Source: Hormiphora californensis
Lineage: Eukaryota; Animalia; Ctenophora
DNA length: 64,000 nucleotides
Assembly (NCBI GenBank): GCA_020137815.1
Contig: CM035358.1
Location: 434,001 to 498,000 of the forward strand
Reading direction: 5' to 3'
Part shown: positions 1 to 64,000 of the stretch, one piece after another
Position numbering within the stretch: the first letter of the stretch is position 1
How the letters are laid out: each line of letters opens with the position of its first letter
The notes under the pieces: model-generated
Database searches by the model: none
What the model saw: the letters and a program-made list of their open reading frames with translations, nothing else
Told to the model about the DNA's origin: nothing
Program-made: the position numbers and the translations under genes

Positions 1-122
1 GATCTTTTCTAAGAATCAGACTCTTGCAAATTACACTAGAATTTGATAACTTTTTTCTGACCTAAGATATTGAGACCTAATATGATTGGATGGAAACACT
101 GTTGAATCCTAAACATCTTATA

Positions 123-191
123 CAGTCGGACCCCAATTTCCCAGCGCAAAACCCTTTCCCCCGAGCATCCTGGTAAATGGAGGTCTGACTG
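123..191. mobile_element. Internally deleted Tc1/mariner-pogo-type MITE (CAGTCGGACC family)
   Basis: TA|CAGTCGGACCCC...GGTCTGACTG|TA. Same ends and internal AAAACCCTTTCCCCCGAGCATCC as the copy at 46116-46287. Confidence 0.8.
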
Positions 192-217
192 TACTATAAC
201 AGCGGTTGATTGCTTAC

Positions 218-322
218 CGTTGCATTGAGACCAGCACGCGTCTTTGTAACATCCATAGGTGCAGGCTGTCGCTCCGTCACACGGGAACTCAGATGGGGCC
301 CAGGCACACTCCCAGAGAGATT
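218..322 (-). CDS. Internal exon of a Cys-rich protein (SLWECAWAPSEFPCDGATACTYGCYKDACWSQCN); gene continues off the left edge
   Basis: On the minus strand: acceptor CTCTTTCTTCCTAG, 105-nt open phase-1/phase-1 exon, donor GTAAGC; six Cys. Confidence 0.65.
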
Positions 323-584
323 CTAGGAAGAAAGAGTGGGGTAAGTGGGCTCCCAGAGAGAGATTCTAGGAAGAAAGAGTGGGGTTAGTGGGCTCCCAGA
401 GTGAGATTCTAGGAAGAAAGAGTGGGGTTAGTGGGCTCCCAGAGTGAGATTCTAGGAAGAAAGAGTGGGGTTAGTGGGCTCCCAGAGTGAGATTCTAGGA
501 AGAAAGAGTGGGGTTAGTGGGCTCCCAGAGTGAGATTCTAGGAAGAAAGAGTGGGGTTAGTGGGCTCCCAGAGTGAGATTCTAG
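309..584. repeat. 43-bp tandem repeat, ~6.5 copies, duplicating a splice acceptor
   Basis: Unit CTCCCAGAGTGAGATTCTAGGAAGAAAGAGTGGGGTTAGTGGG starts at 309, 350, 393, 436, 479, 522 and ~565. Confidence 0.95.
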
Positions 585-1270
585 CGAAAGTAGTTACAAT
601 GCAGGAGGCTTCCAGGTAGGAGTCTGATCCCAGGGAGATTCAAAGGAAGGGGTCAGAACAAAAGGTGGTGAGATGGACATGGGGGGGTTCCCATGGTATA
701 CTTTGGTATACTTTGGCACTTTCCACAACTTTTTCAGCGATTTTCCATATACCAAAGTATACCAAAGTATACCAAAATATACCAAGGTATACCAAAGTAT
801 ACCATAAAATTTTGAAATAGGTAAAATTTAAGCGATAAGATAAAATAATTGACTAAATTTGTAAAACTACATCCTTATTTCGTTCTAAATTGGTAATATA
901 AAGCTTATTAAACTGATTTTTACGTATGTTACATCACCCGGCTAGTGCTCAAGGCTGGCCACTCAGTGGCCAGGGGTTCAATTCCCGGTTGAGGCAATTT
1001 TTGAAAATATTTTAGAGACTTTACCAAATACTTTTTCTTGACTTTTAAAAACGTTTTTTATCGCACTCAAATGAGTCCCAATGTGTCAAACCCCAGTTTT
1101 GTGACTCATCATTTCACAGGCAAAATAAGTTTCCTCGATTCTATGAAATTAGCCAATTTAGCCTAGTTAACCTCAAGTTTATGAGTTAAGAAAGTTTATA
1201 CAAACTGTTTTAAAGCCTTAATTATTGTAAATTAACACTTTAAAGTACGTAAAGCTATTAAAAAGATATG

Positions 1271-4200
1271 GGTAATATACCAATTCTTGGTGTTCGAAGA
1301 AAATAGCGCTAATTAGCGGTTTTAATAGCGCTAATTAGCGCTAATTAGCGCTAATTAGCGATAGCGCTATTTATCGATAGCGCTAATAGCGCTAATAATA
1401 GCGCTATTTCACAAAATAGCGCTATTTTTGACCGCTAATTAGCGCTAATTAGCGATCAAAAATAGCGGTAATTAGCGGTAGCGCTATTTTAGCGCTTTTT
1501 GTAACCGCTAATCGGGCAATTTATCTAAAAAAATAGCGCTATTAACACTTACAAAAATAGCGCTAATTAGCGCTAATTAGCGCTATTAACATTCTTAATT
1601 CATTTTGTTCGAACCGCTAATTAGCGCTATTTCCAATTTCATCAAAATATAGAAAACGCTATGATTGGATAATGTATGTCACGTGACAAAAATCCTGTCA
1701 TGTGATGAAAAATAGCGCTAATTAGCGCTATTTTTATAATCGCTAATTAGCGCTATTATCAACTTAAACGTTTATTATTTTGTTAATAGCGCTAGTTAGC
1801 GCTAATTAGCGCTATTAATATTTGCAAATAGCGCTAATTAGCGCTAATTAGCGCTAATAAGCGCTAACTAGCGCTATTTGCATATTATTAATAGCGCTAA
1901 TTAGCGCTAATTAGCGCTATTATCAACTTGAACGTTTACTATTTTGTTAATAGCGCTAATTAGCGCTAATTAGCGCTATTAATGTTATGCAAATAGCGCT
2001 AGTTAGCGCTTATTAGCGCTAATTAGCGCTAATTAGCGCTATTTGGAAAATATTAATAGCGCTAATTAGCGCTAATTAGCGCTATTATCAACTTAAACAG
2101 TGATTATTTTAATAATAACGCTAATAAGCGCTATTATCAACTTAAACGTTTATTATTTTATTAATAGCGCTAATTAGCGCTAATTAGCGCTATTAATATT
2201 TTGCAAGTAGCGCTTGTTAGCGCTTGTTAGCGCTAATAAGCGCTAATTAGCGCTATTTGGAAAATATTAATAGCGCTTATTAGCGCTAATTAGCACTATT
2301 ATCAACTTAAACGTTTATTATTTTATTAATAGCGCTAATAAGCGCTAATTAGCGCTATTAATATTTTGCAAATAGTGCAAGTTAGCGCTTATTAGCGCTA
2401 ACTAGCGCTAATTAGCGCTATTTGGAAAATATTAATAGCGCTAATTAAAGCTAATTAGCGCTATTATCAACTTAAACATTGATTATTTTATTAATAGCGC
2501 TAATAAGCGCTATTAATATTTTGCTAATAAGCGCTAATTAGCGCTATTTGCATATTATAAATAGCGCTAATTAGCGCTTATTAGCGATATTATCAACTTA
2601 AACATTTACTATTTTATTAATAGCGCTAATTAGCGCTATTTGGAAAATATTAATAGCGTTTATTAGCGCTAATTAGCACTATTATCAACTTAAACGTTTA
2701 TTATTTTATTAATAGCGCTAATAAGCGCTAATTAGCGCTATTAATATTTTGCAAATAGTGCTAGTTAGCGCTTATTATAATAAGCTATAGCGCTAATAAG
2801 CGCTAATTAGCGCTATTTGGAAAATATTAATAGCGCTAATTAGCGCTTATTAGCGCTATTAATAAAATAATAAACGTTTAAGTTGATAATAGCACTAATT
2901 AGCGCTAATTAGCGCTATTAATATTTTGCAAATAGCGCTAATTAGCGCTAATTAGCGCTAATTAGCGCTTATTGGCGCTATTTTTAAAATATTAATAGCG
3001 CTAATTAGCGCTTATTAGCGCTATTAATAAAATAGTTAACGTTTAAGTTGATAATAGCGCTAATTAGCGCTAATTAGCGATATTAATATTTTGCAAATAG
3101 CGCTAATTAGCGCTAATAAGTGCTAACTAGCGCTATTTTTAAAATATTAATAGCGCTAATTAGCGCTAAATAGCGCTATTAATAATATGGAAATAGCGCT
3201 AACTAGCGCTATTTGCAAAATATTAATAGCGCTATTTAGCGCTTATTAGCGCTATTAATAAAATAGTAAACGTTGAAGTTGATAATAGCGCTAATTAGCG
3301 CTAATTAGCGCTATTAATATTTTGCAAATAGCGCTGATTAGCGCTTATTAGCGCTTATAAGTGCTAACTAGCGCTATTTTTAAAATATTAATAGCGCTAA
3401 TTAGCGCTTATTGGCGCTATTAATAAAATAGTAAACGTTTAAGTTGGTAATAGCGCTAATTAGCGCTAATTAGCGCTATTAATAATATGGAAATAGCGCT
3501 AATTAGCGCTTATTAGCGCTAATTAGCGCTAACTAGCGCTATTAGCAAAATATTAATAGCGCTAATTAGCGCTTATTAGCGCTATTAATAAAATAGTAAA
3601 CGTTTAAGTTGATAATAGCGCTAATTAGCGCTAAATAGCGCTATTAATAATATGGAAATAGCGCTTATTAGCGCTTATTAGCGCTAATTAGCGCTAACTA
3701 GCGCTATTTGCAAAATATTAATAGCGCTATTTAGCGCTTATTAGCGCTATTAATAAAATAGTTAACGTTTAAGTTGATAATAGCGCTAATTAGCGCTAAT
3801 TAGCGCTATTAATATTTTGCAAATAGCGCTAATTAGCGCTTATTAGCGCTAATAAGCGCTAACTAGCGCTATTTTTAAAATATTAATAGCGCTAATTAGC
3901 GCTTATTAGCGCTATTAATAAAATAGTTAACGTTTAAGTTGATAATAGCGCTAATTAGCGCTAATTAGCGCTATTAATAATATGGAAATAGCGCTAATTA
4001 GCGCTTATTAGCGCTTATTAGCGCTAACTAGCGCTATTAGCAAAATATTAATAGCGCTAATTAGCGCTTATTAGCGCTATTAATAAAATAGTAAACGTTT
4101 AAGTTGATAATAGCGCTAATTAGCGCTAAATAGCGCTATTAATAATATGGAAATAGCGCTTATTAGCGCTTATTAGCGCTAATTAGCGCTAACTAGCGCT

Positions 4201-5684
4201 ATTAGCAAAATATTAATAGCGCTAATTAGCGCTTATTAGCGCTATTAATAAAATAGTAAACGTTTAAGTTGATAATAGCGCTAATTAGCGCTAATTAGCG
4301 ATATTAATATTTTGCAAATAGCGCTAATTAGCGCTTATTAGCGCTAATAAGTGCTAACTAGCGCTATTTTTAAAATATTAATAGCGCTAATTAGCGCTTA
4401 TTAGCACTATTAATAAAATAGTAAACGTTTAAGTTGATAATAGCGCTAATTAGCGCTAATTAGCGCTATTAATAATATGGAAATAGCGCTAATTAGCGCT
4501 TATTAGCGCTAATTAGCGCTAACTAGCGCTATTAGCAAAATATTAATAGCGCTAATTAGCGCTTATTAGCGCTATTAATAAAATAGTTATCGTTTAAGTT
4601 GATAATAGCACTAATTAGCGCTAATTAGCGCTATTAATATTTTGCAAATAGCGCTAATTAGCGCTATTTTTAAATTGTCTATGGCGCTGATCAGCGCTAT
4701 TAACAAAATATACATTCATTATTTTGTTAAATGCGCTAAATAGCGCTAATTAGCGCTATTAACATTTTGCAAATAGCGCTAGTTAGCGCTTATTAGCGCT
4801 AATAAGCGCTAATCAGCGCTATTTGCAAAATATTAATAGCGCTAATTAGCGCTTATTAGCGCTATTATCAACTTAAACGTTAACTATTCTATTAATAGCG
4901 CTAATAAGCGCTAATTAGCGCTATTAATATTTTGCAAATAGCGCTAACTAGCGCTAATTATCGCTAATAAGCGCTAACTAGCGCTATTTGCAAATTATTA
5001 ATAGCGCTTATTAGCGCTAATTAGCGCTATTAACAAAGTAATATACATATATTGTGTTAATAGCGCTAATTAGCGCTATTTACAAATTGTTGATAGCGCT
5101 AATTAGCGCTAATTAGCGCTATTTAGCGCTTATTAGCGCTAGTTAGCGGTATTTTCATATTGTTAATAGCGCTAATTAGCGCTAATTAGCGCTATTTTGT
5201 AAATAAAAATAGCTAATCTTTAAGAAATGGCGCTAATTAGCGGTTACAGATTTTGACCAATCATAAGGATTTATTTAATCACGTGATCAACGCCAACCAA
5301 TCATGGCTTAGATACGTCAAATAGCGATGTCTCTTAAATAGCGCTATTTCAAAATTTTTAGGACCGCTATTTGAATAGCGGTGTTATCAAATTTGAAATT
5401 AATACAAAATTTAGAACCGCTATTTTTCTACAAAAATAGCGCTATTTTTAAGTGCAAAAAGCGCTAAAATAGCGCTACCGCTAATTACCGCTATTTGTGA
5501 CCGCTAATTAGCGCTAATTAGCGGTCACAAATAGCGCTATTTTATAAAATAGCGCTATTATTAGCGCTTCTAACACTTTTTATAAATATCGAAATCTTAG
5601 ATAGCGCTAATTAGCGCTAATTAGCGCTCTTAAAATCGCTAATTAGCGCTATTTTCTTCGAACACCAAGAATTGGTATATTACC
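1271..5684. mobile_element. Nested non-autonomous Merlin-like foldback element filled with satellite
   Basis: TIR GGTAATATACCAATTCTTGGTGTTCGAAGAAAATAGCGC... perfect for >45 bp and imperfect for several hundred. 8-bp TSD AAGATATG (1263-1270 and 5685-5692). GG termini plus 8-bp TSD fit Merlin. Confidence 0.85.
1303..5652. repeat. Palindromic TAGCGCTAAT 10-bp satellite with 165-bp higher-order unit
   Basis: Hundreds of TAGCGCTA palindromes. Marker CGTTTAAGTTG recurs at 3271, 3436, 3601, 3766, 3931, 4096, 4261, 4426 and 4591 (exact 165-bp period) and is inverted at ~1750-2700 and ~4865. Confidence 0.95.
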
Positions 5685-6118
5685 AAGATATGGTATACTT
5701 TGGTATACTTTGGTACCTTCCACATATTTTTTTAGTATTTTCCATATGCCAAAGTATACCAAAGTATACCAAAGTATACCATGGGAACCCCCCCGATGGA
5801 CATACACAATGCAGAGCGAGACAGAAAAGGTCATTCATAGAACATGGGGCATAAAGTAACTTTTGAATTGAAAATGGTAAGTTAGGGCAGTCGAGAAATC
5901 ATGGCTGAGAAAATATATTATATTTGGAGATGAATGAAAATCTCAAAGCACTTGTATCTTGTATGAAGTTATCCCAATTCCCAATTTCGAAATCCACCCG
6001 AGAGCGAATAAATTGTTTTTCATGAGCGTTTACACATGTGCAAAGTGGATTAGCTTCAGTTTTGCATGCCCTCTCAGTGAATCAGGTCCACCCTAGTATA
6101 CAATTTATAATATACCAT

Positions 6119-8257
6119 CACTGCGCTGGCAAGCGCAAAGGTTGCCATTCCCCCTCCCCCCAAAAGCGCCGCCAGAAACGCAGTTATACGTTTTATGGGT
6201 GTTTTGCCTGAAAACCTAGATTTCAGAAGGTTATAGCGTGGCTCTCTTTCATCCGTTTGACTTGAAATTTGGAATGTATACCCAGCTTGCTGCTTAGGGT
6301 CTTTGATTCAAGTTTAAAATTTCAAGTCTCTATCTCATCTGGAACCGAAGTTACAGACAGGTCCCATTTGCCCTAGTCATCACTGCGCTGGCAAGCGCAA
6401 AGGTTGTCATTCCCCCCCCCCCCCCCCCCTCAAAAAGCGCCGCCAGAAACGCAGTTATACGTTTTATGGGTGTTTGGCTGAAAATCCAGATTTGAGAAGG
6501 CTATAGCGTGGCTCCCTTTCATCCGTTTGACTTGAAATTTGGAACTTATACCCGGCTCCGGGTCATTGACTCAAGTTTAAAATTTCAAGTTTCTATCTCA
6601 TCTGGAAGCGAAGTTACAGACACGCGCGGGTAGGAGAGACGCTTTTTGTAAACCATATTCACGCCAAACGAAAAGAGATAGAGACTTCATCTTTTCACAG
6701 CTGGTAGATCTACTGGATGTGTGTGCATTAGTCGTAGTGGGGTCCCTTTTCATCGCCAGGAACGTCCTACAGAACGTCTTAAAGTCGTCATTTTTCAGAC
6801 TCTAACCAAAATTCTTTGAGCTCAATTTACACCCTGAAGACGGATTCTAATCGAAAATCGAAGACTATATCATGGAAAGAGAATTGTCTGAACTTTCAGA
6901 AGCTATACAGTGAATTTTGAAAACCAGACGTATAAGGGTCTTAAAACGCGTCTAAAGTGTTATGACTGTTTAAAAACAGATATGATGTTATGGGTTTTCT
7001 CGCTATAGCGGACTCAAATCTCATCCAATCGATCTCAAACTTGGTCAGTATCTTCATCTAGGTGGGCCCGATAATATGACGTCATAATTTTGACGTTACA
7101 ACGTCGTGACGTCATTTTATGACGTCAAAATGACGTCAAAAATGAAAATTTCTCAATTTCACGACTCTAACCTCTCTGTACCTATTCTACTAAATCTACA
7201 TGGATAAAAAATCCCAAAAATGATGCAAATTATACCAAAACTAATTAAAATTAGTAGGCCGGAAAGGTTGCCTTACGATTTGAGCTACCTTTGGCACTGG
7301 TACACTGGTACTGAAGATAACCGAGGCATCTGTAACCTGTCTATACCCCGTGAAAGTTACGGTGCCTAAGGTAGCTCAAATCGTAAGGCAACCTTTCCGG
7401 CCTACTAATTTTAATTAGTTTTGGTATAATTCAGTGTAACACATATGTGCGCATGTACGCGCGTAGGAGAGACGCTTTTTATAAACCATATTCACGCCAA
7501 ACGAAAAGAGATAGAAACTTCTCGTTTTCACAGCTGGTAGATCTACTGGATGTGTGTGCATTAGTCGATGTGAGGTCCCTTTTCATCGCCAGGAACGTCC
7601 TACAGAACGTCTTAAAGTCGTCATTTTTCAGACTCTGACTAAAATTCTTTGAGCTCATTTTACACCCTGAAGACGGATTCTAATCAAAAATCGAAGACTA
7701 TACAATAGAAAGAGAATTGTCTGAACTTTCAGAAACTATATAGCGAATTTTCAAAACTAGACGTATAAGGGTCTTAAAACGCGTCTAAAGTGTTATGACT
7801 GTTTAAAAATAGATATGACGATATGGGTTTTTTCGCCATAGCGGACTCAAATCTCATCCAATCGATCTCAAACTTGGCCAGTATCTTCATCTAGGTAATC
7901 TCGATGATATGACGTCATCATTATGACGTCATAACGACGTGACGTCATTTTATGACGTCAAAATGAAAATTTTGCAAATTGGTGATTCCATCCTCTCCTT
8001 ACCTGTTCTACTACATCTAAATGGATAAAAAATCCCAAAAAAGAAGCAAATTATACCAAAACTAATTGAAATTAGTAGGCCGGAAAGGTTGCCCTATGAT
8101 TTGAGCTACCTTTGGCACCAGTACATTCCCTTTTGAAGATAGAAGAAGCATCGGTTATACCCTGTCTGTACCCCGTGAATGTTACGGTGGCAAAGGTAGC
8201 TCAAATCATAGGGCAACCTTTCCGGCCTACTAATTTCAATTAGTTTTGGTATAATTT
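6119..8257 (+). mobile_element. Unclassified composite repeat, A-A'-B-B', each B ending in a ~200-bp hairpin
   Basis: A at 6119-6360 and 6381-6620 (CACTGCGCTGGCAAGCGCAAAGG...). B at ~6620-7431 and ~7458-8257. Hairpins at 7228-7431 and 8048-8257. Confidence 0.75.
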
Positions 8258-8296
8258 AAGTATACTATCTTGCACGTTCCAGAATATTAAAGCGAG

Positions 8297-8330
8297 AGTG
8301 GACCGACACAGAATTCTGTGTCGGTCCACT
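8297..8330. repeat. Perfect 34-bp palindrome flanked by TTAAAG...CTTTAA
   Basis: AGTGGACCGACACAGAA|TTCTGTGTCGGTCCACT. Confidence 0.9.
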
Positions 8331-8813
8331 TTAAATTGTTGGTTCCGTAATACCCCGTTGATACTTCCACTCGCATAGCAGAATAATTATGTTTTCTCTT
8401 TCCTAAAGTAAATTCGTGTCTTCCCTATTTCCCTCACTCTCTCTCACTCTCTTAATTCTTCTTTTGTTTGCTTAAGGTCATAAGGAACCTCCCATATTAT
8501 TCCAGAGTTATTCAGGGTGTTTTCATTTCTAGTTCGACCCTGCCTCCCCGCCGGAATTCTACCCACGAACACTGCCTATATAAACATATAATATCGCATA
8601 TTATATGCCTTGCTGTATTAAGTTGTGTTAATAGATCTTCCCACCCTCCGTTATAGGATATTCCCCATTAGGTTACCACTCCGGTTAACGGGATTAAAAT
8701 GCCAACATTCCTAAGTATATACCTAACTCTCGACCCAACAAGCACACCTACCGGGTAGGCCTCCACCTCCCCGGGTGCAGCTCTCTTTGATTTAAAATTT
8801 AAAGCTGAATTTT

Positions 8814-8848
8814 GTTGCCATGGCAACTGAAGCGGTAACTATGGAGAC
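8814..8848. promoter_or_regulatory. RFX X-box pair within a dispersed repeat
   Basis: Perfect GTTGCCATGGCAAC followed by GTAACTATGGAGAC. Homologous inverted copy at ~54740-54808. Confidence 0.5.
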
Positions 8849-10364
8849 TGAATTGTTAAAACTTATTTGAAACTATTCACAACCTTCCAGAAGAGTGCTT
8901 TACTTGTTTGGGCGCATATTTGTTGATGAAGGATCACTGTTCCTTACCAAACGTATCGTACGTGTTCAGAAATGCCAGCCAAACGTGATTGACAGCGAAC
9001 CGTTACCATGGAAGAAACATGGCCAATAAAGGAAACTGACTGGAATCGCATATAGCAGTAAAAAATGAGCCCAGCTAGGTTGTTATACCGCCGATATCGA
9101 ACCTCAGGAGAACCTCACTCAAAACACAGCAGCTGTTTGATCGTGTGGACACGTAGCACTATATGATAATATATATACCGCGAGTGCACATATCACTCCC
9201 GCTGTGCGCGACCATATGCACGGTGAAATTTGCACTGTGCTTCCGCGGGAGCGTGCAGATATAGAGGTAGCGGGATATAATTAAGAAAAGTGTTCTCGCA
9301 GTGTTTTTACACCTTATTCACACACAAACACACAAAATATGACTGACAAGGTACAACACGACACACAGTCTGCCATTTTACACTCACTCTCCCTCTTTCT
9401 CTTTCTAATTATCCCCTTATCACGTTTTGTTGTTTGCTATTTCCAAGAATTCCAATCTCCCTCTCTCGTATCTCTCTCATTATCTCTCTCTTCTTTTCAC
9501 TGTTAAAACTGTCAAAACTTGGTCCCCTTGTGTGTAAAAGGTGTAGTAGTGTATTTTTGTGTAGTTTTGCTTAGTTTGTACCTTGTTTTGTCACATCTCT
9601 CTGTGTGTAATCACCCAAAATTGTGATTGTTTTGCTTGTCATGTGTTTTCTCGCGGAATATATACTCAATAACGTCCTGCACTAGATCAGGGAGCTCCAT
9701 TATGAAAAATAACTGCAGGTGCATTGAATAGTCATTGCACCCTCCATTAGCCATTGTAAATAGATCTATGTGGAAGTAGTGAAGACTGTGTTGACCAACA
9801 GCTGTTGTACTTAAGACATGCTGCATAGAGGCTCGTGCATTTTTCTAGTGTGCGTTAAACTCGAACTATTTCTCCGCTATCACTCTTGGAGAGGTAGGGG
9901 ACTGGGTCTTTATAAACCATTTTAGAGCTTTCTTCGACATGCTCTAGTTTAGAGGTTCTACATCTATTTAAACTCTATTTAATGAAAAATTGACTGTGCT
10001 CCAATTTCTAGGAAAAAGTTCGGATATAAGAACCAGACTATGTCTATTTCATTCCCCGGCCCCCGCTACGCAAGCCTATTCCGTGGGAAGCTATAACGGA
10101 CCGGCGTACGTTCGCCAACCGATTCAATATTTCGTGCAAGCCGAGCTAGACTGAAATTCAGTATACTTTAGCCCGACTATAACGCTCTCTCCCTGTTTAA
10201 AGTAACAAACTCTCTCTCTCAGATGTGTCATCCCACCATTAGACACTTCCTAGATCATCTGTATATCTCGAGATGAAGGACCTGAAGAAACGCAGTAGTT
10301 GCGGATGGGATGAGACAGTGAGAGTGCTGTATAAGCCCGACAACCCAGAAGAGAGAACATAATA

Positions 10365-10386
10365 CTCTCTCTCTCACTCTCTCTCA

Positions 10387-10449
<63 letters not shown>
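10365..10449. repeat. (CT)n microsatellite
   Basis: Seen directly. Confidence 0.95.
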
Positions 10450-11252
10450 CGTTTTTTCTTCGGGTGTGATGGCCACTATTGCGTGGGGTGAGGAGAGTGT
10501 GAGCCCAGGATGGTTCCCTTGCAATATACCGCAAGTAGCAAGATACAATATTGTCGAACACTGTGCTAGTTGCTAGTAGTTTTCCGTGTCATCCACACAT
10601 TATATATTTAGGAGACAGGAGTTTGACCACGTTACTGTTTAGAGTTTGTGAAGATTTGCCTTTCATGAGAGGGACTTGGTCCCGGACTAGATATAGGGTA
10701 CGGTACAACTTTTTACATCAAGAGTCGTTTCTACTTTAAGATAAATATAATAGCCCCGCGTTTACTGAGTTAAAATTATTTCTGAGATGATCGTCTCATC
10801 TAAAACGGAGACTTCGTTGAAACGTGCACATGAAATGGTGCATCCCAGAATCCACATTAACCCGTTTTACTCTTTAACAATATATCTTTTCACGGTTGTT
10901 TGACAGTGGGTATGTTGATGCAGTCTGCGTGGGTGAGATCAGTTCGTGTATTGAGGGGGCTGGGTCCTTTGTTCGGAATGATTATCACGTTATCATCTCT
11001 ACTGCAATGCTCTCTTAGTTGAGCAATGAGGCATTTTATAATATTAATATCTGGTGCCAAATGTTAGACTAAAGAACGCAGCTAGTGTGTTGCGCAACAT
11101 TCCACGACCATACAAGTTAAGATGTCTGCAGCGTTGCGGGCAAATGAGGTATAGCTCACTCTTGATAATGTCCACTTTCATTTGGTTAGTGAGGCTTTTA
11201 GCTAGTTAATGATAAGGTCGAACTCTGGTGTGCACGGCCTTTATTGCTATCA

Positions 11253-11336
11253 CAGTCGGACCCTGATTTACCGGAACCCCGATATACCGGGCAAAATGGC
11301 TTCCCCCGAGGATCCCGGTAAATCGGAGTCCCACTG
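11253..11336. mobile_element. CAGTCGGACC-family MITE, short diverged copy
   Basis: CAGTCGGACCCTGATTTACCGG...CCGGTAAATCGGAGTCCCACTG|TA. Confidence 0.8.
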
Positions 11337-11911
11337 TAAGTGTACTTGTTGAGTAAGGACCCCACCCCTTACTCAACGAGCTATTAACAAATTTGAATGA
11401 TTTATTCAAGATGCATATTATTAGCCTTGCTACGAAAGAACCTATAAGGGGGGATACTTCCGTGATTGAAGGGCCTTAGGTCCTGTTATAGAGATGTTAC
11501 CCCTACAATTAGTCATATATTAATTAATAATATCTAGAGTAAATGGAAAAATATAAAACTTTGACAAATGTTAGCATAAGGACGTGTCACTGTCCGAAAT
11601 ACTTTACTTGAAATTGAATTGTGACCAGTGACCACTCTCTGCTGGCAGTAGAGCACATGAGAAGTGGCCAGTGCCTGGTAACTTGAAAATGGTATAGTTA
11701 CCTGTCAGACAGACGAGAGTAAGAAGTAGAACACACAACTTGAACATGATCACTGCGAATTGAGAACTGACACCTCCCTCCTCCTCCTTGTCGTCAAGAG
11801 GCTCTTGACAAATCAGTTTAACAAGTTAGACGTGCTAAGTTTGTGGCACACATTGCACCTGTAAATGGCGTTGTTAGAGACACATGGTGGACCAGATGGC
11901 ATTACTTATGT

Positions 11912-13230
11912 CGCCACCCCTCCCCAAACGATATCTAACTATCAGCCCGCCACCCCCAAACAATATCTATACTATCAGCCCGCCACCCCCAACAATATCT
12001 AACTATCAGCCCGCCACCCCCAACAATATCTAACTATCAGCCCGCCACCCCCAAACAATATCTAACTATCACCCCCCCCCCCAACAATATCTAACTATCA
12101 GCCCGCCACCCCCAACAATGTCTAACTATCAGCCCGCCACCCCCAAAATATCTAACTATCAGCCCGCCACCCCCCAACAATATCTAACTATCAGCCCGCC
12201 ACCCCCAAACAATATCTAACTATCAGCCCGCCACCCCCAAACAATATCTAACTATCAGCCCGCCACCCCCCAACAATATCTAACTATCAGCCCGCCACCC
12301 CCAAACAATATCTAACTATCAGCCCGCCACCCCAAACAATATCTAACTATCAGCCCGCCACCCCAAACGATATCTAACTATCAGCCCGCCACCCCCAACA
12401 ATATCTAACTATCAGCCCGCCACCCCCAACAATATCTAACTATCAGCCCGCCACCCCCAACAATATCTAACTATCAGCCCGCCCCCCCCAAACAATATCA
12501 TAACTGTACAGTCCCCGCCACCCCCAACAATATCCTACACTATCAGCCGCCCCCCCCCCAACAGATATCTAACTATCACAGCCCCGCCCCCCCCACCGCT
12601 CTCTAACATATATAAAACCTCTCCCGCCCGCCACCCCCAACAATATCTAACCACTATCATGCTCCGCCCCCCCAAACAATATCTAACATTCATCATCCCG
12701 CCACCCCCAAACGAATATCTAACTATCAGCCCGCCACCCAACGATATCTAACTATCAGCCCGCCACCCTCCAAACAATATCTAACTATCAGCCCTGCACC
12801 CACCCCCAACAGATATCTAACTATCAGACCCGCCCACCCCCAAACAATATCTAACTTATCAGCCCGCCACCCCCAACAATATCTAACTATCAGCCCGCCA
12901 CCCCCAACAATTCTACTACAGCCCCCCCCCCAACGATATCTAACTACAGCCCGCCCCCCCCCCAAACATATCTAACTACGCCCACCCCCCCCAACAATAT
13001 CAATTTATACCCCCCCCCCAAAAAATTTAACATCACCCCCCCCCACCCCCAAACAATATCAACATCCCCCCCCCCCCCCCAACAATATCTAACATCAGCC
13101 CCCCACCCCCCCAAACAATATCTAACTATCCCCCGCCCCACCCCCAAAAATACAACTATCACCCCGCCCCCCCCCAAACAATATCTAACTATCAGCCCCC
13201 CCCCCAAAAAATATCAACATCGCCCCCACC
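11912..13230. repeat. ~31-bp minisatellite (AACAATATCTAACTATCAGCCCGCCACCCCC), ~40 copies
   Basis: Tandem units, clean to ~12480 and then progressively error-laden. Opposite strand is G-rich. Confidence 0.95.
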
Positions 13231-16200
13231 CTATGCCGGGGGGGGGGGGGGTGCCGAAATAAAACTATCATAAGTCTCTTCTGGCGGGGCGCCTGGCGTA
13301 CTCGAGTTTGGGCTTTTCCAAATGATCAGGTCCAGGCACTCAGAATAGGGGACCGCTTTTAGGGTCGTCCTACATGTCCCCCCCCCCCCTTTTAAATGCC
13401 CCCCTGTTTTTTGGAAAACATCTCGCTTTTTATAAGGGCATGCTGACAAAGGAAGCGAAAAGAGGGGAAAAAGGGGTAGAGAGAAGAAAAAAAAGAGATA
13501 GATAAATGAGAGAGAGAGAAAAGAAGGGAGGAGAAGGAAAAAGGGAAGAAGGGAACCCCAACTCTAAAGAGGGGAGGTTCTTCCTGTTTGGTTCCGTGCT
13601 TTCTTCTATCGTCCCCTTATATTTCCTCTCTCGGTAAACTTTTTTTTTATTTTACCGAAAAATTATCTTTTTCCCTTGTTTAGCATTTCTACCAGTGCCC
13701 AACTTCATAGTAGTACAGTGAGGTTTCTGCATCGAAGTGGTAGTGCCGCTTCCTTTCATAACATGGGGTTTGGCTATAATTTCTTACCGGTCAGTTTGGA
13801 CCAAGGATATAATGAAAATTTTAAAAAAAAAACATAGGTGCTCGAATTTCTAAACTCTTTTTTTTACAAATCTTTACAAAGTTTGTCGTCGCGGGGCGTG
13901 GTTAGAGAAGGCCCCCAGTGTTTTTTGGGGGGCCGGGACTGTGACGTTAATTTTCATATTTTTAAAAAGTCTTCCATTTTCAAAAGGGGCTGTCTAAAAT
14001 CAAATGGCACAAAGGGGGGGGGGGGCTTCAGAAGTGTACCAATTTGTTTCTTAATAAGTAGAATTATGTAAATTGTAAATTGAGGCACGACCACGGATTG
14101 AGTGATGATACCCCAAAAAGGGCATGGGCTTTAAAAAGGGGGGAATAAGGAAAAATACTAAAGAAAGGGAAAAAAAAAGGGAGAAAGAAAGAAAGGAAGA
14201 AAGAGAAAGAAGAGAAGAAGAAAACCCCATATGATTTGATGCCTACATATATTAACAAAAAATTGTATGCCCCCCCCCCTAAATTTGGTCTTTTTTCAAT
14301 AAATTGGAAATCGTTATTCAGAAAATTTAAAAGAAATTGTATTAAAAAATACAGATATTTTTGAAGGTTTGGCCAGACAGCGGCCACTGCTAACAAACTC
14401 CCTAATAAAAGGGGATAATTATCGATAATCAAACAAATGTTTTTACTTTGCTAAGTTCCAGCCCCAAAAAAAATTTTAAATTTAAAAACTTAAAAAAACA
14501 TCTGGTATGACTGGCACAACGTCTACTATAAAACCCTTTACATACTGTACCCCATCTCTCTCCTATCTATCTCTGTGTCCCCTGTTATACAGTCCCCAAA
14601 ATTACAATTGAGCTAGGCTTTTACTCGAAAAAACCACCAGTGCTGAGCTTAACAGGGGAAAACTTTTAGTTTCCCGTCACCTGCACCCCCAACGGGACCT
14701 TTGTTTCCCCCCCTCTATCCTCTCTATAATATTGAGGCCCCCCCCTTTTTTTTTCTCTCTCCTTCTCTCCCCTCTCCCCTTTTAATTAGCCTCCTATTTT
14801 ATCCATCAGTTTTGCAAGTTTTTGGGTTTTTTTTTTTATTTTTATTTAGTTTATGACCTCTTTTTAAACTTTTAAATTTACTGTTTGTAAAATGTTACCT
14901 ATATCAAATTTCAAAATTTTTTTTTTGTACCTCACTTGTTCATAATTAAAAAAATGAATTTAGCACTGCTAAATTTTGTTTTCTATAAGAAGGGAGAGAA
15001 AAAGAGGAGAGAGGAGAGAGAGAAAGAAGAAAAAAGGAAGAATTCTTCCTTTCTTTTCCCCCATTCTCTTCCCCCAAAATTTTTTTCCCCCCGCTCCCTC
15101 TCCCCCCTCTGTCCCCGCCTTTCCCCTTTTTTCCCCCCCTTTTTGTTCCCCAATCATTTTCCCCCTTTTCTCCCCCAACCCCCCTTTTGTCATTTCCAAA
15201 ATATATACGTAAAAACCTGGGGTTTAATCCATCCGTTGGGAAAAGGGAGGAAAAGGGGGGTTTTTGGGGGGGGGGGGGTCCCCTCTCCGGCCCTCCCCTT
15301 CCCCCTTTTCCCTTTTTCCCCCTTTTCTTTTTGCCCCCTTTTTCCCCCCCCTATTTAAAATTTTTTTTAAACTCCCCTTTTTCTCCAAACCCCTTGGTTT
15401 AGAAGGGTAACAAACAAAAAAAGGGGGAAAATTCACATGTAAGGGGTAAAAGGTCCTAGTTATTACTGTGTCACTGACTTTTTTTTCCGCGGAGACCTGC
15501 TCGTTCGTTCCGAATTTTTTTCTTTAAAAATGCTGTATTTTTTTTTGAGTTGCCATTTTTAATTTTTCAAAAACTGCCAGTTGGGTTTTTAAACCTTTTA
15601 AAACTTGGGATAAAAATTTTTTTTTTAAAAAAAACCCACTATTAAGTTGATTAAAAATTTTCAAATTAGTCAACTGGGGTAAAATGGTTCCCCCTCCCGG
15701 GGGAAAAAGGTTCACCCTGGACCAATAAAAAACAGCCTCCCAATAACCCCCAAAAAAAAACTTTTAAATGGGCCAGCCCACGGGGTAAAAAAGGTCCCAG
15801 AAAAAGAAAAAACATGGAAACCCTTTTACCCCTGCTCTAACAACCCACACGTAAAAAATCGACATGCTAATTGGGGTGGACCATTTTACCCCGGGGGGCA
15901 AAATTTTCCCCCAAAAAACCCTACCCCCCTTTTTGTTTTATTTTAACTATTAAATAAAAATTTCAGATTTTTAAAAAAATTCTCGTCTGAAAAAAAAATT
16001 TTTTGGGTCCTATTAATTTTTTCTTCTTCTTATAAATTATTTTTTTAAAAACCCAAAAAGTTAGAAAGTGTGCCATTTTACCCCTTTCTACCCTATGAAG
16101 AAAAAAAAAAGATACAAGAAGGTCAAGGGGTTTCGGCCAAAAGAGAGGAGAACAGAGACAGAGAGAGAGAAAGGGAAAAGAGAAAAAAGAAGAAAGAGAA

Positions 16201-17906
16201 GGCCGAAAAAGAAAAAGAAAGGGAAAAGGGGAAAAGAGGGGAGGAAAAGGGGGAAGAGAAAGAGAAAGAAAAAAGAGAAAAAGAAACCCAGAAAAAAAAA
16301 AAAAATAAGAATAGACAAGAAAAAAATAAAAAATATAAAAAAAGAAACCCTTTTAAATTTGAACATCGTTCTGGATTTTTTTTCCTTTCATTCCCTATTG
16401 TCAACATTTCTGCTTAACTACACGTTTAATTTTATAATACACACGTTGCTGGGCCCTTTTCACTTTTAAAATCTTTATGTATTTTTCATTTGTCCTCTAG
16501 ATTTATTTGGTCTCGTTTGGGCGGACAGGTACATTGCATAAAGGGCCAAATAAAGGGCCCTTTTGTTGGTTTCCCGGGCCGGTGAAAAATGGGGGCTGAA
16601 CCAAAACCCCCTTTCCAATAAGATAGAAGCTAATTCTGGGTTTCTTGGATTTTTTTCTTTAAAAAAAAATTCAAAACCCCCTTGCCTCTTTTGGACCATT
16701 CAATATCACAGCGTGGGAAGCGCCCCGGGGGAAACCCCCGGCCAAGAAACACAAAATGTGTGAAAATTTAGTGCCATTTCTGCAGCAGTATATGCGAGTA
16801 GTACGTGTACCTGCACCCCCCCACACGAGAGGGACTGGCTGTCAACCCCCTTTACGGGCCACGCTTATTACTTTTTTACAGAAGGGCCCTTTTTAAACGC
16901 TAAAAAAATACTTCCCTTTTCCATCCACTCAAATTTTCTATTAGATTGCCCCCTAGGGAACTTTGTTGTGTAAAAATTTCACGTTCCTACGTTTATACTT
17001 CACAATTTTAAAAAGGCTCAATTTCGCACAATTAAGATATATCGATCGTAACATATAGATACAGATTTTTGCGCACTTTGAAACACGATTTCTCAAAACG
17101 GAAACATAGCTGCACAAACCAAAAAAATCTTTTAGTGCTAGTCTTGGCCGGTTTAAAACGAGATGGATAATTGGTCTATTTTAAAAAAGGGTTTTGACGT
17201 CTTAATAAATTTAAAAGTTTCCCCGAAACACGATTTCTCAAAACGGGAAAAAAGCAACTGCACAATTCCAAAAAAAATCTTTTTTTCCCTTTCTATTTCG
17301 CTATTTTTTTTTTCCCCCTTCTCCTCTGCTCTTTTATTTTTTTTTTTCCCCTCTCTCTCTCTCTCCTTTCTTTTACTTTTTAAGAGCCCACCCCCGAGGG
17401 GTATAAGGGTGCACCAACATGGAAAATGAACAACCGGACATACCACATGAAATTTATTTCAAAGTAAAATGTAGAGGATGGGGGAGGGAGGTGAATATGT
17501 TAGCCATTTTAACGATGATTTTATGTGATATTTAGTAGTCCATTACATATTATATAGAGTTATATTTAGCCCATTATATATTTTAAGGTATAGTTGGTTT
17601 TAAAAAATTTTTGCATAAAATAAAAAAATATAAGGTTCAATTGAATTCGTAATGTTTTCCTTTTTTTACTGTGAAAAAGGGTTTTTGGTACTACATTGAA
17701 AACACACCCCCCCCACTATACCCAAATGCGAGTTTTCCCGCTACTGTGCCTCGCAGAACAAAAAGGTGAATTTTTTTAAGTAAAATTTGGGAAGATACAC
17801 CCCCTTGATTTTAAAAAATTGATGGGGAAATGATTACCCTGAATTTTTGAAGAACAGTTTTCTTTGTTAATTGAACACCAGTATGTGTGTGGTGTGGGTG
17901 TGGTGT

Positions 17907-18371
17907 TGTGTTTAACCCCTTTTTTCGTCATTACAAATGTACATCAGTGCCCCCCCGTAAATTGGGTTCCTACCCACCTTTTTAAAGAATATATATTTAT
18001 TCACCCACTTCAAATGGGATTTGGAGGCTAGATATTGGAACGTTTGGCCGAATGGTCACTGGAGATTATAAACAAAAGACTTGCGGAGATATAAAAACAA
18101 CTGAATTTTAGAGGAGATAGTCACAAAAAACCTTTATTTTTAAAAACAGAGGAATCACGTCAATCTGGATTGGGGAAAGGGAATTTTTAAACCACGACGA
18201 AGAGGAAAAAAAGGGGGGGGTTGCAAGACGATATCACGCGCCCTGAGCTAAAACACCGAAGACTATAAATATTCTGTAAATAAACATTTCGACAGATTGT
18301 TTTTTTCCCGTGTTCCACCCAAAACCAAAATCTATACGCTACCCTTCACAAACCCAGCGAATACACCCAAC
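17907..18371 (+). repeat. 5' LTR
   Basis: Colinear with 24243-24732 (TTTTCGTCATTACAAA, GAGCTAAAACACCGAAG, CGACAGATTGTTT). Confidence 0.8.
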
Positions 18372-20395
18372 TAAGTGGAGCCGAACAAAGCAACCCATAC
18401 TCCAAAAATGCCCGAGAAAAAAAAAATCCAAGAAAAAATGATAGTCTAAAGGGGTTTTGAAATGGAAAAATTGGCTGTCAGTATGACGGAACGGGGTTTT
18501 TGGAAAACCAGTGGGTTCACAAAAAAATACCGGATAAAACCCCCCCAAATCAAAAAGGGAGACAATTAAACAATTTTGTGCCCGTTTTAGGATTAGAAAA
18601 AACAAAAAAAACTGTAAAAAATTGATACTCGTTTTTACATGTGTGACAACACATATATCCAACTTTGAGAACTTGAGGGACGGTCTCCCCAACACGGTTA
18701 AAAAATGACATTCCTGTTAGCAGGATTTTAAAAACGGGTTTTTTGGGCGGTTGAAACACAAAATGTGAAACAACAATTGAGTTTTTAAAAGCAGTCATCA
18801 AAGAGAGCATTACCCGTTTGTGCAAAATGAGGAAAAGGAAAGATTGTCTTATGGAAAATGAAGGATGCGGAGACTTTGCACCCTTTTGTACTATTTGAGA
18901 TTTTTGGAGAAATGGGATTTTAAACAAAAATGAATGAAGCACCCACTGAATCCTATGAGGGAAAGGGGTGAGAAGGCACGAAATTGGAGACTGAAACAAC
19001 CGATAAACGGTGAAACCTTTATGACGTCCTACAAGCAGGAGAGGCACGGGGATAGTTTCTGAAGGTCCCCGGTCGGGGAGGGCAGTGAGAGAAACGGGAA
19101 AACAGGGGGGGGGGAAAGGGAAAGTCGCAGCAGAAGAGGGTCGCCCCCAAACATGGAAAAAAGATAGGACCGGGGGACCAACCACCGTAACAGGAGCGCG
19201 GCGATACAATCCGAAGAGATTCTACACCACACCGACGGAAAAAAGGAAAGGTCGGAAATCAGATAGGTGCTACAAGCGGGAAGAGGGGGGGTACATGGCC
19301 AGAAAAAGCTACTCGAATAGGCGGAACCATTTAAAATAGTGGGGTGCACCAAAGGTTTTTTTGCGGATTTGAAAGGGAACCAAAAGGGGAGGAAAAAAAT
19401 GATGTGACAGGACATTTAAAAACACCATTTAAATTTTTTGGACACGGGCTGGGATCTCTCATCAGTACACGCACTGTCTACCAACGGGGAAAAAAGCAAA
19501 ATTTGCCCCAGAAACAATAATTTGGGGGTTACAAAAACAAAATCTTTGCCAAAAGGGAGATTCTTAAAAAAGCTTTTAGCAAAAACGGAAAATACGCAAC
19601 GTTTTTGTCAGGAAACCTGGCTGAGACATCCTAGCGGGAAGACTGAGGGAAATTGATATGAGAATTGATGTGAAAGAAAACAAAAAACTTTACCAATACG
19701 GGGGGAAAAATTGGCAAGGAACTTTCCCTTTGCCCTTTCCACAAATTGCAAAATCAAAGGTAAGAGAACGAAAAATTCCCGGAAACAGCGTCACACAATA
19801 TCAGCGAGTGAAATCCTAAATCTGGAAAAAATATGAAGGGGTATTTTTTGGAAAAAGGGAATAACAAATCTTGGGGGGTTTGGCATTGAAAATTCTAGGC
19901 GCATAGCAAGGGTAATGAGATACTGGTTTGGTACAATCCTTCCCAACGTCAAACATGCACAGAAATAGGGTCATTGGCAACATGGCCATGGGTTCGTTTC
20001 AGACAAAATGTTTTAAAAAAATCAAAGAGTTTTCTTTAAAAATTTCCCGATTACCCGAAGCTGAACTGAAAGGTGACACGCAAATAGGGACAAATGGGGG
20101 AATTTGAAAAATGTTCGATCAGCTTGGCTGAAAACACTCCAAATTGATTAAGAACACAAAAAACCCAAAATTAAAAAACATTCTAAAAACTATTCCCTTT
20201 TTTTTCAAAACACCAATTTTTAAATAGGAAAGCCCCTTTTTTGAGGCATCCTTTAAAATCAAGACAGATGTAGAAGGGGAACCCGTAGGGAAGTTCCATA
20301 TGATCAAAAAACGTAGGAAAAAAGAGCTATGACATTGGCAAGTTGGACAAATTGAAGATTTCAAAAGGGCCAGGGATCGGAACCCCTCCGGTCTT

Positions 20396-21514
20396 TTGGT
20401 GAAAAAGCCAGGAACGAAAAAATACCGAGTTGTGCAAGACCTGAGACAGCTCAACAAAGAGAGCATCCCCGAAACATTCCCATTACCAAATATAAACACG
20501 GTGATGAACAACATGGATGAATGTGAGTGGCTAACCTCATTTGACTTCACAAAAGGTTTCAATCAGATAAAACTTGACGAGGAAAGCAAACCACTAACAG
20601 CTTTCACTTATAAAAACACTCGCTATCAATGGACGAGGCTCATTATGGGTCACTGTTCTAGCAGTAGTATATTTGCCAAATCTATGGCAGAATTGTTCCA
20701 AAAAGTTCCTTTCCAAGCGCTAATTTGCTTCTTGGATGATGTGCTAATAGGAAGCAACACTGTTGATACACATCTAGACAGGCTGGAATTCGTTTTAGCA
20801 AGACTGTCATTTGGAGGATTGAAAATTAGTCCTTCTAAAACACAATTGTTCAGAAAACAAGTCAAATTTCTCGGACACATCATGAACAAAAATGGCATTT
20901 CTATTGATCCAGCTCGTGTGGATGCAATAAAGAAACTACAATTGCCAAAGTCTGTGAAAGAACTACAAAAATTTCTGGGAGCTGTAAATTATAACAGAGC
21001 CTATATAAAAGATTACAGCAAAATAGCAACCCCACTATACGACATGCTACAGAAGAAACGCAAATTTGAGTGGAATTCTACTTCCACAAAAGCATTTGAA
21101 AATTTGAAAAATGCACTTGGAAAAACACCGGTCTTGGTGATTCCAAACTACCAGCACCCTGACCAAAATTATGAGTTGACAATTGACTCCAGTAAAATCG
21201 GCCATGGGGCCACACTAAACCAAGTATTACATGGGAAAAAGAGGACCATAGCCTATTGGTCAAAATCGGTACCTGTGCATCAGAGAAAATTTGGGGCAAC
21301 TAGACTAGAATTTCTTGGTCTATGTCATGCTCTAAAGCACTTCCGGATGTACCTGATGGGTACAAAAAGGTTCAAGGTGCTAACTGATTGTAAAGCTCTG
21401 CTAAACTTGAAAACCATTTTCAAGAAAAGAGTGCTACATTCACAGAAAAAAGCGAATTGGAAGAATACAATTTTAAACATAAGCACATTGCTGGGAATTG
21501 TAACATGGGTATGA
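20396..21514 (+). CDS. pol: Gypsy pol fragment: reverse transcriptase and RNase H
   Basis: YRVVQDLRQLN, FPLPNI, DFTKGFNQI, FLDDVLI, FLGH, LTIDSS, LEFLGL, FKVLTDCKAL motifs. Confidence 0.95.
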   Translation: MVKKPGTKKYRVVQDLRQLNKESIPETFPLPNINTVMNNMDECEWLTSFDFTKGFNQIKLDEESKPLTAFTYKNTRYQWTRLIMGHCSSSSIFAKSMAELFQKVPFQALICFLDDVLIGSNTVDTHLDRLEFVLARLSFGGLKISPSKTQLFRKQVKFLGHIMNKNGISIDPARVDAIKKLQLPKSVKELQKFLGAVNYNRAYIKDYSKIATPLYDMLQKKRKFEWNSTSTKAFENLKNALGKTPVLVIPNYQHPDQNYELTIDSSKIGHGATLNQVLHGKKRTIAYWSKSVPVHQRKFGATRLEFLGLCHALKHFRMYLMGTKRFKVLTDCKALLNLKTIFKKRVLHSQKKANWKNTILNISTLLGIVTWV

Positions 21515-24242
21515 GGGATTATTTGACCCGACACCCAACCCCCAAAAAACAAACGTGTAGGTACACAGACCTTGGAGAAATACAATGCATAGATCGGATG
21601 ACAAACAAAGAAAAAAACTGACCACGGGGTTTCAGGTCAACAAATCATTTGCAATTGATATACTGTACTCTGACAGAGAAAAAGAAGTTTATGCTGATGA
21701 TATAACATTGTCAACAGTCATTGGGGTTGGCAAAGAACAAGAACACACCAAACACTGTTAGCAGGAAAACCCCCGGCTGAACTTCTCCACATGGAGACAG
21801 ATTAAAAATGTTACATTTTAAAAATGGTGTACTCAAAAAGGGGTTTATAGCCCCCAACAAAAAGAAAAGACAGAACTTTAACGTTCTACCACACACTCTC
21901 GTGAGAGAACAAGTACGCTTACCATGACAAAAAGGCATGCTGGTTTCGAAAATGTCTAAGCATTTGTAAACAGACATACTACTTTTACAAAAAAACGGAA
22001 AAGTTCCAATGTACTGCGAGCAGCTTAAAATGTGCCGGGGGGAAAAACCCCCCCATAGTTTAAAAAAAAGCACCACAAAAACCAATGAAACACGGAGTTT
22101 GGAAGGTGGGCAATTGATTTTTTGGAACGCTCCAAAACACCAAAAGGAAGAGGATACATGAATTTTTGGTCAGGTGGACCAATTCTCAAAATTACGTTAG
22201 CAATACCCGTGAAATCAGGGGCCGAAGGTGCCGGGTTTATTGGGGGGAATGGATAAAACGTCTAGGTTTTATGAAACCATAGGATGCTGGATTGTTTTTA
22301 CCTCAAAAAATTTTCCAAGCTATGTTAAAGGTTTCGACTACAAAGCAAACACGGAGGGTTGGCATCACAACAAAGGGGTTTATGTGAAGCAATAAAACAA
22401 AGTAAAAAACACATGATACAAAAGTGTTAACACCAAACAACAAATGAATTTTGATCAAGGATCGGAACATAACATCCCATGAATTTTTTTTAAGATTTCA
22501 AAAACAAAACATACTGAAATTTTTTAGTTTTCTCTAGGGAATTGCGCCCCAAGGTTTTGTTTTTGCGAAAATGAGAGAACAGAAAACGCAGAAAAATAAA
22601 TGTGTGACACACGTGAAAAAAAAAAAATTTTATAAAAACAACTGAAGATAAGAAGGTAACTAGAGAGGGGTAAAATCTATAAAAGAAAAAGCCAAAATAA
22701 TGAAAGCTGCGTATGAAAAACACGGCACGGCCCCTTTCTCGAAGAGGGGACAATTTTGCATGCGCTCGTAAAAACCAGTCAACATAAATGGCTACCAAGA
22801 TTTGAAGGACCGTACCTCCAAAAAAAAAATTATTGACCACAATACATTGTAAAAACAGAAACAGAAAAAAAAACTATAACATCAAAAAAAATGAAGCGTA
22901 CAAAAAGAAAAAATACTCCCCCCAATGCAAGGGGAATGAATGAGGAAAGAAAATACCATCAAAAAATGAACTACTAGGACCAGAGAATAATGGGGAAAAT
23001 TTCTTCCAGTCATCCATTTCTGAGACGAGGTTGGGGGGATTCTCCACTTTCGGAGACCGACTTGCAACACACCCGTTCTGTACCGGGGCTGAGCCAGTTG
23101 GGAGCCAAAAAATGAACAGGATCCTTTTTTACGGCTATTCGGGGCAGAGATTGAGGAACATGCAGGGGTGCGCAACCCATAGGCGAGATCAGAGAATGAC
23201 CCATTTAGGCGCAACACCAATACCTGCGAGAGGCGGATTCCCTTCCAGGGAACGGGAAAAACCTAGGGGAAGAGGCCAATTAAACCGTCTCGGAGGCCCC
23301 AAAGGACAAGGGGACAACCGAAAACGACGTAGCAAAAGTGACGACTGATGGACGGTGAAAGCACCCAAAGGGGGACAATGGTGGTTTGAAAAACGAGGGG
23401 AGGGCCCCCAGAGATAGTAATGAAGCGGGGGAAAGGCAACGGGAGCTAAGATGATGATAGGGAATGGGACGAAAGCAAACCCGGGTTTAAAACGATAACG
23501 AGACAAAGGAAAGTCACACAAAGAGATACTGACGAAAAAGGGAAACCAGACTACCTACAGCTGTTAAACCCAAAGAAAAACAGAAGCGGGCCTTTCAATC
23601 CCAGCCCAGTAAAGAAGGCCGTTTTAACGTTTCCAGGAAACCTTGGAAAAAAAACCCAGAGGAAAGATGGATTTGGCATTACGGGGGCTTAAAAGCTGTA
23701 CACACCGGAAAAAAAGGTGGCTGGGAGTACGAGGGGAAAGGGAAAGCGAGGGGGAAAAGCGTAGAGAAGAAGCGTAAATCCCCATACCCCGAGGAACATT
23801 TTTTGGAAATGCAAGAAAAAAAGATACCGGATAGTTTTTCTGGAAAATGCTAAGGCCTAAGCACTTTCCTCGTAGAAAAAAACGTCAGATTACGGGCCCA
23901 AAAAACTAGTGTGAAATAAAAAAAACTACAAAACACTATACTGATGGATAAGTCACACTAATCATTTTAAATTTCCAAATGGGATCAAACGTGGGGGTTT
24001 GGCCACTATCATTTAACCAGGGGGACCGCGATCATGCCAAGCTGGTGCCAAAAGGGATTTAAAAAATTTCAGGGAAGAAACGTTAGTCCCCGTGCCAAGA
24101 GAAACCAAAATACCATAATTTAATGGTGATAAATTGTTTGATAGACAAATGTCCAACCAGTCGTTAAAGCGGTGGGTATTTCACGAATAATTTGTCGGTC
24201 CACGGGACCGAAAAATTTTTTCTTAAAAATTTGGGGTATGGA

Positions 24243-24732
24243 TGTGTTTTACACCTTTTCGTCATTACAAAAATGCATCATGTGCACCCCGTAAATGGGT
24301 TCCTAACCCCCTTTCCCTTTTAAAATTTAATATATATTTTTTCACCCACTTTAAATCGGATTTTGGGACGGCATAGATACTTGGAAAGCTTTGGGCCCAA
24401 GAGACACTGTGGAGAAGTCATAACAAAAATAGCACTTTTCGGAGTAGTCAAAAAAACTGAACTGTTAAGGGGGGATAGTACAACAACCTCTATGTTAACA
24501 CGAGGAATCTACGTCAAACTGGGTTTGAGGAAGCATATTTAAACCCCGACGAAGAGGAAGAAGGAGGTTTCAAGATCGATATCACGACGATCACGAGCTA
24601 AAACACCGAAGGACTATACATATTCCCGGAATAATACATTCGACAGATTGTTTATTTGTGTTCCTTACCCCAGAACCAAACTATCATTTTGTCACCCATT
24701 CACTAAAACCCGCGCTACATACACCCTTAACA
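24243..24732 (+). repeat. 3' LTR
   Basis: TGTGTT...AACA, preceded by GGGGTATGGA and followed by (TG)n. Confidence 0.8.
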
Positions 24733-24987
24733 TAAGTGTGTGTGTGTGTGATAATACTGTGTAGTACAGATCATGGGCCTTCAGTCGAATGAGAGATGTA
24801 GTTCGATTGCTTACTTAGTGCACCGCACAACCAGGAAACCCACTGGATAAACAAACCATCGGGCCGCCTAGAATAACAAACATACAGCCCCCCCCCCACA
24901 GGAGGTGTGATACAAATTTTTAAGAAATCCCTTCTCTCTCAGTGTCCAAAGCATTCTTGCGGTGGGTCTAGAGTCGACCAGAGACGA

Positions 24988-25450
24988 ATGGAACACAGTA
25001 TGTTGTCGGGAGGAGGGGGTTCACCGGCGACAACTCTTCATAACCATTTTAGACAACAAGCAGCCCAACAGCAACAGCAACAACAACAACAACAACAGCA
25101 GCAGCAACAACAACAAGCGGTAAGGAAAGAGAGTTGTTGTTTTAAAACCGTCACCGCGTGCGGGTGTATTCTATTGGATTTGCAATTTGTATATTATATG
25201 GGCCCATTTTGTTGAACTTATACAACTTGTTTTTGTAACAATATCCTTTGTATATATCTCCTCCACCACCACCAGAAGGTATATATTTAATTTGTTTTTA
25301 AAAAGCCCAAATGATAAACCCCCGCTCCTAAGAATAAAAAGGGGAGCTTTGAATAAGCTTTTTCAAACGAGAAAAAGAATTTTCGACCCAAGAGGGAGGC
25401 CCCAGGGAACACGTTCATTATTTTTAGCAGCCCCCCCTTTCCTTCTTTCC

Positions 25451-25490
<40 letters not shown>

Positions 25491-26977
25491 AACAAAAAAA
25501 AAAAACATCCCCTCCCCTTTCCCCCCTCCTTCCCCCCCCCCTCTCCCCCCCTCCCCCTCCTCCCCCTTTTCTTCCCTATCTTTTTCGAGGCCCCTCAAAG
25601 GAAAAACCCTAATTTGTTAGAACCTCCCCCTATTTCTTTTGCTTTGGGTCCCCTCTTCTCATCCGGGTTTTTCCTCAGTTCTATATATCAGTTTCTTTTG
25701 CTCTCCTTCTCTGCACGACATCATAAATCATTTGCATTTGTTCATGCTCATTCTCAACTATATTCTTCCTTGTAGTTCAATATAACGTGGTAGTTCACTG
25801 GAAGATCTCGTCTTCCCCTCATATTCAACCTCCTTACCATGCCATGTAATTCTGCCCAACTGTGATCTGATCTCATACCGGATATCATTTTTGGTTGCAT
25901 ATATCACCCAGCCCTGTATTCGATTATGCGTTTCCAAGTTCGCTGTCCACACTACCCAGCATGATCAGCGATCATTGTTTGCTCATTATATGAAGATCTC
26001 CCTCTCCCTCTCTCTCTCCATAGTTCGACAATAGGAGGGCTAATAAGCAACGCAGCCACCTTAGAAAGACCGATCCTATTATAATGCTTTCGCCCTTCCT
26101 TTATATTTCTCCTTTTCTCTCTCTATCTCTCACACTCTCTTTCTTTCTCTATTCTTATAACGCCTAGGCCAAGCAGAAAGACCGGTGTGTTACTATTGTA
26201 GTACGTCTTTCCATTGTCCAGGATGCTCGATATGTGTCACACATGTAGAACATGAACCAACCCTTCTCTTTGTCTGTGACGTTAGACCCCGCCACGTACA
26301 ACTCCATTAAATTATTCGCAGAGCTTCTTTTGTGTGGCTTTAACTTCTATTTAGCTACAACAGCTGTCTATATAGCATGAAATAATTCGATGGTGAAATT
26401 AACTTAGGCAATTACTTCATGTCACTATGACTAACCAGTTTTGGTTTCATTGCTAACATCCTAACTAAATATCTGTTTCAAGGTACCTAACGCCTTCCAT
26501 CTTCTAGATGATGGGTCACGGGAACATAGCGGATATGATGCAGTTAAAAAGGAAGCTCGCCCAGCAACTAGGACAAGTTAACCAGATGATTTCGACCAAC
26601 ATGATGACAGGACCACCTGTGATGCAGCCTAGAGCTGCCCAGAACGGCACCGGTGGTGGCACTCTCATCACGCCATATCAGGTATAATGAGGGCCGCTAT
26701 AAATATAAAACGCTTATACAGTGTGTTTGAAAGAGAGGAGGAGAGACGAGAGAGAGAGAGAGAGAGAAGGCCAGACGAGAGAGAGAGATAGAGAGACCCC
26801 CGAGGAGAGAGAGAGATACGAAGAGAGAGAGAGAGAGAGAGAAGAGAGACGGGAGAGAGAGAGACGAGACGGAGAGAGGAGAAGAGATGAGAGTAGAGAG
26901 AGACGAGAGAGAGATGAGCGAGAGAGAATGCACGAGGAGAGAGACGAGGAGAGAGAGAAGTAGAGACGAGGAAGATC

Positions 26978-27052
<75 letters not shown>

Positions 27053-29622
27053 AAGAGGAAAATATAGAGAAACATGGAGAAATATAGAGAGCTAGAGAAA
27101 AGGGGATTCAATTTTTTACAAGGCCGGTGGTAAACGCGGTAGTACTCAAGCCATTTTAGATTGTCTAAATTCTGATCTCTTTTCACAGCAGCAGCAGCAG
27201 ATGCACGCACCACAAGTCCAGCATTTCCCTACTACCAGCTCCCAGCAGCACCCCTGCAGATCCTACAGCAGCGATAACCAACCAGAAACTTCAACTGGAA
27301 CTGGAACGCACCAAGGCCCGACTTGATATGTTGATGGAACAGCAGAAACAAATGCAGATGATCCCTGGGATGCAGCAGAAGCATCACCCGCAGGTCAGCC
27401 AGGCAGCTGGTCTACAACAAATGCTACAACACCAACAACATCAACAGCAGCATGCTATGGGGCAGCCGAGTTTGCCGTTGCTACAGAAACAACTACAGCA
27501 ACAGCAACACAACCTGGCCATGCAGCAACACCATCAGCAACACCAGAATGCAGCCCTGATGCAACGAGCAGGCACCTTTTCAACCATCATGGAGGAACAC
27601 CACAAGAAGCAGATGCAACAGATGCAGATGGCTGCTGCAGCGGCCAAGAAGCGACAACCACCACCCATTCAGAGCATGTTGCAACAGCAAAGCAAGGTTC
27701 CTCGACAACATCTACCACCGGGTGTTCAAATCATGCCAAAACCAAAACCACAACCAGGCACTCTCCAGCAGACATCTGTACCCCTTCCACCCAACATTCT
27801 CCCTCGACGATCCCCCACCATGGCCACAAGCACGACCGGATCTACCCCACACTCTCTTGTGAACGTCGTCATAACGTAAGTTATCTCTGATGCGCTAGCC
27901 AGCGCTCTCTGATTATCAACTAGGGGGGGGGGTTGGGTAGAACATTCTCGGAATTCACAGGATTTCTAAACTGTGTTTTATATGTGATATGTTTATATTG
28001 GGTTGAGGGATATCAGAGTGAATATATTTGCAGATGAGGGTCGACTGATAGCGCAGTAATGTAATCACTCCCTCCATTAATCAACTTATCATCGAAATTA
28101 TATTAGAATTCCGGGGACCTCTCGGCCCGCTCTGGGCCTGGGAAGTAAACTAATTTTCTCCGATAATATTGTGATCTCGGGCACAACATCACCCTCGTAC
28201 GGTATATCTCTTTCTCCTTCTCTTGTCTTCTGCGTTGAAGACAATAGTTGGATAGAGAGATATAGAGAGCGAGGGGCCCTTCACTAGCAAGAGCCAATTT
28301 CACCCAGAAAAGAAGGATTTTCTTTTACAAATATACCGACATGGGAGAAAAATATCGCATAAATTATAGAGCGTAACAAGCACAAGCATTATCCGGGTTT
28401 ATATTTGGAGACAAATTACATTTATGACGACAAGAGATCTAATAATCATCCCCCCTCCTCAGTAATAACACCAGACCAAGTCACCCTGTACCTGTGGTAC
28501 CAACTGCTCCTGTTGTCTCAGTAGCCCAAATGCCCAAAGTTTCCACCCCTACACCCCTACCAACGTCAGGAAGTCAAACAGTTCAACCAACAGTTTCTAC
28601 CCCTAACAAAATCCAACAGCAGAGGTTGACCGTGAACTCGGTTCAGCAGGCCCTTCAAGCTGCTACAGCAACCAATCCTAAACAACCAGTGTTAGCAAAC
28701 AGCACTTTCAACATGGCTAACAGTCGACTTCCAGGTAAAACATAGAATCATTGAAATAACAGCTTATTGGACAATTTGGAATACTTCTGTGAAACTAAAC
28801 CCAGGCCTTGTTTTATGACTGTGAATTTAGCCACTTTTTTGATGTTTTTTAACGCTTACCTTCACCGTCAGGGTGGTCTAAGAAGATGGACTTTTTGTTG
28901 CAAGAGTTAACAGGGGAGATATTGGGGAAATTGAAGCAGTATCATGGGATCAACTTTCCTAATAAGGTAAGGACCTGGACCTCTGCCAGAAACACAATGC
29001 AGAATGGGGGAAACTGGAATTGGAGCCGACGTTTGTAAAGAACACACATTTTCTCTAACTTCTAAACCTGTTCTTTCAGACCGAATATCACTCCATGGAT
29101 AGTGCTGTAAAACGAGGTGAATTCAGAGAGCTGAGTGAGCAGGAAGTAGCCAGCCGGTGCACCTCAACTCTCAGTACCGCGGACAACACAACATCAAGCA
29201 ACGTACCGCCTGGGTCTGAGAAGGAGGAGGAGAAAGAAGAGAAAGATTTCCCGCCTCTACCACCCCTAGATCACCACCCAGCTACCTCATCTTATCCTCC
29301 CATTAAAACTGAGCCCATTCACGTTAAAATAGAAAAGAAATCTCCGGTTGTTAAGGTTGAACCTATGGACACAGAGGAAGATAGGAAGGTTTACCCGGCA
29401 TGTTCCTCTTCAATCCAACCTCCAGCCACATCGTCCTCCTCGACCAGCGGGACCCCAACATCAGCACCTAGCTCTCTAACTCCCACCTCAGAGCATAACA
29501 AACCCAACGATCAAAACAATGTACACATAGGAAACCTTCAGCCTGTGTTTTTTATGTTTCAAAAGGACCAAGAAGACAGTGAGAACATCGACGTGAACAA
29601 TAACTATCTCGCCAACATGTGA
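24988..29622 (+). CDS. Multi-exon Gln/Pro-rich, low-complexity, probably nuclear protein; no domain recognised
   Basis: Exons at about 24988-25119, 26508-26682, 27189-27875, 28463-28734, 28872-28966 and 29080-29622 with GT-AG ends. Poly-Q tracts; C-terminal IKTE/VKIE/VKVE. One or two apparent indels. Confidence 0.75.
26730..27050. repeat. Degenerate (GA)n tract in an intron
   Basis: Seen directly. Confidence 0.9.
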
Positions 29623-31196
29623 TTACTTTTAGGAGAGTTTTTAGATTTCATTATCTCATGGTGTGGTTTGTCAGAGATCATGAGAGCTAGAGGGGAGGCA
29701 GTGTTTTTATCAGTCAGGGGGATTTCTCGTAATCCAAATATATTTTAATGGGTTCTACAATGGACCGTGGTATTATAATTAATTGGGCCATTAATTATAA
29801 TTAATTGGGTCATTAATTATAATTAATGCGTACGATCAGGTGCAAATCATGCGAGATTTTATCGTTTACTTTTAGCTGTTGTTCTGTTATGTGTGTGTGT
29901 CAGATGGTCGTTGTTTTAACTATCTCTTTTTTGTTGTTTTTGTAAATTTGGGCTAGATATTGATTTTATTAGGCTTAGGCTTAGTTATGTTTTGTGTCTA
30001 ACTAACTGTGAGCAAGCTAGAAGTTTCAACTATACAACCCACTAACACACATTATATGAGTTTTTAGCGCTTTTTGTTTTTGTTTACTGCAGCTTATATT
30101 TGGAAAATTACTGAGAGCAACTTTTTGTTTTACAACTATTTTCTCCTAATAATAAAAAAGCCCATATATTGGTTTTTGCCTAATGATAAAAAGTTTTTGC
30201 CCATTTTGATATTCTTTTGTGCCTGCACTTTGCACATTGCTGAGTTTCCCCGGTTAAGAAAAAGCTAACTTATTCTCCCTTCAATCGAAATTATGTGTCG
30301 TCTTTTGGAAATATGTCCCAGTGGGAAAATAATGCTCATTGTGTCCTTTCACTCATCAGCTGTCAGCTTGACACAATCAGGCCCCAAACAGATGTTGAAA
30401 TATCAATTAACATGTCACCCTGTCCCCTCACCAACGACAACGTCTAGACCCAGACCACACTCCCTGTCAGAAGAAGTAACTTACATAGTTGAAGCGATGG
30501 GTAGATCTTTATCTTCATGTTGTCTCTTGGGCCGCTGAAAAGAAAGGTGTTATTATAACAGGAATTATATTTCCCCTAACGAAAGTGGAATAATGTGGTT
30601 CTCCGGGGCATACATCTTGACAGTTGTTGTTGTTGTTAACCAATTAAAATTTGTCAGAAAACCAGAGAAATTAAAAATTCTTTGAAGAGTTAAAAATAAT
30701 GGCTAACAACCGCATGAAAAGTAACACAAAGATTTTGTTAAAATTAGAATTAATTTGAACTGTTATACATGGACAAGGAAGGAACACACACAGTCAAAAA
30801 AACATTGTCCATTGTTCAACGTATCCACTTGTTAAGGGTCCCGGTTGTTCTTGGTGTGTGGGTTGTGTCATCATAGTACGCTTTAAAAATATTAAACTCT
30901 CCTCTCTGCCAGCGGGTTTTTGGGTTTCATATCCTGAGAAGAAGGAATGGTTATCAAGTAGTATAACAACTGGCGCAGTTGTATAGAATTAGTAAACATT
31001 TACTGGAAGACTGAAAGTAAACGTGGTCTCCCAGACCACATGGAAGAGTCGAGGGATAGTAAGAATTCGTTATTATACCAACTTTGGCTGCGTGTTGCTG
31101 TGTTATAGAGAAAGGTAAAAAAGGGGAGCACGCCATGATGCTCTCGGCCATTTAAAAGTTCAAGTACATACCCCGTTCTAAGAGATGTACACGTGT

Positions 31197-34100
31197 TTAC
31201 TGAGGTTTACTGGCAGCTGCCTGTTGTTGACTCAATTGGGTCCAATACACCTGGGCCTGTTGCTCACCATACATTTGAACCAGCTGCTGATAGTAGGCAG
31301 CCCATTGCTGCTGGACACCTGGGGGGAGGGTTACCATGGTTACCAGAATGCAGGTGGAAACAGAGTAGTATTGGGAGAATGAGAAGAAGAAAGAGGGTAA
31401 TTAACAGTTCAATTTCAGGTCTTCTTTAACAGTTTATAAAGAGTTATAATTTTTAGCCAATATATATCAAAATGTATATCCAACGAATATAAAACATGGT
31501 CAACGAATGAATTGGTTCACTCACGATTCGAGAACTGACCGTAGCGGACTGGATGACACTAGAGGAAGACCACCTGGGCATGTATCGAAATTTTTAGACA
31601 AGTATCATCAGAGAAATATATATTCATAGTTATATCAAATTGCAATATATAATGAAGGGGGTGAGTGCTCGTGAAAAATAGAACGGAAAGGAACCAATTA
31701 TGTAAAGTTCTCAACAAGTTAGCAGTCCCACACACACTCTCAGGAAGGAGGCCAATTAGAGGAGCTCAGATCTCAGTCCCATGACATGCGCAAAATAGCT
31801 CTCGGAGATGGGGTACATCAAATGAAATTGTATAGCAAAAAGAATACATAAAATGGAATGGTATATACAGAAAATAACCAACGTTCACTAATAACCAAAT
31901 GCACTTATTTTATAGCTCAATCAATGCAATGTAAAATGTATTCAAATGTATTCAAATGTATTCAAATGTATAGCAATGGCATAACGTGTAGAAAATGCAA
32001 TATAATAATGAACCGCAAACTTATAGAAATTCACAATGAATATCATATTAAATTTTCTTACCTACAAAATTTTTGTATCAGCACTTCCCGCGTTATCGCG
32101 GCTTCACGGCCCCTTCGAGCCGTCTGAAAGGGGAGCCCCCAAAAACCCGGAAAGAAATGGAAAATAGAATAGAAATCACACAAATTCAGAAAACAAGGAA
32201 TGGACGGACAAACAAACTGCAGACAAACAAGACAGCCGGTGGCCGTGGGACCGGTAGACCCCCCACAAACAAGACAGCCGGTAGTAGACCCCCCACAAAC
32301 AGGACAGCCGGTAGTAGACCCCCCACAAACTTTGTGATGAACTGTTGCCGGATGGTTGGGATGTAGCAGGAGCTGCTGAGGCAGCAGGCTGAGAGCTGGG
32401 TGGGGCAGATTGTTGCTGTCCAGGTGGACCTCCTCCCTGTTGTCCGGGCATGCCTCCACCCATCTGTTGGGGGTAGTACTGGGCGTAGTAGGCTGCCATC
32501 TGCTGCTGGTACGCCATCGCTGAAAACGGAGAGATGTCTTAGGGGCAAGGGAGACGGGATGAGATGGGATTAGGATAAAAAGCCCCTAACACCCTGATAT
32601 AATATAGCTCATACCTGCGGGATCCTGGTGGCCCATCATTTGCTGTTGACCACCATATCCACCACCACCACCACCGCCTTGGTTACCACCATGACCGCCA
32701 TAGCCACCACCTCCGTAGCCACCACCACCACCACCATAACCACCGCCATATCCTCCACCGCTGGAAAACTGACCTGAGGATTAGCATGTTTTATAAAGGA
32801 GCAATGACAACATAATGTTTTATGAAGGAGTGGGTCGTGCGATGGCCCCACTATTGTAAGTAGGATATAAAAATGTTTGATAAGGAGCACACCTACCATC
32901 TCCTATGATCTTGCTAATTTCCTCTTTGGCTGCCTTGATCTGCTCGGGTGTTCCCTTGATAAAGAACTGCTTGGTGGGAGCATCGTGGGGAGAGTTCTTA
33001 TCCATCTCAACGTGGGCACCAGTGTGCTCCTTCATTCGGTTAATTGTCTCTCCTTTCTGTTAAAAAGAGGAAGATAAGCTGTTATTCATACAATGCAGCA
33101 GGCAGCTTGCATTTCAAAAGATAACGATCCCGATCAAATTATCTGGGTAGGAGGGTGTGGCCACTCCTATTTGATAATTTCTCCATACCTTTCCAATGAC
33201 AAGTCCACATTTGTTAGCAGGCACATGATACACCTCACTCTGCTGATTGGGTCCACCCTTACTGTCCTTTAGGGCAACCTTAGCAAGCAGGTCCTTAACT
33301 CGAGCCTCAGCCTCCGCTACAGCATCCTTCGATCCGGCAATAGTGAGATATCGTTCACCTTGGATGTTCGGGTCGACTGTGTTGAACTTTACTGTGGCAC
33401 CAGTCTCGGACTGCGTGGGAAAGAATGAGGGGTTAGTGAAGAATAAAGAGCATAATAGACAATTAGAGATCTCTCAAACTATGAAAACTAAAATTGATAT
33501 TTAATCGAGTATTAATGTATCACACCTGTAATCGCTTGATGGTATCACCGCTCCTTCCAATGACAACTCCCACATATTCCTTGGGGACAGGGAGCTGGGT
33601 GGAAGCCTCAGGGGGTGGTTGGTTACCTTGGTTCATACTGTTATAGCTGTTGTAACTATTAAACCCACCACCTCCTCCTCCTCCACCACCACCACCACGC
33701 TGCTGGTTCTGGAACTGGGGGAAGAGGGGAGGTTAGTTCAGTGGACACCAGGAGGGGTAATGTTGGAAAAAGGAGGGCAGGGGATTATAACATTAGGAAG
33801 CTACTAAAAATAAGTCCTGATAAGGTGAGAGAGAGGGGAATTGTGGCACAAACCTCCTGTTGCTGGATGATCCCTGATACAAGTTGTCGAGCCTTTTCAA
33901 TTTGATGAGGTAGACCATGCATTCGAAGAGGTTTCTCTGGTGCGGTGGCATAGATCCCATCCTGAACCATGTTCATTTTACACCCACTTTGCACCGCTAG
34001 ATCTTTAATTGTCTCTCCACCACGACCTAACAGGGTGAAGATGTAACAGTTAATTACACTCCTTGTTATGTTCTAACCCTCCTTTACATTTGAAACAGAG

Positions 34101-35385
34101 TCAAGTTAGGCGATACACTCCTTTGAATGAAATAAAGACATTAAAAGATTTCTGGGACACATACCGATGACAAGTCCGACTTTGTTTTGGGGAATTAGCA
34201 TGTCCACGGTCTCGACAGCCATGTTCTGGAGCATCTCTAGATTATCCTGACCTGGCATCCCTCCAATGGGGGCCTGGGGTGCGTACTGGTGGATAATACC
34301 ACGAATCTGCTCCTTGCACATCTCAATACACTGTCGAGAACCTGGAAATAGGTGTCATTGTTGAGGTAGTGGTGGGGTGGGGCAGTCTCTAGAAGAGGAC
34401 ACAATGAACACTTACTACCTCTTAGTTTCTCATGTACCTGATAGAGTGATAGATCGCTCTGCGTTAGGATCCGGTCCACCGGGTGGGATCTGAAGGTGAC
34501 ATCCTGTGGAACTCTGCAGGCTGCTGAGAGTCTCCCCTGTTAGAAACTGGATGACTGATCCGGGTACCCTAATCTCGTCCTTTAGTCCTCCCTGGCCCTG
34601 CATACTGAAATGGAAGGTGGTCAGGAAGAGATTACCATGGTTAAACAGACAAATAAAATGTTGTGAAGAGAAAATAGTGCAGGAAGGGATCATTAAAATT
34701 CGATTTAGAAGGGCTCAGTCTCACTTACACGTTGGGTTGACCCATATAATGACCATCCATTGTCATTGGTCGTTTACTAGCTGGCTCTTCTCCTGTGGGG
34801 GATATTGAACGTGATGAACAGAGGGAGTCAAGTTATTTCTAGAGCTGCTGCAGCAGTGGTAATAAGACAACGGGACACAGGAAGTTGAACTGCTAGAGAC
34901 CATCTGATTATGTGTTCGTTCGTCTGTGTGTGTGGTATCCCCGCGGGGCAATGCCGCGCACACGAAATACTGAAATTGTGTACTCTCGCTAGATGCGCGG
35001 GGAAATTACCTGCGATACTACGTTTTCGAGTGTCGAACTCCTGTTGAGGTGAAGTGGGCTCACTGGGGTATCCTTTGTTGGTGTTTTGCAGCTTAGCCGT
35101 TATCTGGAGAGGAGATGGGGTTACTTATCTGGAGGAGGAGGGGGCGAGATGGGGTTACTAGATGGGCGGAGAGATAACGGTAATAAAGGTGTAAGGGAAG
35201 ACTGGAGTTACTTCCCTTACTCCAGTGGAGTTAAACGAAATTTGAGTAGAAATGGGGGTAATCCAAGATAGGTTTAGTTCCCCCACATCATTTATCAAGA
35301 CTGATAACCCCAGTTTCCCCACCTCAAAACGTACCTCTCGAGCAATAAGAAGACTTTTTTGCTGATCAGAGCTTTGAACGGACAT
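31197..35385 (-). CDS. FUBP1: Far upstream element-binding protein / KHSRP / PSI family, four KH domains
   Basis: N-terminal KSLLIARE-ITAKL helix. KH2 VGLVIGRGGETI, KH3 VGVVIGRSGDTI, KH4 CGLVIGKKGETI. Tyr-rich tails MAAYYAQYY and QQWAAYYQQL. Exon 1 35385-35335; last coding exon 31318-31197; splice phases fit where checked. Confidence 0.9.
32222..32331. repeat. 30-bp tandem repeat (~3.5 copies) starting at a FUBP splice donor
   Basis: Minus-strand unit GTTTGTGGGGGGTCTACTACCGGCTGTCYT; the first GT is the donor. Confidence 0.85.
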
Positions 35386-35579
35386 ATGAGCCTTTACTCA
35401 GTAGACAGCTAAGGAAGGTAGACAGCTGTTATGTCACAGATAAAACTGGAAACAAAGACACACAAAGGGTGGTAAAAAATGTACAAAACTCAATTCTAAA
35501 CACATAAATTACTTAACTTTTCAAATTACTACACCGCTTTATCCAGTATTAAAACAAACTACACCGATGCACACAACTA

Positions 35580-37023
35580 TCAAACATTAAGTTTCGGTGC
35601 CTCTACCTCCAGATGTTCCCTATACTTCTCCAGAGCAGGTCTCAACTCCTCCTTCACAAACTTTTCAACTTGTTCCGGGCACCGTCCTATAAACTTACTG
35701 GGATCCAAAATGTCATCCAAACTCTCCTTCACAGGGGCGAAGAACTCGTCTCTAGATACTCGCTCTATCATATCATTAACCCCACCCTCCTCCTTCACAT
35801 TCTTCCCTGCTTCCTGAGCCAGCACTCTCAATCTCTCGTGACACTCTTGTCTGTCAGCCCCAGATTTAACCATCGCCATCAGGATATTCTCTGTGGCCAT
35901 GAAGGGGAGCTCTTCAGAGATCCGTTTAGCAATAACACGAGGGTAGACCACCATCCCACTAACAATGTTTAGAGTGGTGTTGAGCAGGATATCAGCTGTT
36001 AGGAAGGCCTCTGCAATCACCACACGCCTGTTGGCTGAATCGTCCAGGGTTCGTTCGAACCATTGGTTAGCGTGAGTGTGAGCAGCAGAGAGAGGCAAGG
36101 AGAGGAGGTGCCGAGCTAAGGAGCAGCACCTCTCAGATCTCATCGGGTTTCGTTTGTAAGGCATTGCACTGCTACCAATCTGGTTCTTTTCAAATGGTTC
36201 CTCTAGCTCTTTTAGACTGGCTAACAGTCTCAAATCGGTGCAGAACTTATTGACTGAGGTTCCAATACCAGCAACAGCATTCAGGATCATTGCATCAATT
36301 TTCCGGGAGTAAGTTTGGCCGGTAATGGTGAATTTCGAGGAAAACCCAGCTTTCTCGGAAACCAGTTTGTCTAAATCCTCTACCTTGTCATGTTCTCCAT
36401 TGAAGAGCTCCAGAAAACTGGCCTGGGTTCCAGTTGTACCCTTCACGCCCCTGAACCTCATTCCCTCAATCTCACGTTCCAGTGCTGCGAGGTCCAATAA
36501 GAAATCTTGAGCCCAGATACAAGAACGCTTGCCAACTGTTGTGATTTGAGCCGGCTGGAAGTGAGTGAAACCAAGTTGAGGGATTGACTTGTTGGAGACT
36601 GCGAAACTGGCGAATGCATTACAAACCCTAGCTAACTTTGAGCACAGCAACTTCAATCCATCTCTCATCACAATAAGATCAGTGTTGTCCCCAACAAAGC
36701 AGCTGGTAGCCCCTAGATGTATAATTGGAGCTGCAGACTGGACATGCTGCTCCAAAAGTGTGCACGTGGGCCATGACATCATGACGACGAGATTTCTCCT
36801 CAGCGGCAGCTCGAGCCCAGTCAATATTAGATATATTTTCTCGCATTTCTGATATCTGCTCTTTTGTGATTTCTAGACCAAGTTCCATTTCCGATTCTGC
36901 AAGGTCAGCCCAGAGTTTTCGCCAAGTCTCGAACTTCTTCCGATCGGAAAAGATGTAACTCATCTCCTCCGACGCATAGCGATCAGTCAGAGGGCTACGG
37001 TACTTTGATTGGGGTTCTGCCAT
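35580..37023 (-). CDS. ADSL: Adenylosuccinate lyase, intronless, one apparent frameshift near 36740
   Basis: [71 protein letters not shown]. Two overlapping ORFs join at ...ACP/SAAPIIH. Confidence 0.95.
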
Positions 37024-37115
37024 TACACTAGGGTCAAGCTGAAGGTGAAAAAGAGGAAAAGATGGCAAGCGGAGTGGAGAAATCTGAAAATCGCGGCGAA
37101 AAACGGAAAAAAAAC

Positions 37116-38460
37116 TTGGCATACGTTGCAGGCCCCTTATAATATAATATAAGGGGCCTGGAGGGAATACCGCGCTAGGGGGGAATACATAATCAATCAT
37201 ATCTCCAGTTCCAGATAAGGTACAGAAATCGTTTTGGTAGCGTTGGAAAGAGGAAGATAACAGCTTTCAAATGCAACCGGTTTCAGGTTTCTATCTTATC
37301 AGGAACAGGAGATATGAACCAAACTCCGCAAAATCGAGTGCGGTAAAATCAAAATTTGAATGAAATTTTAAAAAAGGTGTCCCTGCAAGAATCTGTGACG
37401 TCACTTTTTGAAAACAACCCATCTTTCAACGGCTATTGCTCAGCCTTCTTAAGTCCAATTAACTTCTCTCAAAAACAGCAAGGTAGATAATCGTCAGATC
37501 TAACAACTGGTGAAAGAATCAAGTCAAACGGACTTCAGGAGCCAAAGTTATAAGCACCGCCGTTTTTTCGACCGCAAAGTTATCTTCGACCCAGCCGGGA
37601 TCAGGCCAAACGCGCGCGCGGCATTCCCTCCAGTCCCCTCGTTGCGGGGGTGCGCGCATGAGGGGGCTGCAGCGCATTCCAAAAAAAAAACTGAACTTTT
37701 TGAGCTGAATTTTTGTTTCAATCCCTTAAAATTAACTAGCGCGCATTTATACCGTTGCATGAGATGGAAGGCGCGAAACATACACGCATAATGCGCTGCA
37801 TTTTCACGCGCAATAACGAATTGGATTTTGAAATTCCCAAAATTCTTAGTGGAAGCTCTTACGGTAATTCCCACGCCCCGTGGGAAAGTTTTTGACCGTG
37901 GGAAAGTTTTCAAACCGTGGGAAAAGAGAGATTCATACGATAACTTTAAAAAAATAATTATTTTTTTAATGTTATAGTCGAATTTTTTAATCAAGGGACA
38001 GGGGGCCGCGCATTTACAAAGTCTTTTTTGCGCGTGCTAAATGTTTTTGCTCATATCTCCTCTTCCTGATATAATAAGATAAAGACTTGATCTTGGTTGC
38101 GTTGAAAAGGTCTTAAAATTATCTTTCCAACGCTTCCGGGTTCAAGTCTTAAGATTGCCAGGAACTTGATCTCGATTGTCACGCGCAAATACAACGCCGC
38201 GCGACCTCTCTGAATGCGCGGCCCCTGTCCCTTGATTAAAAAATTCGACTTTATTGTATATATCTCTCTTTTCCCACGGTTCGAAAATTTTCCCACGGTC
38301 AAAAACTTTCCCACGGGGCGTGGAAATACCGTAAGAGCTTCCACTATCTGGGATTTCAAAGTTTGAGATTTTTGCCAAAAACGGAAAACCGCAAAATATT
38401 GGAGAAAAGGGGTCATTGTTGCGGGCTGCGGCTGAACCACCAAGCCAGCATAAGGCATAA
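37116..38460. mobile_element. Composite non-autonomous DNA-transposon-like region with internal inverted repeat
   Basis: Arms ~37830-38013 and ~38213-38360 are inverted. Segments are shared with 45484-45730 and 63300-63480 (AAAATGCACGCG, CACGCGCAAATACAACGCCGCG, AAGGGGCCTGCARCGTATGCCAA). Confidence 0.65.
37868..38315. promoter_or_regulatory. Cluster of seven CGTGGGAA (CSL/Su(H)/RBPJ consensus) sites
   Basis: 37868(-), 37879, 37897, 37916, 38271(-), 38290(-), 38308(-). Function unproven. Confidence 0.45.
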
Positions 38461-38689
38461 GCTATTAGTTATGAGTACAAAATGAAGAGCTGCAATAAGA
38501 AAAGCCTCATTCACTCCCATACAGACCCGAAAAGTAAGAATATCTTTATTCTTTTCCCAGTCAATATTCAATACATTTATTCATTGCTTCACTCTTGATC
38601 ACTAGCACACATAAACTGAAAAGTCCCTAACCCTTTTGTTTCCCTAAATACCATAATATTTTTTGTCTTTTCTTTTTCAGACAACATCC

Positions 38690-40100
38690 TTGACCAGAAG
38701 AGCTGGCTGACGGCACACAATGGCGGGCTTGCCAGTTGCCTCCTGATGGGTACATGTCTGGACTTCTTCTGGGTACAAGGACTTTGCAAGGATAACGTGT
38801 GGATTGTTAAGGCACGAGGAGTCAAAGACTCATTTGAAAAACTCCAGGAATGAGAGATTGTTTTTGAAACGAACCGACAAAGAATCCTCGGCAGCAATTT
38901 TGGGGCATGCTGTAGCTGAGAGAGTTGGAGGAGCAGGCAGGATTATGTCACACGACTGTTTAAAGTGGGGATAAACCGGCTTGCATTTCCTGGAAACACA
39001 GAAAAATATGAATCAGTGAACTAGGGCTGCTCCAGAGATGCCCTCAGATTAATGGAGGTAGAGCGTCCTCTCCAGGATAGAATCGAGGTTTCTGGGTCTG
39101 TTGGATCCAAGGGAACTTCAGGAGAAATACATAACTGCAGAAATTGTCCCTGCAGAAATAAAATCCGATGTTTTGGAAGCGCCTTTTTTTTCTATTCTGG
39201 CTGACGAAACAACAGACTTAACCACAACCAGCTTTCGTCAGTTCTCCGATATGTTTCTATTTCTGGAAGCCAGCTAAAGGAGAATTTTATCCGATTCTAC
39301 AACATCTCAGAGTCTGGGGGTGCTACTGGCCTGCTGGGCTGAGTCTTGACCTTCTCTGAGAAGGCTTCCCATAGATTACAATGTTACTAATGTGGTAGGT
39401 TAAAGGGGTCCAAAAACTAATCCGTGATAAGTGCCCGATGGCGGTATTCACACGGTATTCTCATCGTTTGAACTTGGCAATGGAAGCGTCAATTCAGTCA
39501 GTTGATTGTTCAAGACTTCTGATAGTATTGGACGAGATTTCGAAGTTTTCCGAACTAGCTTCAAAAGAACTGCAGCACTGTCTTCCTTCAGGCCACCCGC
39601 AGTCTCTAACACCCGGTGGAATCACAAATCGAGACAACTGGTTCACCGTCTTCAAAATCGGGAAGCCTACCGCAGCTGTTTCAAGGAAATTAGGGATGGT
39701 AATTGGGATGTATCGGCACAAGCATTTGCGACCCTTTTCATCGGGCATATGGAGTCAGCAGAAAGGCTTCTACACAGCTGCTTCCAGATTACGGACGTAC
39801 ACACAGCTACAGAGTGTGGGTCTGAATACAACAACGGCAAACATATTGGTTGAAACCCAGATGAGAAAGTTGGCAGCGCTAGAGCCTAGATACGGACCAA
39901 AAGTACGATGAGATAATTCAGGGGATATCTTCCAACGATATCTCTTCCGATGCCCGGGAAGAGCTGACAACAGTTGTGTGGGAAATGACTGAAGAACTGT
40001 CAAACCGATTTGAGAGTCTCAGTGAGCTAACATTTTTTAACCTGCTAGACAGAAAGGCTAACATTGAGCCGCTGGTTGATGTCCTCACCGTACGGGCATC
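38690..40100 (+). pseudogene. Decayed hAT (ZMYM1/DUF4371-like) transposase
   Basis: Fragments in shifting frames: GLAFPG (~38978), FFSILADETTD...QLSSVLRYV...LKENFIRF (~39185-39297), YSHRLNL (~39456), PAVSNTRWN (~39596). Many stops and frameshifts. Confidence 0.85.
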
Positions 40101-40309
40101 TTTTTGAGAAGGGTAGATTTGTAGGCCAAGCTGTTGGTTTAGTAGCTTGCCTTGGCTGCTCGTCTAGTGGTAGTCTTTGTAGAATTGAAACTCTATGTTT
40201 TTGATCAAGCAGAAGAATATAGTTTGTAACGTAACAAAATGAGAAGTTTCGAAGTCCCCCTTTTTCAAATCTCTCGGTCTAAAGTATGATCGCTCAGCAG
40301 AGACAGCTT

Positions 40310-40375
40310 AGTCATGTGATAAGAACCTAACGACCAATCATCACAGCTGAACCTAAGAGTGAACCAATAAGCGTG
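40310..40375 (+). promoter_or_regulatory. Putative promoter of NIFK: E-box-like element and two CCAAT boxes
   Basis: GTCATGTGAT, ACCAATCA and ACCAATAA about 530-580 bp upstream of the ATG. Confidence 0.35.
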
Positions 40376-40896
40376 CAGTTCTATTGTTTGCGAGATATAG
40401 CGAGTAAGGATCTGAAGCAGCTAGACGTTTTACAAGCCCCTTTATGATGTAGATGAACTGCACCAGAACTGTGCAGTTCACAGCTGTAAAGAATGCTATA
40501 ATTGTCTAGAATCAAAGGATCCAAGCTGTTTCCAAAGTGGTCATGGTTTTACATGAGAAGAGGCGAAGTGAAGAGGTCACAAACAACAAACAATGACAGA
40601 CACAACAGATCACAGACAGACTAACATACTAACATACTAACATACTAACATACTAACATACTGACAAACAGACCCCACAGATTGCCATCTTGAAGTGTTT
40701 TCAGCAGTCTCCAGAGCTGGGTAGGATCCAGTTAAAATTATATAAGAGATTTACCAATTGAAAATGGATGAGTTCGATTTAAAAAAGCTAATAAATCTCA
40801 TATTGACCATTCCCTGGCCCTCTACAAGTTTCCAAACAAACAGTTTCACAATCAGCAACGTCGCTATAATTCTATGTTTATGTTTCTAGCACTATC

Positions 40897-43141
40897 ATGG
40901 GTAAAAGGAAGCTGAAGGTGACAACTGGAGATGTTATCCCTCTGGAGAGCACTGATACAGTTACTGAACAGACTCTAGACAAGGTAATAGCTTTGATTTT
41001 ACTGGGATGCGAGGGGAAACGATTTTGCCCGGTAAATTCCGGTATATATCGGGTGATGGTAAATAGGGATCCGACTGTATCATACCTCGCTAATCTAAAT
41101 ACAATATCATTTCAGACGTACAAGGGAATGGGCGTTTTGTATGTGGGTCACATCCCCAAATCATTCCAAGAGAAAGAGATGAGGCAGTTCTTTGAACAAT
41201 TTGGAACCATCCTCAAACTGAGGATATCCCGCAGTAAAAAGGTTTCACAATTCACAGTGCTGTGATCTACTAAATAGGAAATCTATTTGTTTATCCTAGC
41301 GAAGAGCTATCAGAAAGTAACCGCCCTTTTCTCCCATCAGACATCAGAATCCAAGGGTTACGCCTTCATTTTGTTCGAAAACGAGGAAGTTGCCAGGATA
41401 GTTGCTAAAACCATGCACGATTACATTCTTTGCGGACGGACTCCTGAAATGTAAGTCTCCCAATCTCATTTGTAGTTACAGCTGCTGCTGCAGCACTGGG
41501 CCCCGTGGAGTTTGTGGCCCTCCGTTGTCACACTGAGTTTTTCAACTTTCTGTAACGCGCTCTGTGTGAACTGTAGAGACAATGGCGCGCGGTGGAAAAA
41601 CAACACAGACGGACAAACAAACTGCTGAAATCCGAAACGACGACTCATTCTGAGTGGTGAACTGGTCCCCCATCTCTTTCCTCACATTTCTAATCTTATT
41701 CAGGTCAGTTTATTCCCATGGACAAGGTCCACAAGGACACTTTCAAGGGATCCAACAGGACCTTCAAGAAGATTGATTGGCAGGCAAAGAACAAAGTTGT
41801 CAGAAATAAGGTAAATCACTTCGGGCACTTCTCACTATCTTTCACTATCTCACCACCTCCCTCTGTTTTCTCTCCCTCTCTATTTTGCCCTAGACTTATC
41901 CAACCTATATCACCAGGTTAAGACAGTTGAGGAACAGCAGAGTGCAGTAAAACGTCTATTGAAGGCAGAAAAGAACAGACGACGAAAGATAACTGCCCTT
42001 GGAATTGATTACCAGTTCCCTGGTTATGTAAGTTGTTTTTTGATTGTTTCTTTGTCAGTTTCTTTGTTTGTTTGTTTGTCAGTTTGCTAGTCAGTTTTTT
42101 AATTACACTGGTTTGAATAATCACAGCTGTCAGATGAAACTAATAAACAATTAACATTGCCAAACATAGATTTCATTAATCTTCGCTAAGTCTGGTCTCA
42201 TATTAGTTTCTAATTTCTAAAACATGTAAAATATCGTGGTTTATGAAATAGTCTGGACACTACAGCCCTCTAAGTACCCTTCTGTGTGTCTTGTAGTAAA
42301 ACATATATCTTCAGCCCTTTCTTCATCTCTCTCAACATGTCCTGTACCTCTCCAAACTGGTTCACTAACAGTGACACATAATGTGTCCTGGGGTGTCCAC
42401 TGTCCCCTGCCCGATCTAACAATCTCCAAATAACTCCACTTCTCCTCTCCTCAACATGTACTAGATACACATGAGCTATCTTCCACCTACACCCCGGGGT
42501 GAGAGATTCAGTAATGTACAGTACAGATCTCTCACTGTCTCTCTTTTCCAGACGCACCCTGAATCTCGGTCTTTCTTTATCACTGATCGGGATAGAGAGT
42601 GTTGCACATTTCCCACTCAGTAGAAGTTCTACTATTTGTGCAGTTCCGTTGTCGTATGAGGCAGTCTGGATTCCATCTCTAGCCCTCTCAACGGAGGGAG
42701 GTGTAATGGAGGTTTGCTGACTGATAAAATCCGATATGTAGTTATATTGCTCCGATGAAATCTGATGGGGTGATATTGGATTGAATTAGTTTCAATCATT
42801 ATGGGCAGTATAGTGGCCCCCAATGTAGTGGTATAATATAGTGGGCCAGGTAGCTGGGGTGTTTACCTGTGTCTGTCGGACACTGCTCCATAGACAAAGA
42901 ATATCTGATGTCACGAGGGATTTGTTGTTGGCAAAGTAGTCCAGCAGTATTTCAACCTAGAGCGAGGGATGTTCAGATTTGACGCTGATATTCATGATAG
43001 AGAAAAACTTGTGTTGTGTGTTGAACTACAGAATGTTTCAACAACGGTTTACCCATAAATATTCGGCCAGACATAGTTGTTGCTTTAGTCGCTCCATTTG
43101 GCTCCGATCATATCCTCTCCACAACTGAAACAAATGTTTTC

Positions 43142-43206
<65 letters not shown>

Positions 43207-45297
43207 TCTCTCTCTTTCTCTCTCTCTCTCTTTCTCTCTCTATTTTCCTATCTATCTCCCCCACTCTATCTCTCCTTCTCGATGTCCTACCTTGCCAGGG
43301 AGCAAAGCCTGAAATGAAACAGTGGTTGAACCGTGGCCTCCCATGTCCACATTTCTAATAACTCGTTTTACAAATATCTTATACAATCTTTCCTCTAACT
43401 TTCTAATTTTCTGCCTCACCCCTGAAAATACATTTGAAGGATCTTGTTTTTACCAGGGAAGTGTAATTGAGTGGTAGCACGGTTACAAAACACAGTATAG
43501 GATAGTAAAATTAGGAAATGCTGACCTGTAGAAACATCAGCCCCATCCAGAATCTCCACAGCTCGGAGGATAGGACCTGAGTTCTGGAGTACAGAATCCA
43601 CATTTAGATCCAACAAGGGGCTTATTGAATCCAGTAGTAACTCGGCCCTGGTAGAACGGGGTTAGGTAGACTGAGAGGAGGTACTAATTTGAAGACCGGG
43701 GAATCATGGGTTAGTTTCTATTCAGGGTAGCTTTATCATGTTTATAGTAGGGTATTTGTTGGGTAATTCAACTGAAATCTTTCAACTGAGCGGGGAAATA
43801 CACCACTTCCCCTGGGTACTTACTGACTAGTAGTTTTAACCCACACCTCCAGTACTGGCACAAGATGCTCAATAGTGTCCAGACCAAATAGAAATCTGAT
43901 CAAGTTAGCAACATCAGCCTGATGTCTCGGTATAATCTCGTCAAGTAGTGTTGATATGGTGTAGGAGAGGAGAGGCTCCTTCACAAGCTTCCCTCTACAC
44001 TCTGAGGGAAGGGAAGGGTAATTCTCTCTATCATGCTATCATTTTACTAGATTTGTGTGTTCGTTACCCCTTAGTATGTCGTTAGTGTAGAAGGGCCCCT
44101 TCCATGGTAGCGAGTTAGATCCCCTTGGTAAGTTAGCTGTCCATCCCAATAACTCAATATTATCTGTTGGAAATAGTAAGTTTACAATGATCTCCTCTCT
44201 AATGCTCCCACCCTAATATCACTCACTCAGAATGGTTTGTGATATCTTGAGAAGATCATCAGGCTCCTCTGTCCTCTCCACCCACTCCAAACACAATAAT
44301 GGTATCCGTGTTACCTGCCCAATGTTACTGTCACGGAAAGGAATTAAAAAGGAATTCCCGTTCAATTATATCATGATAGATTAACAGTCGATGCAAGACG
44401 TTTGTGGGAGTTCGTACCTGAAATTGTACACCAAACTTTAAAAAGTCCTCATAGTTTCTAATATCAATATTCAGTGGGCCACCATGTAGTAGTCTCAGGA
44501 CATCCCTCACTCCCTTTGGGGTGAAGGAACCTAGTGCCAGTTGATCACTTGTCTTTACCGCTCTCTGCAGTAATAGTGGTATGGGAGTGGAATAGTGGCA
44601 ATATTGCTATTAGAGCAAGCAACTTTCCATCTTTAAATCGCTCAGACTTTAGCTGTAAAGGGTACATCGCTTGACATTTGACATTATACCTCTAGAAAAG
44701 GAGAAGCATTAGCTAGGATGACTCCAGAGCACTTTATACAACAGTCGCTTCCTATACGTAGAACTATCTCATGGTGTATCGTGTCGTCATCAACAAACCT
44801 GGGTAACGGGGGGATTATAGATAGTTAATAACTAACTGATTGATACAGTGATAATGCAATATATCATGAGCTGATACAGTCGAGCTACTGATTCCTATAC
44901 CTTGAGAGGTCTAACAGTGCCGCTGTGTCCATTTAGCTGTATCTCTCACTATAACACTACTACTACACAACCAAGAGATTTGTTCAGAAGTGACAGTGTA
45001 ACGGGGAGTGTGTGCGTGCATCCACATCACACATAGCACCAATATCATGCTCCGTCTCTTGTTAACACTATTGTCTGTTATCTGATATATTATGTTGTTG
45101 AACTGCTGCCACACTTTGCCAGTATCTCGTGGTGTCTGTTAAATACAATATTTCAGGCAAAACTGACTAATCCACTCCATTTTCAGGCAGCCATTGCACC
45201 CAAGAAGAGTACCAAGATTGCATTTGATGAGGAAGGAGAGCCCTCTGCTGCTGGCCCAGCTGCAGCCCCTGCAGTCGAGGAAATGGAGACATCCTAA
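40897..45297 (+). CDS. NIFK: Nucleolar RRM protein NIFK/MKI67IP (yeast Nop15)
   Basis: GVLYVGHIPKSFQEKEMRQFFEQFG..LRISRSKK-TSESKGYAFILF..VAKTMHDYIL; later LGIDYQFPGY. Exons 40897-40983, 41116-41241, 41341-41450, 41704-41810, 41917-42026 and 45187-45297. One extra base near 41440. Confidence 0.9.
41004..41077. mobile_element. Partial CAGTCGGACC-family MITE in NIFK intron 1
   Basis: Ends GGTAAATAGGGATCCGACTG|TA; contains TTTTGCCCGGTAAAT. Confidence 0.65.
42270..44932 (-). CDS. Divergent BTB/POZ-domain protein nested antisense in the last NIFK intron
   Basis: Spliced reading MDTAALLDLS-RFVDDDTIHHEIVLRIGSDCCIKCSGVILANASPFLE-RAVK...FTPKGVRDVLRLLHGGPLNIDIRNYEDFLKFGVQFQ matches the BTB pattern (VLAxxSPxF...FxxxxxxxVLxxLxxGxLxI). 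About ten GT-AG exons; last exon ends ...LLQDTQKGT*. Confidence 0.7.
43145..43240. repeat. (CT)n microsatellite in an intron
   Basis: Seen directly. Confidence 0.95.
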
Positions 45298-45483
45298 ATG
45301 TGATGTTCGGACTGTGTTTCATTGACTACCGTTTTACATCTTGGGTTTAAAAGTGTTCAAAAGGATATTATTTATTAGTTTTAAACAATGTCTTTCGCTT
45401 CTAAGTCTTTTGCCAATCCACTAAATCAAGGGTGATGTAAAGCATCCCAGATGATGAGCCATCATCATCATATCACAGAGCAG

Positions 45484-45730
45484 CGTGAAAATGCACGCGC
45501 AAATACAACGCCGCGCAAAAGTTTCAATGATTTGCGCGCATAATATTCGGATCGTTTTTATTTATTTTTTTTTATTTTTTATTTTCGGAATTTCAAATTT
45601 GTCAAAACTTTTTTACATTTTTTGCCCAACGTTTGGAATGTGCTGCAGCCCCCTTATAAGGGGCCTGCAGCGTATGCCAAGCCCAACGTTAAAATCTCAA
45701 ATCTGGGTGTTTGGAGTGCCAAGTTAGGGC
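45484..45730. mobile_element. Fragment of the repeat family also found upstream of ADSL
   Basis: Contains GCAGCCCCTTATAAGGGGCCTGCAGCGTATGCCAA, matching the reverse complement of 37116-37145 and 37660-37681. Confidence 0.65.
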
Positions 45731-45907
45731 TAAAGTAGGGTTTGAGTTGGGTTTTTCTCCCTCTCACGCTCCATCAATTTCTCTGTCTCTTTTTTCTCTA
45801 CCTCTCCTTAATCATTTTTCTCTTCGTATGGATTTAATCTAGACTTTTTACAGTCTCTGTGAACATCAGTGGAGAGTGGTGACAGGGAAAGTTTGTGGGA
45901 TCAATAC

Positions 45908-46003
45908 ATACCGTTTTTCTCAATACGTTTTTCTCGATAAAAAACTTGTCAAGGATACCGTTTTTCTCAATACGTTTTTTCTCGATAAAAAACTTGTCAA
46001 GGA
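45908..46003. repeat. ~47-bp direct duplication
   Basis: ATACCGTTTTTTCTCAATACGTTTTTCTCGATAAAAAACTTGTCAAGGA twice. Confidence 0.9.
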
Positions 46004-46115
46004 CTCTTCAGTGAGTGTGTGTTTGAAGGACAGCTAATTTATAATTTATTACCGAATCTGTGTATATGTGTTTGTGATTGTTTGTTTGTCTGTGAATGTG
46101 CTTGTAAGTTTGTTA

Positions 46116-46287
46116 CAGTCGGACCCCGATTTACCGGGCCCCGATTTACCGGAACCCCGATTTACCGGGAGCATAATCTTCCCCCAAAATAGGAAATTAA
46201 CAGTATTTGACCCCGATATACCGGGCACCCCGATTTACCGGGCAAAACCCTTTCCCCCGAGCATCCCGGTAAATCGGGGTCCGACTG
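46116..46287. mobile_element. Full-length Tc1/mariner-pogo-type MITE (172 bp)
   Basis: TIR CAGTCGGACCCCGATTTACCGGG / CCCGGTAAATCGGGGTCCGACTG, TA TSD, internal repeats of CCCGATTTACCGG. Confidence 0.9.
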
Positions 46288-46329
46288 TATCATGTTTTTG
46301 CATTAACCGTTTTGTATTGACTGTTGATG

Positions 46330-46660
46330 TTGTGTTTTGCGTCTGTGACTTTGTGTTTAATCTGTTTTTAATCTGTTTTTATGTCTGTCTGCTTGTTTTG
46401 TTTGTTCATCACCTTGTTTTCAGTTTTCTATTTTCCATTGTTCCTCGTTTTTGTGCATCCAATGCTACTAGGATATGTTTCACTGTCTCTAAGTATTGTT
46501 TAAACCGCTTTAGGTAACCGCTGATGTGAACTGTATATTTTCACCTCTCAGCCTTGTATCACTTTTATTGGTGTATGGTGTAAGAGCGGGACGAAGTTAT
46601 ATATTAATGTGTGTGACTTTGTGATAAATTGTGCATAAACTTAAACTTAAACTTAAACTT
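46330..46660 (+). mobile_element. Possible 3' tail of a non-LTR retroelement
   Basis: T-rich region ending in (AAACTT)4 at ~46637-46660, like CR1/L2-type microsatellite tails. No ORF seen. Confidence 0.35.
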
Positions 46661-47090
46661 AATTAGAAGATGAACCTTGAAATTTGAATTTTATGTGAGA
46701 TAAAAATTCTTGCTTACGTCACATCCCGGCCCCGGCTAATTTTTGGCCTTCCCGGCCTAAAATTTGACACCCAGCCACGGACCCCGGCCCCGCCCTAAAA
46801 ATAGCCTTCCCGGTCCGACCCCAGCCAGAAATCTCGATCCTGGTCGGGCCCTGTGGGACGGCAATGCTGGTGTTATAGTGGTCAGTGACCAGCGTCCAGA
46901 TCTCTGAACACAATATGATTCGACATCTCAGATTTCACAGACATCATACTCGATCAGATCTCAATTTTCATCAGATCTCAATTCTCAGATCGCTTGCTTT
47001 GTTCTATTCTTGATTATTTGGTGGTCTGACTAAATACTAATCATCGATTCTTCTCCTATAGATGAGATATGAGTATTAGTTATTAAAGAG

Positions 47091-48884
47091 ATGGACCCAT
47101 TTGTGGAGAGGCCTGAGAAACAGGAGCAACAACCAACATTACAACTTGTGTTAGAGGAACGATCTGAAACACAGGATGATAGAAAGAGACGATACATTAG
47201 AATAGCTGCAAGGTGCGGTCACACCATTCTATCTCTCTTTGTTCTGGCTGGAGTGTGCTTCAACAGCAATAGCCGTAAGTTGGGATATTTCAGTTTAGTG
47301 GGGTGGCGGTTTATTACGTAGTCACACAGACGTATTGCCAATATTGGACAGAGTGAGTCTGTTTCTCTATTCTCTATCTATAATACATCCCTCTCTATCT
47401 CTCTCCCTTCTGAAGCTTCCCGCAAATTAATCAAGCCTTTGTTCCCACTCTCTATCTGCAGTATTCTGATTGATACACGCTATCAGTGAACCTTCACATA
47501 GCAGAGAGATTTAAATTGGAGTACTATATCATCTTCCCTTCAGCAATATACCAAGCAGTGGAAAGTGATGATAATCTGACAGTGATTATATTTGTTGCTA
47601 TGGTAGTGGTCCCTTTCACATTCTACTACGTAGCTTCTCTCCTGAATCCTGGATATGTGCCCATTGTAGCTGAGGAGGTGAGATGTTAACCCTTCACTAC
47701 CAATATACTCAACTATTTCTTCGTCAGTAACCGCTCCCCCTCCCCGTAGATTATCTCTCCATTTTCACCCAATGTATCTAACATCCCCCCAGATGGCGGC
47801 AGATAGAGCGACCCTTCTCAAGTCTACCAGTAACTACTACTGTAGATGGTGCGATCAGGCCCAGCCAATGAGAAGCAAGCACTGCAGAGAGTGTAACCGA
47901 TGCGTTAGAAGGTTTTTAAATATTCTGTTAGCCGTTAGGTGTTACATCTAACACCTAGAATGTTAAAACACCCTGTTATAATGTATACCTATCATCGTTG
48001 TGTTTTAATATCTTATGAGCAGTTTTATTTCACTCAATACACAAATATCAGCGGTGATCTACCAATCAAACAGTCCGCCAACTTTCTTTTACAATCTACC
48101 AGCTATCACTATTTACCCACCAGATTTGACCATCACTGTCCGTGGCTTGGTAACTGTGTTGGAGAAAGGAACCACCGGTACTTCGTGTTGTTCCTATTCT
48201 TTGAAGACCTCCTAATTTTCAGATGCATTGGACTTGCCTGGTAAGGAGACCTCCTCTCTCACAACAGTAAAAGTAACTCTCTGACCAGCCATTCACACAT
48301 ATTAAGAGCTCCTCTCCCCCGGTATATTTAACACACCTCCCATCTTGTAGGGATACAAGCCGGTCCTCTGGTGAGGCGCTAGAGTGGATTCAATTCAATG
48401 GAATCCTGGTTATATGTGCTATAGTCCTAGTTATAGGTGCACTGGCGGTATCAGCTCTGTTCTGTTGCCACATGTACCTGGTTCTAAATGGCCTAACTAC
48501 CTGGGAACATGTATCTCATAACAAGGTATGCTGTTTGGAGGAGGGAGATAATATTGGTTTTGGTTACATTACTCATTGGACCAGGTTTCTTAGAACAGTT
48601 TTTTTAAATATTACTAAGGGTTTGCCAAGCTAGACTGTGTTTAGGGCGCCCCACACCTTCCTTTACAAATGTAAAGGGAGGGTTAGAACTTAACAACTAA
48701 GGGTAGCTTCTATACTCTGTATTGGTGATTGGTTAAACCCTCTATTTTCCCTCAGATCACATACCTCAAGAGATGGCCTGAGGACTCAACTCCCTTTAAT
48801 TTCGGTTATTGTAAAAACTGTTTTGTGTTCTGTTGCTACTGTAGCACTCAAAATTGGGAAAAATACATCAAATCTTTGACGTGA
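47091..48884 (+). CDS. ZDHHC12: DHHC palmitoyltransferase, ZDHHC12-like
   Basis: NPGYV; [45 protein letters not shown]; TTWE..SHNKITYL..PFNFG..KN. Six exons. Confidence 0.85.
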
Positions 48885-49887
48885 CGAATGTATCGGGATT
48901 ATGTCTGTGTGTGATTATGTACCATGAGTAATTTCTGAGGTGTTTCTATGTGTAGGTAAGAATGTTGTTCATTTAACGATTTGGAAAACACAATAAACCT
49001 GATTGGACACAATTTGATTGGTTGAAAAGTAAATTCAGAGAGTGTTTTGAGAATGAAATAAAAACATAAAGAAGTTGAGAGTTTGTGCTAGTGTAGTATG
49101 ATAAACTGTGCTTGTAGTGTGTGTAGTACAGACAGAAGAGGGTTGTTACATGCCGCAATATTTTGTACACTGTGCAGAGATTTATAGAAATACACCACCA
49201 CTCGAGTTTTAATCCACCGCCCCTCCCTCTCTTGGCCACTATCTAACTAGAAACTACCAACCACTTTGGTAACCCCTGTATACCGAGTACCAACCCACCC
49301 TAGTGACCCTACCGGGTTTACATTTCATTTCCGTCTGATTCTCCTAGTACTGCTAGTACTGCTGTATTCCTCGAACTAAAGACACCATCCCTACCTGATG
49401 GTACACACATCCCTATCACCTGAGTCCATTGTATTGTCTTATTCAATGTGTTCCCGTCCTCACTCTCCCACCACACACAGTAAATGTTGATTCCGTGACC
49501 TCACACCACACTCCTTGTATGGTGCGCGCAGTGACTGGCTTACAATAAAAGCATTCAGTGACAACAGTGGAATATTTACGCAGTGGTAGCGCGCATGTGT
49601 CAATGTGTTACATTTGACCATCTAAGTTACATTCACAGTTGTGTTGACTGCCAGATCGTTGGTTGTTGTTTTAATGAAATTGATTCAAATAAAACATACT
49701 GACAAACACCTTAAACCAAGAGCGATCACTCACCTGCACATCTGTATTTCACATCATTAACATGACAGATTTGTGATTCAGCCAGAGCCCAGAAACCTTT
49801 CTTCCTAATCCCCCGATCCTGTTACCACTTCTCAGTTTCCTAGCCCCAATAACCACTAACCTCTCTCCCTATCATTATAGCAGCAGT

Positions 49888-52488
49888 ATGTCTGATAAAG
49901 AACCTATTCTGAATCCCTCAGAGTTTGAGATAGATTTCCAGGAGTTTAGTAACACACTGCTACCCGATACCGCTACAGTTCCTCTTGGTGGTGGGGCACC
50001 CCCTCCCTACCAACCCCCTGGTGAGAGGGTGACCTGGACATCATGTCATTTTGAATTGTATTAGTTTCCAGTTTCTCATTTTCAATATTTTCCATTCCCA
50101 GGCACATCGTCTGATTACAAGATAGCAGTTGACTCTGATACTGAGTTGGACTCAACGAACCTGCTGAGATCAGAGGATGGCTCTACACCAGCTACCAGTG
50201 CATTCTGGTCTCTTGAGTTTTACCAGCAGTTCTTCAATGTAAACGATGAAATTGTAAGTTTCTATTTGTATCTCCTCAATTTTATCATGTCCCTTCATTT
50301 CTAGTTTGATCTCCACCCCTGTCTTCTTTCCAACTGTAACACACCCCCCACTCCAGGTTCTAGACAGGTTACTTCACGCCTGCCTACCTCTACCCTCTAA
50401 CGACTTTATGGGTAAACTCAGGCCCTCCCCTGATATCTATGGACCTCTGTGGGTTTGTATAACCCTGGTATTCTCAACTGCCATCAGTGGTAACATGGCT
50501 GATTTCTTTGCTAGTATGGGGGATGATACGGAGTGGACTTACGACTTCAAAAAAGGTAGGTGCCTACACTCTATTTCATTGTTTAACTCTGTCAGAGCAT
50601 TGACCTGATCCTATCCTCATTTCTCGGAGCGTGCGAGAACTGTGGCCAGAGCATTGACAGTTCATGACAGAACTCCATTTTATGCCCTAAACATTCCATC
50701 AAACTCACATCTTCTTCTTCCCAGTAACGATAGCAGCAACAGTGATATTCCTGTATGTGACAACTGTCCCTGCCTCCCTATCCGGATATCTCTGGTGGAG
50801 AAAGAGTAACACTGAACTAAAGCTAGTGGAGAGTCTATCACTGTACGGCTACTCTCTTACTGTCTTCATTCCCGCTTCTGTAAGTCAAGTTGTTTGTCCC
50901 GTGGATTGGTATGATGTTATGTTGCCAAGAATAAATGGTAATTACCCATCAAGAATCATTCTTTCTCCCACAGATACTGCTGTGTATAAATCACGATTGG
51001 ATCCGGTGGATTCTTGTTCTAGTGATTATAGGAACTAGTGGTAAGTTATATACAGATAGAGACATGCCCCCGTTTAAAACAACACAAAATAACACAGTCA
51101 CGTACTGGCACCATTTAGTGATAATAACAGTAAATCGAATATCACGCACAAAACAAAGCGATTACAAATCGAATCACGCACTGACGCCACTTTGTTATAT
51201 CGAGCATAAATACAATGTCACGCACTGACTACAGTTACACATTGAGTCACGTACCTCACGTCACAATGTAACATAGTCAGGACCACTATTGGTGCGCGGT
51301 CGTGCCCACGGAAGGAGTGCTTGGATCATCTTGAAACCGGTTTTAAGTTCACTAATGTATACCCAAAAGGGTCTGTAGCCATTTGGGTGATGTTCTGACA
51401 ATCCAATCACGAGTTATGACCGAAAAACAGTGAAAAAAGACGTTTTAAAGTGACAAAAAGGAGGATCTGAACACAGCCCTTATATGAAGGGCTGGGGCTT
51501 TGAAACTTCTTGTGTGGACAGAGAATTGTCCAAATTTGCAGTGTCAACTTTCAGATAGTTTCTATCTTTTGTAGTTATCTAATTACAGTCGTTTAAACAT
51601 GTGAGAAGTTGCTAAAGGGGCCTATAATACTGCTTGTGAAGTGATCACTTGACGAGATTTGCCCAATTAGACAGCGGATTAAAGCATACAAGCGGTAAGA
51701 GCAAGCAATATGAGACGGAAGTAGTACCTAATCGCCCTGTTTTGCAGGGTCATACAGATCGTCTCACATGTTTAAACGACTCTAATTAGATAACTACAAA
51801 AGATAGAAACTATCTGAAAGTTGACACTGCAAATTTGGACAATTCTCTGTCCACACAAGAAGTTTCAAAGCCCCAGCCCTTCATATAAGGGCTGTAATCA
51901 GATCCTCCTTTTTGTCACTTTAAAACGTCTTTTTTCACTGTTTTTCGGTCATAACTCCTGATTGGATTGTCAGAACATCACCCAAATGGCTACAGACACT
52001 TTTGGGTATACATTAGTGAACTTAAAACCGGTTTCAAGATGATCCAAGCACTCCTTCCGTGGGCACGACCGCGCACCAATAGTGGTCCTGACTAACACAA
52101 CGGCGGGCTGCCTGTGTAAATACAACATTATTTCTCTTCTGCACATTACTAATACATCTTGTTCTGCAGGTGCTGTGTTGACCCTCACTATATGGAAGTT
52201 GCTGGCAGGAGAGCCACGTCAAATGGCTCTTATTATAACAGCAGTACTGGCTGCACTACATGTAGCCCTTATCCTACTGTTCAAGGTGACCTGACTTATA
52301 CATGTTATATTGAGTTGTTCAAACACTGATGAGCCAGACTCATAACAATAGAAAAATGTATATTCATTAGATATTATTAGATGGTTATTTTCATGGTTTA
52401 GGATTCTAACACCACCTCTTCTTTTCAGATGTATTTCTTCGCCCAAACGTCAAAAGCACCTACTCCAGCACCAGTGCCAACAAGATGA
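49888..52488 (+). CDS. YIPF1: Yip1-domain family protein, YIPF1/YIPF2-like
   Basis: FWSLEFYQQFFNV, PDIYGPLWVCITLVFSTAISGN, YDFKK, SLYGYSLTVFIPAS, LFK-MYFF. Seven exons. Confidence 0.9.
51274..52094. mobile_element. Academ-type non-autonomous foldback element in YIPF intron 5
   Basis: TAGTCAGGACC...GGTCCTGACTA, ~330-bp nearly identical TIRs, 3-bp TSD ACA. TAG..CTA ends with a 3-4-bp TSD fit Academ. Confidence 0.85.
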
Positions 52489-54771
52489 TTTAAAATGTTC
52501 CCTATTTTGTATTGAAGTGGATTATTTTTGGCATACACAATGTGATGCAGCTTTGTGTGCGTCATGGGTGTTTAATATTTGAAAATGAATATTAACTGTG
52601 AGAGTGGAAATACTGTTTGGGGTTTTGAAGGGATATAGCGTGTTCTAGTTAATTGACTTGAAGAGTGTATTATTTGCATGACTGCTACTGTACAGTGTAA
52701 ACTGTTTTTTAATTTTCTCTGCAGAGACAACTGTAGAACAGATGGTAAACCAAGATTTATTATTATCAACTCCCTCCCCTATGAAGTATGAATGCTAGAC
52801 ATTTCACCTCCAACCTTAGAACTATAAAGTTGACTAATATAAAGTCAATTGCTTGTTGTACATTAAAGTGATCTACTGAGAGCCCCCCCCCTCCCCTCTG
52901 ATGATTGATCTCATTAGACCCATCTGCCATCACCCAACAATTATTGCCCCAGAGCGTGAGTCTTCAATCCCCCTCCCCTGGGCAGTAAGGCAGTTAGTTA
53001 CACCCCGAAATGAAGTTACAGGGGGCTAAAGAGGGGCATACAACCCAATATCAGATCTATTATGTGTTGTGTCAGTTGTCTCATCTTTTAGCAGTAATAG
53101 AAACTATTCAGTTGCCCCTTCTTAGTGCCCCTCATTAGAAATCAGTGTACCCAGCTAGGGGTGAGTGGGGGTATTGGAAAGTGGGGATGTTAACTGGGAC
53201 AGTTCAATATTGGATCCCTATATCCGTTTCTTTGTCTCTTCGATTTCCCTTGTGCACGATGCTATCATCTCGCCTTCGCCCCGCCTCGCGGAGGCGAGAA
53301 GCAGTGGACGCGAGAGCGGAGCAGATGAGACGCTTAGAGAGAGAACGCCTGCGACATCGAGAGGAGCTCAAGGCCAGAGACAGCGCTCGCATAGAGCATC
53401 ACGCGACCGAGAGCAGCAGACCAGCCCAGAGCGGTGTCGTAGCAGGCTGACGTTCACGAGAGCGGACAAGATCCCCCTCCTCCTTATCCTCTTCTCTTCG
53501 CTCGACTCTCACTCGTTCTCGTCCTCCTTTCTCTCTCTCCTCTCTCTCTCATCTCGCATGCTACTTCCTCCCTTGTCACAGTCTACATCACCACTCCCCC
53601 TTCTGTGTGTGTAGACAGTGTACATGTGAAGTCCGGATGATCAACCACCACCGTTCACCTTCCCTCTGTATATCGATCAGTTTTTAGTCTTCATATTCAG
53701 CTTTGTGTAACTGTAGAATGAGTTTTCAGCTGGCCCACCTGGTTCTTATAAAGATAGCATACTCGCTACTCAGTTGACAGTTGTATAACTTTGAAAGAGA
53801 GCTATTGTACTATACTTTAATTATCGATATCGGTAGTATCAATACGGTATTATCTTTCTGGAAGTGATCAAGGTTGCATAACGCTGTAATATGTAAATTT
53901 GATCACGGGAAATTCAGAAGGGAACTAGCGATTGTAGGAAGTGTTCCAGTGGTAATCGTATTGCTGCTTCCAAGGTAGATCAGAGCTTGGAGTGTGATTC
54001 TTTCTGTAACTTGGTGTTAGCAGTACTGTTTCAAGTAACAGCTGCAACCAATTGAACTTTAATAATGTACACTAGTTATGCCTCGGAAATTATGTTAACT
54101 CATGCATTGAAACTTAGAGTTAGGCAATCTTTCCTGTATTAATCCCGTATTAATTTCCTGTCATAGCTATAATATGTTATAGCGTGCTTTACTTTACAGA
54201 GCGAGGGGGGGGGAGAGAGAGATAGAGAGAGATAGAGAGAAATATTGATAACTAGAGAGAGTTAGAAGTAGGAAGAGAGAGAGGGCATTTACGCGATGAA
54301 TTGCCCCATTAAACCGCAGTTAGCACATGGTTCACTCCTATTGTTCCCTTTAGCCTTCCCCCTGCGGTTTATACTGCCCACGGCTTTCCGGAATGTACTA
54401 CCCCTCCCCTGTTAAGCGGGGGGGGGGGGGGCATTCTCTCTCCCTTCTTTTAAGTCCTTTCTATCTTTCCCTCTCTTCTTTTGGTATGGGATCAATTGTT
54501 TCGCGGTTAAATGTACTGTGTTCTCCTTCCTCCTGAACTTCTGCCCTTCTTCAGTAGACGTGTACATTACCCATCCTGGAGTCCTGTTTTTGTTCTGATT
54601 TACCGTAATTGCCAATCTCTATTATAATTTGGAGATGTCGCGTGATGGTCGTTCGTTAGGCGGTATCTAAGCGACAGTGCTCCTTCATAAAACAAGCTGT
54701 AAAGCTGTTGCTCACACTTTTGGAACTTCCAGTAGAAGTAAATTTATATTTTCGAATGAATTTTAACATGC

Positions 54772-54808
54772 CAGTCACCATAGTTATCAATTCAGTTGCC
54801 ATGGCAAC
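54772..54808. promoter_or_regulatory. RFX X-box pair ~230 bp upstream of the integrin alpha ATG
   Basis: GTCACCATAGTTAT followed by perfect GTTGCCATGGCAAC (54795-54808). Confidence 0.5.
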
Positions 54809-55031
54809 CGTGTTATTGACGTTGAAAGTGGTGAAATGAGCCACACGGCGAAGCCGGGTGGGTTATCAAAAGGCCCTTACTTGGACGCACCCAATGGGTG
54901 CGCTAGTACCAATATAATTTGAATAGTTGCTCGGTTGGAATTCATTTATCTCCCCTACCAGACATTAAACTAAAAATGTAGCAGCTTGGATTTTAGTACA
55001 GTAGCCTGCTAAAACAGTATCCTCTACAACT

Positions 55032-58000
55032 ATGGTACAACATTCCTTATTGTCCCATGTCTTGGTTCTGCTTCTGTCTCTATGTAGTGGATTCAATATT
55101 GATATCCTGTCTCCCTACGTAATCACAACAGACCAGCCGGGTTCCTATTTTGGGTACAAAGTAGCCCTCCACCAGTATGATAACACTGGATATGTGCTGG
55201 TGAGTTTGGGAAACCCTGGACATTTCCCTACCACTATTCGAGGCCCCCCAACCCCCTCACATCGTTCACTCACCATCTCCCTCATCCCTAACAGTAACAC
55301 CTCTTCCCAATCCCAGGTATCAGCCCCGCTTGCCAACACTACAGTACCCAAGTCAGGGGCAGTATACAAGTGCCCGATACTGAATGGAACATGTACCGAC
55401 CTGATAGAGGAGTTCACTGCTGAGGGGAACAGGTACCCTCTAGAGCAATACTAGATCCTTTTTTATCCTTCTCCCAGAAGGATCCTTAACCCCACTTTGG
55501 GTCTCCCGGTATAGAGGTTACCTTTGTTGAGTAACAAGGTTACCCAGGGCCGTTTTTTCTACTAACAACAATTGTTCTTTCCAATCAGTTCACTATTCCA
55601 CGTTTGCCCATTCAGGTATGTGAAGGAGGACGATTTACGGGGTTCCAAAGGCAGTAGTTACACCCAGACAGACACATACACGATACAAACTGAGGAGATA
55701 TCGGGACAAATGATGGGTGCCACCCTTCAATCCACCCCAGATAATAACAATATACTGGCTTGTGCTCACAGGTAACAATTTCACCTTAGATTAGGAAGTT
55801 AAAATGGGAAAGTTTCTTAGAGATTAGGAGGTTAAAGTGGGAAAGTTTCTTAGAGATAAGGAGGTCAAAGTGGGAAAGTTTCTTAGAGATTAGGTGGTTA
55901 AAATGGGAAAGTTTATTCGAGATTAGGAGGTAAAAGTGGGAAGGTTTCTTAGAGATTAGGAGGTCAAAGTGGGAAAGTTTCTTAGAGATCAGGAGGTCAA
56001 AGTGGGAGAGTTTCTTAGAGATAAGGAGGTCAAAGTGGGAAAGTTTCTTAGAGATCAGGAGGTCAAAGTGGGAAAGTTTCTTAGAGATCAGGAGGTCAAA
56101 GTGGGAAAGTTTCTTAGAGATAAGGAGGTCAAAGTGGGAAAGTTTCTTAGAGATCAGGAGGTCAAAGTGGGAAAGTTTCTTAGAGATAAGGAGGTTAAAA
56201 TGGGAAAGTTTCTTAGAGATTAGGAGGTCAAAGTGGGAAAGTTTCTTAGAGATTAGGAGGTTAAAATGGGAAAGTTTCTTAGAGATTAGGAGGTCAAAAT
56301 GGGAAAGTTTCTTAGAGATTAGGAGGTCAAAGTGGGAAAGTTTCTTAGAGATAAGGAGGTCAAAGTGGGAAAGTTTCTTAGAGATCAGGAGGTCAAAGTG
56401 GGAAAGTTTCTTAGAGATAAGGAGGTCAAAGTGGGAAAGTTTATTAGAGATAAGGAAGTCAAAGTGGGAAAGTTTCTTAGAGATAAGGAGGTTAAAATGG
56501 GAAAGTTTCTTAGAGATAAGGAGGTCAAAGTGGGAAAGTTTCTTAGAGATCAGGAGGTCAAAGTGGGAAAGTTTCTTAGAGATAAGGAGGTTAAAATGGG
56601 AAAGTTTCTTAGAGATTAGGAGGTCAAAGTGGGAAAGTTTCTTAGAGATTAGGAGGTTAAAATGGGAAAGTTTCTTAGAGATTAGGAGGTCAAAATGGGA
56701 AAGTTTCTTAGAGATTAGGAGGTTAAAATGGGAAAGTTTCTTAAAGATAAGGTTAAAGTGAGAAAGTTTCTTAGAGATAAGGTCAAAGTGGGAAAGTTTC
56801 TTAGAGATTAGGAGGTCAAAGTGGGAAAGTTTCTTAGAGATAAGGTCAAAGTGGGAAATTTTCTTAGAGATTAGGAGGTCAAAGTGGGAAAGTTTCTTAG
56901 AGATTAGGAGGTCAAAGTGGGAAAGTTTCTAAGAGATTAGGAGGTCAAAGTGGGAAAGTTTCTTAGAGATAAGGTCAAAGTGGGATAGTTTGTTAGAGAT
57001 TAGGAGGTTAAAATGGGAAAGTTTCTTAGAGATAAGGTCAAAGTGGGAAAGTTTCTTAGAGATTAGGAGGTCAAAGTGGGAAAAATTCTTAGAGATAAGG
57101 TCAAAGTGGGATAGTTTGTTAGAGATTAGGAGGTTAAAGTGAGAAAGTTACTTAGAGATAAGGTCAAATTGGGAAAGTTTCTTAGAGATTAGGAGGTCAA
57201 AGTGGGAAAGTTTCTTAGAGATTAGATCAAAGTGGAAAAGTTTCTTAGAGATAAGGTCAAAGTGGGAAAGTTTCTTAGAGATTAGGAGGTCAAAGTGGGA
57301 AAGTTTCTTAGAGATAAGGTCAAAGTGGGAAAGTTTCTTAGAGATTAGGAGGTCAAAGTGGGAAAGTTTCTTAGAGATAAGGTCAAAGTGGGAAAGTTTC
57401 TTAGAGATAAGGAGGTCAAAGTGGGAAAGTTTCTTAGAGATTATGAGGTCAAAGTGGGAAAGTTTCTTAGAGATAAGGTCAAAGTGGGAAAGTTTCTTAG
57501 AGATAAGGAGGTCAAAGTGGGAAAGTTTCTTAGAGATAAGGAGGTCAAAGTGGGAAAGTTTCTTAGATATTAGGAGGTCAAAGTGGGAAAGCTTCTTAGA
57601 GATAAGGTCAAAGTTGGAAAGTTTCTTAGAGAGAAGGAGGTCATAGCGGGAAAGTTTCTTAGAGATTAAGAGGTTAAAATGGGAAAGTTTCTTAGAGATT
57701 AGATCTCCTCCATAATCTAGAGACACCCTCCCCCCTTCAGATATGAGAGCTGGTATCTACAGGTGTATCTAACTACGGACACCTATCCACGACAACTAAC
57801 AGGGGGTTGCAAGGTGCTGTCTGGAGATTTTACCTATGACGGCTCTGAATCAGACAATCTGGGATATAAACCCTGCTATCAGGAGGAAACAGGGTAGGTC
57901 TGGGATTTAGATCAGTAGTCTATAATAACATATTCTTTGTTTCTATCAACTTATATCTTACCCATCCATCATCCCAGGCACCGAGAGTATGGAATGTGTG

Positions 58001-61000
58001 AGGCGGGGATGTCAGCATTTCTACTAGATGATGAGCTGATACTCGGGGCACCCGGGTACAACGTGGGGAATGGGGGGATATTCAGGTACGGGAATGTGAC
58101 AGTTGACAGAATATCTTTTCATTCTTCACCCTATCTTTTGAATGCTATTTACCAACTACTCAATGGCACATTTCGTATTAAGAACTGTACCTCTCGGTAT
58201 AGGTATGATACAGGCTCATTCGTGCTAAGTAGAGAGGCCAGCAAGACGTACAAAGATGAAACTGCCAGCAACCCCTACATTGGTAAGATACAACCCGAGT
58301 TGTTGCCGTTCTCAGGGTCCAGCATAGCCCCCCCCCCCCCCCCAGGGTTCATTAGTTGAATATCAGCCCAATTATTGATATTAATAATTTATTGATTCTA
58401 CTTTGCTCTTCATTCTGCAATAGCAGTAGTTCAGTTTTATCATCTTGCAGGGTATAGTACGATAGTATGTGATTGGAATGCCGATGGGGTTATGGATATC
58501 ATTAGTGGAGGTCCAAGAGCTAACAGATACCGTGGACAGGTACTGGGCCATCCAAAGCATCACATTGATTTGATTTTCAAACTAAAAGGTCTACAATACA
58601 GGGACACAAACACGCGTAGATATAGACACACATAATATAGATATAAAGATAAATTTCCCTGTACAATAGAGCCAGATAGCGGAGGGCTGTAGACAGCGCT
58701 TACACCTATCAAGAGAAATATTAAATCAATTTATTGGGCAATAAAATCCTACTATTTTCACCCCTTTCAGTTCTTTGCTCAGCCCTGTAACAATTACCCT
58801 ACTACTAGGTGTTCGTATATCAGCCGTCTAATGATGGACAAGGATTGCCCCTGGTTGTGAACCTGCCTGTGGATCTGGTTGGTGAACAGATGGGTAGTTA
58901 CTATGGGTCTACCCTGGCCTGCAGTGATGTCACTGGGGATGGTATTGCTGATCTTATAGTCGGTTAGTTATCAGAGCATTGACAGGTTGGAAATTACTGC
59001 TATCATTCGGCTGATATTTCACTAGTATTCCCAGCTTCACCAGGCCTTTTGTTTAGGTGCACCCCAGTACGCTACAAGAGATGAGAATCTGGGAGGACTT
59101 TACAACCCAGATACAGGGAGGGTCTACCTATATCCTGGCATATCCGCGGGAGATACTTTCTTCCCCTCCAACTATAACACTACAGTAACGGTAAGGGAAC
59201 TCTTTTTAAAATAGGAAATACGTTTAGACTCTCTCTCTCTAGCCTTGCTAGTAAAGAACTATCCCCAGGTTCAAAAGATTACTGGAGCGAGTTCAGGGGA
59301 GGGGTTAGGTTTCTCTCTATCGGTTGTTGGGGATCTAGATCAGGATGGTATAGGAGACCTGGCTATTGGAAGTCCCTACTACAACAACGGACAGGTGAGA
59401 GGAGATTATATACAGAGATGACCAAGTCAATCTGTTAACGACTTTAAGATGGATCGTTAGTTAATGGGAAGTTTTATCAAATCTTTGTTTCAGGGTAAGA
59501 TAACAATATTTTTCGGATCGGCGGATGGTCTGAAACTGGTCCAGGTGATAACCCCTCTTGACATTGGATTTGGTGGAGGTCTAACTAATTTTGGACAGAG
59601 CATCGATGGAGGTATTCATCCTTTGTCCTCCTCTTTTTTAATCCCCATACCACATGAGCCAGAGAGATTGTACTGAGAGAGATTGTAGTGAACCACTCTT
59701 TATTTCTCCAGGGAAGGATTTGGATGACAATGGTTTTGCTGACATAGCAATAGGATCCCAAGGCACAGTTATATTCCTCCGTTCCCTGCCCATTCTCGAT
59801 GTTGTGGCATCCATAGCAACGGTTACCAAGGAATTCAATCCCATGGGGACACCATCAGTTGTCACACCCGATGGCCTGAAAGTTGGGCTAAATCTACAGG
59901 TACACAACAGGCAATGAATCAAACCAGAATATTTTCTGAAGCCCTCATTCCCTATGTGACATTGGTCAATCCTATTTCTCATTAGGTGTGTTTCAAGCTA
60001 CCCCAAGACAGCACCTCTCCCCTGACTATCTCCTACTCGCTCACTATAGATGCCGGTCATGTGGACACAGGGACTGCTAGGATCTTCTCTCCTGTACCCG
60101 GCACAAAACAGCAATCACAGGTTAGTTGAAGGCTTCCCCAGTCCCCCTAGTTTATAAAACTGATGCAATTGGACCCCGATTTGAAATGACCTGCATCATT
60201 CTAAACGATATTATCTGATTCAGGTGTATGAAGGTTCATTGACCGTGGTGAATGGTGCTTCAGATCCCACCTGTTCCGATGACATCCCCGCCCTATCTAG
60301 GGGTCCACTTGGTTTCATTCTAGATCCTATCGTGGTGAGTCACCCTCACCCAATAATCCATCCTGAGTGTGCTAATCATGGTTCTTTTTTTAATTTCCTA
60401 ACAACAAATCCTTCAGTTCACATTAACGGGAGGGATTGTTGATGGTCCAAATATCTCATTCTCCGCCCGGAAGTCTCTCAATGTAGACCTCCTCTCTGCC
60501 GCACAACTCTCCCTACCAGTTACCAGTGACTGTCCCTCCGCAACCAGACAGTGCATTACTGATATGAAGATAGAATTTGGAAAACTCTCCTATTTAGGAC
60601 AAGTTAGTGTTTCTTCTTATCTTGATCTCGAACCCTTCTTTTTCCTCTTCAAATTTTGCAATATTTTATAATCGTTATCTATTTACAGGATAAGCACCCC
60701 CTGGTGTATGGTACAGTGGAGCAGTTTACCCTACCACTATTGGTAACTAATATAGGGCCAGATACAGCCTATGGAGCGTCTCTCTACCTCTCCATCCCCT
60801 CTAGCGTGCCCCTCCTGGGACCCCCAAAATGCTCCATCGATAAGGTTTGTATTGTTAAATTTTGATAAAATATTCCGATGAGTGAGAGTGAGAATGCAAA
60901 TGCTCTCTTACTCTATTATGTACCGTGAATGTTGTTCACTGACCCAATATTCCAGGAGAAAACTGCAGAGGCAGGTAACATCACATATGTGTGTCCACTA

Positions 61001-61775
61001 CAGACAGCTCGACTAAAATCAGGGACCAGTGAGATAACTGATATTCAACTGAGCATCAGAGATATCACCAACGCCACTACAATACAGATAAATGGTAGGT
61101 AGCACAACAAGTTAGGCGCCTTTCTGTGGACTAGACAAACTAGATGACTAAGAAACGGGATATCGAATAATATCGTTCACTTTCAGCGTTTGTCACGGTT
61201 CAAAAGCCGAGCAAGTTAGTGAAGAGTGCAGTTGGAGGATACGTTACAACAGTTGAAAATCTCATAAATCTGATTGTGCTTGGGGGTTCAACTCAGGTAC
61301 TCCTTTCATAGTTTAGATATAAATTCCTTGTTGTAGTATATTTCTCAAAACCTCTTTCTAAACTATATTCTCCCGATCCCAGTCGCGGATAGCATTTAAC
61401 AACAAGTATAGCGTATCTAACAAGGTCCTGGGATACACTGGGCCAGCCCTCAGACACATGGTAGAAGTTTCCCTAACTGACGGATCTCTTAACAGGTAGT
61501 TTCATTAACCTTACATTATCAGGTACCTGATACGAGGTTAACCTGCTAGTCTAGAACTAGTAGTTGTTTGATTTTGTATCATTTTCTCAGTTGAAAACAC
61601 CCCTGTTTGATTCAGGTTTGCAGAAGGTATTGTACTGTGGGTTTCATGGCCGGCAAGAGATAGTCAGGGAAACAATGTTCTTCCCCTGCTACGAGTGGAG
61701 GAATCATTCATCTCACTAGGTACATAATATCTCTCTCTCTGTCTCTCTGTCCCTCTGTCTCTCCGTCTGTCTCTA

Positions 61776-61836
<61 letters not shown>

Positions 61837-61849
61837 ATGTCTGTCTGTA

Positions 61850-61910
<61 letters not shown>

Positions 61911-63026
61911 GCCTGTCTGTCTGCCTGTCTCTCTGTCTCTCTGTCTGTCTATCTCTCTGCCGGTCTGTCTTTCTGCCTGTCTCTCTGTCTGTCTATCGCT
62001 CTACCTACAAAAACCTATCTCCAGATGGCAGCAGACGGAAAGAGAATGCTACTGGTGTATCGTGTCAGTACAGCCTTGCAGCAGAGGAGAGCTTGTGGTC
62101 GGACTTCAACCCTGAATCTCTTCCACCACTCAGACGGTCAGTCTCTAAACAGTCCGGCAGCCATTTATTGATTCGGGATTAAATATTGATTCCTAAGAGA
62201 TAGCATTCCTAAGAGAGAGCATGTAAAGTTGACACTCGTCCCAAGATTGAAATGTCCCTCAAATTCATCTCCCCATCTTTCCTCTGCTCATTACAAATCT
62301 TTGCAGGATGACGTGTGATGAGACAGTGGGACAGTGTGACATTATAAAATGCTCAATACCACGACTAGAGAGAGGGGTAGCTGCTTTCAAACTAACTCTC
62401 TACTCTCAACTCCAGGTTACTATAACACGACGTATCAGTTACATGGGGGCCGGGGGGGGGGGGGGGGGGGGGTCTACACTATTTTCTAAGTTCCTCCCCT
62501 CAACAATTTATTGCTAACCCACTAATGTTTTCAGGAGCAGTTCCTATATGATCAGGATGATATTCTGGTGGTGTCACGAGGGGACATTAGATCGGTAGAT
62601 GGAGGGGTACTACCCTACCTTAGGACATCAGAGATCAGAACGGTCCTCTACCCAAGCAGTCGTCATGTCTTCAACCTGACTTGGATCATAGTGGGTGAGT
62701 CAGGGTACTATACCGGGTGTGGGGGAGAGAGAAACTAGGACAATTGTGGTTGTCTAATGAAATAGAGAAGAAATTGATTCACACAGTGTACTATTCCGAT
62801 TTCCGGAAATTATTCCCAACCCCCAGCACTATTCTCAACCCCTCACACCCTTCTCCCTTCAGGTTCAATACTAGGTGGGCTGCTCCTTCTTCTTCTAATT
62901 CTGTTATGTCTCTGGAGGGGTGGGTTCTTTCAGAGGATCAAACCGGAGGCATATCCCCAAACTACAGTTGGGTATCTGGAGGTGTATGATGAGGAAGGAC
63001 CCATGGAAATAGAAGATAGTATCTGA
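55032..63026 (+). CDS. ITGA: Integrin alpha chain (no I-domain seen), ~25 exons
   Basis: Signal peptide then FNID. FG-GAP repeats (GSYFGY, VSAP, LILGAPG, GSYYG..DVTGDGIADLIVGAP, DLDQDGIGDLAIGSP, DLDDNGFADIAIGS). TM WIIVGSILGGLLLLLLILLCLW, then GFFQR and an acidic tail. Confidence 0.95.
55787..57702. repeat. 33/30-bp intronic satellite, ~60 copies
   Basis: TTAGAGATTAGGAGGTCAAAGTGGGAAAGTTTC; a 30-bp variant lacking GAG appears after ~56740. Lies between a donor at ~55772 and an acceptor at ~57740. Confidence 0.95.
61730..61995. repeat. (GTCT)n microsatellite in an integrin intron
   Basis: Seen directly. Confidence 0.95.
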
Positions 63027-64000
63027 ACTCAGCAGCTTCAAAATGAGTTCAAACCATAACTGCAATTGGAAGAGTTAATTGATCGTTTGAGACCGGAATG
63101 ATCAATATCGTGCGGAACTGGAACTGGAAGGACATGATATAGGAAATGAAATAGAAAATTATTTGGTATTGGTGTTGTTTATTGATTATTATATCATGAG
63201 GCCGACATGTTGCTTGTGCGACGTGAGTCAGAGTCTGAGAGAATGAAGTTCAATGTACGAGTCACGTTTTATTTTTAAGAAAATCCTTGTTTTTATGCTC
63301 GAGGCAGAGAAAATGCACGCGAAGTTTTTACTTTAACGTTGCTAATTTACGCCGCGCTTTTAAACTTTGCAACTCGCGCGCGCCCGAATTTGAAAAGTTT
63401 AAAATTATAATTTTTCCAAGCTCAAGACAAAACTTCAAATTTGCACATTTTTTTCACCTCCCGTTCGCTTTCGTGGGTTTCATGTGTGTTTGAAAGTCTA
63501 AAGTCTGTAAGTGCTTTCAGATCAAGAGCCTTATCACTCAATACTTCCTTAAATAATTATAACATCTCATCTGTATTGAGCGGAACCGACCAATTTCTGG
63601 TCCTCCACATATTGTTCAGAGCTAGGGTTTTTTGAGTGCGTATTCTTGTTCGTTTGTGTGTGGTGGGTGTATGGGTTAGTAGGATCTTGGCAACTGAGAT
63701 GTGGAGTAGAGTCTGAGGGTAGTCGAGAATTGGCCGAGTATGGGCCAGGAGAAAACAGTTACAAGAAACGTGTACCGTTACGAAAACGGCTGAAAGTGCA
63801 GTTATTCCTGCAGACTGTAAATGAACACTTCGAAAGTGATGATAAGTACGTGTTTATCAATGACAATCTTACTATTTTTATGTAAACGATGTGTGCTGAA
63901 CATGATTTACTGTTTCCAAGTAGTCTAGGTATACTGTGTCCGTCTGTGTGTGCAACTTTGTGTTCTCTTGTGAGATGACCATTTTTTAATTAACTTATTT

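What the first reader, a model, noticed from the sequence alone, without database searches (positions are those of the whole stretch)
681..5794. Russian-doll pair of foldback transposons, both built from 10-bp palindromic units
Seen: the outer element has a 9-bp TSD (GATGGACAT) and self-folding TIRs of GGTATACTTT units. A second element with an 8-bp TSD (AAGATATG) and GGTAA termini sits immediately beside the outer right TIR and is built from another 10-bp palindromic unit (TAGCGCTAAT). Both TSDs are intact, so both insertions look recent. Known: 9-bp TSDs typify Mutator/Foldback, and GG ends with 8-bp TSDs typify Merlin. Inferred: a mobile satellite-carrier system, possibly with the inner element targeting the outer one, all inside a probable intron.
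Basis: partly seen in the sequence, partly recalled or inferred. Interest (0 to 1): 0.8.

Follow-up and report, generated by a model that had tools for sequence, protein, structure and literature searches.

The report
Nested foldback transposons in comb jelly
In a comb jelly genome a 4.4-kb non-coding jumping element filled with a self-mirroring repeat sits inside a smaller 0.7-kb one; each also occurs without the other elsewhere, so the nesting is likely a chance insertion of a known kind rather than a dedicated targeting system.

Summary
The anatomy is real. The outer element (681-5794; 692 bp without the insert) has a 36-bp perfect TIR and a 9-bp TSD. The inner element (1271-5684) has a 48-bp perfect TIR, an 8-bp TSD and a 165-bp higher-order array of a 10-mer. 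The window is from a Pleurobrachia ctenophore. Mobility is supported: contigs of runs X4 and X1 show the empty site with one copy of the 9-mer, X1 also holds the filled junction, and both elements' ends run into unrelated flanks. Obligate targeting is refuted: inner ends have many non-outer flanks, and 4 of 6 laid runs list outer copies without the insert (X1 and X4 list neither form; tables were cut). Only the inner array is truly palindromic. Neither element codes for protein, so the superfamily is open; an 8-bp TSD with GG ends fits animal MULE foldbacks as well as Merlin. Repeat-carrying Merlin and foldback elements seeding satellites are already in print. 'Intron' is unsupported. Verdict: two apparently undescribed non-autonomous families of a known kind, nested probably by chance. 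A shared 8-bp end motif leaves a small chance of soft targeting. The scan's earlier notes held nothing similar.

The parts
672..680 (.). Left copy of the outer 9-bp target site duplication
   Evidence: empty allele with a single copy in X4 and X1 contigs
681..716 (+). Outer left perfect TIR (36 bp; G7-TTCCCAT then 10-bp units)
693..805 (.). Outer left hairpin module: two GGTATACTTT units opposed to five reverse units
806..1262 (.). Outer non-coding interior; 935-984 is shared with a more abundant repeat in organism A and largely uncovered in organism B
   Evidence: depth table; longest stop-free frame of the 692-bp element 57 codons
1263..1270 (.). Left copy of the inner 8-bp target site duplication
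   Evidence: single copy in outer elements lacking the insert
1271..1318 (+). Inner left perfect TIR (48 bp), beginning with an imperfect 11-bp palindrome
1271..1756 (+). Inner left subterminal domain of scattered 10-mers, 72% alike (368 of 511 columns) to the reverse complement of the right domain; holds CCAAT-like and CACGTG words at 1661-1687
1756..2785 (+). 165-bp higher-order array, block 1 (8 spacers in one orientation, several truncated units)
2786..4680 (-). 165-bp higher-order array, block 2 (11 spacers in the opposite orientation; the seven units 3420-4574 are 93-99% alike); symmetry centre at 2785
4681..5194 (+). Array block 3 (orientation switches back; two near-symmetric spacers); boundaries approximate
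5195..5684 (-). Inner right subterminal domain, with CCAAT-like and CACGTG words at 5257-5304
5637..5684 (-). Inner right perfect TIR (48 bp)
5685..5692 (.). Right copy of the inner 8-bp target site duplication
5693..5794 (-). Outer right hairpin module, ending in the 36-bp TIR (5759-5794)
5795..5803 (.). Right copy of the outer 9-bp target site duplication
   Evidence: filled junction contig 5768-5824 in X1

Best explanation
Two separate non-coding, multi-copy elements with inverted ends and target site duplications are nested at a site that is empty in other copies of the chromosome; each is likely moved by cut-and-paste by a transposase encoded elsewhere, and the nesting is likely a chance hit. 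Shown: ends, TSDs, lack of coding capacity, empty alleles, other flanks, outer copies without the insert. Inferred by analogy with Aedes Muta1: a DDE transposase supplied in trans binds the 10-bp subterminal units (about one helical turn apart), cuts at the terminal motif and makes a staggered cut of 9 bp (outer) or 8 bp (inner) in the target. Inferred: the inner 10-mer was amplified into a 165-bp unit and then into a kilobase array by slippage or unequal exchange, with orientation switches made easy because runs of the 10-mer read the same on both strands. My estimate for superfamily: outer MULE/foldback about 0.65, Merlin 0.25; inner MULE/foldback about 0.5, Merlin 0.4. Whether the inner element entered the outer one before or after it reached this site is not resolved.
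For: Empty site: one 419-bp X4 contig (depth 215) joins 585-680 directly to 5804 onward; X1 holds an empty-allele contig (depth 112) and a 57-bp filled-junction contig 5768-5824 (depth 96, no mismatch; 27 letters inside the element and 30 outside, under the tool's 31-letter bridging bar); X14 (organism B) has a diverged empty site. Other flanks of the outer end: 4 contigs in X1, 1 in X9, 2 in X14 before 681. Other flanks of the inner end: 3 (X1) and 4 (X14) contigs; 5 (X1) and 5 (X4), one flank shared by X1 and X4. Outer without inner: X9, X14 (contig depths 511-601 against about 25-60 on the flank), X7, X8. Summed depth rises from 112 and 215 on the flank to thousands in the outer interior and tens of thousands on both TIRs. 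Longest stop-free frames 57 and 42 codons. Subterminal repeats bind transposase and raise excision in Muta1 (PMC5499845 passages).
Against: No transposase with either TIR was found, so the enzyme and superfamily are inferred. TSDs of other copies could not be paired. The tables were cut (116 and 26 loose ends, 1756 and 643 pieces not shown), so further composite copies in X1 or X4 are not excluded. The inner terminal cap shares the 8-mer TATACCAA with the outer unit (P about 0.012 by shuffle, 31 of 5288 window 33-mers; noticed after the fact) and the insertion abuts that unit, which is a little more than chance predicts. This outer copy differs from nearly all assembled depth at 818, 1117 and 5734, so it is not a brand-new copy of the commonest form, or the window has errors there. 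X1 may be the window's own source and is then not independent.
Confidence: 0.75

Rival explanations
1. Soft targeting: the inner element inserts widely but is biased towards outer-family ends, because the two share a binding word and one or two related transposases tether the inner element there.
For: Shared 8-mer between the inner cap and the outer unit; insertion exactly at the edge of the unit block; both families are only tens to hundreds of copies by summed depth, so a chance hit for this one pair is not very likely.
Against: All listed inner flanks other than the window's are non-outer sequence, and 4 of 6 runs list outer copies without the insert; composite junctions would not show as loose ends, however, so they were not counted. 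The motif match is post hoc, the two TSD lengths differ, and a genome with many element families will hold some nested pairs.
Confidence: 0.12
2. The 5.1-kb composite formed elsewhere and moved here as one unit on the outer ends, so the outer family acts as a carrier of the inner satellite. This is compatible with a chance origin of the nesting and concerns the order of events.
For: Both outer ends are intact despite the insert; the site is polymorphic, which leaves limited time for two separate hits.
Against: No contig bridging the inner-outer junction is among the listed pieces of any of the 6 runs, including X4, which lacks this insertion (tables cut). Flank alleles differ by 2 of 96 and 1 of 196 letters, so polymorphic need not mean very recent.
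Confidence: 0.2
3. Obligate targeting: the inner element needs the outer one as its landing site.
For: Only the single nested copy in the window.
Against: Inner ends continue into unrelated flanks in X1, X4 and X14.
Confidence: 0.02
4. The length and the orientation switches of the inner array are partly assembly errors, while the ends are real.
Against: Units carry regular diagnostic differences, with a 495-bp three-unit period, which collapse or noise would not readily create.
Confidence: 0.1

Closest known systems
Muta1 and relatives, Aedes aegypti MULEs of foldback type 2 (PMC5225508, PMC5499845; passages read)
   Same: 8-9 bp TSDs, G-rich end with an imperfect terminal palindrome, 9-15 bp subterminal tandem repeats, non-autonomous derivatives with unequal ends
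   Different: No transposase known for these elements; the inner one is almost wholly repeat; the outer one has a hairpin module at each end rather than one direct run
Merlin elements with internal tandem repeats, e.g. Merlin-N5_DR, Sy.k_F2 (PMC8101967; passages and S1 Table part 1 of 2 read)
   Same: GG ends, 8-9 bp TSD; Merlin-N5_DR is non-coding, about 4.3 kb by its repeat coordinates, with 10-bp repeats at both ends and 113-bp arrays; Sy.k_F2 has a 163-bp tandem unit; spread of proto-satellites is proposed there; P. bachei has 4 preserved Merlin ORFs
   Different: No DDE_Tnp_IS1595 ORF here and no link shown between these TIRs and a Pleurobrachia Merlin
Tetris, Drosophila virilis foldback (PMC4079207; passages read)
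   Same: Non-autonomous, modular long TIRs, 8-10 bp TSDs, internal tandem repeats that expand to satellite-like arrays, superfamily left open for lack of a transposase
   Different: Here the unit is a higher-order 165-bp repeat built of a strand-symmetric 10-mer; no free satellite array was tested
Tm1, root-knot nematode Mutator/Foldback (PMC3169594; passages read)
   Same: 9-bp TSD, composite TIRs with variable numbers of a short unit, MITE-like members, empty sites, no target consensus
   Different: Tm1 has asymmetric terminal motifs and a known Phantom-like transposase

Membership tests
Non-autonomous TIR (class II) transposon | Terminal inverted repeats | tested here: met
   36 bp and 48 bp perfect
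Non-autonomous TIR (class II) transposon | Target site duplication, single copy at the empty site | tested here: met
   Outer: X4 and X1 empty alleles. Inner: outer copies without insert in X7, X8, X9, X14
Non-autonomous TIR (class II) transposon | Dispersed copies with different flanks | tested here: met
   Loose ends at both termini; TSDs of those copies not paired
Non-autonomous TIR (class II) transposon | No transposase ORF | tested here: met
   Longest stop-free frames 57 and 42 codons
Foldback (structural class) | Long modular TIRs with internal tandem repeats | tested here: met
   Inner: about 490-bp domains, 72% alike, plus inverted array blocks. Outer: about 100-bp repeat modules at each end, short for the class
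MULE / Mutator superfamily | 8-10 bp TSD | tested here: met
   9 and 8 bp; range from PMC5225508
MULE / Mutator superfamily | TIR typically over 100 bp, often with 9-15 bp subterminal repeats | tested here: met
   Met for the inner element; borderline for the outer
MULE / Mutator superfamily | MULE DDE transposase between the same TIRs in an autonomous partner | not testable with these tools
   No genome held; TIR scans of metagenome and viral contigs found 0. Mutator-derived FLYWCH genes are expanded in Pleurobrachia, which shows only that the superfamily has been present
Merlin superfamily | Terminal GG and 8-9 bp TSD | tested here: met
   Both elements; definition from PMC8101967; not diagnostic against MULE
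Merlin superfamily | TIR 24-462 bp | tested here: met
   Perfect parts 36 and 48 bp; the inner imperfect domain is about 490 bp, and Repbase Merlins reach 1000 bp
Merlin superfamily | DDE_Tnp_IS1595 transposase between the same TIRs | tested here: inconclusive
   0 hits for five motifs in the paper's S2 Appendix, but each of the 11 P. bachei contig records is held only for its first 400 or so letters
Target-specific (nesting) transposon | Copies found only or mostly in the host element | tested here: not met
   Unrelated flanks in X1, X4, X14; outer copies without insert in four runs; a weak bias is untested

The most novel reading that the evidence does not exclude
The two families share a transposase-binding word (TATACCAA), the inner element is steered to the repeat block of outer-family ends, and the resulting composite moves as one unit, spreading a strand-symmetric 165-bp satellite through Pleurobrachia genomes: a transposon that piggybacks on another's ends.
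Probability: 0.08. Interest if true: 0.6.

Novelty: new member of a known kind. Interest (0 to 1): 0.3.

Why it matters
As it stands: two apparently undescribed, recently mobile foldback-type families in a ctenophore, a 5-kb presence/absence polymorphism, and a clean example of a higher-order satellite growing from putative transposase-binding 10-mers inside a transposon. That extends a pattern known from flies, fish and dinoflagellates to a little-studied animal lineage but does not change it. It would matter more if a genome-wide count showed insertion bias through a shared end motif, or if the array proved to be the seed of free satellite blocks.

Tried and rejected
Exact TIR scans found 0 matches in metagenome contigs and viral contigs; these collections are not expected to hold this animal. 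No RNA holder listed. Target-site preference from loose ends that extend 2-5 letters past the TIR (5686, 5688, 1266, 5798) was rejected: mixed consensus rows and probable alignment run-on. Summed depth was not turned into copy numbers beyond 'tens to hundreds'. Intron test: 44 of the 67 stop-free frames of 45 aa or more in 1-11900 were scanned (mostly those of 50 aa or more); 0 passed a Pfam cut-off, 2 had sub-threshold hits; the empty allele shows no long frame across the site and organism B has indels there. The B-box-like stretch at about 950-990 is not a tRNA: ARAGORN 0, no tRNA among 129 Rfam matches, all below gathering score, folding z -0.7. The Pleurobrachia genome paper was not held under the id tried, so its repeat supplement was not seen; Repbase and Dfam are not searchable here and may already list these families. 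Paper searches showed no description of these elements. Earlier scan notes: nothing relevant (one unrelated palindrome note).
Full report
Observation. The window shows an outer element from 681 to 5794 between two copies of GATGGACAT, and an inner element from 1271 to 5684 between two copies of AAGATATG; each word occurs only at these two places. The perfect TIRs are 36 and 48 bp. An exact 9-mer or 8-mer at a fixed end has a chance of about 4e-6 or 3e-5. Without the insert the outer element is 692 bp; neither element has a stop-free frame above 57 codons. Each outer end is a hairpin of opposed 10-bp blocks (z -11.4 and -8.4).

Inner anatomy. 250 cores of TAGCGCTA (177 exact, the rest one mismatch) lie in the element, 154 of 249 intervals being 10 bp. 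Two subterminal domains of about 490 bp are 72% alike as inverted repeats and both keep a CCAAT-like and a CACGTG word about 400 bp from the end. Between them a 165-bp unit (runs of 3, 5 and 3 cores with spacers of 15, 15 and 31 bp) is repeated. The 31-bp spacer points forward 8 times, backward 11 times, then forward once, with a symmetry centre at 2785; the seven units 3420-4574 are 93-99% alike and a 495-bp period is detected. This reads as recent tandem growth of the right arm (inference).

Organism. The adenylosuccinate lyase frame at 35583-36752 is 98% identical to a protein recorded as Pleurobrachia bachei and 73% to Mnemiopsis leidyi. The window is from a Pleurobrachia ctenophore. No genome is held.

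Mobility. 22 runs were listed; 6 were laid, all as contigs. In X4 one 419-bp contig (depth 215) carries 585-680 and continues straight into the right flank: the site is empty and has one copy of the 9-mer. X1 has the same empty allele (depth 112) and a 57-bp contig across the filled right junction (depth 96), so it looks heterozygous and may be the window's source. X14, of a second organism, has a diverged empty site. X7 and X8 do not cover the flank; X9 covers it in part with no verdict. Outer ends run into other flanks in X1 (4 contigs), X9 (1) and X14 (2). Summed depth climbs from 112 and 215 on the flank to thousands inside and above 40,000 on the TIRs in X1 and X4; the tool warns that this is no copy number, so I read it only as multi-copy. 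One X4 contig joins the outer right units to a different interior, which suggests sister subfamilies.

Targeting. Inner ends run into unrelated sequence in 3 (X1) and 4 (X14) contigs (X1; X4); one flank is shared by X1 and X4. Outer copies without the insert are listed in X9 and X14 (depth 511-601 against about 25-60 on the flank) and in X7 and X8, whose letters at 1237 and 1240 match the window's type. No contig bridging inner and outer is listed in any run, but 1756 and 643 pieces were not shown, and X1 and X4 list neither form. Obligate targeting is therefore refuted and a weak bias is untested. Against pure chance: the inner cap shares TATACCAA with the outer unit (P about 0.012 by shuffling; 31 of 5288 background 33-mers), a post hoc match.

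Mechanism. The best reading is two non-autonomous cut-and-paste elements moved in trans. In Aedes Muta1, subterminal repeats bind transposase, are needed for cleavage and raise excision, and the end is an imperfect palindrome (PMC5499845, passages). The inner end here is an 11-bp imperfect palindrome (4 of 5 pairs), the outer a weaker one (3 of 6 pairs over 12 bp). That the 10-mers are binding sites, and that strand symmetry of the inner 10-mer eases orientation switches, are inferences. The order of the two insertions relative to arrival at this site is open.

Comparison. Merlin has GG ends and 8-9 bp TSDs, often carries tandem repeats, has been proposed to spread proto-satellites, and has 4 preserved ORFs in P. 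bachei (PMC8101967, passages; S1 Table part 1 of 2). Aedes MULEs have 8-9 bp TSDs and 10 of 12 long-TIR families have 9-15 bp subterminal repeats (PMC5225508, passages). Tetris is a non-autonomous foldback with 8-10 bp TSDs whose internal repeats seeded a satellite (PMC4079207, passages). Tm1 is a Mutator/Foldback family with 9-bp TSDs, and that paper notes that foldback structure arose in several superfamilies (PMC3169594, passages). So TSD length and GG ends do not separate Merlin from MULE. A search of the Merlin paper's S2 Appendix for five motifs gave 0, but the contigs are cut after about 400 letters. In that visible part two P. bachei contigs show, 14 bp before a Merlin ORF, the end of a hairpin element of 10-bp units with the same terminal 11 bp as the outer element: a likely sister family, seen by eye. 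Feschotte 2004 was not read; the Pleurobrachia genome paper and its supplement were not seen.

Context. No frame scanned in 1-11900 passed a Pfam cut-off (44 of 67 frames); the neighbourhood is repeats and the window begins 680 bp upstream. The intron claim can be neither supported nor excluded.

Verdict. Real, mobile and polymorphic; new members of a known kind; nesting most likely incidental (0.75). No description of these elements appeared in seven paper searches, but repeat databases could not be searched. Interest 0.3; 0.6 if motif-guided piggybacking (probability about 0.08) were shown.

Noticed in passing
window 51274-52094: 821-bp element with 333-bp TIRs 98.5% alike, TAG...CTA ends and ACA on both sides (possible 3-bp TSD); Academ-like by recall only.
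   Followed up: partly
window 6116-8330: A 250-bp and an 810-bp tandem duplication; each long unit ends in a 205-bp palindrome that starts with the same TATACCAA word; a perfect 34-bp palindrome follows at 8297-8330. Unclassified.
   Followed up: no
window 935-984: Stretch in the outer interior with a B-box-like word (motif recalled), far deeper than the rest of the interior in X1 and X4 and mostly uncovered in X9 and X14; not a tRNA by ARAGORN or Rfam. Possibly a captured piece of an abundant SINE-like repeat.
   Followed up: partly
window 1661-1687 and 5257-5304: CCAAT-like and CACGTG words kept in both otherwise diverged inner subterminal domains; could be promoter remnants of an autonomous parent.
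   Followed up: no
PMC8101967 S2 Appendix, contigs AVPN01020316.1 and AVPN01013591.1: End of a hairpin element with the outer element's terminal 11 bp but another 10-bp unit, just upstream of a Merlin ORF that looks shortened at its start (by eye).
   Followed up: no
window 37827-38360: About 530-bp imperfect palindrome (67%) just upstream of the adenylosuccinate lyase gene.
   Followed up: no
window 130-193, 11259-11338, 46209-46289: Three copies of a short internally repeated MITE-like family, 85-88% alike.
   Followed up: no
window 35580-37266 (-): Adenylosuccinate lyase read in two overlapping frames: short intron or sequencing slip.
   Followed up: partly
window 20333-21514 (+): Reverse transcriptase and RNase H domains of an LTR retrotransposon, in a stretch of noisy-looking sequence.
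   Followed up: no
window 39399-39911 (+): 170-aa frame that looks by eye like a hAT transposase fragment; no Pfam match.
   Followed up: no
window 309-584, 11922-13231, 55788-57702: Strand-skewed minisatellites of 43, 31 and 33 bp; the last lies between frames that look like integrin alpha exons (by eye).
   Followed up: no

What the first reader, a model, noticed from the sequence alone, without database searches (positions are those of the whole stretch)
1750..5200. Satellite with nucleosome-like geometry: 10-bp AT/GC phasing inside an exact 165-bp unit, in inverted blocks
Seen: TAGCGCTAAT alternates TAATTA and GCGC each half helical turn. The higher-order unit repeats every 165 bp exactly from 3271 to 4591, orientation flips near 2800 and 4800, and CpGs are largely undecayed. 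Known: ~10-bp WW/SS periodicity favours nucleosome positioning, 165 bp is chromatosome-sized, and many centromeric satellites are 150-180 bp. Inferred: a satellite being born inside a transposon that could phase nucleosomes, extrude cruciforms or yield hairpin RNA.
Basis: partly seen in the sequence, partly recalled or inferred. Interest (0 to 1): 0.75.

Follow-up and report, generated by a model that had tools for sequence, protein, structure and literature searches.

The report
Comb-jelly foldback transposon with palindromic repeats
The 165-base repeat is real, but it is the inside of a 4.4-kb gene-less jumping-DNA element, nested in a second one and missing from this site in another sample of the species, likely in a comb jelly; its 10-base motif likely marks transposase docking sites, and its nucleosome-like spacing is no better than a 10-base motif gives by chance, so it is a new member of a known kind.

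Summary
Observation mostly confirmed: a 165-bp unit repeats exactly 8 times (3272-4592) with a 495-bp higher order, strong 10.3-bp WW/SS periodicity and two orientation changes. Public contigs end exactly at both inner ends, show the outer element without the inner one, and one contig (X5) carries the empty chromosomal site. The host is likely a ctenophore. The arrays run mirror-wise from each end, which is the known foldback design (Muta1, Tm1, Galileo, Tetris); Mutator or Merlin transposase cannot be told apart. Nucleosome reading: geometry fits, but 33-49% of random spacer lengths phase as well, no single dyad wins, and 5 of 17 unit steps are not 165. CpG is the commonest core mutation; low decay fits youth. 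No chromatin or RNA data. The scan noted this design before in other genomes. New member of a known kind.

The parts
672..680 (+). left copy of the 9-bp target site duplication of the outer element (GATGGACAT)
   Evidence: single copy in the X5 empty-site contig
681..1270 (.). outer non-autonomous element, left TIR (G7-TTCCCATGG end, 10-bp TATACCAAAG repeats, 681-~805) and interior
   Evidence: first 36 bp identical to the right end; TRF 748-804; depth step at 681
1263..1270 (+). left copy of the 8-bp target site duplication of the inner element (AAGATATG)
   Evidence: outer element without the inner one seen as a loose end in X13
1271..1501 (+). inner element left TIR, GGTAATATACC end, subterminal TAGCGCTAAT motifs
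   Evidence: 81 of 83 and 210 of 232 columns identical to the right TIR; contigs of X5 and X13 begin at 1271
1502..1754 (+). left subterminal domain, loosely alignable to 5190-5453, with CCAAT-like and CACGTG motifs
   Evidence: alignment
1755..2814 (-). left repeat arm: 8 linkers in minus orientation, unit steps 49-165 bp
2815..2857 (.). junction of the two mirror arms, inside a palindromic core
   Evidence: last minus-type spacer at 2815, first plus linker at 2858
2858..4665 (+). right repeat arm: 11 linkers in plus orientation; exact 165-bp block 3272-4592 with 495-bp higher order; each unit a ~140-bp palindrome plus linker
4666..5200 (.). older, irregular units: two near-symmetric linkers around one inverted linker (4864-4896)
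5201..5453 (-). right subterminal domain
   Evidence: multi-copy single contigs in X1, X4, X11
5454..5684 (-). inner element right TIR
   Evidence: X5 contig ends at 5684
5685..5692 (+). right copy of the 8-bp target site duplication
5693..5794 (.). outer element right TIR
5795..5803 (+). right copy of the 9-bp target site duplication
   Evidence: flank contigs of X1, X4, X5 stop aligning at 5795

Best explanation
The array is the interior of a 4,414-bp gene-less DNA element with 231-bp inverted ends and an 8-bp target duplication, nested in a 692-bp element with a 9-bp duplication; it is likely a young foldback-type transposon of a comb jelly, likely moved by a Mutator-like (or Merlin) transposase encoded elsewhere, and its 10-bp palindromic motif likely serves as repeated transposase docking sites. 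Shown: ends, duplications, many copies, empty sites, mirror orientation of the two arms, dyad in each unit. Inferred growth path: slippage makes runs of 3 and 5 motifs; a fold-back copying step makes the ~140-bp palindrome; unequal exchange makes the 165-bp and then the 495-bp repeat. Because all but the 33-bp linker is self-complementary, exchanges between cores would join or invert arms without a scar, which explains the flips. The nucleosome-like look is likely a by-product of a 10-bp GC/AT motif; nucleosomes may well form there with a fixed rotational setting, but selection for it is not indicated.
For: TIRs 81/83 and 210/232; both TSDs exact (chance at a fixed place 4e-5 and 4e-6). A 419-bp contig of depth 215.2 in X5 lies on 560-680 with its letters 294-414 and on 5795-6096 with its letters 1-302: the 9-letter overlap is the target once, so the 5.1-kb composite is absent there (same contig inferred from equal length and depth). 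X4 (49 letters) and X1 (21 letters) flank contigs also run on unlike the element. X13 loose end before 693 joins the outer interior to its right TIR, the site without the inner element. Contigs begin at 1271 and end at 5684. Single contigs inside the element are about 8-30 times deeper than the flank (1725 and 2914 vs 215; 3706 vs 222; 3225 vs 100-112; rough). The motif already fills the TIRs. 19 of 20 oriented linkers point the same way relative to the TIR of their arm. Same design in Muta1 (8-9 bp TSD, 12-bp subterminal repeats; 10 of 12 long-TIR Aedes MULE families have 9-15 bp repeats; PMC5225508), Tm1 (PMC3169594), Tetris (PMC4079207); binding to TIR repeats shown for Galileo (PMC3688188). 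The outer element also uses a 10-bp repeat.
Against: No transposase or autonomous partner was found, so the superfamily and the binding role are untested; GG ends, 8-9 bp TSD and internal tandem repeats (one of 163 bp) also describe Merlin, which has 4 preserved ORFs in Pleurobrachia bachei (PMC8101967). Only one TSD per element could be read. Motifs in the non-tandem arms do tend to lie on one helical face (right arm R 0.68 at 10.4 bp, 0.5% of nulls; left arm 7%; 3 sub-stretches 5%, 26%, 64%), which fits protein docking but equally nucleosome wrapping. No indel was listed within the units in 4 of 4 runs, so spacer lengths look stable across copies. Array length in other copies is unknown.
Confidence: 0.85

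Rival explanations
1. The unit has been shaped by selection to position one nucleosome per 165 bp (dyad-symmetric ~140-bp core, 10.3-bp WW/SS phase, short linker), for silencing, for transposition in chromatin or as a seed for centromeric chromatin.
For: Dyad in 9 of 9 units with GC at the centre and motifs at 0, 10, 20, 43, 53, 63 bp from it; 165 bp is 16 turns of 10.31 bp; crude rotational score 46-58 against background best-per-165-bp mean 16-17, maximum 29-39; helical phase also in the right arm; the 165-bp form is the one amplified on both arms; nucleosome-sized monomers with WW periodicity are typical of centromeric satellites (PMC8997354); no centromeric repeat was identified in Hormiphora (PMC8527503).
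Against: 33% of 1,394 spacer pairs and 49% of 41 linker lengths phase as well; 15 of 34 inner spacer lengths match or beat 23 bp; several dyads per unit score within 10% and the best one changes with the period assumed, so no translational phasing is predicted; a pure 10-mer run scores higher at 10.1-10.3; 5 of 17 unit steps differ; the site is unfixed; my score is a crude cosine, not a trained model.
Confidence: 0.08
2. A pre-existing or emerging free satellite that was captured by, or has escaped from, the element (Tetris or miDNA4 path).
For: Higher-order repeat and 2-6 differences among units of one type show recent amplification; summed contig depth on the linker is 14-88 times that at interior place 5355 in organism A; such escapes are known (PMC4079207, PMC12628747).
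Against: The motif is native to the TIRs, so capture is unlikely; summed depth is inflated by overlapping contigs and even taken at face value caps the linker at about 460, 940 and 4,050 flank-equivalents (X5, X4, X1), roughly 0.1-0.7 Mb, which tens of elements with ~20 units could largely supply; in organism B the ratio is about 3. The tool warns that these depths are no copy number, and hairpin DNA may be under-sequenced.
Confidence: 0.05
3. The inverted blocks or the array length are assembly artefacts (fold-back chimeric reads).
For: Other repeats of the window look noisily polished (11922-13231); no record spans the array.
Against: Left and right arms differ by 9-17 of 165 bases with consistent diagnostic variants; both TIRs and TSDs are intact; flanks join correctly in the empty allele; 68% of sampled words stand in X1. 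Exact unit number remains unverified.
Confidence: 0.02

Closest known systems
Mutator/foldback elements: Muta1 of Aedes aegypti (PMC5225508, passages), Tm1 of Meloidogyne (PMC3169594, passages)
   Same: 8-9 bp TSD; long TIRs made of short tandem motifs (9-15 bp); non-autonomous copies with variable repeat number, unequal between the two ends.
   Different: Here the motif is itself a palindrome, builds a ~140-bp dyad and a 165/495-bp higher order, the arms meet without a middle domain, and no transposase is known.
Tetris of Drosophila virilis (PMC4079207, passages)
   Same: Gene-less foldback element, 8-10 bp TSD, satellite-sized tandem units (220 bp) inside the inverted arms, derived from the terminal domain.
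   Different: Tetris units were shown to form free kb-size arrays; no such array is shown here. Unit here is built from a 10-bp palindrome.
Merlin superfamily (PMC8101967, passages and one supplement part)
   Same: GG ends, TIR within 24-462 bp, 8-bp TSD, internal tandem repeats (163-bp unit in Sy.k_F2; an inverted duplicated repeat region in Sy.m_F1); preserved Merlin ORFs reported in Pleurobrachia bachei.
   Different: No DDE_Tnp_IS1595 gene here; no TIR match to a Merlin could be tested.
Galileo of Drosophila buzzatii (PMC3688188, passages)
   Same: Long internally repetitive TIRs; their repeats hold extra transposase sites, the model used here.
   Different: P superfamily; binding shown there, untested here.
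Centromeric satellites with nucleosome-sized monomers (PMC8997354; bioRxiv 10.64898/2026.09.17.752431; passages)
   Same: 100-200 bp monomer, WW periodicity, dyad symmetry, higher-order repeat.
   Different: 3.4 kb, bounded by TIRs, unfixed, near a gene; no CENP-A data; two orientations.

Membership tests
Foldback-type non-autonomous TIR transposon | long terminal inverted repeats | tested here: met
   210 of 232 columns
Foldback-type non-autonomous TIR transposon | internal tandem repeats arranged as mirror arms | tested here: met
   8 minus and 11 plus linkers, one exception at 4864
Foldback-type non-autonomous TIR transposon | target site duplication and empty site | tested here: met
   8-bp and 9-bp TSDs; empty sites in X13 and X5
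Foldback-type non-autonomous TIR transposon | dispersed multiple copies | tested here: met
   contigs break at 1271 and 5684; interior contigs about 8-30 times flank depth; other loci not read
Mutator (MULE) | 8-10 bp TSD and long TIR with short subterminal repeats | tested here: met
   against PMC5225508
Mutator (MULE) | MULE transposase in a partner with the same ends | not testable with these tools
   no genome held; the ends do not recur in the window
Merlin | 5'-GG ends, TIR 24-462 bp, 8-9 bp TSD | tested here: met
   against PMC8101967
Merlin | IS1595-type transposase in a partner with the same ends | tested here: inconclusive
   0 TIR matches in the paper's supplements, but its contigs are held cut to about 400 letters
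Satellite DNA (free array) | long head-to-tail array independent of element ends | tested here: not met
   this array is 3.4 kb, in two orientations, between TIRs; other loci not readable
Centromeric satellite | nucleosome-sized monomer with WW periodicity and higher order | tested here: met
   not above chance given the motif
Centromeric satellite | CENP-A occupancy and phased nucleosomes | not testable with these tools
   no chromatin data
Known RNA family (miRNA precursor etc.) | Rfam gathering score | tested here: not met
   best 70.5 bits against 110 (MIR7526); none of the 150 listed of 291 matches reaches its threshold

The most novel reading that the evidence does not exclude
A comb-jelly transposon has evolved a natural dyad-symmetric nucleosome-positioning unit (140-bp palindrome, 16 helical turns per repeat) and spreads it as portable phased-chromatin or cruciform cassettes; amplified copies could be the still undescribed centromeric DNA of ctenophores, the sister group of other animals.
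Probability: 0.07. Interest if true: 0.72.

Novelty: new member of a known kind. Interest (0 to 1): 0.28.

Why it matters
As it stands: a clean, young, polymorphic foldback element in a lineage whose repeats are little described, with each step from a 10-bp motif to a higher-order repeat visible in one copy, and a warning that WW/SS phasing plus a nucleosome-sized unit can arise from a transposon end motif. It is also a ready natural template for nucleosome reconstitution. It would matter much more if the unit proved to position nucleosomes or bind CENP-A, since no ctenophore centromeric repeat has been identified (PMC8527503 passage; the centromere atlas has no ctenophore mention).

Tried and rejected
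Own-genome search: no genome held. Exact-pattern scans found 0 matches: TIR and triple motif in metagenome contigs, TIR in viral contigs (46), triple motif in genome contigs (47). No RNA holder listed; this says nothing on expression, so hairpin RNA is untested. Rfam: only sub-threshold generic hairpin matches; no tRNA in the window or in the T-loop-like piece of the outer element. Pfam on 22 of the window's ORFs found no transposase; shorter ORFs (160 listed) were not scanned. Merlin supplement search gave 0 matches but the contigs are cut; bioRxiv supplements were not seen. Unit length in other copies could not be read: contigs are too short, and low-depth joints (skips of 99, 282, 168; back 84) only hint at variants. 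hAT and P were set aside on recalled end consensus (YA, CA), not tested. A 9-bp reading of the inner TSD needs asymmetric ends; contigs starting at 1271 favour 8 bp. Paper searches listed no description of this family or of a ctenophore satellite; Repbase and subscription journals were not searchable. Look-up by sequence in earlier findings gave two unrelated notes.

Full report
Observation. The repeat is real. A linker marker recurs every 165 bp for 8 steps from 3272 to 4592; lag identity is 0.945 at 165 and 0.978 at 495, so there is a three-unit higher order, confirmed by two unit types (3272, 3767, 4262 differ by 4-6; 3437, 3602, 3932, 4097, 4427 by 2-6; between types 8-14). Elsewhere the steps are 231, 164, 49, 126 and 92: 12 of 17 within-block steps are 165. 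A unit holds 11 motifs spaced 10,10,23,10,10,10,10,23,10,10,39. The two 23-bp spacers are near reverse complements, so each unit is a ~140-bp palindrome (61-66 of 70 pairs in 9 of 9 units) plus a short asymmetric stretch. Only the 33-bp linker has a clear direction: 8 minus, 11 plus, then one minus between two near-symmetric ones. The first flip lies at about 2815-2857 inside a core; the second 'block' is one linker.

What surrounds it. The array lies inside an element at 1271-5684 with ends identical at 81 of 83 and 210 of 232 columns, flanked by AAGATATG on both sides. That element sits at the inner edge of the right TIR of a second element, 681-5794 (692 bp without the insert), with 36 identical terminal bases, its own 10-bp repeat and a 9-bp duplication. 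Neither motif recurs in the window.

Mobility. 20 of 22 listed runs hold part of the stretch. I laid 6 of them (X1, X4, X5, X8, X11, X13) on the two ends, not on the array. In X5 a 419-bp contig of depth 215.2 lies on 560-680 with its letters 294-414 and on 5795-6096 with its letters 1-302; the 9-letter overlap is the target site once, so the whole composite is absent there (one contig, inferred from equal length and depth). The X4 flank contig has 49 and the X1 contig 21 letters that run on unlike the element, which fits the same empty allele but was not read. In X13 a loose end joins the outer interior directly to its right TIR, the site without the inner element. Contigs begin at 1271 and end at 5684, as expected where many flanks meet one end. 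Single interior contigs are about 8-30 times deeper than the flank; the tool warns that depth is no copy number. Organism B holds both element families but little of the flank. One of the organism A runs may be the window's own source; the argument rests on X5.

Host. The 430-aa adenylosuccinate lyase frame at 35583-36872 has Mnemiopsis leidyi as its best named hit (73%, next named 67%) and a 98% EukProt hit whose id style I recall from Pleurobrachia gene models. A cydippid ctenophore is likely; earlier notes on this genome agree.

Nucleosome reading. But it follows from the motif: 33% of 1,394 spacer combinations and 49% of 41 linker lengths phase as well; 15 of 34 inner spacer lengths match or beat 23; several dyads per unit score alike. 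Against my reading, motifs in the irregular arms also tend to one helical face (0.5% of nulls on the right, 7% on the left, 5%, 26% and 64% in sub-stretches; five tests, arms not independent), and no indel was listed within units in 4 of 4 runs. One-face spacing fits a docking protein as well as histones. Hairpins are predicted (-65.8 kcal/mol DNA; -96 RNA, z -11.7), with perfect central arms of only 3-15 bp; expression is untested.

CpG. 9 of 227 cores carry a CpG transition against 2 transitions at the neighbouring G and C; these are 9 of 23 core changes, some copied by amplification. Low decay fits youth and the low methylation reported for Mnemiopsis (6.8%, PMC12221973 passage); it is no sign of protection.

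Mechanism. Shown: two nested TIR elements, TSDs, empty sites, mirror arms, dyads. Inferred: a transposase in trans binds the repeated 10-bp palindrome, as shown for Galileo's TIR repeats (PMC3688188); slippage, fold-back copying and unequal exchange built 10, 140, 165 and 495 bp levels; exchanges between self-complementary cores fused the arms and inverted one linker. A free satellite is not shown: face-value linker depth caps it at roughly 0.1-0.7 Mb (rough, inflated by overlapping contigs, possibly lowered by poor sequencing of hairpins).

Comparison. It works like the Mutator/foldback elements Muta1 and Tm1 and like Tetris. Merlin fits the ends and TSD equally and has preserved ORFs in Pleurobrachia bachei; by the Repbase rule non-autonomous elements are filed by ends and TSD, which I could not compare with a library. 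My odds: Mutator 0.5, Merlin 0.35, other 0.15. Satellites arising from such elements are reviewed in PMC12628747. Papers were seen as passages, plus one supplement search and one supplement part of PMC8101967, whose contigs are cut, so unseen supplement letters could hold the partner's ends. The scan noted the same design in two other genomes, unchecked here.

Verdict. New member of a known kind; interest 0.28. The boldest reading left open, a transposon-borne nucleosome or centromere seed, gets 0.07.

Noticed in passing
window 930-1000 (inside the outer element): A stretch with tRNA T-loop/B-box-like letters (label recalled); depth peaks there and loose ends show a related abundant family, but ARAGORN and Rfam give no tRNA.
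   Followed up: partly
window 1661-1690 and 5257-5310: Both inner arms keep an ATGATTGG and a TCACGTGA word (CCAAT-box and E-box-like; labels recalled) although the surrounding sequence has diverged.
   Followed up: no
window 35583-36872 (-): Eukaryote-type adenylosuccinate lyase in one uninterrupted 430-codon frame; used to place the host.
   Followed up: partly
window 20333-21511 (+): RT plus RNase H frame of an LTR retrotransposon.
   Followed up: no
window 51274-52094 and 37847-38346: Two more TIR elements (333-bp arms, 98.5%; 97-bp arms, 93%), both starting TAGT and apparently with 3-bp duplications (ACA, TCT); Academ-like by recall.
   Followed up: no
window 6625-8260: About 830-bp tandem duplication, each copy holding a ~205-bp palindrome (7228-7431, 8048-8257).
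   Followed up: no
window 6116 onward: Start of a very abundant repeat: many different loose ends at 6116-6117 and very high depth in 4 of 4 runs.
   Followed up: no
window 309-584, 11922-13231, 55788-57702: Minisatellites of 43, 31 and 33 bp.
   Followed up: no
PMC8101967 supplement file 3, contig AVPN01020316.1: A Pleurobrachia bachei contig begins with another 10-bp repeat followed by an end like the outer element's right end, just before a Merlin ORF; a sister family, probably inserted there, not shown to be the Merlin's own TIR.
   Followed up: no

What the first reader, a model, noticed from the sequence alone, without database searches (positions are those of the whole stretch)
7228..8257. 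Duplicated terminal hairpin whose two arms change together
Seen: both B units end in a ~65-bp stem with a ~70-nt loop. The copies differ at three stem positions and each change is mirrored in the opposite arm (TTAAAA/TTTTAA vs TTGAAA/TTTCAA; CCTTACGA/TCGTAAGG vs CCCTATGA/TCATAGGG), while the loops diverge freely. Inferred: either selection on a folded structure or arm-to-arm copying (template switching or hairpin-primed replication) at the end of an unclassified, possibly rolling-circle-type element.
Basis: partly seen in the sequence, partly recalled or inferred. Interest (0 to 1): 0.7.

Follow-up and report, generated by a model that had tools for sequence, protein, structure and literature searches.

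The report
Giant self-correcting hairpin on rolling-circle transposon
In what is likely a comb jelly, the two hairpins are the ends of two copies of an abundant non-coding repeat, one inserted inside the other, that is likely a rolling-circle (Helitron2-type) jumping element, and its unusually long 64-base-pair hairpin changes in both arms at once, likely because one arm is recopied from the other during DNA synthesis.

Summary
Observation confirmed: perfect 64- and 67-bp stems with three mirrored changes (chance about 2e-5), and loops that diverge faster (22%) than the bodies (8%).

It is not a local duplication. One 1.05-kb copy (6380-7429) is nested in another (6118-8254); the uninterrupted form exists elsewhere (L002; joints). 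The repeat is abundant in two related organisms, and the host is likely a ctenophore.

The layout resembles non-autonomous Helitron2/HINE elements: hairpins at both ends, a 10-bp subterminal inverted repeat and an AT junction. One end hairpin, however, is five to ten times longer than described.

Mirroring extends beyond the window. A second organism has three changes at 98-99.9% in both arms. A distant family (L001) differs at 21 mirrored columns (10 transversions, 4 gap columns) against 4 unmirrored. Mismatches next to the loop are inherited uncorrected, and one mismatch costs only about 3 of 90 kcal/mol. This favours arm-to-arm DNA copying over RNA selection.

Not shown: an autonomous partner, copying tied to transposition, or mirrors for three in-arm variants (contig placement ambiguous). 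Two Helitron2 criteria were not met, so it is filed as 'works like', not as a member. The scan had no earlier look-alike.

The parts
6118..8254 (-). Outer copy of the non-autonomous element (block A 6118-6359, spacer, block B 7463-8047, giant hairpin), interrupted at 6379/7430 by the inner copy. Strand given by the Helitron2 convention; with no ORF the polarity is a convention.
   Evidence: uninterrupted relative L002; diverse loose ends behind 8254/8255
6380..7429 (-). Inner (nested) copy, 1050 bp, junctions A|TCAC...TATAA|T on the + strand; lacks most of the spacer
   Evidence: loose ends with unrelated flanks before 6379 in 14 and 21 contigs; empty-site joints 6375/6376 continuing into the 7429+ spacer (tables 5c and 7)
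7228..7291 (.). H1 inner arm (64 bp)
7292..7367 (.). H1 loop with the imperfect loop-proximal stem (unmirrored changes)
7368..7431 (.). H1 terminal arm; the element ends at 7429 and the last two bases are target
8048..8114 (.). H2 inner arm (67 bp)
8115..8190 (.). H2 loop and loop-proximal stem; the G.G mismatch 8115/8190 is the majority state in organism A
8191..8257 (.). H2 terminal arm; the element ends at about 8254
6122..6137 (.). Short stem-loop (6-bp stem, 4-nt loop) at the other end of the outer copy; identical in the inner copy, L001 and L002
6384..6399 (.). Short stem-loop of the inner copy
6137..6146 (+). 10-bp subterminal inverted repeat (AAAGGTTGCC) abutting the short stem-loop; the inner copy has it at 6399-6408 with one change
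8212..8221 (-). Inverted partner of the subterminal repeat, inside the terminal arm 33 bp from the end (inner copy 7387-7396); its pairing partners in the inner arms lie at 8084-8093 and 7263-7272
7430..7462 (.). Right part of the variable, CA/CG-rich spacer of the outer copy (left part 6360-6379); the target of the nested insertion
   Evidence: (table 4 indels at 7443-7457)

Best explanation
The two hairpins are the matching ends of two nested copies of an abundant 1.1-kb non-coding repeat that is likely a non-autonomous Helitron2/HINE-type rolling-circle transposon of a likely ctenophore host, and its long arms are likely kept identical by one arm being recopied from the other during DNA synthesis. 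SHOWN: the nesting; both termini; a short stem-loop plus a 10-bp subterminal repeat at one end; the same motif in both arms of a 64-125-bp hairpin at the other end; mirrored changes, including transversions and indels, across copies, organisms and families; uncorrected mismatches next to the loop. INFERRED: an unseen RepHel transposase recognises the subterminal repeat and moves the element through a single-stranded intermediate. When that strand (or a chromosomal copy) is copied, the polymerase passes the first arm and the loop. The new strand then folds back on itself, seeded by the few loop-proximal pairs, and uses its own first arm as template for the second (quasi-palindrome template switch). 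Changes outward of the switch point are mirrored or erased; changes in the seed and loop are not. Lineages that carry the result then amplify it. Selection probably keeps a hairpin and the subterminal motif, but does not by itself explain base-perfect arms.
For: Nesting and termini. Mirroring between window copies: 3 of 3. Organism B (run X10): 8094/8211, 8097/8208 and 8098/8207 at 98.2-99.9% on both arms, two of them transversions; organism A (X6): 8097/8208 at 16.4/11.7% and 8098/8207 at 4.4/3.7%. L001 against H2: of 74 stem columns 49 are the same, 21 mirrored (7 transitions, 10 transversions, 4 gap columns), 4 unmirrored. The subterminal motif carries the same T>G change at all three places in L001. 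The loop-proximal G.G mismatch is inherited in about 97% of the depth in X6 (8190 G>C 3.3%, 8115 G>C 0.1%). 102 single substitutions cost 3.3 kcal/mol on average (max 5.5) of -89.7 and leave at least 95% of the arm paired. No G-T wobble in either perfect stem. The layout matches Helitron2 (PMC3627910, passages), DINE-1/HINE (PMC4067079, PMC2374699, PMC7492417, passages) and FoHeli1/2 (PMC5148889, section 6). Template switching as a source of compensatory changes: PMC8794818 (passages).
Against: No autonomous partner was seen (no genome held; no Rep/helicase family in 47 of 62 ORFs scanned). Three left-arm variants have no listed mirror at 4% or more: 8094 C>T (15.7% in X6), 8077 A>T (24.4% in X6, 12% in X10) and 8068 G>A (88.5% in X10). 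473 of 1032 and 196 of 261 contigs fit both arms, so placement may explain this, but real unmirrored subfamilies are not excluded. The same ambiguity weakens the mirrored rows: they show the variant is near-fixed on both arms in X10, but they are not phased on single molecules. L001's stem has 6 mismatches in 125 bp, so correction is not continuous, and its outer 50 bp may be an assembly artefact (the contig ends in the arm). The 5' repeat lies 33 bp inside, not 0-2 bp, and the junction is A|T, not T|T. Only three whole hairpins were read.
Confidence: 0.62

Rival explanations
1. Same element, but the arms are equalised by mismatch repair of the folded single-stranded (or cruciform) DNA. The 64-bp stem is ordinary duplex to the repair system, which fixes a mismatch in either direction and ignores the frayed loop-proximal pairs.
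For: It gives the same pattern: mirrored outer stem, uncorrected loop-proximal mismatches, and mirrored indels. Rolling-circle intermediates are single-stranded (circular joined ends reported for FoHeli1, PMC5148889 passages).
Against: It does not by itself explain stems of different length or L001's arm running about 50 bp further into the body complement, if that extension is real. Nothing here separates it cleanly from template switching.
Confidence: 0.15
2. The stem is kept by selection on a folded RNA or DNA structure through classical two-step compensatory substitution, as proposed for the short stems of DINE-1 and Helitron2.
For: The three window changes are all transitions that could pass through G-U/G-T pairs. 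Compensatory changes in Helitron2/DINE-1 terminal stems are reported (PMC3627910; PMC2374699). The hairpin persists in a family only 53% identical.
Against: A single mismatch barely changes folding. There are no wobble pairs in 64 and 67 bp. 10 transversions and 4 gap columns are mirrored against L001. Loop-proximal mismatches are tolerated family-wide. No Rfam family reaches its gathering score (13 weak generic hairpin hits).
Confidence: 0.1
3. The hairpin is a separate small foldback element (MITE) with 64-bp terminal inverted repeats and an AT or TA target duplication. It was captured at the end of the repeat, and its arms co-vary as TIRs of cut-and-paste elements do.
For: The hairpin is formally flanked by AT on both sides. 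One 406-nt contig in X6 carries a whole hairpin with 198 unaligned letters on the body side (record 32; record 16).
Against: The arms contain the subterminal motif of the far end, and it changes together with that end in L001. All 3 whole hairpins read sit on a homologous body. Contig depth across the body-arm junction is of the same order as on the arms (not a copy number). The odd contig can be a divergent body or a chimeric path through a palindrome.
Confidence: 0.1
4. A local tandem duplication of a B unit, followed by compensatory change in situ.
For: The AABB order at first sight.
Against: L002 and joints in X1 and X6 show the uninterrupted A-spacer-B form whose spacer is split in the window; diverse flanks mark both termini.
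Confidence: 0.02

Closest known systems
Helitron2 / HLE2 non-autonomous elements (Bao and Jurka 2013, PMC3627910, passages read; HELIANO, PMC11417382, passages read)
   Same: Hairpins at both ends; a short asymmetric inverted repeat (10-11 bp; described range 8-15); one copy directly beside the short hairpin about 20 bp from its end; the other copy inside a hairpin at the opposite end; the 5' base is T; compensatory changes between related elements are reported.
   Different: The repeat-bearing hairpin is 64-67 bp (125 bp or more in L001) with a loop of about 70 nt. The repeat sits 33 bp inside instead of 0-2 bp from the end. The junction is A|T rather than T|T. The proposed switch in which the two repeats pair and open the 5' hairpin is not favoured at equilibrium here (-13 against about -85 kcal/mol; in the whole-element fold the far repeat stays unpaired).
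DINE-1 / HINE (PMC4067079, PMC2374699, PMC7492417; passages read)
   Same: Non-coding and abundant; two conserved blocks with a variable simple-repeat spacer; 5' subTIR plus IR hairpin; 3' subTIR plus stem-loop. The minus strand of the window copies starts with the TATACC letters that also begin several DINE-1 subTIRs in Table 1 of PMC2374699.
   Different: There the IR is 7-12 bp and lies 1-22 bp from the subTIR, and insertion is at TT. Here the paired region is five to ten times longer and base-perfect, and the TATACC start is not the motif shared with the far end and is not kept in L001.
FoHeli1/2 of Fusarium oxysporum (PMC5148889, section 6 read)
   Same: Read on the + strand: a TCA start followed at once by a small hairpin, a short inverted repeat, and the far repeat inside a hairpin 38-51 bp (here 33 bp) from the end. 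Self-insertion (nesting) is described there.
   Different: FoHeli1/2 are autonomous 5-6-kb fungal elements with short hairpins; no giant stem is described.
Replication template switching that creates and maintains hairpins (PMC8794818, passages read)
   Same: One copying event fixes or mirrors stem changes.
   Different: Described for rRNA and miRNA genes; here it is proposed for the terminus of a transposon family.

Membership tests
Helitron2/HLE2 (HINE) | Hairpins at both termini | tested here: met
   6-bp stem-loop at 6122-6137 and 6384-6399; 64-67-bp hairpin at the other end
Helitron2/HLE2 (HINE) | Short asymmetric inverted repeat of 8-15 bp | tested here: met
   10 bp in the window, 11 bp in L001, co-varying at three places; shorter than HELIANO's setting of more than 11 nt
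Helitron2/HLE2 (HINE) | 3' repeat immediately upstream of the short hairpin, about 20-30 bp from the end | tested here: met
   On the minus strand it abuts the stem-loop, 19 bp from the end
Helitron2/HLE2 (HINE) | 5' repeat pairs with downstream bases in a 5' hairpin | tested here: met
   7391 pairs with 7268 in the whole-element fold on both strands
Helitron2/HLE2 (HINE) | 5' repeat within 0-2 (up to 4) bp of the terminus | tested here: not met
   33 bp inside
Helitron2/HLE2 (HINE) | Insertion between T and T | tested here: not met
   Both window copies have A|element|T; L001, L002 and the loose-end contigs have A before TCAC. The position of the cut within AT cannot be fixed.
Helitron2/HLE2 (HINE) | No target-site duplication | tested here: inconclusive
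   A[T...A]T is formally the same as a 2-bp AT duplication; the inner site also has 2 extra bases against the empty-site form of other copies
Helitron2/HLE2 (HINE) | Variable simple-repeat region between two conserved blocks | tested here: met
   CA/CG-rich spacer with many small indels (table 4); not a GTCY repeat
Helitron2/HLE2 (HINE) | Autonomous partner with a RepHel transposase sharing the termini | not testable with these tools
   No genome held; no Rep/helicase family in 47 of 62 window ORFs of 105 aa or more
Helitron1/HLE1 | 5'-TC start and A|T target | tested here: met
   On the + strand both copies start TC after A and end before T
Helitron1/HLE1 | 3' CTRR end behind a short hairpin; no terminal inverted repeat | tested here: not met
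   Ends TATAA on + and GTGA on -; a subterminal repeat is present
MITE (TIR element) | TIRs at both ends of the mobile unit | tested here: not met
   The two ends of the 1.1-kb unit are unlike apart from the 10-bp subterminal motif
MITE (TIR element) | Hairpin inserted alone at unrelated sites with a TSD | tested here: inconclusive
   0 of 3 whole hairpins are solo; one ambiguous contig
Known structured RNA (Rfam 15) | Match at the gathering score | tested here: not met
   13 hits with E up to 1, none at gathering; the best are generic miRNA hairpin models
Parvovirus-like rolling-hairpin terminus (features recalled, not from a call) | Flip/flop loop isomers relative to the body | tested here: inconclusive
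   H1 and H2 loops have the same orientation; 2 single-contig opposite-strand joints; short contigs cannot phase the loop against the body

The most novel reading that the evidence does not exclude
A ctenophore lineage of rolling-circle elements that rewrites its own terminus. At each round of transposition the new strand folds back and self-primes on the inner arm, so the inner arm is a built-in template for the end that the transposase cuts. This would be a hairpin-primed step, as in parvovirus-type replication, grafted onto Helitron2 transposition, with a copied tract whose length differs by family (64 bp here, 125 bp or more in L001).
Probability: 0.2. Interest if true: 0.75.

Novelty: new variant of a known kind. 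Interest (0 to 1): 0.45.

Why it matters
How Helitron2/HLE2 ends work is largely untested; the standing proposal is that short terminal repeats pair and open a small 5' hairpin. An abundant family with a 64-125-bp hairpin cannot do this at equilibrium, so it constrains that model. Thousands of copies with a long neutral stem would also be a natural data set for how often, in which direction and how close to the loop arm-to-arm copying acts in an animal germline. This bears on the origin of compensatory changes in general. The duplication itself is ordinary (a nested insertion).

Tried and rejected
Genome-wide copy collection: impossible, no genome held.

Pattern scans found nothing in viral contigs, genome contigs or the first metagenome scan. 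The second metagenome scan gave 2 loci.

No third whole copy lies in the window, only a weak, distantly related fragment near 37281-37403.

No linked Rep/helicase or recombinase ORF was found. 47 of 62 stop-to-stop ORFs of 105 aa or more were scanned; 15 in simple-repeat tracts were dropped, and ORFs starting in the two satellites were excluded beforehand.

Small-share metagenome runs X7 and X18 gave 16 and 6 contigs, too few for shares. Their loose ends hint at a third family with a changed terminal motif on both the body side (X7) and the flank side (X18), but these come from different samples.

Inherited ADAR-type editing (lead from note e1-10607387) was considered and rejected as the main cause: the mirrored changes include transversions and indels, and the perfect stems hold no wobble pairs.

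Literature: searches listed no paper whose title or abstract start describes a giant self-homogenising Helitron2 hairpin or this ctenophore family. Two searches likewise listed none; PMC11934779 and PMC12001565 were checked by term search and were uninformative. Repbase/Dfam and subscription journals could not be searched, and supplements of the Helitron papers (terminal alignments) were not read and could hold long-hairpin families. The scan's own index had no look-alike.

Full report
1. Observation. The hairpins are as described. H1 has arms 7228-7291 and 7368-7431, perfect over 64 bp; H2 has arms 8048-8114 and 8191-8257, perfect over 67 bp. They fold as DNA at -84.7 and -89.7 kcal/mol, with 0 of 200 shuffles as stable. 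The copies differ at 3 of 64 positions per arm, all mirrored; the chance of this placement is 2.4e-5. Loop plus loop-proximal stem differ at 17 of 76 columns, the bodies at 69 of 820 (p=4e-4). The arms are not significantly slower than the bodies (P=0.20).

2. Host. The window is eukaryotic: it has satellites, a reverse-transcriptase/RNase H fragment and an adenylosuccinate lyase gene. The best named match of that protein is Mnemiopsis leidyi at 73%, the next named animals at 67% or less, so the host is likely a ctenophore. Other notes on this genome say the same (unchecked). No genome is held.

3. It is a nested insertion, not a tandem duplication. The order is A1 A2 B1 B2. Locus L002, from a metagenome contig of unknown host, holds A, spacer and B without a break. 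Its spacer is the sequence that the window has split between 6360-6376 and 7429-7462. Contigs of organism A show the same empty form: joints and loose ends after 6371-6376 run on into the letters of 7429 onward (tables 5c and 7). So an inner copy (6380-7429) sits in the spacer of an outer copy (6118-8254). The two are 89.7% identical and 81-82% identical to L002. The repeat is abundant: 2633-4681 contigs were laid on 1.2 kb in each of 4 runs from two organisms. Depth is not a copy number, and one run may be the window's own source. Termini are marked by long, mutually unlike loose ends before 6379 (14 and 21 contigs, agreement 0.41-0.43) and behind 8254/8255 (6, 2 and 1 contigs); both loose-end tables are cut by the tool. 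Both window copies read A|TCAC...TATAA|T. This can be read as insertion into AT without duplication or as a 2-bp AT duplication, and the inner site has two extra bases against the empty form.

4. Anatomy. At one end lies a 6-bp stem-loop, identical in all 4 elements read, abutting a 10-bp motif AAAGGTTGCC. The same motif lies in both arms of the giant hairpin, inverted in the terminal arm, 33 bp from the end. Between two conserved blocks is a CA/CG-rich spacer with many small indels. Read on the minus strand, this is the Helitron2 plan of PMC3627910 (passages): a 5' repeat inside a 5' hairpin, and a 3' repeat right before a short hairpin 20-30 bp from the end. It is also the DINE-1/HINE plan (PMC4067079, PMC2374699, PMC7492417; passages). 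Read on the plus strand it resembles FoHeli1/2 (PMC5148889, section 6), where self-insertion is also described. Two criteria fail: the repeat is 33 bp inside, not 0-2, and the junction is A|T, not T|T. No RepHel partner could be shown. I therefore say that it likely works like a non-autonomous Helitron2 element and do not file it as a member.

5. Mirroring beyond the window. With H2 as reference (mirror of p = 16305-p), organism B (X10) has 8094 C>A 98.3% with 8211 G>T 98.2%, 8097 T>C 99.4% with 8208 A>G 99.6%, and 8098 G>T 99.8% with 8207 C>A 99.9%. Organism A (X6) has 8097/8208 at 16.4/11.7% and 8098/8207 at 4.4/3.7%. Against this, 3 left-arm variants have no mirror listed at 4% or more: 8094 C>T (15.7%, X6), 8077 A>T (24.4%, X6; 12%, X10) and 8068 G>A (88.5%, X10). 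The 2 hidden rows cannot be these mirrors, judged from the per-run tallies of change types. About half to three quarters of the contigs fit both arms and their placement is not documented, so I treat these rows as inconclusive. The mirrored rows are near-fixed on both arms but are not phased on single molecules either. The phased evidence is L001, a single contig of a distant family (53% identical by alignment, unknown host). It has the same short stem-loop, a collinear body and a stem of at least 125 bp with 6 mismatches. Against H2, of 74 stem columns 49 are the same, 21 are mirrored (7 transitions, 10 transversions, 4 gap columns) and 4 are unmirrored. The subterminal motif has the same T>G change at the far end and in both arms, which ties the hairpin to the element. 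L001's arm runs about 50 bp further into the complement of the body and the contig ends there, so that part may be an assembly artefact.

6. Mechanism. Selection on pairing is a weak explanation for base-perfect arms. 102 single substitutions (every second stem position, three letters each) cost 3.3 kcal/mol on average of 89.7 and leave at least 95% of the arm paired. The stems hold no wobble pairs, and transversions and indels are mirrored. A G.G mismatch next to the loop is carried by about 97% of the depth in organism A. Copying explains all of this. A polymerase that has passed one arm and the loop lets the new strand fold back on a short loop-proximal seed and copies the second arm from the first; everything outward is mirrored or erased, while the seed and loop are not. 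This is the template-switch mechanism shown for RNA gene stems in PMC8794818 (passages). That it happens on the single-stranded transposition intermediate is inference; L001's 6 mismatches fit correction that is occasional or tied to transposition. Mismatch repair of the folded strand predicts nearly the same pattern and is the main rival. The proposal in PMC3627910 that the two short repeats pair and open the 5' hairpin is not favoured at equilibrium here: that duplex is -13 kcal/mol, and in folds of the whole inner copy the far repeat stays unpaired on both strands. A helicase could still enforce it.

7. Novelty. Non-autonomous Helitron2 elements, their nesting and compensatory changes in their short stems are known. 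The passages read give paired regions of 7-12 bp with spacers of 1-22 bp; here the stem is 64-67 bp or more. Searches listed nothing that, by title and abstract start, describes such a hairpin or this family. Repbase/Dfam, subscription papers and supplements were not seen. Rfam has no family at gathering score, and the scan's index had no look-alike. Verdict: a new variant of a known kind, interest 0.45. The bolder reading, self-primed rewriting of the terminus at each transposition, has about 0.2 probability and would deserve about 0.75.

Noticed in passing
window 51274-52094: A second, unrelated large palindrome: 333-bp arms, 98.5% complementary, about 155-nt loop, longest perfect run 113 bp; possibly another foldback element with homogenised arms.
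   Followed up: no
window 1271-5684: A 4.4-kb block bounded by inverted ends of about 268 bp (87%) and filled with a 10-bp/165-bp satellite that switches orientation internally; it is itself inserted in a small repeat whose parts lie at 693-787 and 5690-5784.
   Followed up: no
window 37834-38355: Element of about 520 bp with long imperfect inverted ends and three internal repeats of an 18-bp unit in each arm, upstream of the adenylosuccinate lyase gene.
   Followed up: no
window 37270-37560: Weakly similar remnant of a related repeat family (shared block-A tail, a motif like the subterminal repeat at 37373, TGACGTCA at 37396) at the 5' end of the adenylosuccinate lyase gene.
   Followed up: partly
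window 8287-8334: A perfect 34-nt palindrome (8297-8330) between two TTAA sites, just right of the outer element; it looks like a collapsed TTAA-targeting TIR element (family label would be from recall only).
   Followed up: no
window 6094-6117 and 8255-8268: The flanks of the outer copy are themselves partly inverted repeats of each other (an AT-rich palindromic target site).
   Followed up: no
window 35580-37266 (-): Adenylosuccinate lyase gene in two overlapping frames (short intron or frameshift); used for host placement.
   Followed up: partly
window 20333-21511 (+): Reverse transcriptase-RNase H fragment of an LTR-type retroelement in a region with many frame breaks.
   Followed up: no
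L001 1-125 (contig end): The terminal arm continues about 50 bp into the complement of the body, with 2-3 differences: either a real longer fold-back product or an assembler path through a palindrome.
   Followed up: partly
window 7075-7140 and 7908-7962: Cluster of 3-4 TGACGTCA palindromes in block B, kept in L001 and L002 despite 47% and 18% divergence; it matches a bZIP/CRE-type site (label recalled).
   Followed up: no
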